From: Arthrobacter sp. | GTDB taxonomy: Bacteria; Actinomycetota; Actinomycetes; Actinomycetales; Micrococcaceae | Assembly (NCBI GenBank): GCA_031277795.1 | Contig: JAITLQ010000015.1 | Location: 193,667 to 217,666, forward strand | Direction of reading: 5' to 3' | DNA: 24,000 nucleotides | Part shown: piece by piece, positions 1 through 24,000 of the stretch | Numbering within the stretch: position 1 is the stretch's first letter | Layout of the letters: the number at the start of each line of letters is the position of its first letter | Program-made: the position numbers and the translations under genes | Notes under the pieces: model-generated | Told to the model about the DNA's origin: nothing | Database searches by the model: none | The model's input: only the letters and a program-made list of their open reading frames with translations

Positions 1-2
1 GC

Positions 3-122
3 GAGGTCACGAACGAGTTCATCGATCGCCTCGAGGCCAAGGGCATCCCCACCACGCTGCGTGACACGCGCGGCAAGGAGATCGACGGCGCGTGCGGCCA
101 GCTGGCCGCCGCCAACGACTGA
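3..122 (+). CDS. 3' end (40 codons) of an unidentified protein-coding gene entering from the left edge
   Basis: This frame is open from the window edge to TGA at 120-122, with GC-rich third positions (...[39 protein letters not shown]). It is too short for me to assign a family. Confidence 0.5.
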
Positions 123-139
123 TCTTTTCGGTGCTCGAC

Positions 140-170
140 GGCGCCCGCTCACCTCGCGTGGGCGGGCGCC
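140..170 (+). terminator. GC-rich hairpin 18 nt downstream of the truncated CDS (candidate terminator without U-tract)
   Basis: GGCGCCCGC (140-148) is the exact reverse complement of GCGGGCGCC (162-170), with a 13-nt loop. No T-run follows, so function is uncertain. Confidence 0.3.
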
Positions 171-210
171 GTTGCGTCGCGGGCCCGGGTGCGGCGCCTC
201 GGGGTCGGTG

Positions 211-312
211 CCCCGCGCCCCGGGGTGCCGCCGCCCTGAGCCGGGTGCCGCCGGGGGCGCTGGCTCCGGCGCCCCGAGCCCCGCGCCCCGGGGTGCCGCC
301 GCCCTGAGCCGG
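211..312. repeat. Perfect 34-bp direct repeat, two copies, period 68 bp
   Basis: CCCCGCGCCCCGGGGTGCCGCCGCCCTGAGCCGG occurs at 211-244 and again at 279-312. A GGTGCCGCCG core also recurs at 244-253. Confidence 0.9.
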
Positions 313-341
313 TGCATGCGGGCGCGCTGGCGCTCGGCATC

Positions 342-432
342 TGGTCCGCGAATGGCTCGGGGTTCGGAAGTGGTCCGCATGTGGCTCACCTCGTAGAGCC
401 ACATGCGGACCAGATGAGCCATCGGCGGACCG
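342..432. repeat. Four copies of a 17-bp motif arranged as two direct then two inverted copies (nested inverted repeat / long hairpin)
   Basis: The four copies are a TGGTCCGCGAATGGCTC (342-358), b TGGTCCGCATGTGGCTC (371-387), c GAGCCACATGCGGACCA (396-412) and d GAGCCATCGGCGGACCG (416-432). Copies b and c are perfect reverse complements (17-bp stem, 8-nt loop). Copies a and d are complementary at 14/17. Confidence 0.85.
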
Positions 433-486
433 GAACTCGCCTCTGGTCGGCTCGGCCCGGGCACCTCCGCCCGGCGGCCGGGAATA

Positions 487-504
487 GATACCCCTAGGGG
501 TATC
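487..504. promoter_or_regulatory. Perfect 18-bp palindrome GATACCCCTAGGGGTATC, a candidate CsoR/RicR-type operator upstream of thioredoxin
   Basis: The palindrome is read directly from the sequence, 85 bp upstream of the trx ATG. Its TACCC-N4-GGGTA core resembles operators described for CsoR-family repressors. Confidence 0.45.
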
Positions 505-588
505 GTTGAGAGCAGTGAGAAGCCCGCGGAATCCCGCGGGGAAGCGCGGACGGACGCCCGTTTCGCAGTGCAAGCCAAGGAGGGGCCC

Positions 589-987
589 ATGGCCACCATC
601 AACCTGAACCAGTCGAACTTCGACTCCGTGGTCGACCGCGACGGCATCGTCCTGGTGGACTTCTGGGCCGCGTGGTGCGGTCCGTGCCAGATGTTCGGCC
701 CCATCTTCGAGAAGGCCTCCGAGTCCCACGGGGACATCGTCTTCGCCAAGATCGACACGGAGGCGGAGCAGGCCCTCGCCGGTGCCGCCGGCATCACCTC
801 GATCCCCACGCTCATGGCCTTCCGCGACGGCGTGCTCGTCTTCAACCAGGCCGGCGCGCTGCCCGGCCCGGCCCTGGACGACCTGATCGGCCAGGTGCGC
901 GCCCTCGACATGGTGGACATTAAGCGCCAGATCGCCGAGGCCAAGGCCGCCGCCGAGGCCGGCGAGGCGGAACCCGCCCAGGCCTGA
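589..987 (+). CDS. trxA: Thioredoxin with an Ala/Glu-rich C-terminal tail
   Basis: ATG at 589 is preceded by AAGGAGG (577-583). The WCGPC active site (FWAAWCGPCQM) and SIPTLMAF are present. The track start (GTG 568) lies upstream of the SD, so 589 is preferred. Confidence 0.93.
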   Translation: MATINLNQSNFDSVVDRDGIVLVDFWAAWCGPCQMFGPIFEKASESHGDIVFAKIDTEAEQALAGAAGITSIPTLMAFRDGVLVFNQAGALPGPALDDLIGQVRALDMVDIKRQIAEAKAAAEAGEAEPAQA

Positions 988-1166
988 GCAACGGACGGGC
1001 CCGGCGGTCCGCGCGGTCTGCCCCGGTGGTGTGCGGCAGCGCCCGCCCGGACCCGCCGCTTGAGGTCGGCCCCTGGCTCGGTGGCGTCCAGGACAGCCCG
1101 TCCGGACCCACGGCCTGGCCCGGCGGCGTCCAGCCCCGGCCCAGCGACGTGGGCCAAGATGGACCC

Positions 1167-1997
1167 ATGCCCGCCTTCTTCGAAAGCCCCGGACCCCGCG
1201 ATCCCCGCGAGGCCCGGGGCTTTCGCGATGTTGCGCCCGAAGCCGTGCTGCTCGGCGGCGCCGGCGCGGCCATCCTGTTGCAGCTCGCCGACCCGCGCGT
1301 GGGCCGGGGCGTGGCTGAGCACTCGGACTTCGCGCGCCAGCCGCTCAAGCGACTCTGGGCCACGCTCGACTACGTCTACGCCGTGGCGCTCGGCGGGCCG
1401 CGGCTGCGCGGTGCGCAGGTTGAGCACGTCTCCCGCGCCCACGACCCGGTGCACGGCGAGGCGACCGCGGGGCGGCCCGCCTACGACGCGCACGACGACG
1501 ACGCCCGGCTCTGGGTCGCCATGACGCTCGCGTGGGCGGGGACCAGAACGTGGGAGGCGGTGCTCGGCCCCTTGCCCCGCGAGGCGCAGGACCGCGTGGT
1601 GGTGGGCTACGGCTCGCTGGCCTCCTCGCTCGGCGTCCCGGCCGAGGCGTGGTTCGCCGACCGGGCGGCCTTCGACGCCGCGTTTGAACGGCGGGTGGCC
1701 GGGCTGCGGGTGAGCGAGGACGCCCTCGCCGTGTCCCGCGAACTCCTCGCGGCCAAGGCGGCCCCGCTGTGGCTGCGCGCGCTCATGCCCGCGGCACGCC
1801 TGGCGACGGCGGCCCTGCTGCCGCCGTCCGTGCGTGCGCCGTTTGGCCTCGCTTACGGGCCGGGCCGGGACCGGCTGTTCCGCGCGATCGTGCGCGGGAT
1901 GGGCGCGGTCTACCCGCGGCTCCCTGCCGGGGTGCGCCAGGCGCCTGCCTGGTGGCGGCTCGAGGTCCAGGCCCGCGGCCTGGGCCTGACCGCCTAG
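1167..1997 (+). CDS. DUF2236 / MpaB-like oxygenase family protein
   Basis: This is track ORF 1026..1997 trimmed to its first ATG (1167). The stretch LLGGAGAAILLQLADPRVGRGVAEHSDF...PLKRLWATLDYVY matches my recollection of the DUF2236 family. GC3 is strong. Confidence 0.7.
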   Translation: MPAFFESPGPRDPREARGFRDVAPEAVLLGGAGAAILLQLADPRVGRGVAEHSDFARQPLKRLWATLDYVYAVALGGPRLRGAQVEHVSRAHDPVHGEATAGRPAYDAHDDDARLWVAMTLAWAGTRTWEAVLGPLPREAQDRVVVGYGSLASSLGVPAEAWFADRAAFDAAFERRVAGLRVSEDALAVSRELLAAKAAPLWLRALMPAARLATAALLPPSVRAPFGLAYGPGRDRLFRAIVRGMGAVYPRLPAGVRQAPAWWRLEVQARGLGLTA

Positions 1998-2052
1998 GCG
2001 ACCCGGCGCCGTCGGGCACTGGGCGATGCCCGGCCCCACCGCGCGATGCCCG

Positions 2053-2133
2053 GCCACCCGCCGTCGGCCAGGATGCCCATTCCACCTGAATCCACCAGAT
2101 CCACGCGGGGACCTCCGGGGATCTGGTGGATTC
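2053..2133 (+). repeat. Intergenic element: GCCACCCGCCGTCGG flank followed by a 15-bp-stem hairpin (variant of the palindromic element family seen at 17623 and 19993)
   Basis: GCCACCCGCCGTCGG at 2053-2067 matches 17623-17637 exactly. GAATCCACCAGATCC (2088-2102) is the reverse complement of GGATCTGGTGGATTC (2119-2133), followed by GTGGGG. A further CGCCGTCGGGCAC 13-mer lies at 2007-2019. Confidence 0.55.
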
Positions 2134-2160
2134 GTGGGGCATCGTGGGCGGCGTGACAGC

Positions 2161-3381
2161 ATGGGGAGCATGCAGCTCTCGCGTCGCGGCTCGGTTCCGC
2201 CGTTCCAGGTCATGTCCATCCTGCGGCGCGTGGGCGAATTGCGGGCGCAGGGCCGGGACGTCATCTCCCTGTGCGCCGGTGAGCCCTCCGGCGGCGCTGC
2301 CCCGGCGGTCAACGAGGCGGCCGCCGCAGCCCACGCGAGCGGCGAGAGCCTCAACTACACGCCGGCCGCCGGCCTCCCCGAACTGCGCGAGGCGATCGCC
2401 GGGCACTACCGGCGCTGGTACGGCACCGAGGTGGACCCCGGGGAGGTCGTCGTCACGACGGGCGCCTCGGGCGCGTTCGTGCTCGCCTTCCTCGCCGCGT
2501 TCGAGGCAGGGGACGCCGTCGCGATCGCCCGACCCGGCTACCCCGCCTACCGCAACATCCTCACGGCGCTGGGGCTGCGGGTCGTCGAGATTCCCTGCGG
2601 CCCGGAGACGCGCTATCAGCCCACGCCGGAACTGCTCGACGCCGCGCGGCAAGAACACGGTCGTCTCGCCGGCCTGATCCTCGCCTCCCCGGCCAACCCC
2701 ACCGGCACGATGGTGAGCCGCCCCGAGCTCGAGGCGCTCACGCGGTGGTGCGCGCGCAACGACGCCCGCCTCATCAGCGACGAGATCTACCACGGCATCA
2801 CCTACCCGGAGCCGGGCGCGCCGGACCCGCTGGGCGTGAGCGCGCGCGAGCTGGGCCGGGACGCCGTCGTCGTCTCCTCCTTCTCCAAGTTCTGGGGCAT
2901 GCCCGGCTGGCGCGTGGGCTGGCTCCTCGCCCCGCCGGAGCTGGCGGGGGGGATCGAGGCGCTCGCGGGCAACGTGGCGCTGTGCCCGCCCGCGGCCGCC
3001 CAGCGCGCCGCCGTGCGCGCCTTCGACGAGGAGGCCTACGCGTTCGGGGAGGCGCAGCTCGCGCAGTTCGCGCGGACCCGCGCCGCCCTCCTGGCCCGGC
3101 TCCCCGAGCTCGGCTGGGGCGAGGCGGCCCCCGCCGACGGCGCGTTCTACCTCTATGCCCGGCTGGGGCCCGCGCTCGGTTCCTTCACGGACGCCGCGGC
3201 CTGGTGCGCCGCCCTCCTGGAGGAGGAGGGCGTGGCGCTCACGCCCGGCTCCGACTTCGACGGCGTGCTCGGAGGCGGCGCCGTGCGACTGAGCTTTGCC
3301 GCGGGCGCGGAGGCGGTGCAGGCGGCGGTGGAGCGGATCCTGGCCTTCCAGGCGCGGCACGCACCCGAGCGCGGGGCGTAG
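2161..3381 (+). CDS. Pyridoxal-phosphate-dependent aminotransferase, class I/II
   Basis: SSFSKFWGMPGWRVGW provides the PLP-lysine motif. LNYTPAAGLPELREAI, GASGAF, ARPGYPAY and ASPANPTG are typical of aspartate/aromatic-type aminotransferases. The start is taken at ATG 2161 (ATG 2170 is also possible), and the upstream part of track ORF 2026 is junk. Confidence 0.9.
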   Translation: MGSMQLSRRGSVPPFQVMSILRRVGELRAQGRDVISLCAGEPSGGAAPAVNEAAAAAHASGESLNYTPAAGLPELREAIAGHYRRWYGTEVDPGEVVVTTGASGAFVLAFLAAFEAGDAVAIARPGYPAYRNILTALGLRVVEIPCGPETRYQPTPELLDAARQEHGRLAGLILASPANPTGTMVSRPELEALTRWCARNDARLISDEIYHGITYPEPGAPDPLGVSARELGRDAVVVSSFSKFWGMPGWRVGWLLAPPELAGGIEALAGNVALCPPAAAQRAAVRAFDEEAYAFGEAQLAQFARTRAALLARLPELGWGEAAPADGAFYLYARLGPALGSFTDAAAWCAALLEEEGVALTPGSDFDGVLGGGAVRLSFAAGAEAVQAAVERILAFQARHAPERGA

Positions 3382-3393
3382 CTGCCGCGCGGC

Positions 3394-4074
3394 TCAGGCT
3401 CGGTGCGTCTCCTGGCCGCCGTAGAGTTCCTCGTCGCTCGGGGCCTTCCACCGCGACTCGTGCTTGAACTGCTCCTCCCGGCGCTTGCCCTGGGCCGAAC
3501 CCGCGAAGCGCGTGCCGTCGTACATCGCGATTACGCAGGTCAGCGCACGGTGCCCGGCCGTGAACTCCGCCGGATCCTCGACCGTGTACGGGTACATCGA
3601 GAGCCGTGACTCGTCCCACGACGTGCCGGTGAACTCGCCGAACGCCGGAACGCATTGGGCGTCGAAGAGCCCGTCCCAGCGCGACTCGTTGGACGCCGCC
3701 GGCAGGTCATCGCCGCCGATGATGCCCTGGGCCACGACCTGCCCGTCGTGCATCTCGTCGCAGTCGGTCACCTGGAAGGTCGTGTACCGCACGCCGTCGG
3801 CGATCTGCACGCAGGAGCCCACGGGGATCTCGCCCGGGCGCACCCACGCGTCCCGCAGGGGAGGGGCGGGGGAGGGGATGGGGGTGATGGTTGGCGCGGT
3901 GCTCGACGGCGCGGCGTCACCGGTGCTCGACGGCGTGCCCTGGGGCGCCGGGGCGCCCCAGGGCACGACCACGCACGCGCTGAGGCCGAGCGCGCAGGCC
4001 AGGGCCAGCGACACGGAGGCCGTCGTCCTGCGGGCGGCCCTGACGACATCGAACGCGGCGCGCGAGCGGGGCAT
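3394..4074 (-). CDS. Lipoprotein with a septum-formation-type Cys/His domain
   Basis: ATG at 4074 has AGGAGA upstream. The signal peptide ends in the lipobox LGLSAC, followed by a Pro/Ser/Thr linker. The repeated pattern C...V.DC...H.G.V and ...C...H..LTCV resembles the septum-formation family. Confidence 0.75.
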   Translation of the reverse strand: MPRSRAAFDVVRAARRTTASVSLALACALGLSACVVVPWGAPAPQGTPSSTGDAAPSSTAPTITPIPSPAPPLRDAWVRPGEIPVGSCVQIADGVRYTTFQVTDCDEMHDGQVVAQGIIGGDDLPAASNESRWDGLFDAQCVPAFGEFTGTSWDESRLSMYPYTVEDPAEFTAGHRALTCVIAMYDGTRFAGSAQGKRREEQFKHESRWKAPSDEELYGGQETHRA

Positions 4075-4239
4075 GAGGTCTCCTGATCGGGATGCGAGTG
4101 ACACCCGATGGTCGCATGCGCGCCCGCCTCCGCGCCGCGCGCCACGGCGTGCGGGCTAGCCGTGCCCATGACGGATGTCATGCCGAGGTCGTGACACCCC
4201 CGGGATCCGCACGGGCCGCGGCGGCGGCAGGCTGGAGCC

Positions 4240-5151
4240 ATGAACACAAGCACAGCACCCGCCGTCGAGCTCACCGACCTGGTGAAGACCTTCAAGCGCG
4301 GCACCGTCCGCGCGGTGAACGGCGTTGACCTCACCATCCGGCGCGGCGAGATCGTGGCCTTCCTCGGCCCCAACGGGGCGGGCAAGACCACCACGATCGA
4401 CATGGCGCTGGGGCTCACGACCCCCACGAGCGGCACCGCCACCGTGTTCGGCGACAACCCCCGCAAGGCGGCCGCCAGCGGGCGCCTCTCCGCCGTGCTG
4501 CAGACCGGCGGCCTGCTACACGACGTCACGGTCCAGGAGATCGTCAACGTCACCGCCAACTTCCACTCGCTCCCCCGGGCACGCGTGGCCCAGGTGATGG
4601 AGGCAGCGGACCTCACCGAGCTGGCCCGCCGCAAGGTCGGCAAGTGCTCCGGCGGCGAGCAGCAACGCGTGAAGTTCGCGATGGCGATCCTCTCCGACCC
4701 GGATGTGCTGGTGCTGGACGAACCGACCGCAGGCATGGACGTCAACGCCCGCCGCCGCTTCTGGGACGTCATGCGCGCCGAAGCCGATGCCGGGCGCACC
4801 ATCCTCTTCGCCACGCACTACCTGGAGGAGGCGGAGCAGTTCGCCCGCCGCACCGTGGTGATGTCCCACGGAGAGGTTGTGGCCGACGCCCCGACGCAGG
4901 AGCTGCGCGCCTCGCTCGGGGGTCGCGTGCTGCACGCGAGCCTCCCGGCCGGTGCCCCCGATCAAGCGTGGGCCGCGCTCCAAAGCCTCCCGGGCGTCGT
5001 CGAGCCCTTCCGGGACGGCAACCGGGTCTCGGTGCGCAGCACTGACTCCGACGCCACGGCGCTGACCCTGCTGACCACCCTGGCCTGCACCGATCTGGAG
5101 ATCGTTGCCCCCACCCTCGAGACCGCCTTCGCGGCACTGACCCAGGACTGA
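4240..5151 (+). CDS. ABC transporter ATP-binding protein (ABC-2 / drug-exporter type)
   Basis: Walker A GPNGAGKTT, signature CSGGEQQR and Walker B VLVLDEPT are present, along with a H-loop region. Confidence 0.95.
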   Translation: MNTSTAPAVELTDLVKTFKRGTVRAVNGVDLTIRRGEIVAFLGPNGAGKTTTIDMALGLTTPTSGTATVFGDNPRKAAASGRLSAVLQTGGLLHDVTVQEIVNVTANFHSLPRARVAQVMEAADLTELARRKVGKCSGGEQQRVKFAMAILSDPDVLVLDEPTAGMDVNARRRFWDVMRAEADAGRTILFATHYLEEAEQFARRTVVMSHGEVVADAPTQELRASLGGRVLHASLPAGAPDQAWAALQSLPGVVEPFRDGNRVSVRSTDSDATALTLLTTLACTDLEIVAPTLETAFAALTQD

Positions 5152-5154
5152 GCC

Positions 5155-5910
5155 ATGACCTTCTCACCGACCTTCTTCCGCGTGGAACTGGTGCGCCAGG
5201 CCCGCAATCCCTTCACCCTCATCTTCACGCTCTTCATGCCCGTGGTGATGTATCTGATCTTCGGGGCCACCCCGGAGTACTCCGACATCATGGCCGGACG
5301 CGGCAACGTGGCCTTCACGGTCATGACGTCCATGGCCGCCTTCGGCACGGCCACGGCGATGACCTCGCTGACCTCGCTGGCCGCCTCCGAGTTCACGAGG
5401 GGGTGGGGCAGGCAGTTGGCGCTCACGCCCCTCACCGTGGCCGGCTACGCCCTGACGAAGGTCCTCGTCGCGCTGTCCTACGCGGCGTTCTCGGTGCTGG
5501 TGGTCTTCCTCGTGGGTGCGGCAACGGGGGCCAAGCCAACCGAGGGGTGGGTCTGGCTCGCCGCGGCCGGGCTGATCCTGCTGGGTGGGTGCATGTTCGG
5601 ACTCTTCGGCCTCGGCATGGGCATGATCTTCTCCTCCGAGGGTGCCTCCGGCCTGGCGTCGATCATGATCACCTTCTTCTCCTTCTTCGGCAATGTGTTC
5701 ATGCCGCTCTCCGGGGTGATGCTCTCCATCGCCAAGTTCACGCCGATGTACGGCTACAACGCCTTGGCCCGCTGGCCCCAGCTCGAGGGCGCCATCGACG
5801 CCACCGCGCCGGATCCGCTCTGGGCCATCCTGCTCAACGTCGTCGCCTGGACCGTGGTCTTTGCCGGGCTCGTGGCGCTGGGTGCCCGCCGGGTGCGGGC
5901 GCGCCAGTAG
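5155..5910 (+). CDS. ABC-2 type transporter permease
   Basis: The gene starts 3 nt after the ATPase stop. The 251-aa product has about six hydrophobic segments, the typical partner arrangement. Confidence 0.85.
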   Translation: MTFSPTFFRVELVRQARNPFTLIFTLFMPVVMYLIFGATPEYSDIMAGRGNVAFTVMTSMAAFGTATAMTSLTSLAASEFTRGWGRQLALTPLTVAGYALTKVLVALSYAAFSVLVVFLVGAATGAKPTEGWVWLAAAGLILLGGCMFGLFGLGMGMIFSSEGASGLASIMITFFSFFGNVFMPLSGVMLSIAKFTPMYGYNALARWPQLEGAIDATAPDPLWAILLNVVAWTVVFAGLVALGARRVRARQ

Positions 5911-5926
5911 GGGCACGGATACGCTC

Positions 5927-7087
5927 ATGCGCATGGAGACGGAGCGAGCGGGAAGCAACGGGAGCGCGCTTCCCGTGGTGGGAGCGCAGCGAGCCGCCAG
6001 GCGGCGGGCCAAGGGGAACCCCAACCCCTGGGCCCGCTTCGCGTGGGTCATGGCCGCGGTGTGGCTGATCTTCCTGTACTACCCGATCGTGGCGATCCTC
6101 GCCTCCACGGCGGGGGAGGCCGCGCAGATCCTGGCCTGGGTGGGGCTGGGCGGCTTCGTGATCCTGTACCTGCTCATGTTCCGCCTCGGCCTGGATCAGG
6201 GAGTCGCAGGGGCGTGCGGGGTGCGCCCGCGGCAGTACGTGCTGCTGGGCGTCCTGGTCGCGGCGATCCTGGCGACGGTGCCGGCGATCGGCTTCGACGT
6301 GGCCGGCTTCTTCCCCTTCCTCGTCTCCGCGCTGGCCTACCAGTTCAGGAGGTGGCTGTACTGGTCCGTCAGCGTCATCACGGTCGCCGTGGTCCTGACG
6401 GCAATGTTCACGCAGCCGGACGGCGGCTCCTACGTGGCGCTGCTTGGCATCCTGGTGATCCTCATCCTCGTCAACTTCGTCTCCACGTGGCTCATCGCGC
6501 GCTCGGTCGACGCCGACCGGCTCAGCCTCGAACTGGCCACGAGCGAGGAGCGGGAGTCGGTGGCGCGCGACGTCCACGACCTGATCGGCCACTCCCTGAC
6601 GGTGGTGAAGCTCAAGGCGCAGTTGGCGCGTCGGCTCGTGGAGAGCGATCCGGAGCGGGCGCGGGCCGAGCTCGAGGACATCGAGCGCATTACCGGCGAG
6701 GCCATCCAGGGCGTGCGGGCCACGGTGACCGGCCTGCGTTCGGAGGGGCTGGCGGCGCAGCTGGAGTCGGCGCGGACCGCGCTCCAAGCGGCGGGCGTGC
6801 GGCTCGAGGTGCGCGGGGAGACCACCGCGCTCTCCCCGGCACAGTCGCTGCCGGCGGGATGGATCCTGCGCGAGGCCGTCACCAACGTGCTGCGCCACGC
6901 CAACGCGAGCGCCGTCACGGTGACGCTGAGGCCGGGGGAATTGGTCGTGGAGGACGACGGCGTGGGGCCAGGCGGGAAGGCCGGGAACGGGCAGCGCGGG
7001 ATGGCGGAGCGCGCCGCCGTCTCCGGGGGATCCTGCGCCGTGGGCGCCTCCTCGCTGGGCGGGACCAAGGTGGAGGTGACGTGGTGA
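5927..7087 (+). CDS. Sensor histidine kinase, HisKA_3 (DesK/LiaS/NarX-like) class
   Basis: Hydrophobic N-terminal segments are followed by the H-box ARDVHDLIGHSL and the ATPase motifs EAVTNVLRHA, VEDDGVG and GNGQRGMAERA. The start is set at ATG 5927, after the permease stop at 5910. Confidence 0.9.
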   Translation: MRMETERAGSNGSALPVVGAQRAARRRAKGNPNPWARFAWVMAAVWLIFLYYPIVAILASTAGEAAQILAWVGLGGFVILYLLMFRLGLDQGVAGACGVRPRQYVLLGVLVAAILATVPAIGFDVAGFFPFLVSALAYQFRRWLYWSVSVITVAVVLTAMFTQPDGGSYVALLGILVILILVNFVSTWLIARSVDADRLSLELATSEERESVARDVHDLIGHSLTVVKLKAQLARRLVESDPERARAELEDIERITGEAIQGVRATVTGLRSEGLAAQLESARTALQAAGVRLEVRGETTALSPAQSLPAGWILREAVTNVLRHANASAVTVTLRPGELVVEDDGVGPGGKAGNGQRGMAERAAVSGGSCAVGASSLGGTKVEVTW

Positions 7088-7111
7088 GGCGCGGGGCCGT
7101 CGCGATGCTGC

Positions 7112-7166
7112 CCACGCGGTTCGTTGACTTCCACGCGATGCGTGCGGGAGAGAACGAACCGCGTGG
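7112..7166 (+). other. 14-bp-stem hairpin in the unusual 145-bp kinase-regulator spacer
   Basis: CCACGCGGTTCGTT (7112-7125) is the reverse complement of AACGAACCGCGTGG (7153-7166). The 27-nt loop carries the palindrome CACGC-GAT-GCGTG (7132-7144). Confidence 0.6.
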
Positions 7167-7232
7167 CTTCGGCAGCAACGGGCTGGGCCCACATGGGCTG
7201 GGCGGGAACAAGAGCACTGACGGAGGTACACG

Positions 7233-7841
7233 GTGAGCATCAGGCTGGTCCTGGCGGACGACCAGGCACTCGTGCGCGGCGCGCTCGGTGCGCTGCTCGA
7301 GCTGGAGGGGGACCTCACGGTCGTGGGGGAGGCGCCCGACGGCGCCGGCGCCGTGGAGCGTGTGCGTGAGCTGCGCCCCGATGTGTGCCTCATGGACATC
7401 CAGATGCCGGGGATGGACGGGCTCGAGGCCACCCGCCTGGTGAAGGCGGCGAGCCCCGAGACCAAGGTGCTCATCGTGACCACGTTCGCCCGTCCGGGCT
7501 ACCTGCGGACGGCGCTCGAAGCTGGAGCGAGCGGCTTTGTGGTGAAGGACGCCCCGGCCGAGCAGCTCGCCGACGCCGTCCGCCGCGTGCACTCCGGGCT
7601 GCGCGTGGTGGATCCGGCGCTCGCCGAGGCCACGCTCTTCGAGGGCTCCAACCCGCTCACCGAGCGGGAGGCGCAGGTGCTCAAGCTGGCCCTGGACGGC
7701 CGCTCGGTCGCGGACATCGCCACGGAGGTTTTCCTCTCCGCCGGGACGGTGCGTAATCACCTCTCGAGTGCGATCGGAAAGACGGGCGCGCAGAACCGGG
7801 CGCAGGCCGCGCTCGCCGCGCGCGAGAAGGGCTGGATCTAG
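7233..7841 (+). CDS. Response regulator, NarL/LuxR family
   Basis: GTG at 7233 is preceded by GGAGG (7222-7226). The receiver motifs are LADDQ and CLMDIQMPGMDG. The C-terminal LuxR HTH reads LTEREAQVLKLALDGRSVADIATEVFLSAGTVRNHLSSAIGKTG. Confidence 0.95.
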   Translation: MSIRLVLADDQALVRGALGALLELEGDLTVVGEAPDGAGAVERVRELRPDVCLMDIQMPGMDGLEATRLVKAASPETKVLIVTTFARPGYLRTALEAGASGFVVKDAPAEQLADAVRRVHSGLRVVDPALAEATLFEGSNPLTEREAQVLKLALDGRSVADIATEVFLSAGTVRNHLSSAIGKTGAQNRAQAALAAREKGWI

Positions 7842-7890
7842 CCGACGTGCGCGGCGGCGGGTGCGCCCGGTACCGTGCGGTCGCTCGCGG

Positions 7891-9252
7891 CTACTCCTCC
7901 TCGAGTGCTAGTTCCGCCGGCTTCACGCGGAAGCCGCGTGTCGTGACGGCGAGCCACCCGGCGCCCAAGGCGAGCCAGGCGAGCCCCACCACGAGCGCCG
8001 GGAGCGACAGCGACGTCCACAGCCACACCGTCAGGGCGCAACCGATGCCGGGGAGCACTCCGTAGCGCAGCCCCGCGAGCGCCCCGCGGCGTTTCTCATC
8101 GATCAGGAAGTGCTTGATCACCGCGAGGTTCACGAGCGTGAACGCCGCGAGCGCGCCGAAGTTGATGAGGGAGGAAGCGAACGTCAGGTCGACGAACAGG
8201 GCGACGAGCGCCACGGCCGCGATGACCAGCGTTGACCCCACCGGCGTACCGAAGCGCGCCGAGAGCGTGCCGAACACGCGTCGCGGCAGCAGGCCGTCGC
8301 GGCCCATGGCAAAGAGCACCCGCGCGGCCGTGGCCTGCTGGGCCATGACGGCGCCGAAGCAACCGGCCACGAAAGCCGCGGTGAAGAAGGCGGTGAGCAG
8401 GTGCCCGCCGGCCGCCCCGACCACGTCGTTCGCCGCGGCATCGGGCGAGGTGTAGGCCCGCCAATCGGGGAACACCACCTGGCTGAGCCAGGACACCACG
8501 ATGAAGAGCACGCCGCCGCACAGCGTGACCAGCACGATCGCCCGTGGCACGGTGCGCGCCGGATCCTTGGTCTCCTCGGCGATCGAGGCCACGGCGTCGA
8601 AGCCGAGGAAGGAGTAGCAGAGCACGGCGGAACCGGCCAGGAGCGTGGCCACCCCGGTGTCCCCGGCGGGAACGGCGGCCACGGTGCCGCCCAACACGGG
8701 CTGGAGCGCCAGGAAGGCGAACACGACGAGGAAGACGACCTGCGCCGCGACGATGACATTGCTGACGCGGGAAAGCAGCTTCACGCCCGTCACGTTCAAC
8801 AGGGTGACGAGCACCAGCGCCGCCAGGATCCACACGGCCTGCGGCACGGCGGGCACCGCGGCGTGCAGGTACACGCCGATGACGAGGTAGGCCATCATCG
8901 GCAACAACACGTAGTCGAGCAGGATGGTCCAGCCGCCGAGGAAGCCGGCGTGGGCGCCGAAGGTCAGGCGCGTGTAGGAGTACGCGGCGCCCGCCTTCGG
9001 GTGGGCGCCGGCCATGGAGGCGTACGACGTCGCCGTGAACAGCATGGCCACGAGTGTCACCACGTACGCCAGGACGATCCGACCGTCCGTGAGCGTGTTG
9101 ACCACGCCGTAGGTCGTGAAGGAAGCCATGGGCATCATGTAGGCCAGGCCAAAGCCGAGCGCCCCGAGCAGGCCGCGCGAGCGGACGAGCGTGGGCCGCG
9201 CGGCAGCCGCGGTCGTGACCCCGCTCCCGGCCTGGCCCGTCGAGTTGCTCAT
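7891..9252 (-). CDS. APC-family amino acid/polyamine permease
   Basis: ATG at 9252 is preceded by AGGAGGTGG. The 453-aa polytopic protein contains ...AGAAYSYTRLTFGAHAGFLGGWTILLDYVLLP.... The track ORF 7891..10512 is over-extended through the upstream gene. Confidence 0.88.
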   Translation of the reverse strand: MSNSTGQAGSGVTTAAAARPTLVRSRGLLGALGFGLAYMMPMASFTTYGVVNTLTDGRIVLAYVVTLVAMLFTATSYASMAGAHPKAGAAYSYTRLTFGAHAGFLGGWTILLDYVLLPMMAYLVIGVYLHAAVPAVPQAVWILAALVLVTLLNVTGVKLLSRVSNVIVAAQVVFLVVFAFLALQPVLGGTVAAVPAGDTGVATLLAGSAVLCYSFLGFDAVASIAEETKDPARTVPRAIVLVTLCGGVLFIVVSWLSQVVFPDWRAYTSPDAAANDVVGAAGGHLLTAFFTAAFVAGCFGAVMAQQATAARVLFAMGRDGLLPRRVFGTLSARFGTPVGSTLVIAAVALVALFVDLTFASSLINFGALAAFTLVNLAVIKHFLIDEKRRGALAGLRYGVLPGIGCALTVWLWTSLSLPALVVGLAWLALGAGWLAVTTRGFRVKPAELALEEE

Positions 9253-10403
9253 GCTCCCACCTCCTGCATGGCGCGTTCCGAGTCGGCCCCGGCGCCGCCG
9301 AGCAGCCCCGAGTAGTCGAGGGCCACGCGCGGCGTCACGCACGGATTGCCCTCGGCGAGGTGCAGCACGCGCGCGGCCGGGTCGATCACCACGGACATGA
9401 TGGAGGCCCACTGCGAGGCCTCGGGCGAGCGCGGATCCGGGTGGCAGCAGATGGAACCGGGGGCATCGGTGTGATCGGTGAGCGCCTCGTGCAGCTCCGC
9501 CACGCCCACCACGGGATCGGCCTGCACCAACGATGTCAGCCGGCCCAGGCGCACATAGGAGTCGGACATCGCCACGGGCGCCAGGTCGGCGCCGCCGACC
9601 AGCGGCGAGACGAAGTGGTTCGTGTGGAACGTGGCCCCGCCGGATTCGATCACCGGGTGCACGCCCTCGGGCCCGCCCGGCTCCACCTCCACGTTGAGGA
9701 TCGCCCCGTTCTCGGTGCCGAGCACGTAATTGCCGGAGGAGGCGCGCCGGTGCCCGGCCAGCAGCTCCACGGCGTCGTACGCGTGCTCGCAATCGGCCAT
9801 GGCCCGCAGCATGACGTGGAACGGGACGCCGTCGGCGATCCCGTCCGCCGTGGTGACGAGCGTGTTGACGCAGAGCCCCAGCCCGGCCGCGTTGAGCATC
9901 GTCTTGCCGAGCAGACCGGCCTCCACGATGGTGACGTAGTTGGGCCCGTCCTCGCGCTCGACCTCCAGCAGGATCACCGAGTCGAAGGCGTGCACGAGCC
10001 AGTCCCAGTTCTGCCCGATCAGCGCGCGGTGCACCTCGGTGCGCTCGGGCGAGAGGGCAAAGGAACTGCACTCGCCCTTCGAGGAGCCGGCCCCGGCCGG
10101 GGTGTCGGTCAGCGCAGACCACAGGATCTCGGTGCGGCAGTTCATCGCCAGGACGTCGGCCACGGGCAGGCCGGAGCCCGCCGCGATGCCCTCGATCTCC
10201 CGCCAGATCGCGGGGAAGGCGGCGCGGATGGGCGCCTCGTGGCGCGCGGCGAGGCCCACGGCGTCGGCCCACGAGATGCCCTTGGCGGCGAAGCTCGCCT
10301 CGTAGCCGGCGCGGGCGGCGGCGATCTGCTCGGCCGCGAGGCGCCCGTACTGCTCGCCGCGCTCGCGCGGCGCGCCGGAGACGCGGATGCGGGGATACCC
10401 CAT
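9249..10403 (-). CDS. Peptidase C45 / acyl-CoA:6-aminopenicillanic-acid acyltransferase-like Ntn hydrolase
   Basis: Begins MGYPRIRVSG...RERGEQYG... A candidate autoproteolytic/nucleophile Cys sits at about residue 112 (SSKGECSSFAL), followed by IGQNWDW and a later GNYVLG. The stop overlaps the permease ATG (ATGA at 9249-9252). Confidence 0.75.
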   Translation of the reverse strand: MGYPRIRVSGAPRERGEQYGRLAAEQIAAARAGYEASFAAKGISWADAVGLAARHEAPIRAAFPAIWREIEGIAAGSGLPVADVLAMNCRTEILWSALTDTPAGAGSSKGECSSFALSPERTEVHRALIGQNWDWLVHAFDSVILLEVEREDGPNYVTIVEAGLLGKTMLNAAGLGLCVNTLVTTADGIADGVPFHVMLRAMADCEHAYDAVELLAGHRRASSGNYVLGTENGAILNVEVEPGGPEGVHPVIESGGATFHTNHFVSPLVGGADLAPVAMSDSYVRLGRLTSLVQADPVVGVAELHEALTDHTDAPGSICCHPDPRSPEASQWASIMSVVIDPAARVLHLAEGNPCVTPRVALDYSGLLGGAGADSERAMQEVGA

Positions 10404-11509
10404 CAGGCCCTCCCGAGGAGTCGCTGGATCGGGTCGAGGGACCAGACGCCCTCTTCGCCCGATGGCGTGGCCTCGTCTTCCGGCGCGGCTTCCGCTGGGC
10501 TGGGGGAGGCACTGCCCGACGGCGCGGGGCCGGCCTGGGCGCTCGCCTCGCCGCCCGCGGCGGCCGCGCTGGAAGCCGCCCGCACGTCGTCGAGCACCGA
10601 GGCCGGCAGGAAACCGGGCGCCTGCGCCCGTGGCAGCGTGCCCGTGAGCTCGCCCCGGGCGGCCAACGCGGCGACCTCGGCGGCGGTGCCGATCCAGGCG
10701 CCGGCGGCTTGCAGGTGCGTGATGACGCGCTCGATGAAGGCCAGGCGCGAGGGGCGGCCGGAGATCATGGGGTGGAAGGTGGTCATGACGTGGCCGCCGA
10801 GCGCGGCGATGCCGTCGATCTCGGGCTGCCAGACCTCCCAGACCTCGCGCGGGGAGCGGATGGTCTTGTCCCAGGTGTCGTTGGCGAACCAGAAGTGCGG
10901 GGCGTCGTCGAGGATCCACGAGACGGGCACCTCGGTGAGGGGATGGCTCTCGTGGCGGTACGGGCGGATGTCGTTGAGGAGATTGGAGCTGTACGTCAGG
11001 CCGGCCTCGGTGAGCAGGTCAAGGGTGTGGGCGCTGAAGTCCCACGAGGGGGAGCGGTAGCCCGTGACCTCGGCGCCGAGCGAGCGGAGCGTGTGCAGGC
11101 CCTGGTGCAGCTCGGCTTCCTCCTCCTCGCGCGTGAGGAGCGTGGGGGAGGTGTGCGAGTGGCCGTGGTGGGCCACCTCGTGGCCGGCGACCACGATGGC
11201 GCGGACCGCCTCCGGGTGGCGCAACGCGTCCTTGCCTGGAACGTAGAAGGTGGCCTTGACGCCCGTGCGCTCGAGCAGATCGAGGATCAAGGGGATGGCC
11301 ACGCGCGGGCCGTAGGCGCCCTGGGAGAGGACGCCGGGGCGGGAGGCGTTCTCGGGGTTCTCCCCGATCCAGACCTCTTCGGCGTCGAAGTCGAAGGACA
11401 GGGTGGCGCCGAAGGGGGCGCCTGTGGGCCAGGTGGGGGCGGTGAACGGGGTGGACAAGCTATCGCCTCGATCGGTGGCAAGTGAGTGGTCTACCTCACT
11501 ATGCGTCAC
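10403..11509 (-). CDS. Polysaccharide deacetylase (NodB-homology / CE4-like) family protein with an Ala/Pro/Ser/Glu-rich C-terminal tail
   Basis: Motifs LSFDFDAEE, VKATFYVPG, AGHEVAHHGHSH and GYRSPSWD are present. The start is uncertain: GTG 11509 as in the track, or a TTG 17 codons downstream with GAGG upstream. The stop overlaps the next ATG by 1 nt (TGATG at 10401-10405). Confidence 0.8.
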   Translation of the reverse strand: MTHSEVDHSLATDRGDSLSTPFTAPTWPTGAPFGATLSFDFDAEEVWIGENPENASRPGVLSQGAYGPRVAIPLILDLLERTGVKATFYVPGKDALRHPEAVRAIVVAGHEVAHHGHSHTSPTLLTREEEEAELHQGLHTLRSLGAEVTGYRSPSWDFSAHTLDLLTEAGLTYSSNLLNDIRPYRHESHPLTEVPVSWILDDAPHFWFANDTWDKTIRSPREVWEVWQPEIDGIAALGGHVMTTFHPMISGRPSRLAFIERVITHLQAAGAWIGTAAEVAALAARGELTGTLPRAQAPGFLPASVLDDVRAASSAAAAGGEASAQAGPAPSGSASPSPAEAAPEDEATPSGEEGVWSLDPIQRLLGRA

Positions 11510-11529
11510 CGGTGGGCGGGATCACAAGT

Positions 11530-11571
11530 GCAATGCGTTGCTTCTGTGTGAAATATCCACGCGTTGCGTGG
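11530..11571. promoter_or_regulatory. Bipartite conserved cis-element GCAATGCGTTGCT-N14-CCACGCGTTGCGTGG (copy 1)
   Basis: Located in the 72-bp gap between the Lrp/AsnC gene and the deacetylase operon. Both boxes recur with the same 14-nt spacing at 23261-23301 on the opposite strand. Confidence 0.55.
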
Positions 11572-11581
11572 TGTGTGGCGG

Positions 11582-12058
11582 CTAGTCCTGCGCGTCGACG
11601 ACGTGTTCGATCGGCGTGCCGTAGCGCAGGTGGTGCACCTTGAGAACGTGCACCGACTCGGTGTCCTGGATGCCGGGGATGCGCTCGATGGTGCCGCGCA
11701 TGAGCTCGTAGAGGTGCTCGGTGTTGCGCGTGTGGATCTCTGCGCAGAGGTCGAAGCGGCCCATGACGGTGGAGAGGTAGGTGATCTCGGGGATCTCAAG
11801 GAGCGCCGCGATGACCTCGTCGTGGCGCGCCGGTTCCACCTTGAGGTTGGTCAGGGTGAGCTGCGTGTTGGTCTCGCGCGGATCGGTGAAGGCCACGATG
11901 CGCAGGATGCCGGCGTCCTGCAGGCGCTTCACGCGCGTGCGCACGGTGGCCTCCGAGGTGCCCACGGTGCGGCCGATCTCGCGGAACGCGCGGCGCCCGT
12001 CCTCCTCGAGCTGGGCAATGATCGCGCGATCGAGGTCATCTAGGTGCAGTTCGGCCAT
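11582..12058 (-). CDS. Lrp/AsnC family transcriptional regulator
   Basis: The N-terminal HTH is LDDLDRAIIAQLEEDGRRAFREIGRTVGTSEATVRTRVKRLQDAGIL, followed by a C-terminal RAM/AsnC-type ligand domain. The product is 158 aa. Confidence 0.92.
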   Translation of the reverse strand: MAELHLDDLDRAIIAQLEEDGRRAFREIGRTVGTSEATVRTRVKRLQDAGILRIVAFTDPRETNTQLTLTNLKVEPARHDEVIAALLEIPEITYLSTVMGRFDLCAEIHTRNTEHLYELMRGTIERIPGIQDTESVHVLKVHHLRYGTPIEHVVDAQD

Positions 12059-12090
12059 GGCTGCGAGTCTATCCAGCAGCGTGGCGTGTT

Positions 12091-12110
12091 TTGTCTACAA
12101 GGGTAGACAA
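12091..12110. promoter_or_regulatory. Perfect 8-4-8 palindrome TTGTCTAC-AAGG-GTAGACAA in the divergent promoter region
   Basis: Read directly from the sequence. It lies 33 bp upstream of the Lrp ATG (minus strand) and 84 bp upstream of the PHP-pair start. Confidence 0.5.
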
Positions 12111-12136
12111 TTGATCCGCGTGTCGGTAGCTTCGCC

Positions 12137-12161
12137 GTGGAGGGCGCTTCCCGCCCTCCAC
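12137..12161 (+). other. 10-bp GC-rich stem-loop in the presumed 5' leader of the PHP pair
   Basis: GTGGAGGGCG (12137-12146) is the reverse complement of CGCCCTCCAC (12152-12161), with a 5-nt loop. It ends 32 nt before the GTG start. Confidence 0.5.
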
Positions 12162-12193
12162 CCGCCACCGCCCGTGCACACCGGAGGAATACC

Positions 12194-13240
12194 GTGCCCC
12201 CACTTGCGACCGTCAGCGGCGCCCTCGACCCGGCCCTCGTGCGCGGCGCCACCAGCGCCGGAGACCACCTCATCGGCGCGCTGCCCGCCACCCCGGGCGA
12301 GCGCGCCACGGACGTCTACTTCTTCGAGGCCCCGCTGACCCTCGAACGGCTCGGCGACGCCATGCTCGGCCGCGCCAACCGCGAGGACGCCACGCTCACG
12401 CCGGACACCGCGGCCGCCGAGCTCGAGGACTTTGCCGAGGCCGGCGGCGTGCTTGCCGTGGAGCTCACCCCGCTCGCGGCCGGGGCTGATCTCGCGGCGC
12501 TCGCCGGGGTCGAGGCGGCCAGCGGCGTGCGCATCGTGGCCTCCGCGCATGCCGGCGAGGGGCCGCTGGCGCTGCGGCTCGGGCCCGGTCGCGCTGGGGT
12601 GATCGTGCTGGGCCCGGCGGCCGAGCCCGCCGCCCGCGAGGAGGCGCTTGGCCTCGCCGCGCGCGGCGTTCCCGTGATGCTCGACGCCGCGTGGCTGGGT
12701 GGGGCCGAAACCTCACCGGGGCCGGTCGCCGGGGCGGGCGACCCCGTGCACGACGCCAGCGCCGCGGCGGGCGGAGCGGGCCGCGGCGCCGGTGCCGCCG
12801 CTGTCGCCCCGGCGCCGCTCGGTGCGCTGCACGAGCTGCTCGACACCGCGGAGGCGGCCGGGGTGCCCGCCGACCGCCTCGCCGTGCTCGGCGCCCGTTC
12901 CCTCGCCCACCGCCCCGACGCGCTGTCCGAGCTGGCGGCGCGAGGCGTCTACCTTCACTTCGGCTCGCTGGGCCGCATCCCTTCCGTGTACACCGAGGTG
13001 AGCGATCACGACGTCGCCGTGTCGCTCGCCGCGCTCACCGAGGCCGGCCACGGGGAGCGGTTGTTGCTCGCCGCCGGCCTGGATCGCCGCCACGCCCTGC
13101 GCGCCCACGGCGGACACGGGCTGGGCTTCCTGCCCCGTCAATTCCTTCCCTATCTCGGCTTCATGGGCATCGGCGCCGACGCGGCCGGTGTCCTCGCCTC
13201 CGACAACCTCGTCCGCTTCCTGGATTGGAGCCGCCCGTGA
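12194..13240 (+). CDS. Phosphotriesterase-homology (PHP/PTE, amidohydrolase superfamily) paralog with degenerate metal-binding residues
   Basis: GTG at 12194 is preceded by GGAGGA (12183-12188). The N-terminus LATVSGALDPALVRGATSAGDHLIG aligns with the family pattern TV.G.I....LG.T..HEH, but HEH has become GDH. The C-terminal region GHGLGFLPRQFLPYLGFMGI...NLVRFL parallels the downstream paralog. Confidence 0.7.
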   Translation: MPPLATVSGALDPALVRGATSAGDHLIGALPATPGERATDVYFFEAPLTLERLGDAMLGRANREDATLTPDTAAAELEDFAEAGGVLAVELTPLAAGADLAALAGVEAASGVRIVASAHAGEGPLALRLGPGRAGVIVLGPAAEPAAREEALGLAARGVPVMLDAAWLGGAETSPGPVAGAGDPVHDASAAAGGAGRGAGAAAVAPAPLGALHELLDTAEAAGVPADRLAVLGARSLAHRPDALSELAARGVYLHFGSLGRIPSVYTEVSDHDVAVSLAALTEAGHGERLLLAAGLDRRHALRAHGGHGLGFLPRQFLPYLGFMGIGADAAGVLASDNLVRFLDWSRP

Positions 13241-14385
13241 GCTCGCCCGCCGCCCCCGCGCCCCACGCCGTCGTGCCCTCCTCTCCGGCGGCGGCGCCGG
13301 CACCCGCGGTCACGACTGCCCCGGCGGGCGCCGTGCCCAACCTGGCCGGGCGCGTCCTCACGGTGGCCGGCCCGGTGGAGCCGGCCGCGCTGGGGCAGGT
13401 CTCGATGCACGAGCACGTCTTCCTCGACATCGTGCGTCCGGCCCACAACCCGCGCCCCGGCTACGACGCTCCGGCCGCGAGAGAACCGCTGGGCCTGCAG
13501 AACCTCGCCGCCGTGCGCGCCGGCGCGGCGCTCTACGCCAACGACCGGCTGGGCGACCCGGCGCTCATGGCACGCGAGGTCGGCGCCTTCCGCGACGCCG
13601 GCGGCGGCGCGCTGGTTGAGCTCTCCAACCTGGGCCTCGGGCGCGACGCGGAGGCGCTGCTGGGGCTCTACCGGACCACCGGGCTGCACGTGGTCATGGG
13701 CGCCGGCTGGTACGAGCGCGAGTTCCACCCAGCCGACATGGATCAGCGCAGCGTCGAGGAGCTGACGGGGATCATCGTCCGCGACATCGTCGAGGGCGTG
13801 GACGGCACGGGGATCCGCGCCGGGATCATCGGCGAGGTGGGCGTGGACGGGAATCCGCTGACCGCCAACGAGCTGAAGTCGGTGCGGGCCTCGGGCCGGG
13901 CCGCGCGGATCACGGGCGCGCCCATCAGCTTCCACCGCGGCGGCGCGGGGGAGGAGCAACACCGGGTGCTCGACGTCCTCGAGGAGGAGGGCGCCGACCT
14001 TTCGCGCGTGGTCATGGGGCACGCGGGCACCGTGGGGCACGACCTCGCGTTTGCGCGCCGGCTCCTGGCGCGCGGCGTGAGCGTGGAGTTCGACTTCCTG
14101 GGCACCACGGGCTCACCGTGGGGCACGCTCTTCCCCTTCACCGATCGCACCGTGGCGCGCGGCATCCTGAACCTCGTGGAGGACGGGCACGCCGGGCGGA
14201 TCGTGCTGGGCCACGATGTGTGCCAGGCGATCCAGCTCGCGGCCTTCGGCGGGCACGGCTACGGCTATCTGCACCGGCACTTCCTGCCGGAGCTCGTGCG
14301 CATGGGCCTGGACCCGGCGCTGCTGCGGACGTTCCTCGTGGAGAATCCGGCCCGCTTGCTGACGTTCGGGGCGCCTAGGCCATGA
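13237..14385 (+). CDS. Phosphotriesterase-homology protein (PHP/PTE family hydrolase), apparently catalytically intact
   Basis: GTG at 13237 overlaps the upstream stop (GTGA). After a Pro/Ala-rich leader of about 35 aa come LTVAGPVEPAALGQVSMHEHVF, GIIGEVG, ISFHRG, VVMGHAG and VLGHDV, the full ligand set as in E. coli PHP-type proteins. The 3' end overlaps the convergent gene by 11 nt. Confidence 0.85.
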   Translation: MSSPAAPAPHAVVPSSPAAAPAPAVTTAPAGAVPNLAGRVLTVAGPVEPAALGQVSMHEHVFLDIVRPAHNPRPGYDAPAAREPLGLQNLAAVRAGAALYANDRLGDPALMAREVGAFRDAGGGALVELSNLGLGRDAEALLGLYRTTGLHVVMGAGWYEREFHPADMDQRSVEELTGIIVRDIVEGVDGTGIRAGIIGEVGVDGNPLTANELKSVRASGRAARITGAPISFHRGGAGEEQHRVLDVLEEEGADLSRVVMGHAGTVGHDLAFARRLLARGVSVEFDFLGTTGSPWGTLFPFTDRTVARGILNLVEDGHAGRIVLGHDVCQAIQLAAFGGHGYGYLHRHFLPELVRMGLDPALLRTFLVENPARLLTFGAPRP

Positions 14386-15247
14386 GCTCTTCGGCCGTCC
14401 GGAGCATCTCGTCGATGGAGCCCTCGGGGTCGGTAATGGGGGCCTGCGCGGCGCGGATGATCCCGGCGTCGTCAACGAGGAGCGAGACGCGCTTGTAGCG
14501 TTCAAGCCCGCCGACCCTGAAGACGGGCAGGCGCAGGGCCACGGCGAGCTCGGCGTCGGCGTCGGAGAGCAAGGGGTAGTTCAGGCCGGCGTGCTCGGCG
14601 AAGCGCGCCTGCTGCTCGCTGCGCTGAGTGCTGATGCCGAAGACGCGCACCCCCTGGGCGCGCAGGGCCGGTTCCGCCTCCGCGTAGCTCGTCGCCTCGA
14701 CCGTGCATCCGGCCGTTCCCTCGATGCCGCTCCAGCCGGCGGGGTAGCCGTCCTCGGCGGGGGCGAAGGCTCCGGGAAAGAGGAAGAGGACGCTCCAGGC
14801 GCCCGGCTCGCTCAGGCTGTACCGGGCGCCGTCGTGGCCTTGAAGGCTCAGGGTGGGCACCTTGGTGCCCACGAGCGCTGCGGTGCGCTGTGCCTCGGCG
14901 TCCGTGGGGTGCGCGGTGAGCGTGCCGTCGCCGGCCACGAAGCGGTCCCCCCATTCCTGTAGGGCCAGGAGGACGGGCAGGGAGGCGCGGCCCATGGCGG
15001 TGAGGTCGTACTCGTAGCGCGGCGGGTGCTCTTGGTAGGCGCGGCGCTGGAGGATCCCGTCGGCCTGGAGCGAGGCGAGGGTCTCGGTGAGGGCGCGGCG
15101 GGAGATGCCGAGCGCCTTGGTGATCGCGTCGAAGCGCGTGGTGCCTGCCGCGATTTCGCGCAGGATGAGGAAGCCCCAGCCGTCGCCGAGCACGCCGAGG
15201 GCCTGGGCGATGCCGCAATCGCTGCCGCGCAGTTCGCTCGTGCGCAT
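14375..15247 (-). CDS. Fusion protein: N-terminal HxlR-type winged-helix regulator plus C-terminal Bcp/AhpC-TSA-like peroxiredoxin (redoxin) domain
   Basis: ATG at 15247 is preceded by GAAGGAG. The HxlR signature is DCGIAQALGVLGDGWGFLILREI...TRFDAI...GISRRALTETLASLQADGILQR...YEYDLT. The Prx signature is WSVLFLFPGAF...GTAGCTVEA...VRVFGISTQRSEQQARFAEHAGLNYPLLSD...RVSLLVD. Confidence 0.8.
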   Translation of the reverse strand: MRTSELRGSDCGIAQALGVLGDGWGFLILREIAAGTTRFDAITKALGISRRALTETLASLQADGILQRRAYQEHPPRYEYDLTAMGRASLPVLLALQEWGDRFVAGDGTLTAHPTDAEAQRTAALVGTKVPTLSLQGHDGARYSLSEPGAWSVLFLFPGAFAPAEDGYPAGWSGIEGTAGCTVEATSYAEAEPALRAQGVRVFGISTQRSEQQARFAEHAGLNYPLLSDADAELAVALRLPVFRVGGLERYKRVSLLVDDAGIIRAAQAPITDPEGSIDEMLRTAEELMA

Positions 15248-15263
15248 GGACGCTCCTTCGTTT

Positions 15264-15309
15264 TTGGCGTGGCTTCTCTCCGAGTCTATAGTCAGTTCCA
15301 AATTGGAAC
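15264..15309 (+). promoter_or_regulatory. Candidate MFS promoter (TTGGCG-17nt-TATAGT) followed immediately by the 7-1-7 palindrome GTTCCAA-A-TTGGAAC
   Basis: The -35-like TTGGCG is at 15264-15269, the -10-like TATAGT at 15287-15292, and the perfect palindrome at 15295-15309. All lie in the 79-bp divergent gap between the HxlR-Prx and MFS genes. Confidence 0.5.
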
Positions 15310-15326
15310 CCACTAACGAGGTGCGC

Positions 15327-16715
15327 ATGAGCCAGAACGGACAACCCGGGCTGCAGGACAACGGAATCGCGAACCCCTCTGAAGACTCAACGGACAACCC
15401 CATTGAAGGGGAGCGCGGCGGGTCAGCGGGCCCCGGCCCGGCCCAGCTCGGCCCGGACCAGCTCGGCCCGGCCCAGCGCTTCCGGCGCTACTGGACCTCG
15501 CGCACGGCGGGCTCGCTCGCCGCTTCGGTGACCTCGGTGTCGCTCTCGCTGCTGGCCGTGGTGCAGTTGCAGGCCGACGCTTCGCTCGTGGGGGTCGTGG
15601 CCGCCGCACAGGACGCCGCCTGGCTGCTGCTCTCCCTGCCCATCGGTGCCGTGCTGCACCGCCTGCCGATGCGGGCCCTCCAGATCGCGGTGGACCTGGC
15701 CAGGGCCGGGATCGCGCTGGCGCTCGTCGCGGCCGCCGTGGGCGGGCTGCTCGGCCTGCCCCAGCTGTTGCTCTCCGCGGCGCTCCTGGGCGTCGCCGCC
15801 GTGATCTTCGACCTCGCCAACCAGTCCTACCTGCCGCGGATCGTCCCCGCCGAGGAGCTGCAGCGCCGCAACTCAACGATCTCGGCGACCGACGCCGTCA
15901 CCACGATGGGCGGCGGCGGCCTCGCGGGGTTCCTGGCCCAGGCGGTTGGTGCCGCGGGGGCGCTGCTCGTCTCCGCCGTGGGTTCCGTCGTCTCGGCGCT
16001 GGCGCTGCGCTCGCTGCCGGCAGGACGGCAGGCGGGCGGCCAGGAGGGAGAGTCGGCGGGCGCCGCGGGCGCCGAGCCCGCACCACGCGAGCCGATGCTC
16101 GCCGCCATCGCCACGGGCTGGCGCTACGTCATGGGCCACCGGGTGCTGCGTCCCGCCACGCTCTCTGTCACGGTGCTCAACTTCCTCTGCGGCGCCCAGC
16201 TCACGCTCTTCCCGCTCTTCCTGGTCCGCGAGCTCCGCCTGCCCGTGGGCTGGGTGGGCCTGCTCCTCGCCTCGGACGGCGTGGGCTCGCTGATCGGCGC
16301 GGTCCTCGCCACGCGCGTCGCGGCTCGGTGGGGCACGGCGAGGGCCAGCGTCATCGCCACATGTGTGGTGGTGGTCGGTGCGGCGGTCATCCCGCTCGGG
16401 GCGGCGTACGGCGCGGCGATCGGCGCCGCGTTTTTCCTGGCCGGCAATGTGCTCTTCGCCGGGGGCGTGGTGATCATCAGCATCGTGACGCGCACCTACC
16501 GCATGCGAACCACGCCGGAGGAGCTGCTGCCGCGCGTCATCTCTACGGTGCGCTTCGTCTCCTGGGGCGGCATCCCGATCGGGTCGCTCCTGGCCGGCGT
16601 GGCCGCCTCGGCCTGGGGCACGACGGTGTCCCTGTGGGCGTGCGCCGCGATCGCCCTCGGCGGGCCGGCCCTTCTGCTGGCCGCGCGCGCCTTCAGGGTG
16701 CGCGAGCTGGGCTGA
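15327..16715 (+). CDS. MFS transporter (EntS/MFS_3-like exporter type) with a low-complexity N-terminal extension
   Basis: ATG at 15327 is preceded by GAGG. The 462-aa protein has about 12 hydrophobic segments and includes FRRYWTSRTAGSLA.... The track ORF from 15087 is over-extended. Confidence 0.85.
   Translation: MSQNGQPGLQDNGIANPSEDSTDNPIEGERGGSAGPGPAQLGPDQLGPAQRFRRYWTSRTAGSLAASVTSVSLSLLAVVQLQADASLVGVVAAAQDAAWLLLSLPIGAVLHRLPMRALQIAVDLARAGIALALVAAAVGGLLGLPQLLLSAALLGVAAVIFDLANQSYLPRIVPAEELQRRNSTISATDAVTTMGGGGLAGFLAQAVGAAGALLVSAVGSVVSALALRSLPAGRQAGGQEGESAGAAGAEPAPREPMLAAIATGWRYVMGHRVLRPATLSVTVLNFLCGAQLTLFPLFLVRELRLPVGWVGLLLASDGVGSLIGAVLATRVAARWGTARASVIATCVVVVGAAVIPLGAAYGAAIGAAFFLAGNVLFAGGVVIISIVTRTYRMRTTPEELLPRVISTVRFVSWGGIPIGSLLAGVAASAWGTTVSLWACAAIALGGPALLLAARAFRVRELG
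15434..15478 (+). repeat. In-frame 15-bp tandem repeat x3 inside the MFS N-terminus
   Basis: The units are CGGCCCGGCCCAGCT / CGGCCCGGACCAGCT / CGGCCCGGCCCAGCG, encoding GPAQL-GPDQL-GPAQR. Confidence 0.9.
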
Positions 16716-16754
16716 TCCCTGGCGGCGGGGCGGGAGGGCGGTTAGCTTGGGGGC

Positions 16755-17618
16755 ATGCTTCCAGCCCACGAACCCACCCTGCGCGGCGAGGGTGTGGTGC
16801 TTCGGCGCCACACGCACGACGATGCGGCGCTCGTCCGCGCCGCCGGCGCGGACGCGTACATCACCTCGGTGACGACGGTGCCCCCGGCACCGGCGAGCGA
16901 CGCCGAGGTGGTCGCTTACATCGCCAGGCAGCACTCGCGGCTGCCAGCGGGCCAGGGCGTGCAGCTCGTCATCGAGGATCAGGCGTCGGGCGTGGCCGTG
17001 GGGCAGATTGGGCTCATGGTCAAGGGTGTCCACCGGGCCGCGATCGGCTACTGGGTGGACCCCGGCGCGCGGCGGCGGGGCTACGCGGGGCGGGCCGCGA
17101 GGGTCCTCAGCGCGTGGGCGCTCGGCCTGCCCGGGCTACACCGGCTCGAGGCGAGCGTTGAACCGTGGAACGAGGGCTCGATGCGCGCCGTCGAGTCAGC
17201 TGGTTTCGTCCGGGAGGGCGTGGCGGCCAACTGGGAGCTCGTCGCCGGCGAGCCCAGGGACATGGTCATCTACGCGAAGGTCCCGGACGGGCACCGCGGC
17301 TGGGAAGCTCAGGCGCGGGAGTTCCAGACCGGCATGCCGCTGACCGAATGGAACGAAGCGGACCGAGAGGGGCGACTCACCTTGCAGTTGTGGGCGGTGG
17401 GGAGCGGGGAAGACGCCCTCCTTCGCCTGGCCCGCGGGGAGGAGCTCACCGACGCGGATCTCCTGTACCTAGCCTGGCTCAATTCGCTCGCCATCGAGAC
17501 CGGCTACCGCCCGCCGTGTGCCATCACCCCCGGCGGCGCGCGGATCGACGATGTGGCGCAGGAGATCCTTCTCAAGCGCTTCGGCCCCACCGGCACCCAC
17601 GTGCCGGGCGTCGACTGA
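16755..17618 (+). CDS. GNAT family N-acetyltransferase (RimJ/RimL-like) with an uncharacterised C-terminal extension of about 110 aa
   Basis: The GNAT core is LRGEGVVLRRHTHDD...IGYWVDPGARRRGYAGRAARVLSAWAL...HRLEASVEPWNEGSMRAVESAGFVREG. The reading frame then continues for about 110 residues with no family I recognise. Confidence 0.85.
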   Translation: MLPAHEPTLRGEGVVLRRHTHDDAALVRAAGADAYITSVTTVPPAPASDAEVVAYIARQHSRLPAGQGVQLVIEDQASGVAVGQIGLMVKGVHRAAIGYWVDPGARRRGYAGRAARVLSAWALGLPGLHRLEASVEPWNEGSMRAVESAGFVREGVAANWELVAGEPRDMVIYAKVPDGHRGWEAQAREFQTGMPLTEWNEADREGRLTLQLWAVGSGEDALLRLARGEELTDADLLYLAWLNSLAIETGYRPPCAITPGGARIDDVAQEILLKRFGPTGTHVPGVD

Positions 17619-17622
17619 CCCA

Positions 17623-17725
17623 GCCACCCGCCGTCGGGCACCGAAAGACCAAGATCGGAGTGCCTTGGGTACGCTTTTTGGCCAAAAAGCGTACCCAAGG
17701 CACTCCGATCCTGGGGGAAAACGGG
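17623..17725 (+). repeat. Palindromic intergenic element, copy 1 (REP/MITE-like): conserved flank plus perfect 58-bp palindrome
   Basis: The structure is GCCACCCGCCGTCGGGCAC (17623-17641), then 11 nt, then GATCGGAGTGCCTTGGGTACGCTTTTTGG|CCAAAAAGCGTACCCAAGGCACTCCGATC (17653-17710), then CTGGGGGAAAA. It starts 5 nt after the GNAT stop, between convergent genes. Confidence 0.9.
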
Positions 17726-17864
17726 GAAGGGCAGGCGCCCCGTGGTGGTGACGACCCCACGCAGCCGGGCAAGAGCCCGACGGCGCGTGGTTGCCACCGC
17801 GCGAGGCAAGGGTCCGCACCCCTGCGCCTCGCCACGGGGCGCCCGCCCGGTTGAGGGGCGACGC

Positions 17865-18932
17865 CTAGACGTCGATCGCGAGCTTCGCGGAGAGCGCGCG
17901 CGAAACGCACACGAGCATGCACCCGCCCGTGGCGCGCTCGGCCTCGGTGTAGAGGTCGTCGCGGTGGTCCACCTCGCCGTCAACGACCCGCACCTCGCAC
18001 GTGCCGCAGAAGCCCATCTCGCAGGAGCTCGGGTGGTCAACGCCGGCGCGGCGGATGGCCTCGAGGGCCGTCTCGTCGGCGCCGACCTCGACCTCGAGCC
18101 CCGAGGCGGTCAGCGCCAGCGTGAACCCGCCGGAGCCGTCCGTCGCCACGGCCACGGGGGCCGGCGCGAAGAGCTCGAGGTGTAGGTCGTCGGCGCGGCC
18201 GGCGTCCTCCATCAGACCCGTCAGCGCGTTCATGAGCCCGCCGGGCCCGCAGCAGTACACCTGCGCGCCAGTGCTGCCGGCCACGACGGCCGCGAGGTCC
18301 GGGTGGCCGGCCACGTCCTGCGGCACGAGCACCACATTCTCTCCGCCAAACTCCATGAGCTCGGCCAGGAAGGCGAAGTGATCGTTGGATCGCGCGGCGT
18401 AGACGAGTCGCCACGGCTTGCCGGCCCGTTGCACCTCGCGCGCCATGGCCAGCATGGGCGTGATGCCGATGCCGCCGGCCACGAACACGTACTTCTCGGC
18501 GTCCTCGAGCTCGAAGTTGTTGCGCGGGGCGGAGACGGTCAGCTCCACGCCGGCCCGCAGCTCGCGGTGCACCTCGCGGGAACCGCCGCGGCCGTCCACC
18601 ACCTCCAGCACGCCGATCCGATAGTGCGAAAGATCGGAGGGATCCGAGCAGAGCGAATACTGGCGCACCACCCCGGAGTGCAGGTGCACGTCCAGGTGCG
18701 ATCCCACGCTCCACGCGGGCAGCGTGCCCCCGCCTACCGGCACCAGCTCGTACGAGGTGATGCCGGCGGCCGTGCGGCGCGTGCCCTCCACGCGCACCAC
18801 GAAGGTGGCAGCGCGCTCCGAACCCGGCCCCACGCCGTCGGGCAGCAGCCCCGAAGCGGGCTCAACGTCTGAAGCGGGCGCAGCATCTGCGGCGGGCGCC
18901 GTGGCGCCCGGCCGCTCCGTCACTGTGGTCAC
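17865..18932 (-). CDS. PDR/VanB-type oxidoreductase (flavin reductase domain plus plant-type [2Fe-2S] ferredoxin domain)
   Basis: RQYSLCS is the flavin-binding RxYS motif and GGIGITPMLAM the NAD(P)H-binding motif. The C-terminal CEMGFCGTCE...MLVCVS supplies the cluster cysteines. The GTG start at 18932 lies 5 nt after the oxygenase stop. Confidence 0.9.
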   Translation of the reverse strand: MTTVTERPGATAPAADAAPASDVEPASGLLPDGVGPGSERAATFVVRVEGTRRTAAGITSYELVPVGGGTLPAWSVGSHLDVHLHSGVVRQYSLCSDPSDLSHYRIGVLEVVDGRGGSREVHRELRAGVELTVSAPRNNFELEDAEKYVFVAGGIGITPMLAMAREVQRAGKPWRLVYAARSNDHFAFLAELMEFGGENVVLVPQDVAGHPDLAAVVAGSTGAQVYCCGPGGLMNALTGLMEDAGRADDLHLELFAPAPVAVATDGSGGFTLALTASGLEVEVGADETALEAIRRAGVDHPSSCEMGFCGTCEVRVVDGEVDHRDDLYTEAERATGGCMLVCVSRALSAKLAIDV

Positions 18933-18937
18933 GGTGA

Positions 18938-19969
18938 TCAGCCCTGGACCTTGGTCATGAGCTCGTTGAAGCAGCGGCGGTAATTGAGCGTGAAGAGGTC
19001 GGCCGGGACGGAGAACTCCTGGACCTCGGCGTCCCAGGGGATCTCACGCGGGAAGACGCCGTCAACGATCGAAAGGTCCTCGCGGTAGACCATGTCCTCC
19101 ACGCGCAGGCATTCCTCGAGCGAGGCGCCCTTGTAACCCACCTGGTTGGCGACGCCCCAGAAGATCTTGACCTCCTCGTAGGAGACCGGCGACGGGAAGC
19201 CCGCCACGACGCGCTTGCCGAGGCGCTCGTAGTCGTAGGTGATGGAGGCCAGGCCGGGCGCCGAGCAGAAGTAGTGCATCATCGCGTTGCCGTCCTCGGC
19301 CCACTCGCCCGTGGAGGCGTTGAGCGGGCGATCCATCCAGACGTTGAGCCCCTCACGCACGGGCGTCAGCGGCTCCACGACCTCGGGGCTCGGCCCCATC
19401 GAGACCTGGTGCACAAACGGGAAGTGCGCCACGTCGCGGAAGTTCTCCACGGTGATGGCCACGCCCACGGCGGAGTCGAGGATGTCGCCGGCGAGCCACT
19501 CCCATTCAACGCCCTCCCAGTACGGGACCTCGTACACATCGCGGATCGGGTCCTCGAGGACGGTCCAGACGTGGCCGTACTTCAGCTGCACGGGGTAGGT
19601 CTTGATGGCGGCCTGGGGCGGGATCTTCGACTGGTCCTCGAGCGAGGGGACGCGCACGCAGGCACCGTCCGCCGCGCCAAACTGCCAGCCGTGGTACGGG
19701 CAGCCGATCGACTTTTCATGGACGGCGCCGGCGGAGAGATCAGCGCCGCGGTGCGGGCAGCGGCGGTCCTGGACGGCCACGGTGCCGTCGCCCGAGCGGT
19801 AGACGACCAGGTCGACGCCCAGCAGCGTGGCGCGCTGCGGCTTGTCCAGGTCGACGATGCGGGCCACGGGGAACCAGCTCTGGCGCATGGCCTGCTCGGC
19901 GAGCTCGCGCTTGGTGCGCTTGGCCGCCGGGGCGGCGCCGGCCTGCGGGTGAGGGGCGGTGGTGGTCAT
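18938..19969 (-). CDS. Rieske [2Fe-2S] non-haem-iron oxygenase, VanA/PaO-like (class IA monooxygenase/demethylase type)
   Basis: ATG at 19969 is preceded by AGGAG. The Rieske motif is CPHRGADLSAGAVHEKSIGCPYHGWQF and the mononuclear iron motif ENFRDVAHFPFVH (E-x3-D-x2-H-x4-H). The track ORF to 20953 is over-extended. Confidence 0.9.
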   Translation of the reverse strand: MTTTAPHPQAGAAPAAKRTKRELAEQAMRQSWFPVARIVDLDKPQRATLLGVDLVVYRSGDGTVAVQDRRCPHRGADLSAGAVHEKSIGCPYHGWQFGAADGACVRVPSLEDQSKIPPQAAIKTYPVQLKYGHVWTVLEDPIRDVYEVPYWEGVEWEWLAGDILDSAVGVAITVENFRDVAHFPFVHQVSMGPSPEVVEPLTPVREGLNVWMDRPLNASTGEWAEDGNAMMHYFCSAPGLASITYDYERLGKRVVAGFPSPVSYEEVKIFWGVANQVGYKGASLEECLRVEDMVYREDLSIVDGVFPREIPWDAEVQEFSVPADLFTLNYRRCFNELMTKVQG

Positions 19970-19992
19970 GGGGTACTCCTGTGGGTCTGTGG

Positions 19993-20096
19993 GTTTTTTT
20001 CCCCGCTTCGGAGTGGGTTGGGTACAAAAAACGGCCGAAAAGCGTACCGAACCCACTCCGATCCTTGAGGGGGGTGAGTGCCCGGCGGCGGGTGGC
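19993..20096 (-). repeat. Palindromic intergenic element, copy 2 (inverted orientation, partly degenerate)
   Basis: The minus strand reads GCCACCCGCCGCCGGGCAC (20096-20078), then 14 nt, then GATCGGAGTGGGTTCGGTACGCTTTTCGGCCGTTTTTTGTACCCAACCCACTCCGAAGC, then GGGGAAAAAAA. The arms at 20008-20025 and 20044-20061 are 17/18 complementary. It sits between the SDR and Rieske genes. Confidence 0.85.
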
Positions 20097-20118
20097 CGGG
20101 TCGGGCAGGGGAGGCGGC

Positions 20119-20895
20119 TTAGGCGCCCACGACGAGGGCGCCGCCGTTGACGGAGAGGGTCTCGCCCGTCATGAAGGACGCGGCATCGGAGGCGAGGAAC
20201 GCCACGACGGACGCGATCTCCTCCGGCTCGCCCAGTCGACCGAGCGGCACGGCGGCGACCTCCATCTCGTAGGCCTCCTCCGGCACCATGCGCGTGCGGA
20301 TGGCTCCCGGGGCGATGGCGTTCACGAGGATCCCGTCGGCCACGAGGGCCTTGGAGAGCGCCTTCATGAGCGCCAGCTGCGCCGCCTTGGAGGTCATGTA
20401 GCCAAAGGAATGCCCGTCCGGCACCTGCCCCCACTGGGAGGAGATGAAGACGATGCGGCCCACCGAGGACGCTCGCAGCGCCGGCACCGCGGCCCGGGAG
20501 AGGGCGTAGGGCGCCTGCACGTTGACCTTGAAGTAGGCCTCCAACGAGGCCGGCTCGGTCTCCTCGAGCGTGCGGAAGTCGTGCATGATGCCGGCGTTGT
20601 GCACCAGCACGTCCAGAGCGCCGAAGTTCTCCAGCGCCACCGACGCGAGGTGCTCGGGCGCCCCGGCCTCGGTGATGTCGCCGGCCACGGAGGCCACGTC
20701 GGCCCCGGCCGCGCGCAGCTCGTCCGCCGTGCGGGAGAGCTCGTCGGCGTCCAGATCGGCGAGCACCAGGCGGGCGCCCTGGGCGGCCAGAGCGCGGGCG
20801 TGGGCGGCCCCCATGCCGCGGGCGGCCCCGGTGATGAGCGCGACGCGGCCGGAGAGCGGCTTGGCCGCCGCCGCCGAGTTCACTGCCTGGTTCAC
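20119..20895 (-). CDS. Short-chain dehydrogenase/reductase (SDR, FabG-like)
   Basis: TGAARGMG matches the TGxxxGxG motif. NAG and the catalytic YMTSKAA (YxxxK) are present. GTG at 20895 overlaps the upstream stop (GTGA). Confidence 0.92.
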   Translation of the reverse strand: MNQAVNSAAAAKPLSGRVALITGAARGMGAAHARALAAQGARLVLADLDADELSRTADELRAAGADVASVAGDITEAGAPEHLASVALENFGALDVLVHNAGIMHDFRTLEETEPASLEAYFKVNVQAPYALSRAAVPALRASSVGRIVFISSQWGQVPDGHSFGYMTSKAAQLALMKALSKALVADGILVNAIAPGAIRTRMVPEEAYEMEVAAVPLGRLGEPEEIASVVAFLASDAASFMTGETLSVNGGALVVGA

Positions 20896-21365
20896 AGCGC
20901 GGCCGGGTTGCCGGAGGCGATGCCGGCGCTCGCGCCCGCCCCGACGACCGCACCGGACTCGTGCGGTTCGGTCACGTAGATCATGTTGCCGTCCGGGTCG
21001 AAGAACGCGCGGTACTGGTACCAGCGCCCCGAGGGGTGCTCCCATACGGTCTTCTCGCCCGTGACCCACTGGACCTTCCCGTCCAGCTCGGCGTAGGCCT
21101 CGTCGAGGGAATCGACGGCAAACGCGATGGAGTCGTAGCCCTGCGGGTCCTGCTCGTTGATGCCGGTGCGGCGGAAGACCGGGGCCGCGTGCTCGGTGGC
21201 GAAGAGGTACAGGGTGAGGTTGCCGAAATCGATGGCGGCCCACCCCTCCCCGGGCTCGAAGGGCAAGAAGAAGTCCAGGCCAAGGGTCTGCGTGTAGAAC
21301 TCGACCATCTCGTCGAAGTTGTTGGACAGGATGTCCATGTTGTCGATGCGCTTGAGCTTCAGCAC
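20892..21365 (-). CDS. VOC (glyoxalase/bleomycin-resistance/extradiol dioxygenase) family protein
   Basis: GTG at 21365 is preceded by AAAGGAG. LKLKRIDNMDILSNNFDEMVEFYTQTLGL is a typical VOC N-terminus, followed by ...SIAFAVDSLDEAYAEL...FFDPDGNMIYV. The product is 157 aa. Confidence 0.85.
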   Translation of the reverse strand: MLKLKRIDNMDILSNNFDEMVEFYTQTLGLDFFLPFEPGEGWAAIDFGNLTLYLFATEHAAPVFRRTGINEQDPQGYDSIAFAVDSLDEAYAELDGKVQWVTGEKTVWEHPSGRWYQYRAFFDPDGNMIYVTEPHESGAVVGAGASAGIASGNPAAL

Positions 21366-21490
21366 GTCGGCTCCTTTGTTGCTGTTCCCCCGCCCGGTTT
21401 TTGGGCGCAGTGGGGGAGGGACTGATGGGGTGTCGCGTCGGGGACAGTGCCCGACGCCGGGTGCTCGCCTCGGCGAGCGGAAGGCGCGTG

Positions 21491-21513
21491 GGTGCGGGGC
21501 CGGGCCCCGCACC
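21491..21513 (-). terminator. GC-rich hairpin 9 nt downstream of the APC permease stop (candidate U-tract-less terminator/attenuator)
   Basis: The sequence GGTGCGGGGCC-G-GGCCCCGCACC has perfect 11-nt arms. No T-run follows. Confidence 0.4.
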
Positions 21514-21521
21514 TCACGGGC

Positions 21522-23168
21522 TCAGCGGGTGGGTGCGGTGGTCGACACGGCGGGCTCGGCGCCGTGCTCGGCCTGGGCCGCCTGGGCCGCCTGGGCCGCT
21601 TGGGCCGGCGCGGGTGCCTCGGCCGCGACCGCGGCCCCTTTGCCCGCGGCCGGGGCGCTGGAAGCGTCCGCCTGGCTGGCAGCCGGCGCCGCGACGTCGT
21701 GCACCGGGTCCGTCTCCGGCGCCTCGCCGGGGCGGCGCCAGATGACCGGGTGGCCGTCCTGCCTCTGGCGCACGAGGTAGAGCACGATCGAGAGGGAGAG
21801 CACGGCGAGGCCGATGAAGACCTCGCGGAAGCTGCCGTAGCCCGTGATCTCCGAACTCGTCACGCCGACCGCCAGGATGACGAGGTCGATGACGCAGAGG
21901 GCGCCGGCGATCCAGGTCCAGATGCGGCCAAGGCGGATGGGGCGTGGGAGGTCCGGGTGGCGGCGGCGCAGGCGGACGTAGCCGGAGAGCGTCAGGATGT
22001 GGCAGATGAGGTAACCCATGATGCCCGCCACGACCACGGCGAGGGCCTCGCCCACGAAGAGGATGAGGAACACGTTGACGAGCAGGTCCAGGCTCATGGC
22101 GCGCGCCGGGACGCCGGCCTTGTTGAGCTGACCGAGCTGCCTGACGGTGAGGCCGTCCACCGCCGCGCCGTGGAGGACGCGGCCGCCGGCGGCGGTGGTC
22201 ATGACCATGAGGAGCATGAGGCCGGCGATGAGGCAGAGCGTCATGAACCAGCCGGAGCCGGGGATGATCTGCTCGAAGGCCTGCAGGTAGAAGGTCACGG
22301 GGTTGGCGGAGATGTCGGCCTGCGGGGCGAGGCCGGCCACGCCGAGCGGGACGAGGAAGTACACGGCGACCACAAACACGCCGGCCATGCGCATGGCGAT
22401 CTTGGCGTCCTTCACGGGCTTCTTCATCTCGGGGACGAAGGAGGCCACCGACTCGATGCCGTAGACGGACCAGGCCATGACGAACATCCAGGCCAGGGAG
22501 ACCTGCCAGTCCGGGAAGCCGGTGTCGCCGAAGCCCACCGTGAGGTGGCTCGGGTCCCAGTGCGGGGAGATGAGCGGCGCGAGGGCGAAGAGGACGATCG
22601 GGATGAGGATGACCACGCCCGTGGCGTACATGATGCCCATGGCCGGGCGCATGCCCAGGATGTTCAGGCCCCACCCGAGGAAGAGGACGCCCAGCGCGAT
22701 GACGTGAGGCAGGCCGATCTGGGCGATGCCGGTGCTGATGGTCCACGTGGCATCGGGGAACCATTCGGCCTGGATCAGGGTGCCGATCTGCAGCCCGTAG
22801 ATGGCCAGGGAGCTGGACCAGGAGAACCAGTAGCCGAAGGTGGCGAGCGGGCCGGCCAGGGTGGTGGTCTGCTTCCAGGCCTGGTTGGCGTAGAGGGAGA
22901 TGCCGCCGACCTTGTGACCGAACATGGCGGCGAGCTCGGAGTAGATGTTGTTCTGCAGGGCCGCGAAGCAGGCCACGGCGATCACGAGGGCGATGGCCGT
23001 CCAGGCGCCCAGGGCGCCGAGGGCGTAACCGACCAGGATGAACAGGGCCGCCGGGATCGAGAGCGAAATGGTGAAGCCGTCCCACCAGCGCAGCGTCTGC
23101 TGGTACTCCGGCTGCGTGCCGGAGGGGGACGGGGACTGCGTCGGTAACGCCGTTGAGGGTGCGTCCAC
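21522..23168 (-). CDS. APC-superfamily amino acid/amine permease with an Ala/Gln/Pro-rich cytoplasmic C-terminal tail
   Basis: GTG at 23168 is preceded by AGGAGA. The 548-aa polytopic protein includes WDGFTISLSIPAALF...GGISLYANQAW...FGYWFSWSS.... The last 80 aa or so are low-complexity. Confidence 0.88.
   Translation of the reverse strand: MDAPSTALPTQSPSPSGTQPEYQQTLRWWDGFTISLSIPAALFILVGYALGALGAWTAIALVIAVACFAALQNNIYSELAAMFGHKVGGISLYANQAWKQTTTLAGPLATFGYWFSWSSSLAIYGLQIGTLIQAEWFPDATWTISTGIAQIGLPHVIALGVLFLGWGLNILGMRPAMGIMYATGVVILIPIVLFALAPLISPHWDPSHLTVGFGDTGFPDWQVSLAWMFVMAWSVYGIESVASFVPEMKKPVKDAKIAMRMAGVFVVAVYFLVPLGVAGLAPQADISANPVTFYLQAFEQIIPGSGWFMTLCLIAGLMLLMVMTTAAGGRVLHGAAVDGLTVRQLGQLNKAGVPARAMSLDLLVNVFLILFVGEALAVVVAGIMGYLICHILTLSGYVRLRRRHPDLPRPIRLGRIWTWIAGALCVIDLVILAVGVTSSEITGYGSFREVFIGLAVLSLSIVLYLVRQRQDGHPVIWRRPGEAPETDPVHDVAAPAASQADASSAPAAGKGAAVAAEAPAPAQAAQAAQAAQAEHGAEPAVSTTAPTR
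21571..21606 (-). repeat. In-frame 9-bp tandem repeat x4 (GCCTGGGCC) in the permease tail
   Basis: The plus strand reads GCCTGGGCC x3 then GCTTGGGCC. On the coding strand this encodes AQAAQAAQAAQA. Confidence 0.9.
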
Positions 23169-23249
23169 GCGTATCTCTCCTGTGTGTGGACCCGCTGGGG
23201 GAGCGGGTGAAGAGGGGCGCCGGTGCGGACGGCGCGACGAAGTGTGACG

Positions 23250-23301
23250 ACGCTAACAGTCACGCAATGCGTGGCGCAAGTCTCTTCCAGCAACGCATTG
23301 C
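23250..23301 (-). promoter_or_regulatory. Bipartite conserved cis-element (copy 2) overlapping a candidate promoter of the APC-permease operon
   Basis: The minus strand reads GCAATGCGTTGCT (23301-23289), N14, CCACGCATTGCGTG (23274-23261). A possible -35 TTGCGC (23279-23274) and -10 TAGCGT (23255-23250) place the CACGC-N3-GCGTG palindrome inside an 18-nt spacer. Confidence 0.45.
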
Positions 23302-23360
23302 GAATTTCTTGGGTGCAGCGGTGTCGCATGTCCCGCTGGTGAGTTTGCACCAAACAATGA

Positions 23361-23372
23361 CTGATGCATCAG
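23361..23372. promoter_or_regulatory. Perfect 12-bp palindrome CTGATGCATCAG in the AT-richer divergent intergenic region
   Basis: Read directly from the sequence. It lies in the 335-bp gap between the permease start (23168) and the surface-protein start (23504). Confidence 0.35.
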
Positions 23373-23503
23373 GTAAATTGACCGAAATTGTCAGCTTTTT
23401 CCTTAAGCGTGAAACGAATCCCCTATTTCTGAGGACCAACGATCGCGTACTAGAGTCGAAAGGCTGTTCGGATTTCACCCTGCTTGTTGTCAGAAAGGTC
23501 GTC

Positions 23504-24000
23504 ATGCCTCATCGCTCATTGCCGGATCCTCTGGGGTCCGCTCACTCGGACGCGTCGCGCGCGCGTCCCGCTCCATGGAGTGGGCTCAAACATCTAGTGG
23601 CGGTGACGGCCGCCTTCCTGCTCGCCTTCGGCTCGCTCGTGGGCCTGAGTGTGGCCCCTGCCACCGCGGCCCCGGGCGACAGTCCGCTGAGCGCCACGGT
23701 CAATCACGTGGCCAGCGCGAACGGCAAGCCCGTTCCGGGCGCCGAGGTGACCCCCGGTGAGGTGCTGAACCCCGGCGCCGAGCTCATGCTGGCCGTCTCG
23801 TACGGCCCGCAGGAGGGCGAGACCTGGGCCGACCTGGCCGGCAAGAGCTACACGATCAAGATCGACGGCCCCATCGCCGACCTGAGCGCCGCCCTGACGG
23901 ACAACGAGGCCCTCAAGTCCTTCGTGGTCAGCCCGGACGATCCGAACAGCTACATCATCACCTTCGCGGACGAGATCCCCGAGGACACAATCGACGGCTA
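23504..24000 (+). CDS. 5' part of a secreted, probably cell-surface protein (adhesin/pilin-like N-terminal domain); continues beyond the window
   Basis: This ORF is absent from the ORF track because it has no stop in the window. ATG at 23504 is preceded by AAAGG, and the frame stays open to 24000 with high GC3. The signal peptide is ...LKHLVAVTAAFLLAFGSLVGLSVAPATAAPG. The mature region VNHVASANGKPVPGAEVTPGEVLNPGAELMLAVSYG...YTIKIDGP resembles the beta-rich N-domains of Gram-positive surface proteins. Confidence 0.7.
   Translation, partial: MPHRSLPDPLGSAHSDASRARPAPWSGLKHLVAVTAAFLLAFGSLVGLSVAPATAAPGDSPLSATVNHVASANGKPVPGAEVTPGEVLNPGAELMLAVSYGPQEGETWADLAGKSYTIKIDGPIADLSAALTDNEALKSFVVSPDDPNSYIITFADEIPEDTIDG

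What the first reader, a model, noticed from the sequence alone, without database searches (positions are those of the whole stretch)
7891..14385. Lrp/AsnC-centred divergent locus combining three different hydrolase families with an APC importer: an uncharacterised uptake/catabolic module
Seen in sequence:
- On the minus strand, an Lrp/AsnC regulator is followed by a NodB-type deacetylase, a C45 Ntn-hydrolase (AAT-like, Cys at about 112) and an APC permease.
- The last three genes are joined by stop/start overlaps (TGATG at 10401-10405, ATGA at 9249-9252), implying co-translation and a single functional unit.
- Divergently, two PHP/phosphotriesterase-family genes are also overlap-coupled (GTGA at 13237-13240).

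Established knowledge:
- CE4/NodB enzymes remove N- or O-acyl groups.
- C45/AAT-like Ntn hydrolases cleave or transfer acyl-amide bonds.
- PHP/PTE-like enzymes hydrolyse lactones and esters.
- Most bacterial members of all three families have no known substrate.

Inference:
- The set looks like import plus stepwise de-acylation and ring opening of a modified amino compound, such as an N-acylated amino acid, lactone or lactam.
- The Lrp-type regulator probably senses an amino-acid-like product.
- I do not recognise this gene combination as a described pathway.
Basis: partly seen in the sequence, partly recalled or inferred. Interest (0 to 1): 0.6.

Follow-up and report, generated by a model that had tools for sequence, protein, structure and literature searches.

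The report
Orphan amide-hydrolase island, three joined modules
The six genes are real, but they are three separately inherited units parked side by side on an accessory island; only the deacetylase / C45-hydrolase pair (sometimes with the permease) is a widely conserved, still uncharacterised module for taking up and breaking down an unknown small nitrogen compound.

Summary
Observation confirmed: all six genes, family assignments, Cys112 and the three stop/start overlaps are as stated.

Interpretation partly supported. The locus is a composite of three units.

1. CE4->C45 is an old, translationally coupled pair. CE4 lies within 6 kb of C45 in 54 of 80 loci from several phyla. An APC1 orthologue follows it in five genomes, including a transposase-flanked Streptomyces module. 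Its usual regulator, a LuxR-PBP6 fusion, is absent from this genome.
2. The Lrp belongs to a second operon outside the finding: APC2-VOC-SDR-Rieske-reductase, 17865-23168. Its orthologues sit beside that operon in four other genomes, even where CE4-C45 is on another contig. A bipartite ACGCA-W-TGCGT element occurs only twice in the 3.6 Mb genome, upstream of both permease operons, so CE4-C45-APC1 appears rewired into that regulon.
3. The PTE pair is a rare unit of its own: an intact PTER/Rsp3690-like hydrolase plus a ligand-less pseudoenzyme. It carries its own palindrome, shared with a TetR/OMT-like/hydrolase locus elsewhere in this genome.

Window 7842-16735 is missing from a same-genus genome. 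The substrate is unknown and no paper describes the combination. The scan has noted CE4-C45 cores on other DNA before. Moderately interesting orphan pathway.

The parts
7891..9252 (-). APC1: APC-superfamily amino-acid/amine permease, last gene of operon A
   Evidence: AA_permease_2 at 122 bits; nearest NCBIfam models are 2A0306/BcaP, far below cut-off. Orthologues at 55-66% identity follow C45 in A. ginkgonis, A. hankyongi, G474 and Streptomyces. Absent from the same-genus MAG L001.
9249..10403 (-). C45-family Cys N-terminal-nucleophile amidohydrolase/acyltransferase proenzyme
   Evidence: NF040521 at 267 bits, AAT at 67 bits. Best solved relative is isopenicillin-N acyltransferase 2x1c at 64 bits. 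E111-C112 is invariant. 326 related stretches found in species-representative genomes.
10403..11509 (-). CE4/NodB-fold metal-dependent deacylase, first gene of operon A (start possibly TTG 11458; the C-terminal ~80 aa form a lineage-specific low-complexity tail)
   Evidence: Polysacc_deac_1 at 66 bits. Best structure is 3rxz (function unknown) at 182 bits, then HpPgdA 3qbu; PuuE only 49 bits. D40, D42, H115, H119, R152, P154, D201, D202 and H246 are invariant in 38 orthologues. Lies within 6 kb of C45 in 54 of 80 loci, on the same strand in 53.
11530..11570 (.). Bipartite operator copy 1 (GCAATGCGTTGC-N17-CACGCGTTGCGTG; core palindrome ACGCA-W-TGCGT) between the Lrp stop and the CE4 start
   Evidence: The bipartite pattern occurs exactly twice in the 3.6 Mb genome. 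Two boxes occupy the same position in L001.
11582..12058 (-). Lrp/AsnC-family regulator, orthologous to the Lrp that accompanies operon B in other genomes
   Evidence: HTH_AsnC-type plus AsnC_trans_reg. The orthologue group shares 46-91% identity, against 31-37% to this genome's own paralogues. It lies next to operon B in L110, L109, L008 and L115.
12093..12108 (.). GTCTAC-N4-GTAGAC palindrome upstream of the PTE pair (probable TetR-type operator)
   Evidence: The same palindrome lies upstream of the PTE unit in L001, L103, L101 and L107. In this genome it also lies at C15:48485 and C15:50484, flanking TetR, OMT-like and alpha/beta-hydrolase genes.
12194..13240 (+). PTEa: PTE-fold paralogue without metal ligands (pseudoenzyme partner)
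   Evidence: Only the C-terminal third matches PTE (33 bits). Five of the six ligand positions are lost in all five known relatives. Only five relatives were found in the word-filtered search of 5.8 billion proteins.
13237..14385 (+). PTEb: intact binuclear-metal hydrolase of the Rsp3690/PTER clade of the PTE family
   Evidence: PTE at 216 bits. 3k2g at 215 bits, 9efa at 187 bits. H58, H60, E200, H233, H262, D327 and Y159 align with the PTER ligands and oxyanion Tyr named in PMC12873775.
17865..23168 (-). Operon B (outside the finding): APC2 21522-23168, VOC 20892-21512, SDR 20119-20895, VanA-type Rieske oxygenase 18938-20056, VanB/GbcB-type reductase 17865-18932
   Evidence: Pfam and NCBIfam. 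Nearest solved Rieske oxygenases are SxtT/SxtDIOX and NdmA/B. Contiguous with Lrp and CE4-C45 in Paeniglutamicibacter, A. ginkgonis and Leucobacter cx-42. Divergent to the PTE pair in L103 and L104.
23261..23301 (.). Bipartite operator copy 2, upstream of operon B
   Evidence: A homologous box next to a conserved TGTTA..TCAYCAC element lies upstream of APC2 in L002, L004, L103 and L115.
7842..16735 (.). Accessory segment (APC1, C45, CE4, Lrp, PTEa, PTEb, HxlR-peroxiredoxin, MFS) absent from same-genus genome G366
   Evidence: In G366 the response-regulator stop is followed after 54 bp by the GNAT start.

Best explanation
The locus is a mosaic of three separately inherited units on a strain-variable island, not one Lrp-centred six-gene pathway.

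Unit 1, CE4-C45-APC1 (operon A), is a self-contained uptake-and-hydrolysis module.
- The APC permease imports a small amino or amide compound (inferred).
- A metal-dependent CE4 enzyme removes or opens one acyl/amide bond. Its catalytic residues are shown to be intact; the reaction is inferred.
- The Cys-Ntn C45 enzyme hydrolyses a second amide bond. The nucleophile is shown; the reaction is inferred.
- The most likely order is de-N-acylation by CE4, exposing a free amine, followed by cleavage of the resulting aminoacyl-type amide by C45.

Elsewhere this pair works together with SDR and VOC enzymes, and often with an ATP-dependent HyuA/B lactamase-type pair. It is usually governed by a LuxR-PBP6 one-component sensor.

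In this genus that sensor is missing. Operon A instead carries the ACGCA-W-TGCGT boxes of operon B (APC2-VOC-SDR-Rieske oxygenase-reductase). The Lrp, which is operon B's evolutionary partner, therefore probably co-regulates both permease operons (inferred).

The PTE pair is an independent unit: a PTER/Rsp3690-like amidohydrolase or esterase with a catalytically dead paralogue, probably forming a heterodimer. It belongs to a dispersed TetR-type regulon marked by GTCTAC-N4-GTAGAC.

All units plausibly act on related N-acylated or N-methylated amines, omega-amino acids or cyclic amides. The actual substrate is unknown.
For: Gene calls, families and junctions.

CE4-C45 pair:
- CE4 lies within 6 kb of C45 in 54 of 80 loci (53 on the same strand). 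The loci include Chloroflexi, Dormibacterota, Verrucomicrobiia and Thermoleophilia MAGs.
- 1- or 4-nt CE4/C45 overlaps are seen in L109, L110, L112 and L119.
- An APC1 orthologue follows C45 in four other genomes. One is a transposase-flanked LuxR_PBP6 | CE4-C45-APC module in Streptomyces.
- SDR-VOC-CE4-C45 form one operon on the S. cadmiisoli plasmid. An SDR lies near C45 in 47 of 80 loci and a VOC in 11 of 80.
- Recurrent HyuA/HyuB, LLM and Amidohydro_3 neighbours.

Lrp and operon B:
- The Lrp orthologue group sits beside operon B in four other genomes. In G525, CE4-C45 is on a different contig with LuxR_PBP6 and no Lrp.
- All 4 Rieske-positive genomes among 251 of the family are among the 7 C45-positive ones.
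- The bipartite operator occurs only twice in the genome, upstream of operons A and B. It is conserved upstream of operon B in other genomes, and upstream of CE4 only in this genus.
- This genome has no LuxR_PBP6 and no HyuAB.

PTE unit:
- Contexts, palindrome and TetR/OMT-like/hydrolase orthology.
- Active sites.

Island.
Against:
- The regulator-to-operator assignments (Lrp to ACGCA-W-TGCGT; TetR to GTCTAC-N4-GTAGAC) rest on comparative genomics only. The boxes are GC-rich, unlike classical AT-rich Lrp sites.
- The GTCTAC palindrome lies in the Lrp-PTE intergenic region, so Lrp could still act on the PTE pair.
- The three units do co-occur pairwise: CE4-C45 with operon B in four genomes, PTE with operon B in L103, and all three here. 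A shared pathway is therefore not excluded.
- The SDR matches are to a very large family at a median 35% identity.
- The order of the two hydrolytic steps is a guess.
- The same-genus MAG lacks APC1, so the permease is dispensable for the pair.
Confidence: 0.6

Rival explanations
1. First reader's reading. All six genes form one Lrp-controlled pathway: import, stepwise de-acylation (CE4, then C45) and ring opening or ester hydrolysis (PTE) of a single modified amino compound.
For: - All six genes lie on one 8.9-kb accessory segment.
- They keep the same order in the same-genus MAG L001.
- The units are linked pairwise through operon B in other genomes.
- PTEb's relative PTER is itself a de-N-acetylase, so the chemistry is compatible.
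Against: - The PTE pair is near C45 in 1 of 80 loci. In a Leucobacter MAG the two are 74 kb apart.
- The PTE unit has a different operator, shared with a TetR/OMT-like/hydrolase locus.
- The Lrp is partnered with operon B, not with CE4-C45 or the PTE pair.
Confidence: 0.2
2. Cyclic-amide variant. CE4 is a ring-opening amidohydrolase acting on a hydantoin, imide or lactam, as PuuE allantoinase, the imidase BpIH and the hydantoin-opening DdaH do. C45 then hydrolyses the linear ureido or amide product.
For: - CE4-fold enzymes are known to open cyclic amides (PMC11424739, PMC12927932).
- HyuA/HyuB, closest to caprolactamase CapA/B though below cut-off, are frequent neighbours of CE4-C45.
- Operon B's Rieske oxygenase is nearest to NdmA/B and SxtT, which act on N-heterocycles.
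Against: - P0003 keeps the Asp-His-His metal triad that PuuE and the imidases have replaced by Glu-His-Trp.
- It scores only 49 bits against PuuE, compared with 182 bits against 3rxz.
- No Paenarthrobacter plasmid (the home of ddaH1) appears among the 30 best of 298 plasmid matches.
- This genome has no HyuAB.
Confidence: 0.25
3. Chance neighbourhood. Apart from the CE4-C45(-APC1) operon, the genes are unrelated accessory cargo gathered at an integration hot spot between the response-regulator and GNAT genes.
For: - The site is variable within the genus: empty in G366, and holding 2.3 kb of other DNA in G310.
- An unrelated HxlR-peroxiredoxin gene and an MFS gene share the segment.
- The PTE pair occurs elsewhere without CE4-C45.
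Against: - The operator shared by operons A and B is unique in the genome.
- Rieske and C45 co-occur in 4 of 4 Rieske-positive genomes.
- Adjacency of the units recurs in other genera.
Confidence: 0.15

Closest known systems
Acyl-CoA:isopenicillin-N acyltransferase (IAT, MEROPS C45; PDB 2x1c) and Drosophila Tan (beta-alanyl-amine hydrolase; from my own knowledge)
   Same: Same family by profile (NF040521 at 267 bits). The invariant Cys aligns with the self-processing nucleophile. Both known members cleave an amide whose acyl part carries a free amino group.
   Different: Only about 64 bits to IAT. The residue before the Cys is Glu, not Gly. The context is bacterial and catabolic, with a permease. 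No substrate is known.
CE4 proteins 3rxz (structural-genomics entry, function unknown) and H. pylori HpPgdA (3qbu); more distantly PuuE allantoinase, the imidase BpIH and the hydantoin-opening DdaH
   Same: NodB fold, cytoplasmic, small-molecule context. Catalytic Asp, the Asp-His-His triad and the catalytic His are all conserved.
   Different: Not the metal-independent PuuE/imidase type (Glu-His-Trp). No polysaccharide context and no signal peptide noted. Always paired with a C45 gene.
PTER (animal N-acetyltaurine / N-acetyl-beta-alanine amidohydrolase) and Rsp3690 of Rhodobacter sphaeroides (3k2g)
   Same: PTEb shares the Glu-bridged binuclear site (H, H, E, H, H, D) and the oxyanion Tyr. 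Scores are 187 and 215 bits.
   Different: PTER's sulfonate-binding Arg209, Arg238 and Tyr268 align with Gly, Thr and Trp, and His305 aligns with Cys. PTEb is encoded with an obligate-looking ligand-less paralogue, which is not reported for PTER.
ATP-dependent lactamase/hydantoinase clusters (caprolactamase CapAB; N-methylhydantoinase HyuAB)
   Same: In many genomes CE4-C45 sits in one operon with HyuA/HyuB, SDRs and amidohydrolases.
   Different: This genome has no HyuA/HyuB. The HyuAB neighbours score below the CapA/B cut-offs.
Rieske N-demethylase / quaternary-amine oxygenase systems (NdmA/B with NdmD; GbcAB; CntAB)
   Same: Operon B has a VanA-type Rieske oxygenase, a GbcB/VanB-like reductase and an amine-type APC permease.
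   Different: No equivalog model is reached. It is accompanied by VOC, SDR and Lrp genes and linked to CE4-C45.

Membership tests
MEROPS C45 / NF040521 C45_proenzyme | Profile match above the curated cut-off over the whole length | tested here: met
   267 bits against a cut-off of 85, covering residues 9-346 of 384.
MEROPS C45 / NF040521 C45_proenzyme | Conserved Cys that becomes the N-terminal nucleophile after self-cleavage | tested here: met
   C112 is invariant in 16 orthologues and sits in the motif GEC(S/T)xF. In the alignment it falls in the stretch of IAT 2x1c that holds the processing site.
MEROPS C45 / NF040521 C45_proenzyme | Autoproteolytic maturation actually occurs | not testable with these tools
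   Needs purified protein and mass spectrometry.
CE4 / NodB metal-dependent deacetylases (PF01522) | Profile match above cut-off | tested here: met
   65.8 bits against a cut-off of 23.1.
CE4 / NodB metal-dependent deacetylases (PF01522) | Catalytic Asp plus the Asp-His-His metal triad, the Arg-x-Pro motif and the catalytic His | tested here: met
   D40/D42, H115/H119, R152/P154, D201/D202 and H246 are invariant in 38 orthologues.
PuuE allantoinase / cyclic imidase subgroup of the CE4 fold | Glu-His-Trp in place of Asp-His-His (metal independence) | tested here: not met
   P0003 keeps Asp-His-His (definition from PMC11424739). TIGR03212 scores 53 bits against a cut-off of 425.
Phosphotriesterase family PF02126 (PHP/PTER type), gene b | Six ligands of the binuclear metal site (HxH, bridging Glu or Lys, His, His, Asp) | tested here: met
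   H58, H60, E200, H233, H262 and D327. The bridging residue is Glu, as in PHP and PTER, not the carbamylated Lys of PTE and PLL lactonases.
Phosphotriesterase family PF02126, gene a | Six ligands of the binuclear metal site | tested here: not met
   Only one His of the HxH motif is kept, and only in some orthologues. The Glu, both His and the Asp are replaced in all five relatives. The fold is retained but the protein is not an enzyme of this type.
PTER-type N-acetyltaurine hydrolase | Sulfonate-binding Arg209, Arg238 and Tyr268 and proton donor His305 (PMC12873775) | tested here: not met
   These align with G236, T265, W295 and C329 of PTEb (read by hand).
PTE-like lactonases (PLL; AHL quorum quenching) | Carbamylated Lys bridging the metals (from my own knowledge) | tested here: not met
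   The bridging position is Glu200 in all PTEb orthologues.
Lrp/AsnC (FFRP) regulators | N-terminal AsnC-type HTH plus C-terminal RAM/AsnC ligand domain | tested here: met
   PF13404 at 58.5 bits and PF01037 at 57.8 bits.
APC superfamily permeases | AA_permease_2 profile over about 12 transmembrane segments | tested here: met
   121.7 bits over residues 46-422. No equivalog cut-off is reached.
HyuA/HyuB-dependent lactam or hydantoin catabolic clusters | Presence of the ATP-dependent HyuA/HyuB pair | tested here: not met
   No orthologue in this genome.

The most novel reading that the evidence does not exclude
The translationally coupled CE4-C45 pair defines a widespread but unstudied two-step amidohydrolase pathway for a natural small nitrogen compound. 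It was found as 326 stretches in species-representative genomes of several phyla. Lineages extend it with plug-in modules: an ATP-dependent HyuAB ring-opener, a Rieske N-demethylase-type oxygenase with VOC and SDR, or a PTER-like hydrolase/pseudoenzyme heterodimer. In this genus, three such modules were brought together on one island. After losing its LuxR-PBP6 sensor, the CE4-C45 operon was rewired under the Lrp of the oxygenase operon by gaining that operon's operator.
Probability: 0.35. Interest if true: 0.6.

Novelty: new variant of a known kind. Interest (0 to 1): 0.45.

Why it matters
Bacterial C45 Ntn-hydrolases, and cytoplasmic CE4 enzymes of the 3rxz/HpPgdA type, have essentially no known substrates. 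Showing that they form an obligate-looking, cross-phylum gene pair gives a concrete handle for assigning both families a function. The pair comes with defined transporters and, in Streptomyces, exists as a minimal mobile four-gene module.

The locus also offers a natural example of regulatory rewiring: a cognate sensor is lost and another operon's operator is gained. In addition, it shows a bacterial PTER-like enzyme with a conserved dead paralogue.

The island is present in some strains of the genus and absent from others, so comparative growth tests are straightforward.

Tried and rejected
- **PuuE/imidase/DdaH-type ring opening for the CE4.** Rejected as a membership claim because the Asp-His-His triad is kept. 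No Paenarthrobacter plasmid is among the 30 best plasmid matches. It is kept as a rival mechanism.
- **AHL quorum quenching (lactonase plus acylase).** PTEb has Glu, not the carbamylated Lys of PLL lactonases, and APC import is not needed for AHLs. Rejected.
- **Ectoine (Doe) pathway**, prompted by the Lrp-aminotransferase-aldehyde dehydrogenase string in A. ginkgonis. No DoeA/DoeB-type genes are present, and the dehydrogenase is of the aminobutyraldehyde subfamily. Rejected.
- **HyuAB elsewhere in this genome.** Not found.
- **Literature.** Searches for C45 together with hydantoinase, polysaccharide deacetylase or luciferase-like monooxygenase found no paper describing the combination.
- **Other features.** Rfam gave no match and the terminator/promoter scan gave nothing above the shuffle background.
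- **Input errors.** Searches were my own input errors and gave no data.

Full report
**1. Observation**

The window has about 72% G+C, so I placed genes by third-position GC. Six coding segments fill 7891-14385:
- APC permease, 7891-9252 (-)
- C45 proenzyme, 9249-10403 (-)
- CE4/NodB-like protein, 10403-11509 (-)
- Lrp/AsnC regulator, 11582-12058 (-)
- two PTE-family genes, 12194-13240 and 13237-14385 (+)

The overlaps ATGA (9249-9252), TGATG (10401-10405) and GTGA (13237-13240) read exactly as stated. The CE4 start may be TTG 11458, which has a GAGG 7 nt upstream and fits the N-terminus of the closest structure.

**2. Active sites**

- **C45.** C112 sits in an invariant GEC(S/T)xF motif. The best solved relative is isopenicillin-N acyltransferase.
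- **CE4.** It keeps the full catalytic set of a metal-dependent CE4 enzyme, invariant in 38 orthologues: D40/D42, H115/H119, R152/P154, D201/D202 and H246. It is therefore not of the PuuE/imidase type, which has Glu-His-Trp instead. Its closest structures are 3rxz, of unknown function, and HpPgdA.
- **PTEb.** It keeps H58, H60, E200, H233, H262, D327 and Y159. These align with the ligands and the oxyanion Tyr of PTER. Its nearest structures are Rsp3690 (215 bits) and PTER (187 bits). PTER is an N-acetyltaurine / N-acetyl-beta-alanine amidohydrolase (PMC11374699, PMC13311154). PTER's sulfonate-binding residues are not kept in PTEb.
- **PTEa.** It and all its relatives lack the ligands.

**3. 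Is the six-gene set conserved?**

I collected 80 genomic loci around C45 orthologues; 326 related stretches exist among species-representative genomes. Counts of genes lying within 6 kb of C45:

| Gene | Loci out of 80 |
|---|---|
| CE4 | 54 (53 on the same strand) |
| SDR | 47 |
| VOC | 11 |
| Lrp | 3 |
| APC1 | 2 |
| PTEb | 1 (the same-genus MAG L001) |

CE4/C45 overlaps of 1 or 4 nt recur in other genomes.

Recurrent larger arrangements:
- Liv-type ABC, CE4, SDR, C45, LLM, HyuA, HyuB, Amidohydro_3
- HyuA, HyuB, CE4, C45 (Leucobacter)
- PotD-type ABC, SDR, VOC, CE4, C45 (S. cadmiisoli plasmid)

A LuxR-HTH fused to a Peripla_BP_6 domain is the usual neighbouring regulator.

**4. The permease**

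APC1 orthologues (55-66% identity) follow C45 in A. ginkgonis, A. hankyongi, G474 and a Streptomyces strain. In the Streptomyces strain, LuxR_PBP6 | CE4-C45-APC is flanked by transposases. Regulator, two hydrolases and permease therefore look like a sufficient, mobile module. The same-genus MAG lacks APC1.

**5. The Lrp and a second operon**

Outside the finding lies operon B at 17865-23168: APC2, VOC, SDR, a VanA-type Rieske oxygenase and a VanB/GbcB-type reductase.
- In Paeniglutamicibacter the order is operon B, Lrp, LuxR_PBP6, CE4-C45.
- In A. ginkgonis and Leucobacter cx-42, operon B diverges from Lrp...CE4-C45.
- In G525, operon B ends with the Lrp on one contig, while LuxR_PBP6-CE4-C45 lies on another contig without an Lrp.
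- These Lrps form one orthologue group at 46-91% identity, against 31-37% to this genome's own paralogues.
- Among 251 genomes of the family, 7 carry the C45 orthologue and 4 carry the Rieske orthologue. All 4 of the latter are among the 7. Related genomes are not independent, but three genera are involved.

**6. Operators**

GCAATGCGTTGC-N17-CACGC-N3-GCGTG (core palindrome ACGCA-W-TGCGT) occurs exactly twice in the 3.6 Mb genome, at 11530-11570 and 23261-23301. These positions are upstream of operon A and operon B. The box is conserved upstream of operon B in L002, L004, L103 and L115. Upstream of CE4 it is found only in this genus. This genome has no LuxR_PBP6. I infer that operon A was rewired into operon B's regulon, most simply under the Lrp.

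**7. The PTE pair**

- PTEa has only five relatives in the word-filtered search of 5.8 billion proteins. It has none in 300 sampled genomes of the order.
- In wastewater contigs L103 and L104 the pair diverges from an APC2-VOC-SDR string. Identities there are 84% for APC2, 73% for VOC and 77% for PTEb.
- In Leucobacter it is part of alpha/beta-hydrolase | OMT-like, PTEa, PTEb | TetR. There it lies 74 kb from CE4-C45.
- A (G)TCTAC-N4-GTAGA(C) palindrome precedes the unit in every context.
- In this genome the same palindrome also flanks the orthologous TetR, OMT-like and hydrolase genes at C15:48.5-51.4 kb.

The PTE pair therefore belongs to a dispersed TetR-type regulon.

**8. Island**

In same-genus genome G366 the response-regulator stop is followed after 54 bp by the GNAT start. 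Window 7842-16735 is therefore an accessory segment, and operon B is absent from G366 as well. Four of five other genomes of the genus lack the C45 orthologue.

**9. Function**

Shown:
- intact catalytic machinery in CE4, C45 and PTEb
- a dead PTEa
- conserved coupling of CE4 and C45
- a shared operator for operons A and B

Inferred:
- import by APC1
- CE4 de-acylation followed by C45 amide cleavage
- Lrp control of both permease operons

Substrate hints point to N-acylated or N-methylated amines, omega-amino acids or cyclic amides:
- PotD-type, Liv-type and APC transporters
- an omega-aminotransferase plus an aminobutyraldehyde-dehydrogenase-subfamily enzyme after the Lrp in A. ginkgonis
- an APAH-like deacetylase and amine oxidases as neighbours
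- caprolactamase-like HyuAB
- the PTER relationship of PTEb
- a Rieske oxygenase nearest to NdmA/B and SxtT

None of these identifies the compound.

**10. Comparison, novelty and limits**

No paper describing the combination was found. Earlier notes of this scan report CE4-C45 cores on other DNA, which agrees with section 3. Every family here is known. What is new is the conserved pairing and the modular, rewired assembly.

ORF calling in the 80 loci was crude. The regulator-to-operator assignments are comparative inferences.

Noticed in passing
window 14375-15403 (-): HxlR-type HTH fused to an AhpC/TSA-Redoxin domain. Its stop overlaps the PTEb stop convergently by 11 nt (14375-14385). It lies on the same accessory segment but is unrelated by family.
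   Followed up: no
window 10403-10650 (-), residues ~290-368 of the CE4 protein: An Ala/Ser/Pro/Glu-rich tail of about 80 aa shows no conservation in 37 orthologues. It is a lineage-specific extension of unknown role.
   Followed up: partly
window 11458 vs 11509: The CE4 gene more likely starts at TTG 11458 (GAGG 7 nt upstream; matches the N-terminus of 3rxz) than at GTG 11509. That would widen the Lrp-CE4 gap to about 123 bp.
   Followed up: partly
own genome C15:48485-51360 (L122): TetR (TetR_C_6 type), an OMT-like protein and an alpha/beta hydrolase are flanked by two GTCTAC-N4-GTAGAC palindromes. They are orthologous to the genes contiguous with the PTE pair in Leucobacter.
   Followed up: yes
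own genome C4:91680 and 91717 (L123): Two GTCTAC-N3-GTAGAC palindromes 37 bp apart lie between genes with no Pfam match. The spacing differs from the PTE-type site.
   Followed up: partly
own genome C10:453592-455426: A second Lrp paralogue (35% identical) lies next to an orthologue (66%) of the omega-aminotransferase that follows the Lrp in A. ginkgonis.
   Followed up: no
own genome C13:83274-84383 and C10:259004-260014: Two distant C45 paralogues (31% and 27% identity) exist in this genome. Their contexts were not examined.
   Followed up: no
L111 (Streptomyces sp., GCA_042262305.1) 6028-18012: The LuxR_PBP6 | CE4-C45-APC module lies between two rve_3-type transposase genes, near a phage-integrase-like gene. 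This suggests recent horizontal transfer.
   Followed up: partly
L108 (A. hankyongi) 3289-4398: A Hist_deacetyl (acetylpolyamine-amidohydrolase-like) gene sits in the divergent ABC-transporter operon next to CE4-SDR-C45-SDR-APC-HyuA-HyuB-DAO-Cupin_3.
   Followed up: no
window 7088-7232 and 17623-17725: A CACGC-N3-GCGTG site in the kinase/regulator spacer and a long palindromic element after the GNAT gene were reported in earlier notes. CACGC-N3-GCGTG alone occurs 102 times in the genome, so on its own it is not specific.
   Followed up: partly

What the first reader, a model, noticed from the sequence alone, without database searches (positions are those of the whole stretch)
11530..11571. Bipartite cis-element GCAATGCGTTGCT-N14-CCACGCrTTGCGTG shared by the promoter regions of both APC-permease operons
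Copy 1 (plus strand, 11530-11571) lies in the 72-bp gap upstream of the deacetylase-C45-permease operon. Copy 2 (minus strand, 23301-23261) lies upstream of the permease-VOC-SDR-Rieske cluster.

The 13-nt box is identical in both copies. The second box differs at one base inside the CACGC-N3-GCGTG palindrome. The spacer length is exactly 14 nt in both, while the spacer sequences are unrelated (TCTGTGTGAAATAT versus GGAAGAGACTTGCG).

Conserved boxes with a fixed spacing and a free spacer are the signature of protein-binding sites rather than of a duplication.

Inference: the two transporter-linked catabolic loci are co-regulated by one factor. The adjacent Lrp/AsnC protein is the obvious candidate.

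Caveat: the module is in opposite orientation relative to the downstream gene at the two loci.
Basis: seen in the sequence. Interest (0 to 1): 0.6.

Follow-up and report, generated by a model that had tools for sequence, protein, structure and literature searches.

The report
Phased Lrp operator sites, two promoters
The two look-alike DNA elements are real: each is a pair of palindromic binding sites three helical turns apart. They most likely let the neighbouring Lrp/AsnC regulator control two halves of one uncharacterised catabolic gene cluster that has been split in this bacterium. This is a well-supported new example of an ordinary kind of gene switch.

Summary
The exact 13-mer and the second box occur only at these two places in the 3.6-Mb genome (a Galactobacter, Micrococcaceae). 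Spacer (0/14) and flanks are unrelated, so this is not a duplication.

I read the element differently. It is not two different boxes but two copies of one palindromic operator (core ACGCA-W-TGCGT) whose centres lie 31 bp apart. This removes the orientation caveat.

In relatives from nine other genera, including Rhodococcus, Mycolicibacterium, Acrocarpospora and Paraburkholderia, the window's two loci form one cluster. It reads permease, deacetylase, C45, VOC, SDR, Rieske, reductase, always next to an ortholog of this Lrp/AsnC gene. Their intergenic regions carry arrays of 2-4 of the same sites at 30-32 bp spacing.

A matrix built only from those other genera ranks the window's four sites 2nd, 3rd, 13th and 22nd in the whole genome. 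Only these two loci have a partner site at 31 bp. Thirty-five Lrp-paralog loci show no such arrays beside the gene.

Verdict: this is an operator array of the cluster-specific Lrp/AsnC regulator (about 0.8). The direction of control is inferred: probably repression relieved by a ligand. It is a new member of a known kind, of moderate interest. Binding itself is untested.

The parts
11557..11571 (.).
   Evidence: Read. PWM score 13.5, rank 22 in the genome, with a partner at 31 bp.
11526..11540 (.). The right half is perfect and the left half is degenerate.
   Evidence: PWM score 14.6, rank 13 in the genome, with a partner at 31 bp. Conserved in G002.
11494..11508 (.). Copy 1, possible third (half) site centred at 11501 (TGCGT half only), 32 bp from the middle site. 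It overlaps the putative -10.
   Evidence: Core match at up to 2 mismatches, at 32-bp spacing, in both G000 and G002. This is weak evidence on its own.
11498..11527 (-). Putative promoter of the deacetylase-C45-permease operon: TTGTGA (11527-11522), 18 nt, CATAGT (11503-11498)
   Evidence: Identified by eye and conserved in G002. Not found by the strict consensus scan. Inference only.
11582..12058 (-). Lrp/AsnC-family regulator gene, the candidate trans-factor
   Evidence: Pfam HTH_AsnC-type plus AsnC_trans_reg. Orthologs sit in every version of the cluster. The HTH and recognition helix are nearly invariant.
7891..11458 (-). Operon 1: polysaccharide-deacetylase-like gene (10403-11458, likely TTG start), C45/AAT hydrolase (9249-10403), APC permease (7891-9252)
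   Evidence: Pfam and NCBIfam matches. Start chosen from alignment A1.
23260..23274 (.). The 13-bp palindrome is perfect.
   Evidence: PWM score 19.0, tied for the top of the genome list (listed second), with a partner at 31 bp.
23291..23305 (.).
   Evidence: PWM score 18.6, rank 3 in the genome.
23250..23279 (-). Putative promoter of the permease-VOC-SDR-Rieske-reductase operon: TTGCGC (23279-23274), 18 nt, extended -10 TGTTAGCGT (23258-23250). The proximal operator site lies in the spacer.
   Evidence: TG-n-TA-nnn-T is present in 11 of 11 anchored orthologous promoters, with a TTG-type -35 element 17-18 nt upstream. Not found by the strict E. coli-type scan.
17865..23168 (-). Operon 2: APC permease (21522-23168), VOC (20892-21512), SDR (about 20119-20877), Rieske/VanA_C oxygenase (18938 to about 19975), Fer2/NAD reductase (17865-18932)
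   Evidence: Pfam and NCBIfam matches.

Best explanation
**What the element is**
Each 'bipartite element' is a pair of operator sites for the cluster-specific Lrp/AsnC regulator encoded at 11582-12058. At copy 1 there is probably a third site.

- One site is a 13-15-bp palindrome. The consensus from other genera is CTACGCAATGCGTAG, with core ACGCA-W-TGCGT and an A/T centre.
- Neighbouring sites lie 31 bp apart, which is three helical turns. Dimers of one Lrp oligomer (typically an octamer in this family) can therefore contact them on one face of the DNA and bend or wrap the promoter.

**What it controls**
The two arrays place two operons under one regulator:
- deacetylase, C45 hydrolase, permease;
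- permease, VOC, SDR, Rieske oxygenase, reductase.

These are the two halves of a single conserved catabolic cluster that is contiguous in other bacteria.

**Direction of control (inferred)**
- At the permease promoter the proximal site fills the spacer between the conserved -35 and extended -10.
- At the deacetylase promoter a half-site overlaps the putative -10.
- The unliganded regulator therefore most likely represses by occlusion, and the pathway substrate or an intermediate relieves or remodels the complex.
- A dual repressor/activator role, as in other local Lrp-type regulators, is not excluded.

**Shown versus inferred**
- Shown: site sequence, uniqueness in the genome, spacing, conservation, linkage to the Lrp gene.
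- Inferred: that Lrp binds, its oligomeric state, the sign of regulation, the promoter positions, the ligand.
For: 1. **Uniqueness.** The exact boxes occur only at the two loci in 3.6 Mb. A PWM trained only on non-Galactobacter sites ranks the four window sites 2nd, 3rd, 13th and 22nd genome-wide, and only these two loci have a partner site at 31 bp.
2. **One cluster.** In an unnamed MAG, Specibacter, Paeniglutamicibacter, Rhodococcus, Mycolicibacterium, Arthrobacter, Paenarthrobacter, Acrocarpospora, Paraburkholderia and genome G091, the genes of the two window loci lie together. An Lrp ortholog (45-71% identical in alignment A2; G091 not aligned) sits inside or divergent to them.
3. **Same sites in the orthologous promoters.** The proximal site always lies directly 5' of TGTTAGCGT. 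In Acrocarpospora and Paraburkholderia, which were not used for training, the best PWM hits of each 16-kb locus all fall in the intergenic regions beside the Lrp gene. The Acrocarpospora centres are 109/140/171/202.
4. **Unbiased 7-mer count.** GCAATGC, CAATGCG and CATTGCG each occur in 11 of 12 foreign intergenic regions, 17-19 times against fewer than 1 expected.
5. **Phasing.** Of 71 site-pair distances, 21 fall at 30-32 bp, 13 at 61-64 and 6 at 92-95. Random placement gives a mean of 2.2 and a maximum of 9 in 5000 trials.
6. **Co-occurrence.** The Lrp ortholog, the cluster and the motif are found in G000 and G002 and in none of the four other Galactobacter genomes.
7. **Regulators.** Lrp is the only regulator common to all clusters. 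The LuxR-PBP regulator present in two relatives has no ortholog in G000 and is missing from the Specibacter locus.
8. **Control.** Thirty-five Lrp-paralog loci (272 kb) have no arrays beside the gene.
9. **Recognition helix.** The HTH and recognition helix are nearly invariant across the orthogroup.
10. **Family behaviour.** Semi-palindromic sites in clusters, spaced two or three helical turns apart, are the described behaviour of Lrp-type regulators (PMC2995911; BarR, PMC10201364).
Against: - No binding or expression data exist.
- The half-sites are G+C-rich, unlike the A/T-rich E. coli Lrp consensus.
- In this genome the Lrp gene's own upstream region (12059-12136) has no such site and carries a different palindrome. 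Autoregulation is therefore not evident here.
- The array sits in a different register relative to the putative promoters at the two loci: about -24/-55 at one and about -11/-42/-73 at the other.
- Those promoters are predictions that the strict consensus scan did not find.
- In G091 the two clearest sites are 38 bp apart, not 31.
- The compared genomes are related to one another, so the statistics overstate independence.
Confidence: 0.8

Rival explanations
1. The sites are genuine operators, but they are bound by a different transcription factor encoded elsewhere in the genome. The Lrp gene would then be only a passenger in the cluster.
For: There is no direct binding evidence. The motif is G+C-rich and sharper than classical Lrp sites. 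No site lies in the Lrp gene's own upstream region in this genome.
Against: Such a factor would have to travel with the cluster across two phyla without ever being linked to it. Lrp is the only regulator gene shared by all versions. The other regulators nearby (LuxR-PBP, MarR, LacI, TetR) differ from genome to genome. The 31-bp phased arrays of semi-palindromes fit the Lrp family.
Confidence: 0.12
2. The element acts as RNA: a hairpin formed by box 1 pairing with box 2, serving as a leader, attenuator or terminator of the Lrp transcript.
For: Box 1 and box 2 are mutually complementary. Copy 2 folds into a 10-12-bp hairpin with z-scores of -1.8 to -2.1. Copy 1 lies just 3' of the Lrp stop codon.
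Against: - No Rfam family matches, and no terminator-like T-run is present.
- Copy 1 does not adopt the same fold.
- At copy 2 and in 11 of 11 orthologous promoters the sites lie upstream of, or within, the conserved -35/-10, so they lie upstream of the predicted start and would not be in the mRNA.
- Third and fourth sites at 31-bp steps have no meaning for a hairpin.
- The complementarity follows trivially from each site being a palindrome of one consensus.
Confidence: 0.04
3. The resemblance is a relic of a duplication, a dispersed repeat (REP/MITE), or chance, and has no regulatory role.
For: The 13-mer is identical down to non-core positions in the two copies.
Against: - Spacer identity is 0/14 and the flanks are at background identity.
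- There are only two copies in the genome.
- In G002 the non-core positions differ while the core is kept.
- The sites are conserved across genera and phyla at a fixed position relative to the promoter.
Confidence: 0.02

Closest known systems
BarR (beta-alanine-responsive Lrp-type regulator of Sulfolobales) and its barR-aminotransferase intergenic operator (PMC10201364)
   Same: - A local Lrp-type regulator linked to a catabolic gene or operon, divergent from it in most relatives of this cluster.
- Several 15-bp semi-palindromic sites in the control region.
- DNA thought to be wrapped around an octamer.
- A ligand that remodels the complex rather than simply releasing it.
   Different: - BarR is archaeal and its sites are A/T-rich (for example TTGTACTTTTTACAA).
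- Here the half-sites are G+C-rich (ACGCA), the target is a 7-gene cluster of unknown substrate, and in this genome the regulator is co-directional with one target operon and 11.7 kb from the other.
- Nothing here has been tested by binding.
Bacterial local Lrp/AsnC activator-repressors of catabolic operons
   Same: - A small Lrp/AsnC protein encoded next to an amino-acid or amine catabolic operon.
- Multiple sites in the shared control region.
- An effector that is the substrate or a related amino acid.
   Different: - Those regulators mostly activate from sites upstream of the -35.
- Here the proximal site lies between the -35 and -10, which suggests occlusion.
- The motif and the regulated pathway are different and undescribed.
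E. coli global Lrp and its degenerate A/T-rich sites
   Same: The same protein family. Cooperative binding to clustered sites phased by whole helical turns (PMC2995911).
   Different: - This protein is a cluster-specific paralog: only two paired-site loci exist in the genome.
- It is below the NCBIfam Lrp cut-off (39.8 bits against 233).
- Its sharply defined G+C-rich palindrome does not resemble the E. coli consensus.

Membership tests
Lrp/AsnC-type operator array | Each site is a (semi-)palindrome of about 13-15 bp with an A/T centre, contacted by one dimer | tested here: met
   Box 2 at copy 2 is CACGC-ATT-GCGTG, a perfect palindrome. The symmetrised matrix built from foreign sites gives CTACGCAATGCGTAG. 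The family description is in PMC2995911.
Lrp/AsnC-type operator array | Sites occur in clusters of several imperfect copies | tested here: met
   Two or three sites per locus in the window and 2-4 in relatives, with varying quality.
Lrp/AsnC-type operator array | Centre-to-centre spacing of two or three helical turns | tested here: met
   The spacing is 31 bp at both window loci. Across 16 regions, 21 of 71 pair distances fall at 30-32 bp, against 2.2 expected by random placement, with harmonics at 61-64 and 92-95.
Lrp/AsnC-type operator array | A cognate Lrp/AsnC regulator gene is genetically linked to the sites | tested here: met
   Pfam HTH_AsnC-type plus AsnC_trans_reg at 11582-12058. Orthologs are adjacent in all relatives. 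Paralog loci lack the arrays.
Lrp/AsnC-type operator array | The protein binds the sites specifically, and binding or architecture responds to a small-molecule effector | not testable with these tools
   This needs EMSA or footprinting and a ligand screen.
E. coli-type global Lrp site (A/T-rich degenerate 15-mer) | Match to the A/T-rich Lrp consensus and many sites genome-wide | tested here: not met
   The half-sites are ACGCA/TGCGT. Only two paired loci exist in 3.6 Mb. The protein scores 39.8 bits against the cut-off of 233 for NCBIfam Lrp. The consensus itself is recalled from knowledge.
Dispersed repeat (REP/MITE) | Many copies scattered through the genome, with similarity extending over the whole unit | tested here: not met
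   There are two copies only. Spacer identity is 0/14 and the flanks are at background.
Cis-regulatory RNA (riboswitch, leader or intrinsic terminator) | Match to a described family, or a conserved stable fold located in the transcript | tested here: not met
   No Rfam match at gathering score. No terminator-like sites. The two copies fold differently, with z-scores of -0.2 to -2.1. The sites lie upstream of the conserved -10.

The most novel reading that the evidence does not exclude
The cluster is an undescribed catabolic pathway found in two phyla, probably for an N-methylated or N-acylated amine or amino acid. It is governed by an Lrp subfamily with an unusually sharp, G+C-rich operator read at a strict 31-bp phase.

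Galactobacter may record regulatory rewiring. The cluster was split, and the LuxR-PBP co-regulator that precedes the deacetylase gene in the closest relatives was lost. After that, a new Lrp site array arose in front of the orphaned deacetylase-C45-permease half, in a different register to its promoter. This kept both halves in one regulon.
Probability: 0.4. Interest if true: 0.55.

Novelty: new member of a known kind. Interest (0 to 1): 0.4.

Why it matters
- **A specific, testable operator.** The finding gives a site model (ACGCA-W-TGCGT, 31-bp phase) for an uncharacterised Lrp/AsnC subfamily. Lrp sites are usually too degenerate to predict.
- **Functional linkage.** It ties two separated loci of this genome into one regulon. 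It also shows they belong to one conserved seven-gene catabolic cluster of unknown substrate, present in Actinomycetota and Burkholderiales.
- **A handle on the pathway.** The regulator's ligand should be the substrate or an intermediate. A reporter built on these sites could therefore be used to find the substrate.
- **A model system.** The clean phasing makes this a convenient natural system for studying how an Lrp oligomer reads several sites.
- **Limit.** It does not reveal a new kind of mechanism.

Tried and rejected
- **Dispersed repeat or MITE:** rejected. There are only two copies in the genome.
- **Duplication relic:** rejected. Spacer identity is 0/14 and flank identity is 6/40 and 9/40.
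- **RNA element or terminator:** rejected. There is no Rfam hit, there are no terminator-like sites, and the two copies have no shared fold.
- **Strict E. coli-type promoter scan:** found nothing at either locus. The promoters rest on comparative conservation only.
- **Third 'CACGC-N3-GCGTG' site at 7131-7145** (from another note on this window): PWM score 10.8, no 31-bp partner, and 109 equal or better hits genome-wide. This is chance level.
- **Lrp sites in the Lrp-PTE intergenic region 12059-12136:** none found.
- **Lrp sites upstream of the deacetylase gene in the MAG and in Paeniglutamicibacter:** none found. A LuxR-PBP regulator gene intervenes there.
- **Class-level search for Lrp orthologs:** 0 of 400 sampled genomes, so the cluster is rare. 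In the family sample the permease ortholog was found in 5 of 301 genomes including G000.
- **Substrate:** NCBIfam gave no equivalog for any cluster protein. Two literature searches for the gene combination found nothing relevant.
- **Two errors of mine:** one search failed on a wrong reading frame, and two paper searches failed on term syntax.

Full report
**1. The observation**

- Copy 1 is at 11530-11570 on the + strand.
- Copy 2 is at 23301-23261 on the - strand.
- Each reads GCAATGCGTTGCT, then 14 nt, then CCACGC(G/A)TTGCGTG.

The genome has 3,618,316 bases in 18 contigs and is 71% G+C. In it, the exact 13-mer and the exact second box each occur twice, and only here. From base composition I estimate about 0.05 chance occurrences of the 13-mer.

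The spacers share 0 of 14 bases. The 40-nt flanks share 6 and 9 bases. The resemblance is therefore confined to the boxes and is neither a duplication nor a dispersed repeat.

**2. Gene context**

Pfam and NCBIfam give the following genes on the minus strand.
- Lrp/AsnC regulator, 11582-12058.
- [copy 1]
- Polysaccharide-deacetylase-like protein.
- C45/AAT hydrolase, 9249-10403.
- APC permease, 7891-9252.

Further along the window, also on the minus strand:
- [copy 2]
- APC permease, 21522-23168.
- VOC protein.
- SDR.
- Rieske/VanA_C oxygenase.
- Fer2 reductase, 17865-18932.

Alignment with seven homologues (A1) shows that the deacetylase ORF is over-extended at its 5' end. The likely start is TTG at 11458, not GTG at 11509. 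The Lrp-deacetylase intergenic region is thus about 123 bp rather than 72.

The organism is a Galactobacter (Micrococcaceae). This is judged from the title of the nearest public record, which is 91% identical in Lrp.

**3. Re-reading the element**

Box 2 is a 13-bp palindrome: CACGC-ATT-GCGTG. Box 1 contains the same core (GCA-A-TGCGTTG) with a degenerate left half. In the sister genome G002 the equivalent of box 2 at the deacetylase locus is the perfect 15-bp palindrome CAACGCATTGCGTTG.

The element is therefore two copies of one site, core ACGCA-W-TGCGT. The centres are 31 bp apart: 11533/11564 and 23267/23298. What is swapped between the loci is which site is the better palindrome.

**4. 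The two loci are one cluster elsewhere**

The Lrp proteins are 45-71% identical to the window's in alignment A2.
- In an unnamed wastewater MAG, Specibacter cremeus and a Paeniglutamicibacter, the order is permease, VOC, SDR, Rieske, reductase, Lrp. A LuxR-PBP regulator follows in two of them. In those two a deacetylase and a C45 gene come next; the Specibacter locus lacks both.
- In the MAG, a pair of PTE genes lies divergent from the permease.
- In Mycolicibacterium, Arthrobacter, Paenarthrobacter and Acrocarpospora, one operon reads permease, deacetylase, C45(-VOC), SDR, Rieske, reductase. In Acrocarpospora the permease gene comes last. The operon lies divergent from the Lrp gene.
- In a Paraburkholderia the same operon lies just downstream of the Lrp gene.

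The Lrp gene is the only regulator common to all. The other nearby regulators (LuxR-PBP, MarR, LacI, TetR) vary from genome to genome. G000 has no ortholog of the LuxR-PBP protein.

The window arrangement can be derived from the MAG arrangement in two steps: moving the permease-to-reductase block away, and losing the LuxR-PBP gene. This is inference.

**5. Phylogenetic footprint**

The promoter regions of the orthologous operons all contain the same sites. When 11 regions are anchored on a shared TG-n-TA-nnn-T element (TGTTAGCGT in the window), three features line up.
- The T, A and final T of the hexamer are invariant, as expected for an extended -10.
- A TTG-type -35 lies 17-18 nt upstream.
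- One operator site fills the spacer, with further sites about 31 and 62 bp upstream.

Acrocarpospora and Paraburkholderia were not used to build the matrix. In both, the best hits of each 16-kb locus lie in the intergenic regions beside the Lrp gene. The Acrocarpospora centres are at 109, 140, 171 and 202.

An unbiased 7-mer count in the 12 non-Galactobacter regions puts GCAATGC, CAATGCG and CATTGCG on top. Each is present in 11 of the 12 regions and occurs 17-19 times, against fewer than 1 expected from flanking DNA.

**6. Phasing**

I took core matches at up to 2 mismatches in 16 intergenic regions (5.1 kb). Of 71 pair distances, 21 fall at 30-32 bp, 13 at 61-64 and 6 at 92-95. Random placement of the same number of sites gives a mean of 2.2 at 30-32, and never more than 9 in 5000 trials.

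Without the two Galactobacter genomes, 15 of 63 distances are still at 30-32. The genomes are related, so this is not a formal probability, but many genera and two phyla contribute.

At copy 1 a third, half-strength site is centred at 11501, which is 32 bp further on. It is present in both G000 and G002.

**7. Specificity in this genome and genus**

A matrix trained only on non-Galactobacter sites was run over all of G000.
- It ranks the copy 2 sites 2nd and 3rd (19.0 and 18.6 bits).
- It ranks the copy 1 sites 13th and 22nd (14.6 and 13.5 bits).
- No other high-scoring hit has a partner at 28-34 bp.

Of six Galactobacter genomes, only G000 and G002 carry the motif pairs, the permease ortholog and the Lrp ortholog. 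The other four have only paralogs that are at most 37% identical.

Thirty-five loci around Lrp paralogs (272 kb) show no arrays next to the gene. The HTH and recognition helix (SEATVR-RVKRLQ) are almost invariant across the orthogroup, even at 45% overall identity. This matches the conserved DNA motif.

**8. Mechanism**

Lrp-type regulators are described as follows (PMC2995911; BarR, PMC10201364).
- They bind clusters of imperfect semi-palindromic sites.
- One dimer contacts each site.
- Centres are spaced by two or three helical turns.
- The DNA is often wrapped on an octamer.

All the sequence-level features of that description are met here.

The sign of control is inferred only. At the permease promoter the proximal site lies between the -35 and -10, centred at about -24. 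At the deacetylase promoter the putative -10 (CATAGT, 11503-11498) overlaps the half-site.

This geometry favours repression by occlusion, relieved or remodelled by a ligand. I put this at roughly 0.5-0.6, given that Lrp binds at all. A dual role is the main alternative. The two arrays sit in different registers relative to their putative promoters, and the strict consensus scan found neither promoter.

**9. Rivals**

- **Unlinked transcription factor.** This cannot be excluded without biochemistry, but such a factor would have to follow the cluster across phyla while never being linked to it.
- **RNA role.** This is unlikely for four reasons.
  - There is no Rfam hit.
  - There is no terminator.
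  - The two copies fold differently.
  - The sites lie upstream of the conserved -10.
- **Chance, duplication or dispersed repeat.** These are contradicted.

**10. Comparison with what is known, and novelty**

This is a new member of a known kind: a local Lrp/AsnC regulator with a phased operator array next to its catabolic cluster. It is closest in logic to BarR, and to BkdR, PutR and AldR (the last three from my own knowledge).

It is not an E. coli-type global Lrp site. The motif is G+C-rich and sharply defined, and only two loci carry pairs.

I found no description of the cluster or the motif.
- NCBIfam has no equivalog for any of its proteins.
- Two literature searches were empty or irrelevant.

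The cluster's substrate is unknown. Weak similarities to TMAO permease and to the glycine-betaine monooxygenase reductase hint at a methylated amine, which is speculation.

**11. Limits**

- The sites used for the matrix were first picked by eye. The 7-mer count and the two held-out loci guard against that bias.
- The cluster is rare. The permease ortholog was found in 5 of 301 sampled Micrococcaceae genomes, counting G000. The Lrp ortholog was found in 0 of 400 sampled genomes of the class. The comparative set is therefore about a dozen loci.

Noticed in passing
window 12093-12108 (Lrp / PTE divergent intergenic region); L003:963, L046:2758; G000 contig C15 at 48485 and 50484, with one-mismatch copies at 53498, 58951, 72195: A different perfect palindrome, GTCTAC-N4-GTAGAC, lies upstream of the PTE gene pair. 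The same type of palindrome sits upstream of the PTE pair in G002 and in the wastewater MAG. Several more copies cluster on contig C15 of this genome. This is probably the operator of a second, separate regulon. It is not an ACGCA-W-TGCGT site.
   Followed up: partly
window 17649-17714 and 20033-20070: A long, near-perfect palindromic element (33-nt arms, 97% complementary) has a related copy elsewhere in the window. That second copy lies in the unusually long gap between the SDR and Rieske genes, inside the operon controlled by copy 2. In relatives this gap is about 20-60 bp.
   Followed up: no
window 7131-7145: CCACGCGATGCGTGC lies between the histidine-kinase and response-regulator genes and resembles box 2. 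It scores only 10.8 with the foreign-trained matrix and has no partner at 31 bp. With 109 equal or better hits genome-wide, it is at chance level.
   Followed up: yes
window 12137-14385; L046:540-2683: The two tandem phosphotriesterase-family genes also belong to the cluster neighbourhood. In the MAG they are divergent from the permease operon. In the window they are divergent from the Lrp gene. This fits a rearrangement that moved the permease-to-reductase block away.
   Followed up: partly
L041:5530-7470 and L045:5647-7422: The two closest relatives with a co-linear cluster carry a LuxR(GerE)-periplasmic-binding-domain regulator gene between the Lrp and deacetylase genes, and they have no Lrp-type sites in front of the deacetylase gene. 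This gene has no ortholog in G000, and in G000 an Lrp site array occupies that place.
   Followed up: partly
window 10403-11509: The deacetylase ORF is over-extended at its 5' end. Homologues begin about 17-24 codons downstream of GTG 11509, and a TTG at 11458 preceded by GAGG is the likely start. The Galactobacter proteins also have a C-terminal low-complexity extension of roughly 60-95 residues that most homologues lack.
   Followed up: partly

What the first reader, a model, noticed from the sequence alone, without database searches (positions are those of the whole stretch)
14375..15326. One-polypeptide fusion of an HxlR-type regulator to a peroxiredoxin domain, with its own palindromic operator: a possible self-contained peroxide-sensing relay
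Seen in sequence:
- Residues 1 to about 110 carry the HxlR wHTH signature, including the N-terminal Cys (DCGIAQALGVLGDGWGFLILREI) that is redox-active in HxlR-family sensors such as HypR and YodB.
- Residues from about 150 to 290 carry a Bcp/AhpC-TSA signature with a peroxidatic-Cys context (GTAGCTVEA, compare TPGCT.EA), plus VFGIS...F....L.YPLLSD.
- The 79-bp divergent gap holds a perfect GTTCCAA-A-TTGGAAC palindrome directly after a TATAGT box in front of the MFS-GNAT genes.

Inference:
- The Prx domain could act as the H2O2 (or organic peroxide) receptor and pass oxidising equivalents in cis to the DNA-binding domain.
- That would be a bacterial single-chain analogue of the eukaryotic Orp1-Yap1 / Tpx1-Pap1 relays.
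- The likely outputs are an exporter and an acetyltransferase.
- I do not know of a characterised member of this architecture.
Basis: partly seen in the sequence, partly recalled or inferred. Interest (0 to 1): 0.7.

Follow-up and report, generated by a model that had tools for sequence, protein, structure and literature searches.

The report
Regulator fused to a peroxiredoxin-like sensor
This gene encodes a real, widespread but unstudied actinobacterial protein that joins a DNA-binding repressor to a peroxiredoxin-like domain and sits on a strongly conserved operator in front of itself and an efflux pump, so it is probably a self-contained oxidant sensor, although the peroxide-relay chemistry remains unproven.

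Summary
Window 14375-15247 (-) encodes one 290-aa protein with an HxlR/DUF24 winged-helix domain and a BCP/PrxQ-fold domain. The same architecture is found in more than 500 protein clusters and 288 species genomes, all named ones Actinobacteria, so it is not a frameshift artefact.

- **Cysteines:** Cys11 is invariant (134/134) and aligns with the redox Cys14 of HypR. Cys181 sits at the peroxidatic position (131/134). 77 of 134 members have only these two cysteines.
- **Operator:** GTTCCA-N3-TGGAAC occurs upstream of the gene in 79 of 80 loci, against 2 hits in 671,610 background positions. It abuts a palindromic -10 box, ACTATAGT. In 18 loci the box lies 6-8 nt from the start codon (leaderless), which implies autoregulation.
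- **Conserved partner:** a divergent MFS_3/DHA3 pump in 61 of 80 loci and in every non-Micromonospora locus. The GNAT is not conserved.

- The Prx active site is non-canonical. A conserved 16-residue insertion splits PxxxTxxC, and the Thr is Ala in about 90% of members.
- The resolving Cys survives only in the Streptomyces/Kitasatospora members.
- Cys11 persists where Cys181 is lost.

Best reading: an autoregulated thiol-switch repressor with a fused Prx-like sensor. The Cys181-to-Cys11 relay is plausible but inferred. No publication on it was found. It is a new variant of a known kind.

The parts
14375..15247 (-). Gene for the 290-aa HxlR-Prx fusion protein (stop codon included).
   Evidence: ORF and translation. 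Pfam finds both domains. The identical gene is called on a public contig. 541 homologues share the architecture.
14936..15193 (-). HxlR/MarR-DUF24 winged-helix DNA-binding domain (residues 19-104).
   Evidence: PF01638, E 8.8e-23. Best PDB relatives are PA1607 (2f2e), 4gcv, HypR/YybR (4a5m) and HxlR (7bze).
15215..15217 (-). Codon of Cys11 in helix alpha1.
   Evidence: Invariant in 134/134 family members. Aligns with Cys14 of HypR/YybR. The family-wide sensing Cys is described in PMC7835342 and PMC6798810.
14873..14935 (-). Conserved interdomain linker (residues 105-125).
   Evidence: G108, E118, R121 and L125 are invariant; G106, D107 and A112 are nearly invariant. AF2 confidence is low for residues 100-114, and a short helix is predicted at 117-123.
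14417..14872 (-). BCP/PrxQ-like peroxiredoxin-fold domain (residues 126-277).
   Evidence: PF08534, E 8.6e-17, and PF00578, E 4.2e-18. Foldseek matches Bcp4, Mtb BcpB and 5enu with TM about 0.8-0.85 normalised to the target.
14711..14758 (-). Family-specific 16-residue insertion (residues 164-179) that splits the canonical PxxxTxxC motif just before the active-site Cys.
   Evidence: Alignment with canonical BCPs. W172 and G177 are invariant; P169 and P176 are nearly invariant. No solved structure carries it.
14705..14707 (-). Codon of Cys181, at the peroxidatic-Cys position (GCTxE).
   Evidence: Cys in 131/134 members. T182 (131/134), E184 (134/134) and the catalytic-Arg equivalent R253 (133/134) are also conserved.
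15248..15326 (.). 79-bp divergent intergenic control region.
   Evidence: Sequence. It holds the only sigma70-like promoter match in 14200-17900.
15295..15309 (.). Core operator palindrome GTTCCAAATTGGAAC. The extended imperfect palindrome spans 15289-15315.
   Evidence: The same motif (up to 2 mismatches) occurs upstream of the fusion gene in 79/80 loci, against 2 hits in 671,610 background positions. A variant with 5-nt spacing is present in Streptomyces L088.
15285..15292 (.). Shared -10 element. It reads TATAGT (15287-15292) on the + strand toward the MFS and TATAGA (15290-15285) on the - strand toward the fusion gene.
   Evidence: One search finds TTGGCG-17-TATAGT on the + strand. In other genera the box is the perfect palindrome ACTATAGT. 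In 18 loci it ends 6-8 nt before the fusion gene's start codon, which makes the transcript leaderless.
15327..16715 (+). Divergent MFS_3/DHA3-type transporter (462 aa), the conserved target gene.
   Evidence: Pfam MFS_1 and MFS_3 and TIGR00900. An orthologue (40-47% identity) is divergently adjacent in 61/80 loci and in all non-Micromonospora loci. Streptomyces L088 also has a divergent MFS.
16755..17618 (+). GNAT acetyltransferase, probably co-transcribed with the MFS here. It is lineage-specific and not part of the conserved module.
   Evidence: Pfam Acetyltransf_3. No terminator-like site in the 39-bp MFS-GNAT gap (the one earlier hit lies inside the MFS coding region); one follows at 17660-17703. 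The GNAT is found next to the MFS only in L001/L004.

Best explanation
**What it is**
The protein is an autoregulated, thiol-based one-component repressor. The N-terminal MarR/DUF24 (HxlR-type) winged-helix domain presumably dimerises like its relatives. It most likely binds the conserved palindrome AGTnnGTTCCA-N3-TGGAACnnACT.

**How it represses**
- The site abuts a -10 element that is palindromic (ACTATAGT) in most relatives and reads TATAGT toward the pump and TATAGA toward the regulator gene here.
- That box serves the regulator's own promoter, where the operator fills the spacer and -35 region.
- It also serves the promoter of the divergent MFS_3/DHA3 efflux pump, where the operator covers the transcription start.
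- Bound protein should therefore shut off both genes.

**How it senses**
- The C-terminal domain is a divergent BCP/PrxQ-fold module that supplies the invariant reactive Cys181.
- An oxidant (peroxide or another thiol-reactive oxidant) is proposed to oxidise Cys181.
- Most members have lost the resolving Cys. The oxidised Cys181 would then be resolved by the invariant Cys11 on helix alpha1, probably of the opposite subunit. This parallels the YodB Cys6-Cys101' disulfide.
- The disulfide would distort the dimer and release the DNA.

**Shown versus inferred**
- Shown here: domain architecture, fold, Cys conservation, operator and promoter conservation, and the gene partnership.
- Inferred: repression, the identity of the signal, peroxidase-type reactivity, and the Cys181-Cys11 disulfide.
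For: **Architecture and fold**
- Both domains pass the Pfam cut-offs.
- The fusion recurs in 541 clusters and 288 species genomes.
- The C-terminal domain superposes on BCP/PrxQ structures with TM about 0.8-0.85 normalised to the target.

**Cysteines and catalytic residues**
- Cys11 is present in 134/134 members and aligns with HypR Cys14.
- Cys181 is present in 131/134. E184 is invariant, and R253 (133/134) and T182 (131/134) are nearly so.
- 77/134 members contain only these two cysteines.
- The CP-X4-CR resolving Cys is retained only in the 5 Streptomyces/Kitasatospora-clade members.

**Operator and promoter**
- The operator is present in 79/80 loci against 2 hits in 671,610 background positions.
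- It keeps a fixed register with ACTATAGT.
- Spacing is leaderless (16-18 nt from palindrome to start codon) in 18 loci.
- A sigma70-like promoter, TTGGCG-17-TATAGT, faces the MFS in the window.

**Gene partnership**
- A divergent MFS orthologue is present in 61/80 loci, plus Streptomyces.

**Precedent from the literature**
- The N-terminal Cys of DUF24 regulators senses oxidants and electrophiles.
- YodB forms Cys6-Cys101'/108' intersubunit disulfides (PMC7835342; PMC6798810).
Against: **Non-canonical active site**
- The contiguous PxxxTxxC motif is split by a 16-residue insertion.
- The Thr is Ala at the canonical position in 119/134 members and at -3 in 120/134.
- Fast peroxide reactivity therefore cannot be assumed.

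**Cys11 does not depend on Cys181**
- Cys11 is conserved across the whole HxlR family, including unfused relatives such as PA1607 and 4gcv.
- It is kept in the rare members that lost Cys181: P0085, P0151 and P0157.
- Its conservation therefore does not need a relay.

**Structural and contextual limits**
- The AF2 model has a low-confidence linker (pLDDT 42) and low-confidence active-site loop (57-63). No coordinates were available to measure a Cys-Cys distance.
- An efflux pump is an unusual sole output for a peroxide sensor.
- About 17 Micromonospora loci keep the regulator and operator but lack an intact pump.
- There are no experimental data of any kind.
Confidence: 0.5

Rival explanations
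1. Sensing happens directly at Cys11, as in QsrR or one-Cys YodB, through S-alkylation or oxidation by quinones, electrophiles or diamide. The Prx-like thioredoxin-fold domain would then be an accessory. It might reset (reduce) Cys11, or it might detoxify the oxidant locally. It would not be the primary receptor.
For: - Cys11 is invariant even in members that lost Cys181 or have a degenerate Prx domain.
- DUF24 regulators are known to sense quinones and electrophiles through this Cys alone (PMC6798810).
- An efflux-pump output fits a xenobiotic or electrophile signal better than H2O2.
- The catalytic Thr is missing in about 90% of members.
Against: - Cys181, E184 and R253 are as conserved as Cys11. 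That is hard to explain for a dispensable accessory.
- The members lacking Cys181 are 3 of 134 and may be decaying copies.
- Loss of the resolving Cys in most members favours hand-off to another thiol.
Confidence: 0.2
2. It is a bifunctional 'trigger enzyme'. The Prx-like domain would be a working thiol peroxidase or reductase whose own synthesis is autoregulated by the attached DNA-binding domain. The main product of the locus would then be the enzyme itself, and the pump a secondary passenger.
For: - The operator sits on the regulator's own (often leaderless) promoter in all loci.
- About 17 Micromonospora loci keep the gene and operator without an intact MFS.
- Standalone relatives of the insert-bearing Prx domain exist as apparent enzymes.
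Against: - Regulator-level expression under autorepression is a poor way to supply a stoichiometric antioxidant enzyme.
- The active site lacks the canonical Thr.
- The MFS pairing holds in every non-Micromonospora locus.
Confidence: 0.15
3. The Prx-fold domain is a non-redox ligand-binding or dimerisation domain. Binding of the pump's substrate, perhaps in the pocket formed by the conserved insertion, would release the repressor, and the cysteines would be structural.
For: - The conserved 16-residue insertion (W172, G177, P169, P176) remodels the active-site pocket.
- Regulator-pump pairs commonly sense the pump substrate (general knowledge of TetR/MarR systems).
Against: - Near-invariance of the Cys, Glu and Arg catalytic set is typical of retained thiol chemistry, not of a co-opted scaffold.
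- The minimal two-Cys pattern holds in 77/134 members.
Confidence: 0.1
4. The fusion is an artefact: a sequencing frameshift or mis-assembly joined two genes.
For: None found.
Against: - The identical 290-aa gene is called on an independent public contig.
- A 93%-identical orthologue occurs in 4 other contigs.
- Hundreds of full-length homologues come from finished genomes.
- The linker carries invariant residues.
Confidence: 0.01

Closest known systems
MarR/DUF24 (HxlR-family) thiol-switch regulators: YodB, CatR and HypR (B. subtilis), QsrR (S. aureus), HxlR
   Same: - The same Pfam wHTH domain.
- The N-terminal helix-alpha1 Cys aligns with HypR Cys14.
- A palindromic operator overlaps the promoter.
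- There is precedent for a disulfide between the N-terminal Cys and a Cys C-terminal to the last helix of the other subunit: YodB C6-C101'/108' (PMC6798810).
   Different: - Those proteins are 105-130 aa single-domain regulators with no peroxidase-fold domain.
- Their regulons are quinone, azo or nitro reductases and dioxygenases, not an MFS pump.
- In the fusion the partner Cys would lie in a whole fused Prx-like domain.
PA1607 (2f2e) and 4gcv, structurally solved uncharacterised HxlR proteins of Pseudomonas
   Same: - They are the closest solved relatives of the DNA-binding domain (E 4e-25 to 9e-31 with the family profile).
- They keep the N-terminal Cys.
- Their short C-terminal extension aligns with the fusion's linker and first strands.
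   Different: They are 146-168 aa with no complete Prx domain, and their function is unknown.
BCP/PrxQ peroxiredoxins (E. coli Bcp, Mtb BcpB 5epf, Sulfolobus Bcp1/4, Xanthomonas PrxQ)
   Same: - The same fold, with TM about 0.8-0.85 normalised to the target.
- The GCTxE(A/S) motif, the conserved Arg, and YPLLSD.
- The Streptomyces fusion members keep the CP-X4-CR arrangement.
   Different: - A 16-residue insertion sits between (Y/F)Pxxx(T)P and GC.
- The catalytic Thr is replaced by Ala in about 90% of members.
- The resolving Cys is lost in most members.
- The domain is fused to a DNA-binding domain.
- Bit scores are far below the NCBIfam equivalog cut-offs (48 against 140).
Eukaryotic peroxidase-to-transcription-factor relays (Orp1/Gpx3-Yap1, Tpx1-Pap1, Prx2-STAT3)
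   Same: The proposed logic is the same: a thiol peroxidase captures the oxidant and passes the oxidising equivalent to a Cys of a transcription factor.
   Different: - Those are separate polypeptides that need scaffolds, such as Ybp1 or annexin A2 (PMC7481202 title).
- The transcription factors are unrelated (bZIP, STAT).
- The output is activation or nuclear retention rather than derepression.
- The resemblance is in logic only, not homology, and it was not tested here.
Engineered single-chain probes roGFP2-Orp1 and proposed roGFP-Prx fusions
   Same: A peroxidase is covalently tethered to a redox-responsive reporter so that oxidation passes in cis. Mutating the resolving Cys is discussed as a design option (PMC4749873). 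This parallels the natural loss of CR in most fusion members.
   Different: The probes are artificial, and the reporter is a fluorescent protein rather than a DNA-binding domain.
Oxidation-sensing MarR-type regulators (OhrR, MgrA, SarZ), some reported to control efflux pumps
   Same: Thiol oxidation of a wHTH repressor. OhrR, MgrA and SarZ are listed as redox-sensing regulators in PMC6798810. Control of efflux pumps by MexR and MgrA/SarZ is recalled from my own knowledge.
   Different: The sensing Cys lies within the MarR fold itself, with no separate peroxidase-fold domain.

Membership tests
HxlR / MarR-DUF24 transcription regulators (PF01638) | HxlR-type winged helix-turn-helix domain detected by the family HMM above its cut-off. 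| tested here: met
   PF01638, residues 19-104, E 8.8e-23, 80.4 bits against a cut-off of 20.8. PDB relatives are HypR, HxlR and YodB.
HxlR / MarR-DUF24 transcription regulators (PF01638) | Conserved N-terminal Cys in helix alpha1, the sensing residue in YodB, HypR, QsrR and HxlR. | tested here: met
   Cys11 is present in 134/134 members and aligns with YybR/HypR Cys14. Its role in relatives is described in PMC7835342.
HxlR / MarR-DUF24 transcription regulators (PF01638) | Binds a palindromic operator at its target promoter as a dimer. | tested here: inconclusive
   A conserved palindrome lies at the promoter in 79/80 loci, which strongly implies binding. Neither binding nor dimerisation can be measured with these tools.
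HxlR / MarR-DUF24 transcription regulators (PF01638) | DNA binding switched by thiol oxidation or alkylation. | not testable with these tools
   This needs EMSA or in vivo reporter assays with Cys variants.
Peroxiredoxin, BCP/PrxQ subfamily | Thioredoxin/Prx fold. | tested here: met
   PF08534 and PF00578 are above their cut-offs. Foldseek matches 3hjp, 5epf, 5enu and 3drn at E about 1e-9 to 1e-11 with TM 0.79-0.85 normalised to the target.
Peroxiredoxin, BCP/PrxQ subfamily | Peroxidatic Cys at the start of helix alpha2 in a GC(T)xE context. | tested here: met
   Cys181 is present in 131/134 members, T182 in 131/134 and E184 in 134/134. The predicted helix starts at residue 183.
Peroxiredoxin, BCP/PrxQ subfamily | Contiguous PxxxT/SxxC motif with a catalytic Thr or Ser. 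| tested here: not met
   A 16-residue insertion lies between P158xxxA162P163 and G180C181. The canonical Thr position is Ala in 119/134 members. The -3 residue is Ala in 120/134 and Thr in 13, including the query.
Peroxiredoxin, BCP/PrxQ subfamily | Conserved catalytic Arg. | tested here: met
   R253 aligns with the Arg of the 'ERSTFLID' segment of 5enu and is present in 133/134 members.
Peroxiredoxin, BCP/PrxQ subfamily | Resolving Cys five residues after CP (atypical 2-Cys BCP). | tested here: not met
   The query has Thr at this position (residue 186). Cys is found at position 186 in only 5/134 members, the Streptomyces/Kitasatospora clade. 1-Cys BCPs do exist, so this does not by itself exclude membership.
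Peroxiredoxin, BCP/PrxQ subfamily | Thiol-dependent peroxidase activity. | not testable with these tools
   This needs kinetics with H2O2 or organic hydroperoxides and a Trx or mycoredoxin reductant. NCBIfam equivalog scores are far below cut-off (48 against 140 bits).
Peroxidase-to-transcription-factor redox relay (Orp1-Yap1 type) | Transient mixed disulfide between the peroxidase CP and a transcription-factor Cys, which transfers oxidation. | not testable with these tools
   Support is indirect only: the two-Cys minimal set in 77/134 members and the loss of CR. No coordinates were available for a Cys-Cys distance.
Peroxidase-to-transcription-factor redox relay (Orp1-Yap1 type) | Homology to the Yap1/Pap1 or Orp1/Tpx1 components. 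| tested here: not met
   The DNA-binding part is HxlR wHTH, not bZIP. The peroxidase-fold part is BCP-like, not Gpx or typical 2-Cys Prx. Any resemblance is in logic only.

The most novel reading that the evidence does not exclude
This would be a natural single-polypeptide peroxiredoxin-to-transcription-factor relay in bacteria.
- The remodelled BCP-like domain captures a peroxide at Cys181.
- Having lost its own resolving Cys, it hands the oxidising equivalent to Cys11 of the fused HxlR domain, probably across the dimer.
- That derepresses the regulator itself and an efflux pump.

It would be the first bacterial example of Prx-mediated, rather than direct, oxidant sensing by a transcription factor. 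It would also be a natural counterpart of engineered roGFP2-peroxidase probes.
Probability: 0.3. Interest if true: 0.8.

Novelty: new variant of a known kind. Interest (0 to 1): 0.6.

Why it matters
**Why it would matter**
- To my knowledge, bacterial oxidant sensing is described as direct oxidation of the transcription factor (OxyR, PerR, OhrR, DUF24 regulators). Peroxiredoxin-mediated relays are known only from eukaryotes, where how the peroxidase and its target are brought together is an open question (PMC7481202 abstract).
- A natural covalent Prx-regulator fusion would offer a minimal, genetically tractable relay. Specificity comes from the tether, and the DNA target is already defined by comparative genomics.

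**What it makes testable**
- Whether loss of the resolving Cys redirects oxidation to a partner thiol.
- Whether a Prx fold lacking the canonical Thr can still act as a sensor.

**Practical use**
- It gives a ready-made operator and regulator pair for building oxidant-responsive switches in actinomycetes.
- It flags an uncharacterised efflux pump linked to redox stress in antibiotic-producing genera such as Micromonospora, Actinoplanes, Dactylosporangium and Streptomyces.

Tried and rejected
1. **Frameshift or two-gene artefact.** Rejected: the identical gene is called independently, and there are hundreds of full-length homologues.
2. **GNAT and PTE genes as part of the module.** Rejected: they are found only in the 93%-identical relative.
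3. **A reversed-order Prx-HxlR architecture.** The 310-350 aa hits in the representative search turned out to be tandem HxlR-HxlR proteins.
4. **Other C-terminal domains on the same HxlR clade.** The hits of 160-350 aa showed only an HxlR match in Pfam (one, P0178, also AhpC-TSA); those inspected had C-terminal tails unlike the family, most likely frameshifted or fragmentary metagenomic copies.
5. **A split HxlR plus Prx gene pair next to the standalone insert-bearing Prx relatives.** None found. Their context is KAS, NAD-synthase-like and DUF456 genes.
6. **Additional operator copies.**
   - In the window there is only a 2-mismatch site inside the GNAT coding region.
   - In the loci there are 2 coding-region hits.
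   - All are taken as chance.
7. **Cys11-Cys181 distance.** Not possible: the structure tool returns no coordinates, and the linker and loop confidence are low.
8. **AFDB fold search for named full-length neighbours.** The library was unavailable.
9. **Literature.** Six searches combining HxlR, peroxiredoxin, redoxin, AhpC, fusion, domain architecture, Streptomyces, Actinobacteria, redox relay and related terms found no paper on this architecture. Subscription-only papers are not covered.

Full report
**1. Observation**

The minus-strand ORF 14375-15247 encodes 290 aa. It starts at ATG 15247, which is preceded by GAAGGAG. The mechanical ORF can be extended to 15403. The shorter start is the one used by homologues of 290-305 aa and by an independent gene call on a public contig that carries the identical protein.

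Pfam detects three domains, all well above the gathering cut-offs:
- HxlR, residues 19-104, E 8.8e-23.
- Redoxin, residues 126-277, E 8.6e-17.
- AhpC-TSA, residues 178-266, E 4.2e-18.

The 79-bp gap to the divergent MFS gene (ATG 15327) holds three elements:
- TATAGT at 15287-15292.
- The perfect palindrome GTTCCAAATTGGAAC at 15295-15309, which extends imperfectly to 15289-15315.
- The region's only sigma70-like promoter match, TTGGCG-17-TATAGT, facing the MFS.

**2. The fusion is real and widespread**

- A database search returned 541 proteins at E <= 1e-5 among the scored candidates. All 120 listed carry both HxlR and a Prx-type Pfam domain, and every organism named is an actinobacterium. 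Genera include Micromonospora, Actinoplanes, Dactylosporangium, Catenuloplanes, Knoellia, Luteipulveratus, Nocardioides, Agromyces and Planosporangium.
- Streptomyces and Kitasatospora members are more distant.
- A scan of one genome per species found relatives in 288 species, adding Janibacter, Promicromonospora, Microbispora and Nonomuraea. The best hit is a Galactobacter MAG at 93% identity, so the window is probably from the Micrococcaceae.
- JGI already names some members 'DNA-binding HxlR family transcriptional regulator/peroxiredoxin'. NCBI calls them generic wHTH regulators or redoxin-domain proteins.
- At 50% identity the family collapses to a handful of representatives, so it is a compact clade.
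- The linker contains invariant residues G108, E118, R121 and L125. That argues against a floppy accidental junction.

**3. The cysteines**

- The query has exactly two Cys. Across 134 fused homologues Cys11 is present in 134 and Cys181 in 131, and 77 members have only these two.
- Cys11 aligns with Cys14 of B. subtilis HypR/YybR. It corresponds to the conserved helix-alpha1 Cys that senses oxidants and electrophiles in MarR/DUF24 proteins (PMC7835342).
- YodB forms intersubunit disulfides between that Cys and Cys101/108 just after its last helix (PMC6798810). That is topologically where the Prx-like domain is attached in this protein.

**4. The Prx-like domain**

The AF2 model has a mean pLDDT of 79.6. 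Most of the Prx domain scores 80-95, the linker scores 42, and the active-site loop scores 57-63. It matches BCP/PrxQ structures at TM about 0.8-0.85 normalised to the target, including Sulfolobus Bcp4, Mtb BcpB and Burkholderia 5enu.

The active site is not canonical.
- Alignment with ordinary BCPs shows a 16-residue insertion between the (Y/F)Pxxx(T)P segment and GC.
- The insertion is conserved across the family, with W172 and G177 invariant and P169 and P176 nearly so.
- The canonical Thr position is Ala in 119/134 members. The residue at -3 from the Cys is Ala in 120/134. The query is one of 13 members with Thr there.
- E184 (134/134), the Arg equivalent R253 (133/134) and T182 (131/134) are invariant or nearly so.
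- No solved structure carries the insertion.

Standalone relatives of about 192 aa share the insertion and have IPGARGCTPQSC, which is a CP-X4-CR pair. The Streptomyces/Kitasatospora fusion members keep GCTLESC. The remaining members have Thr, Arg, Met or another non-Cys residue at that CR position (186); three carry a Cys one residue earlier, at 185. The ancestral domain therefore looks like an atypical 2-Cys BCP that became 1-Cys after fusion. This is the pattern expected if another thiol now resolves the oxidised Cys.

**5. Operator, promoter and regulon**

- In 79 of 80 loci a GTTCCANNNTGGAAC site (up to 2 mismatches; 42 exact) lies within 250 bp upstream of the fusion gene. The rest of the loci give 2 such sites in 671,610 positions, both inside coding sequence.
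- The full consensus is (C)AGTG(A/C)GTTCCA-N3-TGGAAC(G/T)(G/C)ACTATAGT.
- The trailing ACTATAGT is itself a perfect palindrome, so it reads TATAGT in both directions.
- In 18 loci the palindrome ends 16-18 nt before the fusion gene's start codon. That places the -10 box 6-8 nt from the start, which implies a leaderless mRNA. Elsewhere a short Shine-Dalgarno leader follows.
- The box is therefore the regulator's own -10. The operator fills its spacer and -35 region and covers the transcription start of the opposite promoter.
- Streptomyces sp. cg36 has a variant, AGTGAGTTCC-N5-GGAACGGACTATGT, and also a divergent MFS.

The divergent gene is an orthologous MFS_3/DHA3-type transporter (40-47% identity to the window's) in 61 of 80 loci and in every non-Micromonospora locus. 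About 17 Micromonospora loci have lost it or carry remnants while keeping the regulator and operator.

The GNAT and the two PTE genes are found only in the near-identical relative. In this organism the GNAT is probably co-transcribed with the pump, because no terminator-like site lies in the 39-bp gap between the two genes and one follows at 17660-17703.

**6. Mechanism**

The anatomy supports an autoregulated repressor that also controls a divergent efflux pump and uses cysteine chemistry. I judge a Cys181-based sensor that communicates with Cys11 to be the most likely mechanism (overall confidence 0.5). The specific peroxide-relay reading has a probability of about 0.3.

In favour of the relay:
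- The minimal two-Cys set.
- The post-fusion loss of the resolving Cys.
- The YodB precedent for a disulfide between the N-terminal Cys and a C-terminal Cys of the other subunit.
- The retained Cys, Glu and Arg catalytic residues.

Against the relay:
- The Thr is missing and the loop is remodelled.
- Cys11 is conserved in unfused relatives and in the three members that lost Cys181 (P0085, P0151, P0157).
- A pump is an unusual output for a peroxide sensor.
- There are no structural coordinates and no experiments.

Rival readings:

| Rival | Confidence |
|---|---|
| Direct sensing at Cys11, with the Prx-like domain as accessory or reset module | 0.2 |
| Autoregulated bifunctional enzyme | 0.15 |
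| Non-redox ligand sensing through the insertion pocket | 0.1 |
| Assembly or frameshift artefact | 0.01 (refuted) |

**7. Comparison and novelty**

The protein is a member of the HxlR/DUF24 family by domain and by the sensing Cys. It is Prx-fold and BCP-like, but it fails the contiguous PxxxTxxC test, so I do not file it as a bona fide peroxiredoxin. It may work like the eukaryotic Orp1-Yap1 and Tpx1-Pap1 relays, or like engineered roGFP2-peroxidase probes (PMC4749873), but it shares no homology with those transcription factors.

Six literature searches found no study of this architecture. The library omits many subscription papers, so this is absence of evidence only. I rate it a new variant of a known kind: a DUF24 thiol-switch regulator with a fused peroxidase-fold sensor. 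Interest is 0.6.

Noticed in passing
window 15236-15246 and 15322-15332: An 11-nt inverted repeat (GCTCGTGCGCA / TGCGCATGAGC, 91%) brackets the intergenic region and spans both divergent start codons. It could be chance or a second symmetric element.
   Followed up: no
window 17660-17703: An inverted repeat reads as a terminator-like hairpin plus T-run on both strands just after the GNAT stop. No such site lies in the 39-bp gap between MFS and GNAT (the one earlier hit is inside the MFS coding region), which suggests an MFS-GNAT operon here.
   Followed up: partly
window 12137-14385 (+): Two tandem phosphotriesterase-family (PF02126) genes converge on the fusion gene. The second one's 3' end overlaps the fusion gene's 3' end by 11 bp (14375-14385).
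   Followed up: no
window 15327-15480: The MFS has an N-terminal extension of about 50 aa with a short GPGPAQLGPDQLGPAQ repeat. The extension is absent from orthologues, which start near the FW(R/T)(W/Y)W motif.
   Followed up: no
window 16755-17618: The GNAT (Acetyltransf_3, residues 15-152) carries a C-terminal extension of about 110 aa with no Pfam match. An independent gene call starts it 14 codons later, giving 273 aa.
   Followed up: no
loci L010, L013, L015, L027, L029, L032, L033, L038-L040, L042, L045, L047, L054, L058, L061, L067, L076, L083: In a Micromonospora subclade the divergent MFS is missing or reduced to remnants: L015 229 aa, L045 206 aa, L039 91 aa, and an apparently frameshifted 142-aa remnant in L083. 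The fusion gene and its operator are retained.
   Followed up: partly
proteins P0085, P0151, P0157: These rare family members have lost the Prx-domain Cys. P0085 has C181S, and P0151 and P0157 have a degenerate active-site region. All three still keep the HxlR Cys11.
   Followed up: partly
proteins P0162, P0165, P0166, P0176 and many other hits of 303-401 aa with two matched stretches: Single polypeptides with two tandem HxlR domains are abundant among the representative-search hits. They may be covalent 'pseudo-dimers'.
   Followed up: partly
loci L084-L087 (proteins P0128-P0137): Standalone Prx-like proteins of about 192 aa share the same 16-residue insertion and carry IPGARGCTPQSC. They sit in a conserved arrangement of beta-ketoacyl synthase, Prx-like gene, NAD-synthase-like gene and DUF456, and appear uncharacterised.
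   Followed up: partly
window 1026-11060 and 17865-23168: The surrounding genes are ordinary chromosomal context.
- Upstream: an MpaB/Lcp-type oxygenase, an aminotransferase, an ABC-2 transporter pair, a HisKA_3/GerE two-component system, and an AsnC regulator.
- Downstream: a Fer2/NAD-binding reductase next to a Rieske/VanA oxygenase (by synteny with L001), an SDR, and an amino-acid permease.
- Sources.
   Followed up: partly

What the first reader, a model, noticed from the sequence alone, without database searches (positions are those of the whole stretch)
17623..20096. Dispersed family of roughly 100-bp palindromic intergenic elements (two clear copies in opposite orientation)
The copies at 17623-17725 (+) and 19993-20096 (-) share three parts:
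- a 19-nt flank, GCCACCCGCCG(T/C)CGGGCAC
- a long inverted repeat built on GATCGGAGTG..TT.GGTACGCTTTT.GGCC...GTACCCAA...CACTCCGA
- a GGGGAAAA tail

Copy 1 is a perfect 58-bp palindrome centred on GGCC. Copy 2 has 17/18 complementary outer arms, but its inner part has decayed into an A/T run.

Both copies start within about 5-25 nt of a stop codon. Copy 1 lies between convergent genes. Copy 2 splits what otherwise looks like one catabolic operon, between the SDR and the Rieske oxygenase.

No transposase is present. The organisation (conserved flank plus subterminal hairpin) is what one sees for REP/BIME elements, for MITEs, and for hairpin-ended non-autonomous derivatives of IS200/IS605-type elements. 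The elements could also serve as terminators or mRNA-stability and processing sites. I do not recognise the sequence as a named repeat family.
Basis: seen in the sequence. Interest (0 to 1): 0.6.

Follow-up and report, generated by a model that had tools for sequence, protein, structure and literature searches.

The report
Hairpin repeats with partner nuclease gene
The two look-alike stretches are solo copies of a 56-base hairpin-forming repeat present about 58 times in this Galactobacter genome, and the family has a partner: a DNA-binding nuclease gene elsewhere in the genome sits between two copies, much as REP repeats go with their RAYT transposase but with a different type of enzyme.

Summary
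Both elements exist, and they belong to a family of 58 copies of a 56-bp palindrome in this 3.6-Mb Galactobacter genome.

- **Sequence pattern.** The termini (ATCGGAGTG / CACTCCGAT) never vary. The inner stem varies with compensatory changes.
- **Location.** 25 of 42 classifiable intergenic regions lie between convergent genes (background 20%).
- **Inheritance.** Copies in two sister species sit at sites that are also occupied here.
It is a separate, more abundant REP-like family. When it lies near a palindrome it always points towards it.
- **Enzymes ruled out.** No Y1 (RAYT/IS200) transposase, TnpB or IS110 gene was found.

**Main new result.** A 317-aa gene sits between two copies of this palindrome. 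It pairs an AbiEi-like DNA-binding domain with a Vsr/DUF559-like nuclease domain. Three paralogues in the same genome each sit between their own, different palindrome family, and each of those families also has dispersed solo copies. Of 2,847 genes scanned, only genes of this family showed that layout. It recurs in other Micrococcaceae genera.

**Best reading.** This is a REP–RAYT-like partnership between a repeat and an enzyme, built on a different nuclease. The association is shown. Cleavage, mobility and any effect on transcripts are inferred.

Earlier notes of this scan report the same layout on other DNA. I found no published description.

The parts
17653..17710 (.). Copy 1: perfect 58-bp palindrome (family core 17654-17709), subfamily A, 'GCCTTGGG' stem variant; solo copy between convergent GNAT and reductase genes
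17623..17641 (+). REP-like 17-19-nt motif (separate family), 13 nt from the core and pointing towards it
17711..17733 (.).
17774..17786 (-). second REP-like motif on the far side of copy 1, also pointing towards the core
20007..20062 (.). Copy 2: 56-bp core, main 'GGGTTCGG' stem variant, inner right arm replaced by a T run; lies in the 146-nt gap between the SDR stop and the Rieske oxygenase start
20078..20096 (-). REP-like motif next to copy 2, 16 nt from the core, pointing towards it
16755..17618 (+). GNAT acetyltransferase gene whose stop precedes copy 1; conserved in relatives
17865..19972 (-). ferredoxin-reductase (17865-18932) and Rieske VanA-like oxygenase (18938-19972) genes lying between the two copies; no counterpart found in the five other genomes of the genus
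20119..20901 (-). short-chain dehydrogenase gene whose stop precedes copy 2

Best explanation
The two window elements are gene-less ('solo') members of a family of 56-bp palindromic repeats. The family is paired with a specific gene at G000 contig C2:111059-112009, outside the window.

That gene encodes a 317-aa protein with an AbiEi/Rv2827c-like winged-helix DNA-binding part and a C-terminal Vsr-like (DUF559, EDxHD-type) nuclease domain. It sits about 115 nt inside two copies of the palindrome, forming a unit of about 1.29 kb.

I read this as a REPtron-like partnership. The protein would recognise the invariant termini of the palindrome, probably on the extruded hairpin. Its cutting, followed by repair or copying, would spread and/or homogenise the copies. 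Solo copies would survive mainly where they do least harm, downstream of genes. There they can also act as strong RNA 3' hairpins.

Shown:
- the family and its copy number
- selection for the hairpin
- the 3'-end bias
- vertical persistence of copies
- the gene-repeat association, with four orthogonal pairs in one genome and recurrence in other genera

Inferred:
- that the protein binds or cuts its palindrome
- that this is how copies spread
- any effect on transcripts
For: **Family**
- 58 copies.
- Termini and the GGTACG block are invariant in 54/54 aligned copies.

**Hairpin under selection**
- Compensatory changes at core pairs 10/47, 11/46 and 14/43: 82% of cells paired, against 25-47% in slid controls.
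- Across genera, 22 of 31 pairs change on both sides: 88% paired against 28-48%.
- Core position 21/36 varies freely, so the arms are not simply copied from one another.

**Location**
- 25 convergent, 15 tandem and 2 divergent of 42 intergenic regions. Background is 20/58/22%, p = 3e-8.

**Persistence**
- All five tested copies of two sister species lie at sites also occupied here.
- The core is much better conserved than the rest of the spacer.

**Partner gene**
- P0001 is bracketed by copies at C2:110890 and C2:112125.
- Its G005 orthologue is bracketed by two palindromes with the same termini but a different interior.
- Paralogues at C5, C4 and C13 are each bracketed by their own palindrome family. 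Unit lengths are 1269-1291 bp.
- In an unbiased scan of 2,847 G000 genes, the only three with 12-mer-sharing long palindromes on both sides were of this family.
- Each flanking family also has solo copies: about 25, about 10 and about 6-10.

**Other genera**
- 9 of 27 homologue loci carry a matching pair, and 8 more carry a palindrome. Density is 0.96/kb within 500 nt of the gene, against 0.054/kb further out.
- In genus g6 the flanking palindrome has at least 35-40 dispersed copies. In G079 it occupies 7 loci.
- In G019 the g15-type palindrome abuts a homologue.
- Close proteins have similar palindrome termini (TCGGAGTG / TCGCGAGTG / TCGAGTG / TCGACTG). Proteins only 23-25% identical have unrelated palindromes.

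**Protein**
- AlphaFold pLDDT 91.5.
- Foldseek: Rv2827c, probability 0.96; the I-Bth0305I homing-endonuclease catalytic domain, probability 1.00, TM 0.70.
- Conserved residues D249, Y261, G263, H266, D275, R278.
Against: - No biochemical or transcript evidence.
- Pfam DUF559 and MTES_1575 matches are below the curated cut-offs (18.9 and 22.4 bits). Foldseek E-values are only 0.01-0.02.
- No clean filled-versus-empty site was found that would define the ends or a target duplication. Spacers are too diverged.
- All tested copies in relatives are shared, so recent movement is not demonstrated.
- 10 of 27 foreign homologue loci show no palindrome.
- G002 has palindromes but lacks the gene at the C2 locus. 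It is an 85%-complete MAG.
- The ORF tested between two g15 palindromes in G019 is not a family member; the other ORFs in that interval were not tested.
- The direction of dependence is open. The gene could be the mobile part that lands beside pre-existing hairpins.
Confidence: 0.55

Rival explanations
1. The palindromes are primarily host 3'-end elements: orientation-independent RNA hairpins that block 3' exonucleases or help termination between convergent genes. The nuclease gene would be a selfish cassette that homes into or next to such hairpins. The gene is then the mobile part and the repeats are its landing sites.
For: - Strong convergent-gene bias and depletion from divergent spacers.
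- Degenerate copies lie 140-700 nt downstream of all four rrn operons.
- Orthologous copies are conserved across species.
- E. coli REPs act as dual terminator-stabilisers (bioRxiv 10.64898/2026.03.23.713779).
- The C2 locus is a hot spot with different gene content in each species.
- The fold matches a homing endonuclease.
Against: - A plain RNA hairpin does not need invariant 9-nt termini, or a separate sequence family for each paralogue.
- No U-tract follows the hairpin.
- Each side of the gene carries a complete palindrome, not a half, so simple insertion into a hairpin centre does not fit.
- The G.U versus A.C mismatch test shows no strand bias outside the rrn copies.
Confidence: 0.22
2. 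An ordinary MITE: a deletion derivative of a DDE-type insertion sequence, consisting of little more than its two terminal inverted repeats and moved in trans by that transposase.
For: - The whole element is an inverted repeat with invariant ends.
- A G005 subfamily keeps the ends but has a different interior.
- Copy number differs between species.
Against: - No solitary arms and no longer element with these ends exist in the genome. Stray 9-mers occur at chance frequency.
- The only IS visible at contig ends is IS30-like, with unrelated ends.
- No consistent target-site duplication.
- The interior stays palindromic in every subfamily.
- No match in plasmid or phage collections.
Confidence: 0.06
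3. REP/REPIN elements mobilised by a RAYT, or hairpin-ended derivatives of IS200/IS605.
For: The form is that of a REPIN: two inverted arms that co-vary, in intergenic positions, inherited vertically.
Against: - No PF01797 match at E<=1 in the 99.8%-complete own genome, and none in G005, G002, G019 or G070, while the control genomes do give matches.
- No TnpB.
- No GTAG or CGTC tag at the ends.
Confidence: 0.02
4. Operator sites of a regulon, bound as double-stranded DNA by a dimeric regulator. The wHTH part of the partner protein could act as that regulator.
For: - Invariant symmetric blocks (ATCGGAGTG, GGTACG).
- The partner protein has an AbiEi-like DNA-binding domain.
Against: - Sites avoid promoter-containing spacers.
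- Compensatory changes point to an extruded hairpin rather than to duplex half-sites.
- 56 bp is far longer than known operators.
Confidence: 0.05

Closest known systems
REPIN-RAYT systems ('REPtrons'; Bertels & Rainey 2011, PMC3116915; PMC3337134)
   Same: - Dispersed intergenic hairpin repeats whose two arms co-vary.
- A single-copy gene bracketed by its own repeats.
- Several orthogonal gene-repeat pairs in one genome.
- Vertical inheritance and long persistence.
   Different: - The enzyme is not a HUH/Y1 transposase (none is present). It is an AbiEi-like wHTH fused to a Vsr-like/DUF559 nuclease.
- The repeat is one long 56-75-bp palindrome, not two short REPs.
- There is no GTAG tag.
- The host is an actinobacterium, a phylum not listed among the phyla carrying tagged REPs in PMC3733652.
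BoxC / PIT / TMECO intrastrand-triplex repeats (Holder et al. 2015, PMC4666352)
   Same: - A C-rich arm followed by G-rich arms.
- Strictly intergenic.
- Located in variable regions.
- No partner enzyme in print.

The flanks of the palindrome here are C-rich on the 5' side and carry one or more G-rich blocks on the 3' side. Several copies sit at borders of species-specific DNA.
   Different: - TMECO is 37 nt with a 3-6-nt first loop. Here a 56-bp sequence-specific palindrome occupies the centre.
- Triplex formation was not tested.
- The resemblance of the flanks is compositional only.
EDxHD (Vsr-like) homing endonucleases such as I-Bth0305I (PDB 3r3p)
   Same: The C-terminal domain of the partner protein matches this catalytic domain (Foldseek probability 1.00, TM 0.70).
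   Different: - It is not inside an intron or intein.
- It carries an AbiEi-like N-terminal domain.
- It is bracketed by palindromes that also occur as solo copies.
Bacterial MITEs and long palindromic repeats (Correia, ERIC, RUP, Rickettsia RPE; review PMC3184786)
   Same: - Size class.
- Hairpin potential.
- Intergenic location.
- Lineage-specific copy number.
   Different: - No parent insertion sequence.
- No target-site duplication.
- Palindromic through the whole length, in every subfamily.
E. coli REP elements as 3'UTR terminator-stabilisers (bioRxiv 10.64898/2026.03.23.713779)
   Same: Position after stop codons, inside operons (copy 2) and between convergent genes (copy 1).
   Different: Function here is untested. 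The hairpin is much longer, more than 20 bp of perfect duplex.

Membership tests
REP/REPIN-RAYT | Y1 (HUH) transposase gene (PF01797) in the same genome, normally flanked by the repeats | tested here: not met
   No match at E<=1 in G000 (99.8% complete), and none in G005, G002, G019 or G070. The control genomes do give matches.
REP/REPIN-RAYT | dispersed intergenic inverted-repeat hairpins whose arms co-vary | tested here: met
   58 copies; compensatory pairs
REP/REPIN-RAYT | GTAG or CGTC tag at one end of the palindrome (PMC3733652) | tested here: not met
   Ends are ATCGGAGTG / CACTCCGAT.
MITE | terminal inverted repeats shared with an autonomous insertion sequence | tested here: not met
   No solitary arms beyond chance. 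The IS at contig ends has unrelated ends. No hits in plasmids or phages.
MITE | target-site duplication | tested here: inconclusive
   Flanks are conserved in composition only. The short TCNGA-like flanks are themselves palindromic. No clean empty site was found.
IS200/IS605 derivatives (PATE) | TnpA(Y1) and/or TnpB in the genome | tested here: not met
Intrinsic (Rho-independent) terminator | GC-rich hairpin directly followed by a U-tract | tested here: not met
   The hairpin is followed by GAU-YCUGGGG. The T and A runs lie next to the loop.
Rfam RNA families | match above a family's gathering score | tested here: not met
   Only sub-threshold matches to microRNA hairpin models.
DUF559 / Vsr-like nuclease (partner protein) | Pfam PF04480 or PF18741 above the curated cut-off | tested here: inconclusive
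   18.9 bits against a 20.6 cut-off, and 22.4 against 38.2. The fold matches I-Bth0305I. A conserved D...EY.G..H...D..R...W motif is present.
Nuclease gene bracketed by cognate palindromes (layout seen here and in earlier notes of this scan) | gene flanked on both sides by similar long palindromes that also occur dispersed in the same genome | tested here: met
   Four loci in G000; 9 of 27 foreign loci; dispersed copies in G010, G063 and G079.
BoxC/TMECO triplex motif | CCCTCNCCC - short loop - GGGNGAGGG - N3 - GGGNGAGGG | tested here: inconclusive
   C-rich 5' flank and G-rich 3' flank, often with repeated G blocks. The consensus was not scanned for, and the centre is a 56-bp palindrome.

The most novel reading that the evidence does not exclude
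Actinobacteria carry an undescribed class of repeat-enzyme partnership. In it, an AbiEi-like wHTH + Vsr-like (DUF559) nuclease recognises, and spreads or maintains, its own family of long palindromes. Several mutually orthogonal enzyme-palindrome pairs coexist in one genome: families A, C, D and E here. The window's two elements would be non-autonomous members of pair A.
Probability: 0.45. Interest if true: 0.8.

Novelty: new variant of a known kind. Interest (0 to 1): 0.62.

Why it matters
REP-type repeats are among the commonest non-coding features of bacterial genomes. RAYT (Y1) transposases are the only partner enzyme I know of for them. Many repeat families lack one, including CGTC REPs (PMC3733652) and, as far as I found, BoxC/TMECO repeats.

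A second, unrelated enzyme family would matter in four ways, if its members each sit between their own palindromes and co-vary with them:
- It would explain how long palindromes spread and persist in RAYT-free lineages such as Actinobacteria.
- It would give a function to a very large set of 'DUF559 / endonuclease domain-containing' genes.
- It would provide natural sets of orthogonal protein-hairpin recognition pairs.
- It would flag these repeats as markers of variable, insertion-prone intergenic sites.

For annotation of this window, the practical point is smaller. Copy 2 is a very stable hairpin inside an apparent SDR-Rieske-reductase operon, and it may uncouple expression of its parts.

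Tried and rejected
- **Rfam.** Scans of the region and of contig ends gave only spurious microRNA-type hairpin matches.
- **Transposases.** RAYT/IS200, TnpB and IS110 were not found.
- **Plasmid and phage collections.** No match.
- **Metagenome scan with one arm.** 24 single-arm hits, as expected by chance, and no palindromic copy.
- **Order-wide covariance-model search.** Hits appeared in 12 of 150 genomes of other families. Sequence-only scores are not significant at that search size (E >= 1.7), so I claim no homology beyond Galactobacter plus the probable relatives in genus g15.
- **Strand test (G.U versus A.C mismatches relative to the upstream gene).** 17 against 11 outside the rrn copies, so it is uninformative.
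- **Target-site duplication and exact ends.** Not resolvable, because the orthologous spacers are too diverged.
- **Integron-like 'cassette' reading** (palindromes at both borders of inserted genes). One 4.5-kb and one 5.4-kb species-specific insert have a palindrome at one border or at none. Rejected as a rule.
- **The ATCGGAG / TCCGAT remnant.** Seen at two of five empty sites. Not consistent enough to call a target.
- **ORF between two g15 palindromes in G019.** The one ORF I tested is not a member of the nuclease family; the other ORFs in that interval were not tested.
- Circular, because the sequence was already in the alignment. Not used.
Full report
**1. What is in the window**

Window 17653-17710 is a perfect 58-bp palindrome centred on GGCC. 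Window 20007-20062 is a second copy with intact outer arms and a damaged inner right arm. As RNA, copy 1 folds at about -60 kcal/mol (z = -11.3) and copy 2 at -37 to -41 kcal/mol (z = -4.2).

- GNAT acetyltransferase, 16755-17618 (+)
- FNR/Fer2 reductase, 17865-18932 (-)
- Rieske VanA-like oxygenase, 18938-19972 (-)
- SDR, 20119-20901 (-)

Copy 1 therefore lies between convergent genes. Copy 2 lies in the 146-nt gap between the SDR and the Rieske gene.

**2. A genome-wide family**

The window is G000 contig C10:193667-217666, in a 3.62-Mb, 71% G+C draft of 18 contigs. An exact-pattern scan of species genomes hit only Galactobacter valiniphilus and a Galactobacter MAG, so the genus is Galactobacter.

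Iterated nhmmer finds 58 copies, all 55-56 bp. The anatomy of the core:
- The termini ATCGGAGTG / CACTCCGAT, the blocks GGTACG / CGTACC and the central GGCC are essentially invariant.
- Positions 10, 11 and 14 and their partners vary.
- Position 21/36 varies freely and pairs no more often than chance would give.
- About 15 nt on the 5' side are C/T-rich and depleted of G.
- The 3' side is G/A-rich, often with several G blocks or short tandem repeats.

Rfam has nothing like it.

**3. The hairpin is under selection**

On 63 aligned copies, 82% of cells pair, against 25-47% when the partner is slid. There are G-C to C-G and C-G to U-A to G-C switches at three stem positions.

One orthologous copy pair (G000 C10:394505 and G005) differs by three fully compensated pair changes. 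This could also reflect subfamily replacement.

A covariance model trained only on Galactobacter copies found full-length matches in only one other of 38 sampled Micrococcaceae genera, g15 (G019 and G070). That genus shows the same architecture but a different sequence. Across both genera, 22 of 31 pairs change on both sides.

Weaker matches in other families of the order are not significant by sequence alone. I do not count them.

**4. Where the copies sit**

With a GC3-based gene call (2,873 genes, 84% of the genome coding), the copies occupy 25 convergent, 15 tandem and 2 divergent intergenic regions. The background is 20%, 58% and 22% (binomial p = 3e-8 for the convergent class).

Four contigs begin with the 3' end of 5S rRNA. 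Each carries one to three degenerate copies 140-700 nt downstream. One of these sites is also occupied in G005.

**5. History**

- At BLAST level the family is confined to three of six genomes of the genus.
- All five copies examined in G005 and G002 lie at sites also occupied in G000. There the core is far better conserved than the surrounding spacer.
- Several G000 copies have no counterpart in the relatives.
- The spacers are too diverged to show clean insertion borders.
- Some copies lie at borders of species-specific DNA. The Rieske/reductase/SDR segment of the window has no counterpart in the genus. This is not a rule, however.

**6. The '19-nt flank'**

The motif CCACCCGCCGTCGGGCA is a separate REP-like family:
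- 146 copies at <=1 mismatch, 323 at <=2 and 714 at <=3. Shuffled patterns give 39-198.
- It is largely intergenic at the stricter cut-offs (119 of 146 copies at <=1 mismatch) and often occurs in inverted doublets.
- It is present next to the GNAT stop in G002, where the palindrome is missing.

Within 100 nt of a palindrome it points towards the core 28 times and away 6 times. The six 'away' cases are mostly the distal partners of doublets. Fourteen copies lie 13-28 nt from the core.

**7. No known mobilising enzyme**

- No Y1 transposase in any of the five element-bearing genomes.
- No TnpB and no IS110 transposase.
- The only IS visible at contig ends is IS30-like, with unrelated ends.
- No solitary arms beyond chance.
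- Nothing in plasmid, phage or metagenome collections.

**8. The partner gene**

At contig C2, four copies crowd a 3-kb spacer that is only 183 bp in G001. Two of them bracket a 317-aa gene, P0001 (C2:111059-112009, minus strand).

Three further observations point the same way:
- The G005 orthologue (68% nucleotide identity) is bracketed by two palindromes with the same termini but a different interior.
- The 54%-identical paralogue on C5 is bracketed by a third family with termini TCGCGAGTG.
- I then scanned all 2,847 G000 genes for long palindromes (arms >=16) within 500 nt on both sides that share a 12-mer. Only three genes qualified: the C2 locus and two further genes, C4:245518-246468 and C13:21705-22733. 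Both of those have the E(V/F)DG motif of DUF559 proteins.

The four units measure 1269-1291 bp. Every flanking palindrome family also has dispersed solo copies: about 10 (C4 type), about 25 (C13 type), about 6-10 (C5 type) and 58 (C2 type).

**9. The same layout in other genera**

- Homologues of P0001 occur in 43 of 61 sampled Micrococcaceae genomes, at 1-6 copies each.
- Of 27 loci, 9 have a matching palindrome pair (units 1.11-1.26 kb), 8 have a palindrome without a matching partner and 10 have none.
- Palindrome density is 0.96/kb within 500 nt of the gene, against 0.054/kb further out. Part of that contrast reflects intergenic versus coding DNA. The G000 whole-gene scan is the fairer control.
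- The flanking palindrome of G010 has at least 35-40 dispersed copies in G010 and in G063. That of G079 occupies seven loci. G048 has only the two flanking copies.
- In G019 the g15-type palindrome abuts a homologue.
- Termini of the palindromes resemble each other when the proteins are close (TCGGAGTG, TCGCGAGTG, TCGAGTG, TCGACTG). They are unrelated for the 23-25%-identical paralogues.

**10. The protein**

- Pfam gives only sub-threshold DUF559 and MTES_1575 matches at the C-terminus. NCBIfam and PDB sequence searches give nothing or only weak matches.
- An AlphaFold model from 29 homologues is confident (pLDDT 91.5).
- Foldseek matches M. tuberculosis Rv2827c over the whole length (probability 0.96). 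From my own knowledge, Rv2827c is an AbiEi-type DNA-binding protein.
- Foldseek also matches the catalytic domain of the homing endonuclease I-Bth0305I (probability 1.00, TM 0.70).
- D249 is invariant. Y261, G263, H266, D275, R278 and W287 are nearly so.

**11. Reading**

The best-supported explanation is a REPtron-like partnership built on a Vsr-like nuclease. The window's two elements are solo members of it.

The association is shown. Recognition, cleavage, the mode of spread and any RNA-level effect are inferred. The main rival reverses the dependence: host 3' hairpins used as landing sites by a homing cassette.

**12. What is known**

I found no paper describing this layout. The nearest items in print are:
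- DUF559 proteins listed as enriched among predicted inversion targets (PMC9881135)
- the partner-less BoxC/TMECO repeats of variable regions (PMC4666352)

Earlier notes of this scan, which I read, report the same gene-between-hairpins layout on other DNA. I treat them as agreement, not as evidence.

Noticed in passing
window 17623-17641, 17774-17786, 20078-20096, 2007-2067; genome-wide: A short REP-like family (CCACCCGCCGTCGGGCA) is present, with 146 to about 700 copies. It often forms inverted doublets, is biased to convergent spacers, and has no RAYT in the genome. Near the 56-bp palindromes it always points towards them.
   Followed up: partly
G000 contigs C5:138, C8:247 and 432, C9:261, 540 and 656, C11:185: These contigs start with the 3' end of 5S rRNA. 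One to three degenerate copies of the palindrome follow each rrn operon after a first terminator-like hairpin. In the rRNA-sense strand their mismatches are almost all A.C, which would be G.U on the other strand.
   Followed up: partly
G000 C4:245363-246633, C13:21632-22912, C5:144219-145487: Three more nuclease-gene units are each bracketed by their own long palindrome family (66-75 bp). Each family has dispersed solo copies (about 10, 25 and 6-10).
   Followed up: partly
G000 C2:110860-113860 (locus L056): This is a hot spot between two conserved convergent genes. It is 183 bp in G001. G002 has one extra gene (LssY_C), G005 has one (the nuclease), and G000 has two genes plus four palindromes.
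   Followed up: partly
flanks of the 58 copies, e.g. C10:390555-390632, C13:63822-63891: The G-rich 3' flanks often consist of 17-29-nt tandem units that start at the last bases of the core. With the C-rich 5' flank they resemble BoxC/TMECO triplex motifs and are G-quadruplex-prone.
   Followed up: no
G002 contig C272 end (L042:1-90), orthologous to window 17619-17760: This site lacks the palindrome but keeps ATCGGAG, the REP-like motif and part of the G-rich tail. It may be a deletion remnant. A similar TTCCGAT sits at one empty site in G005.
   Followed up: partly
contig ends C4, C6, C7, C11, C14, C17, C18: An IS30-like element of about five copies is collapsed out of the assembly. Each insertion abuts a GC-rich hairpin.
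   Followed up: no
window 17640-21520: The reductase-Rieske-SDR segment has no counterpart in the five other genomes of the genus, whereas both sides do. It is probably recently acquired catabolic DNA.
   Followed up: partly
G005 C11:~20400, C39:~11200, C26:~17000 and ~18130: G005 has a second subfamily with the same ATCGGAGTGC termini and a different, still palindromic interior. This subfamily is absent from G000.
   Followed up: partly
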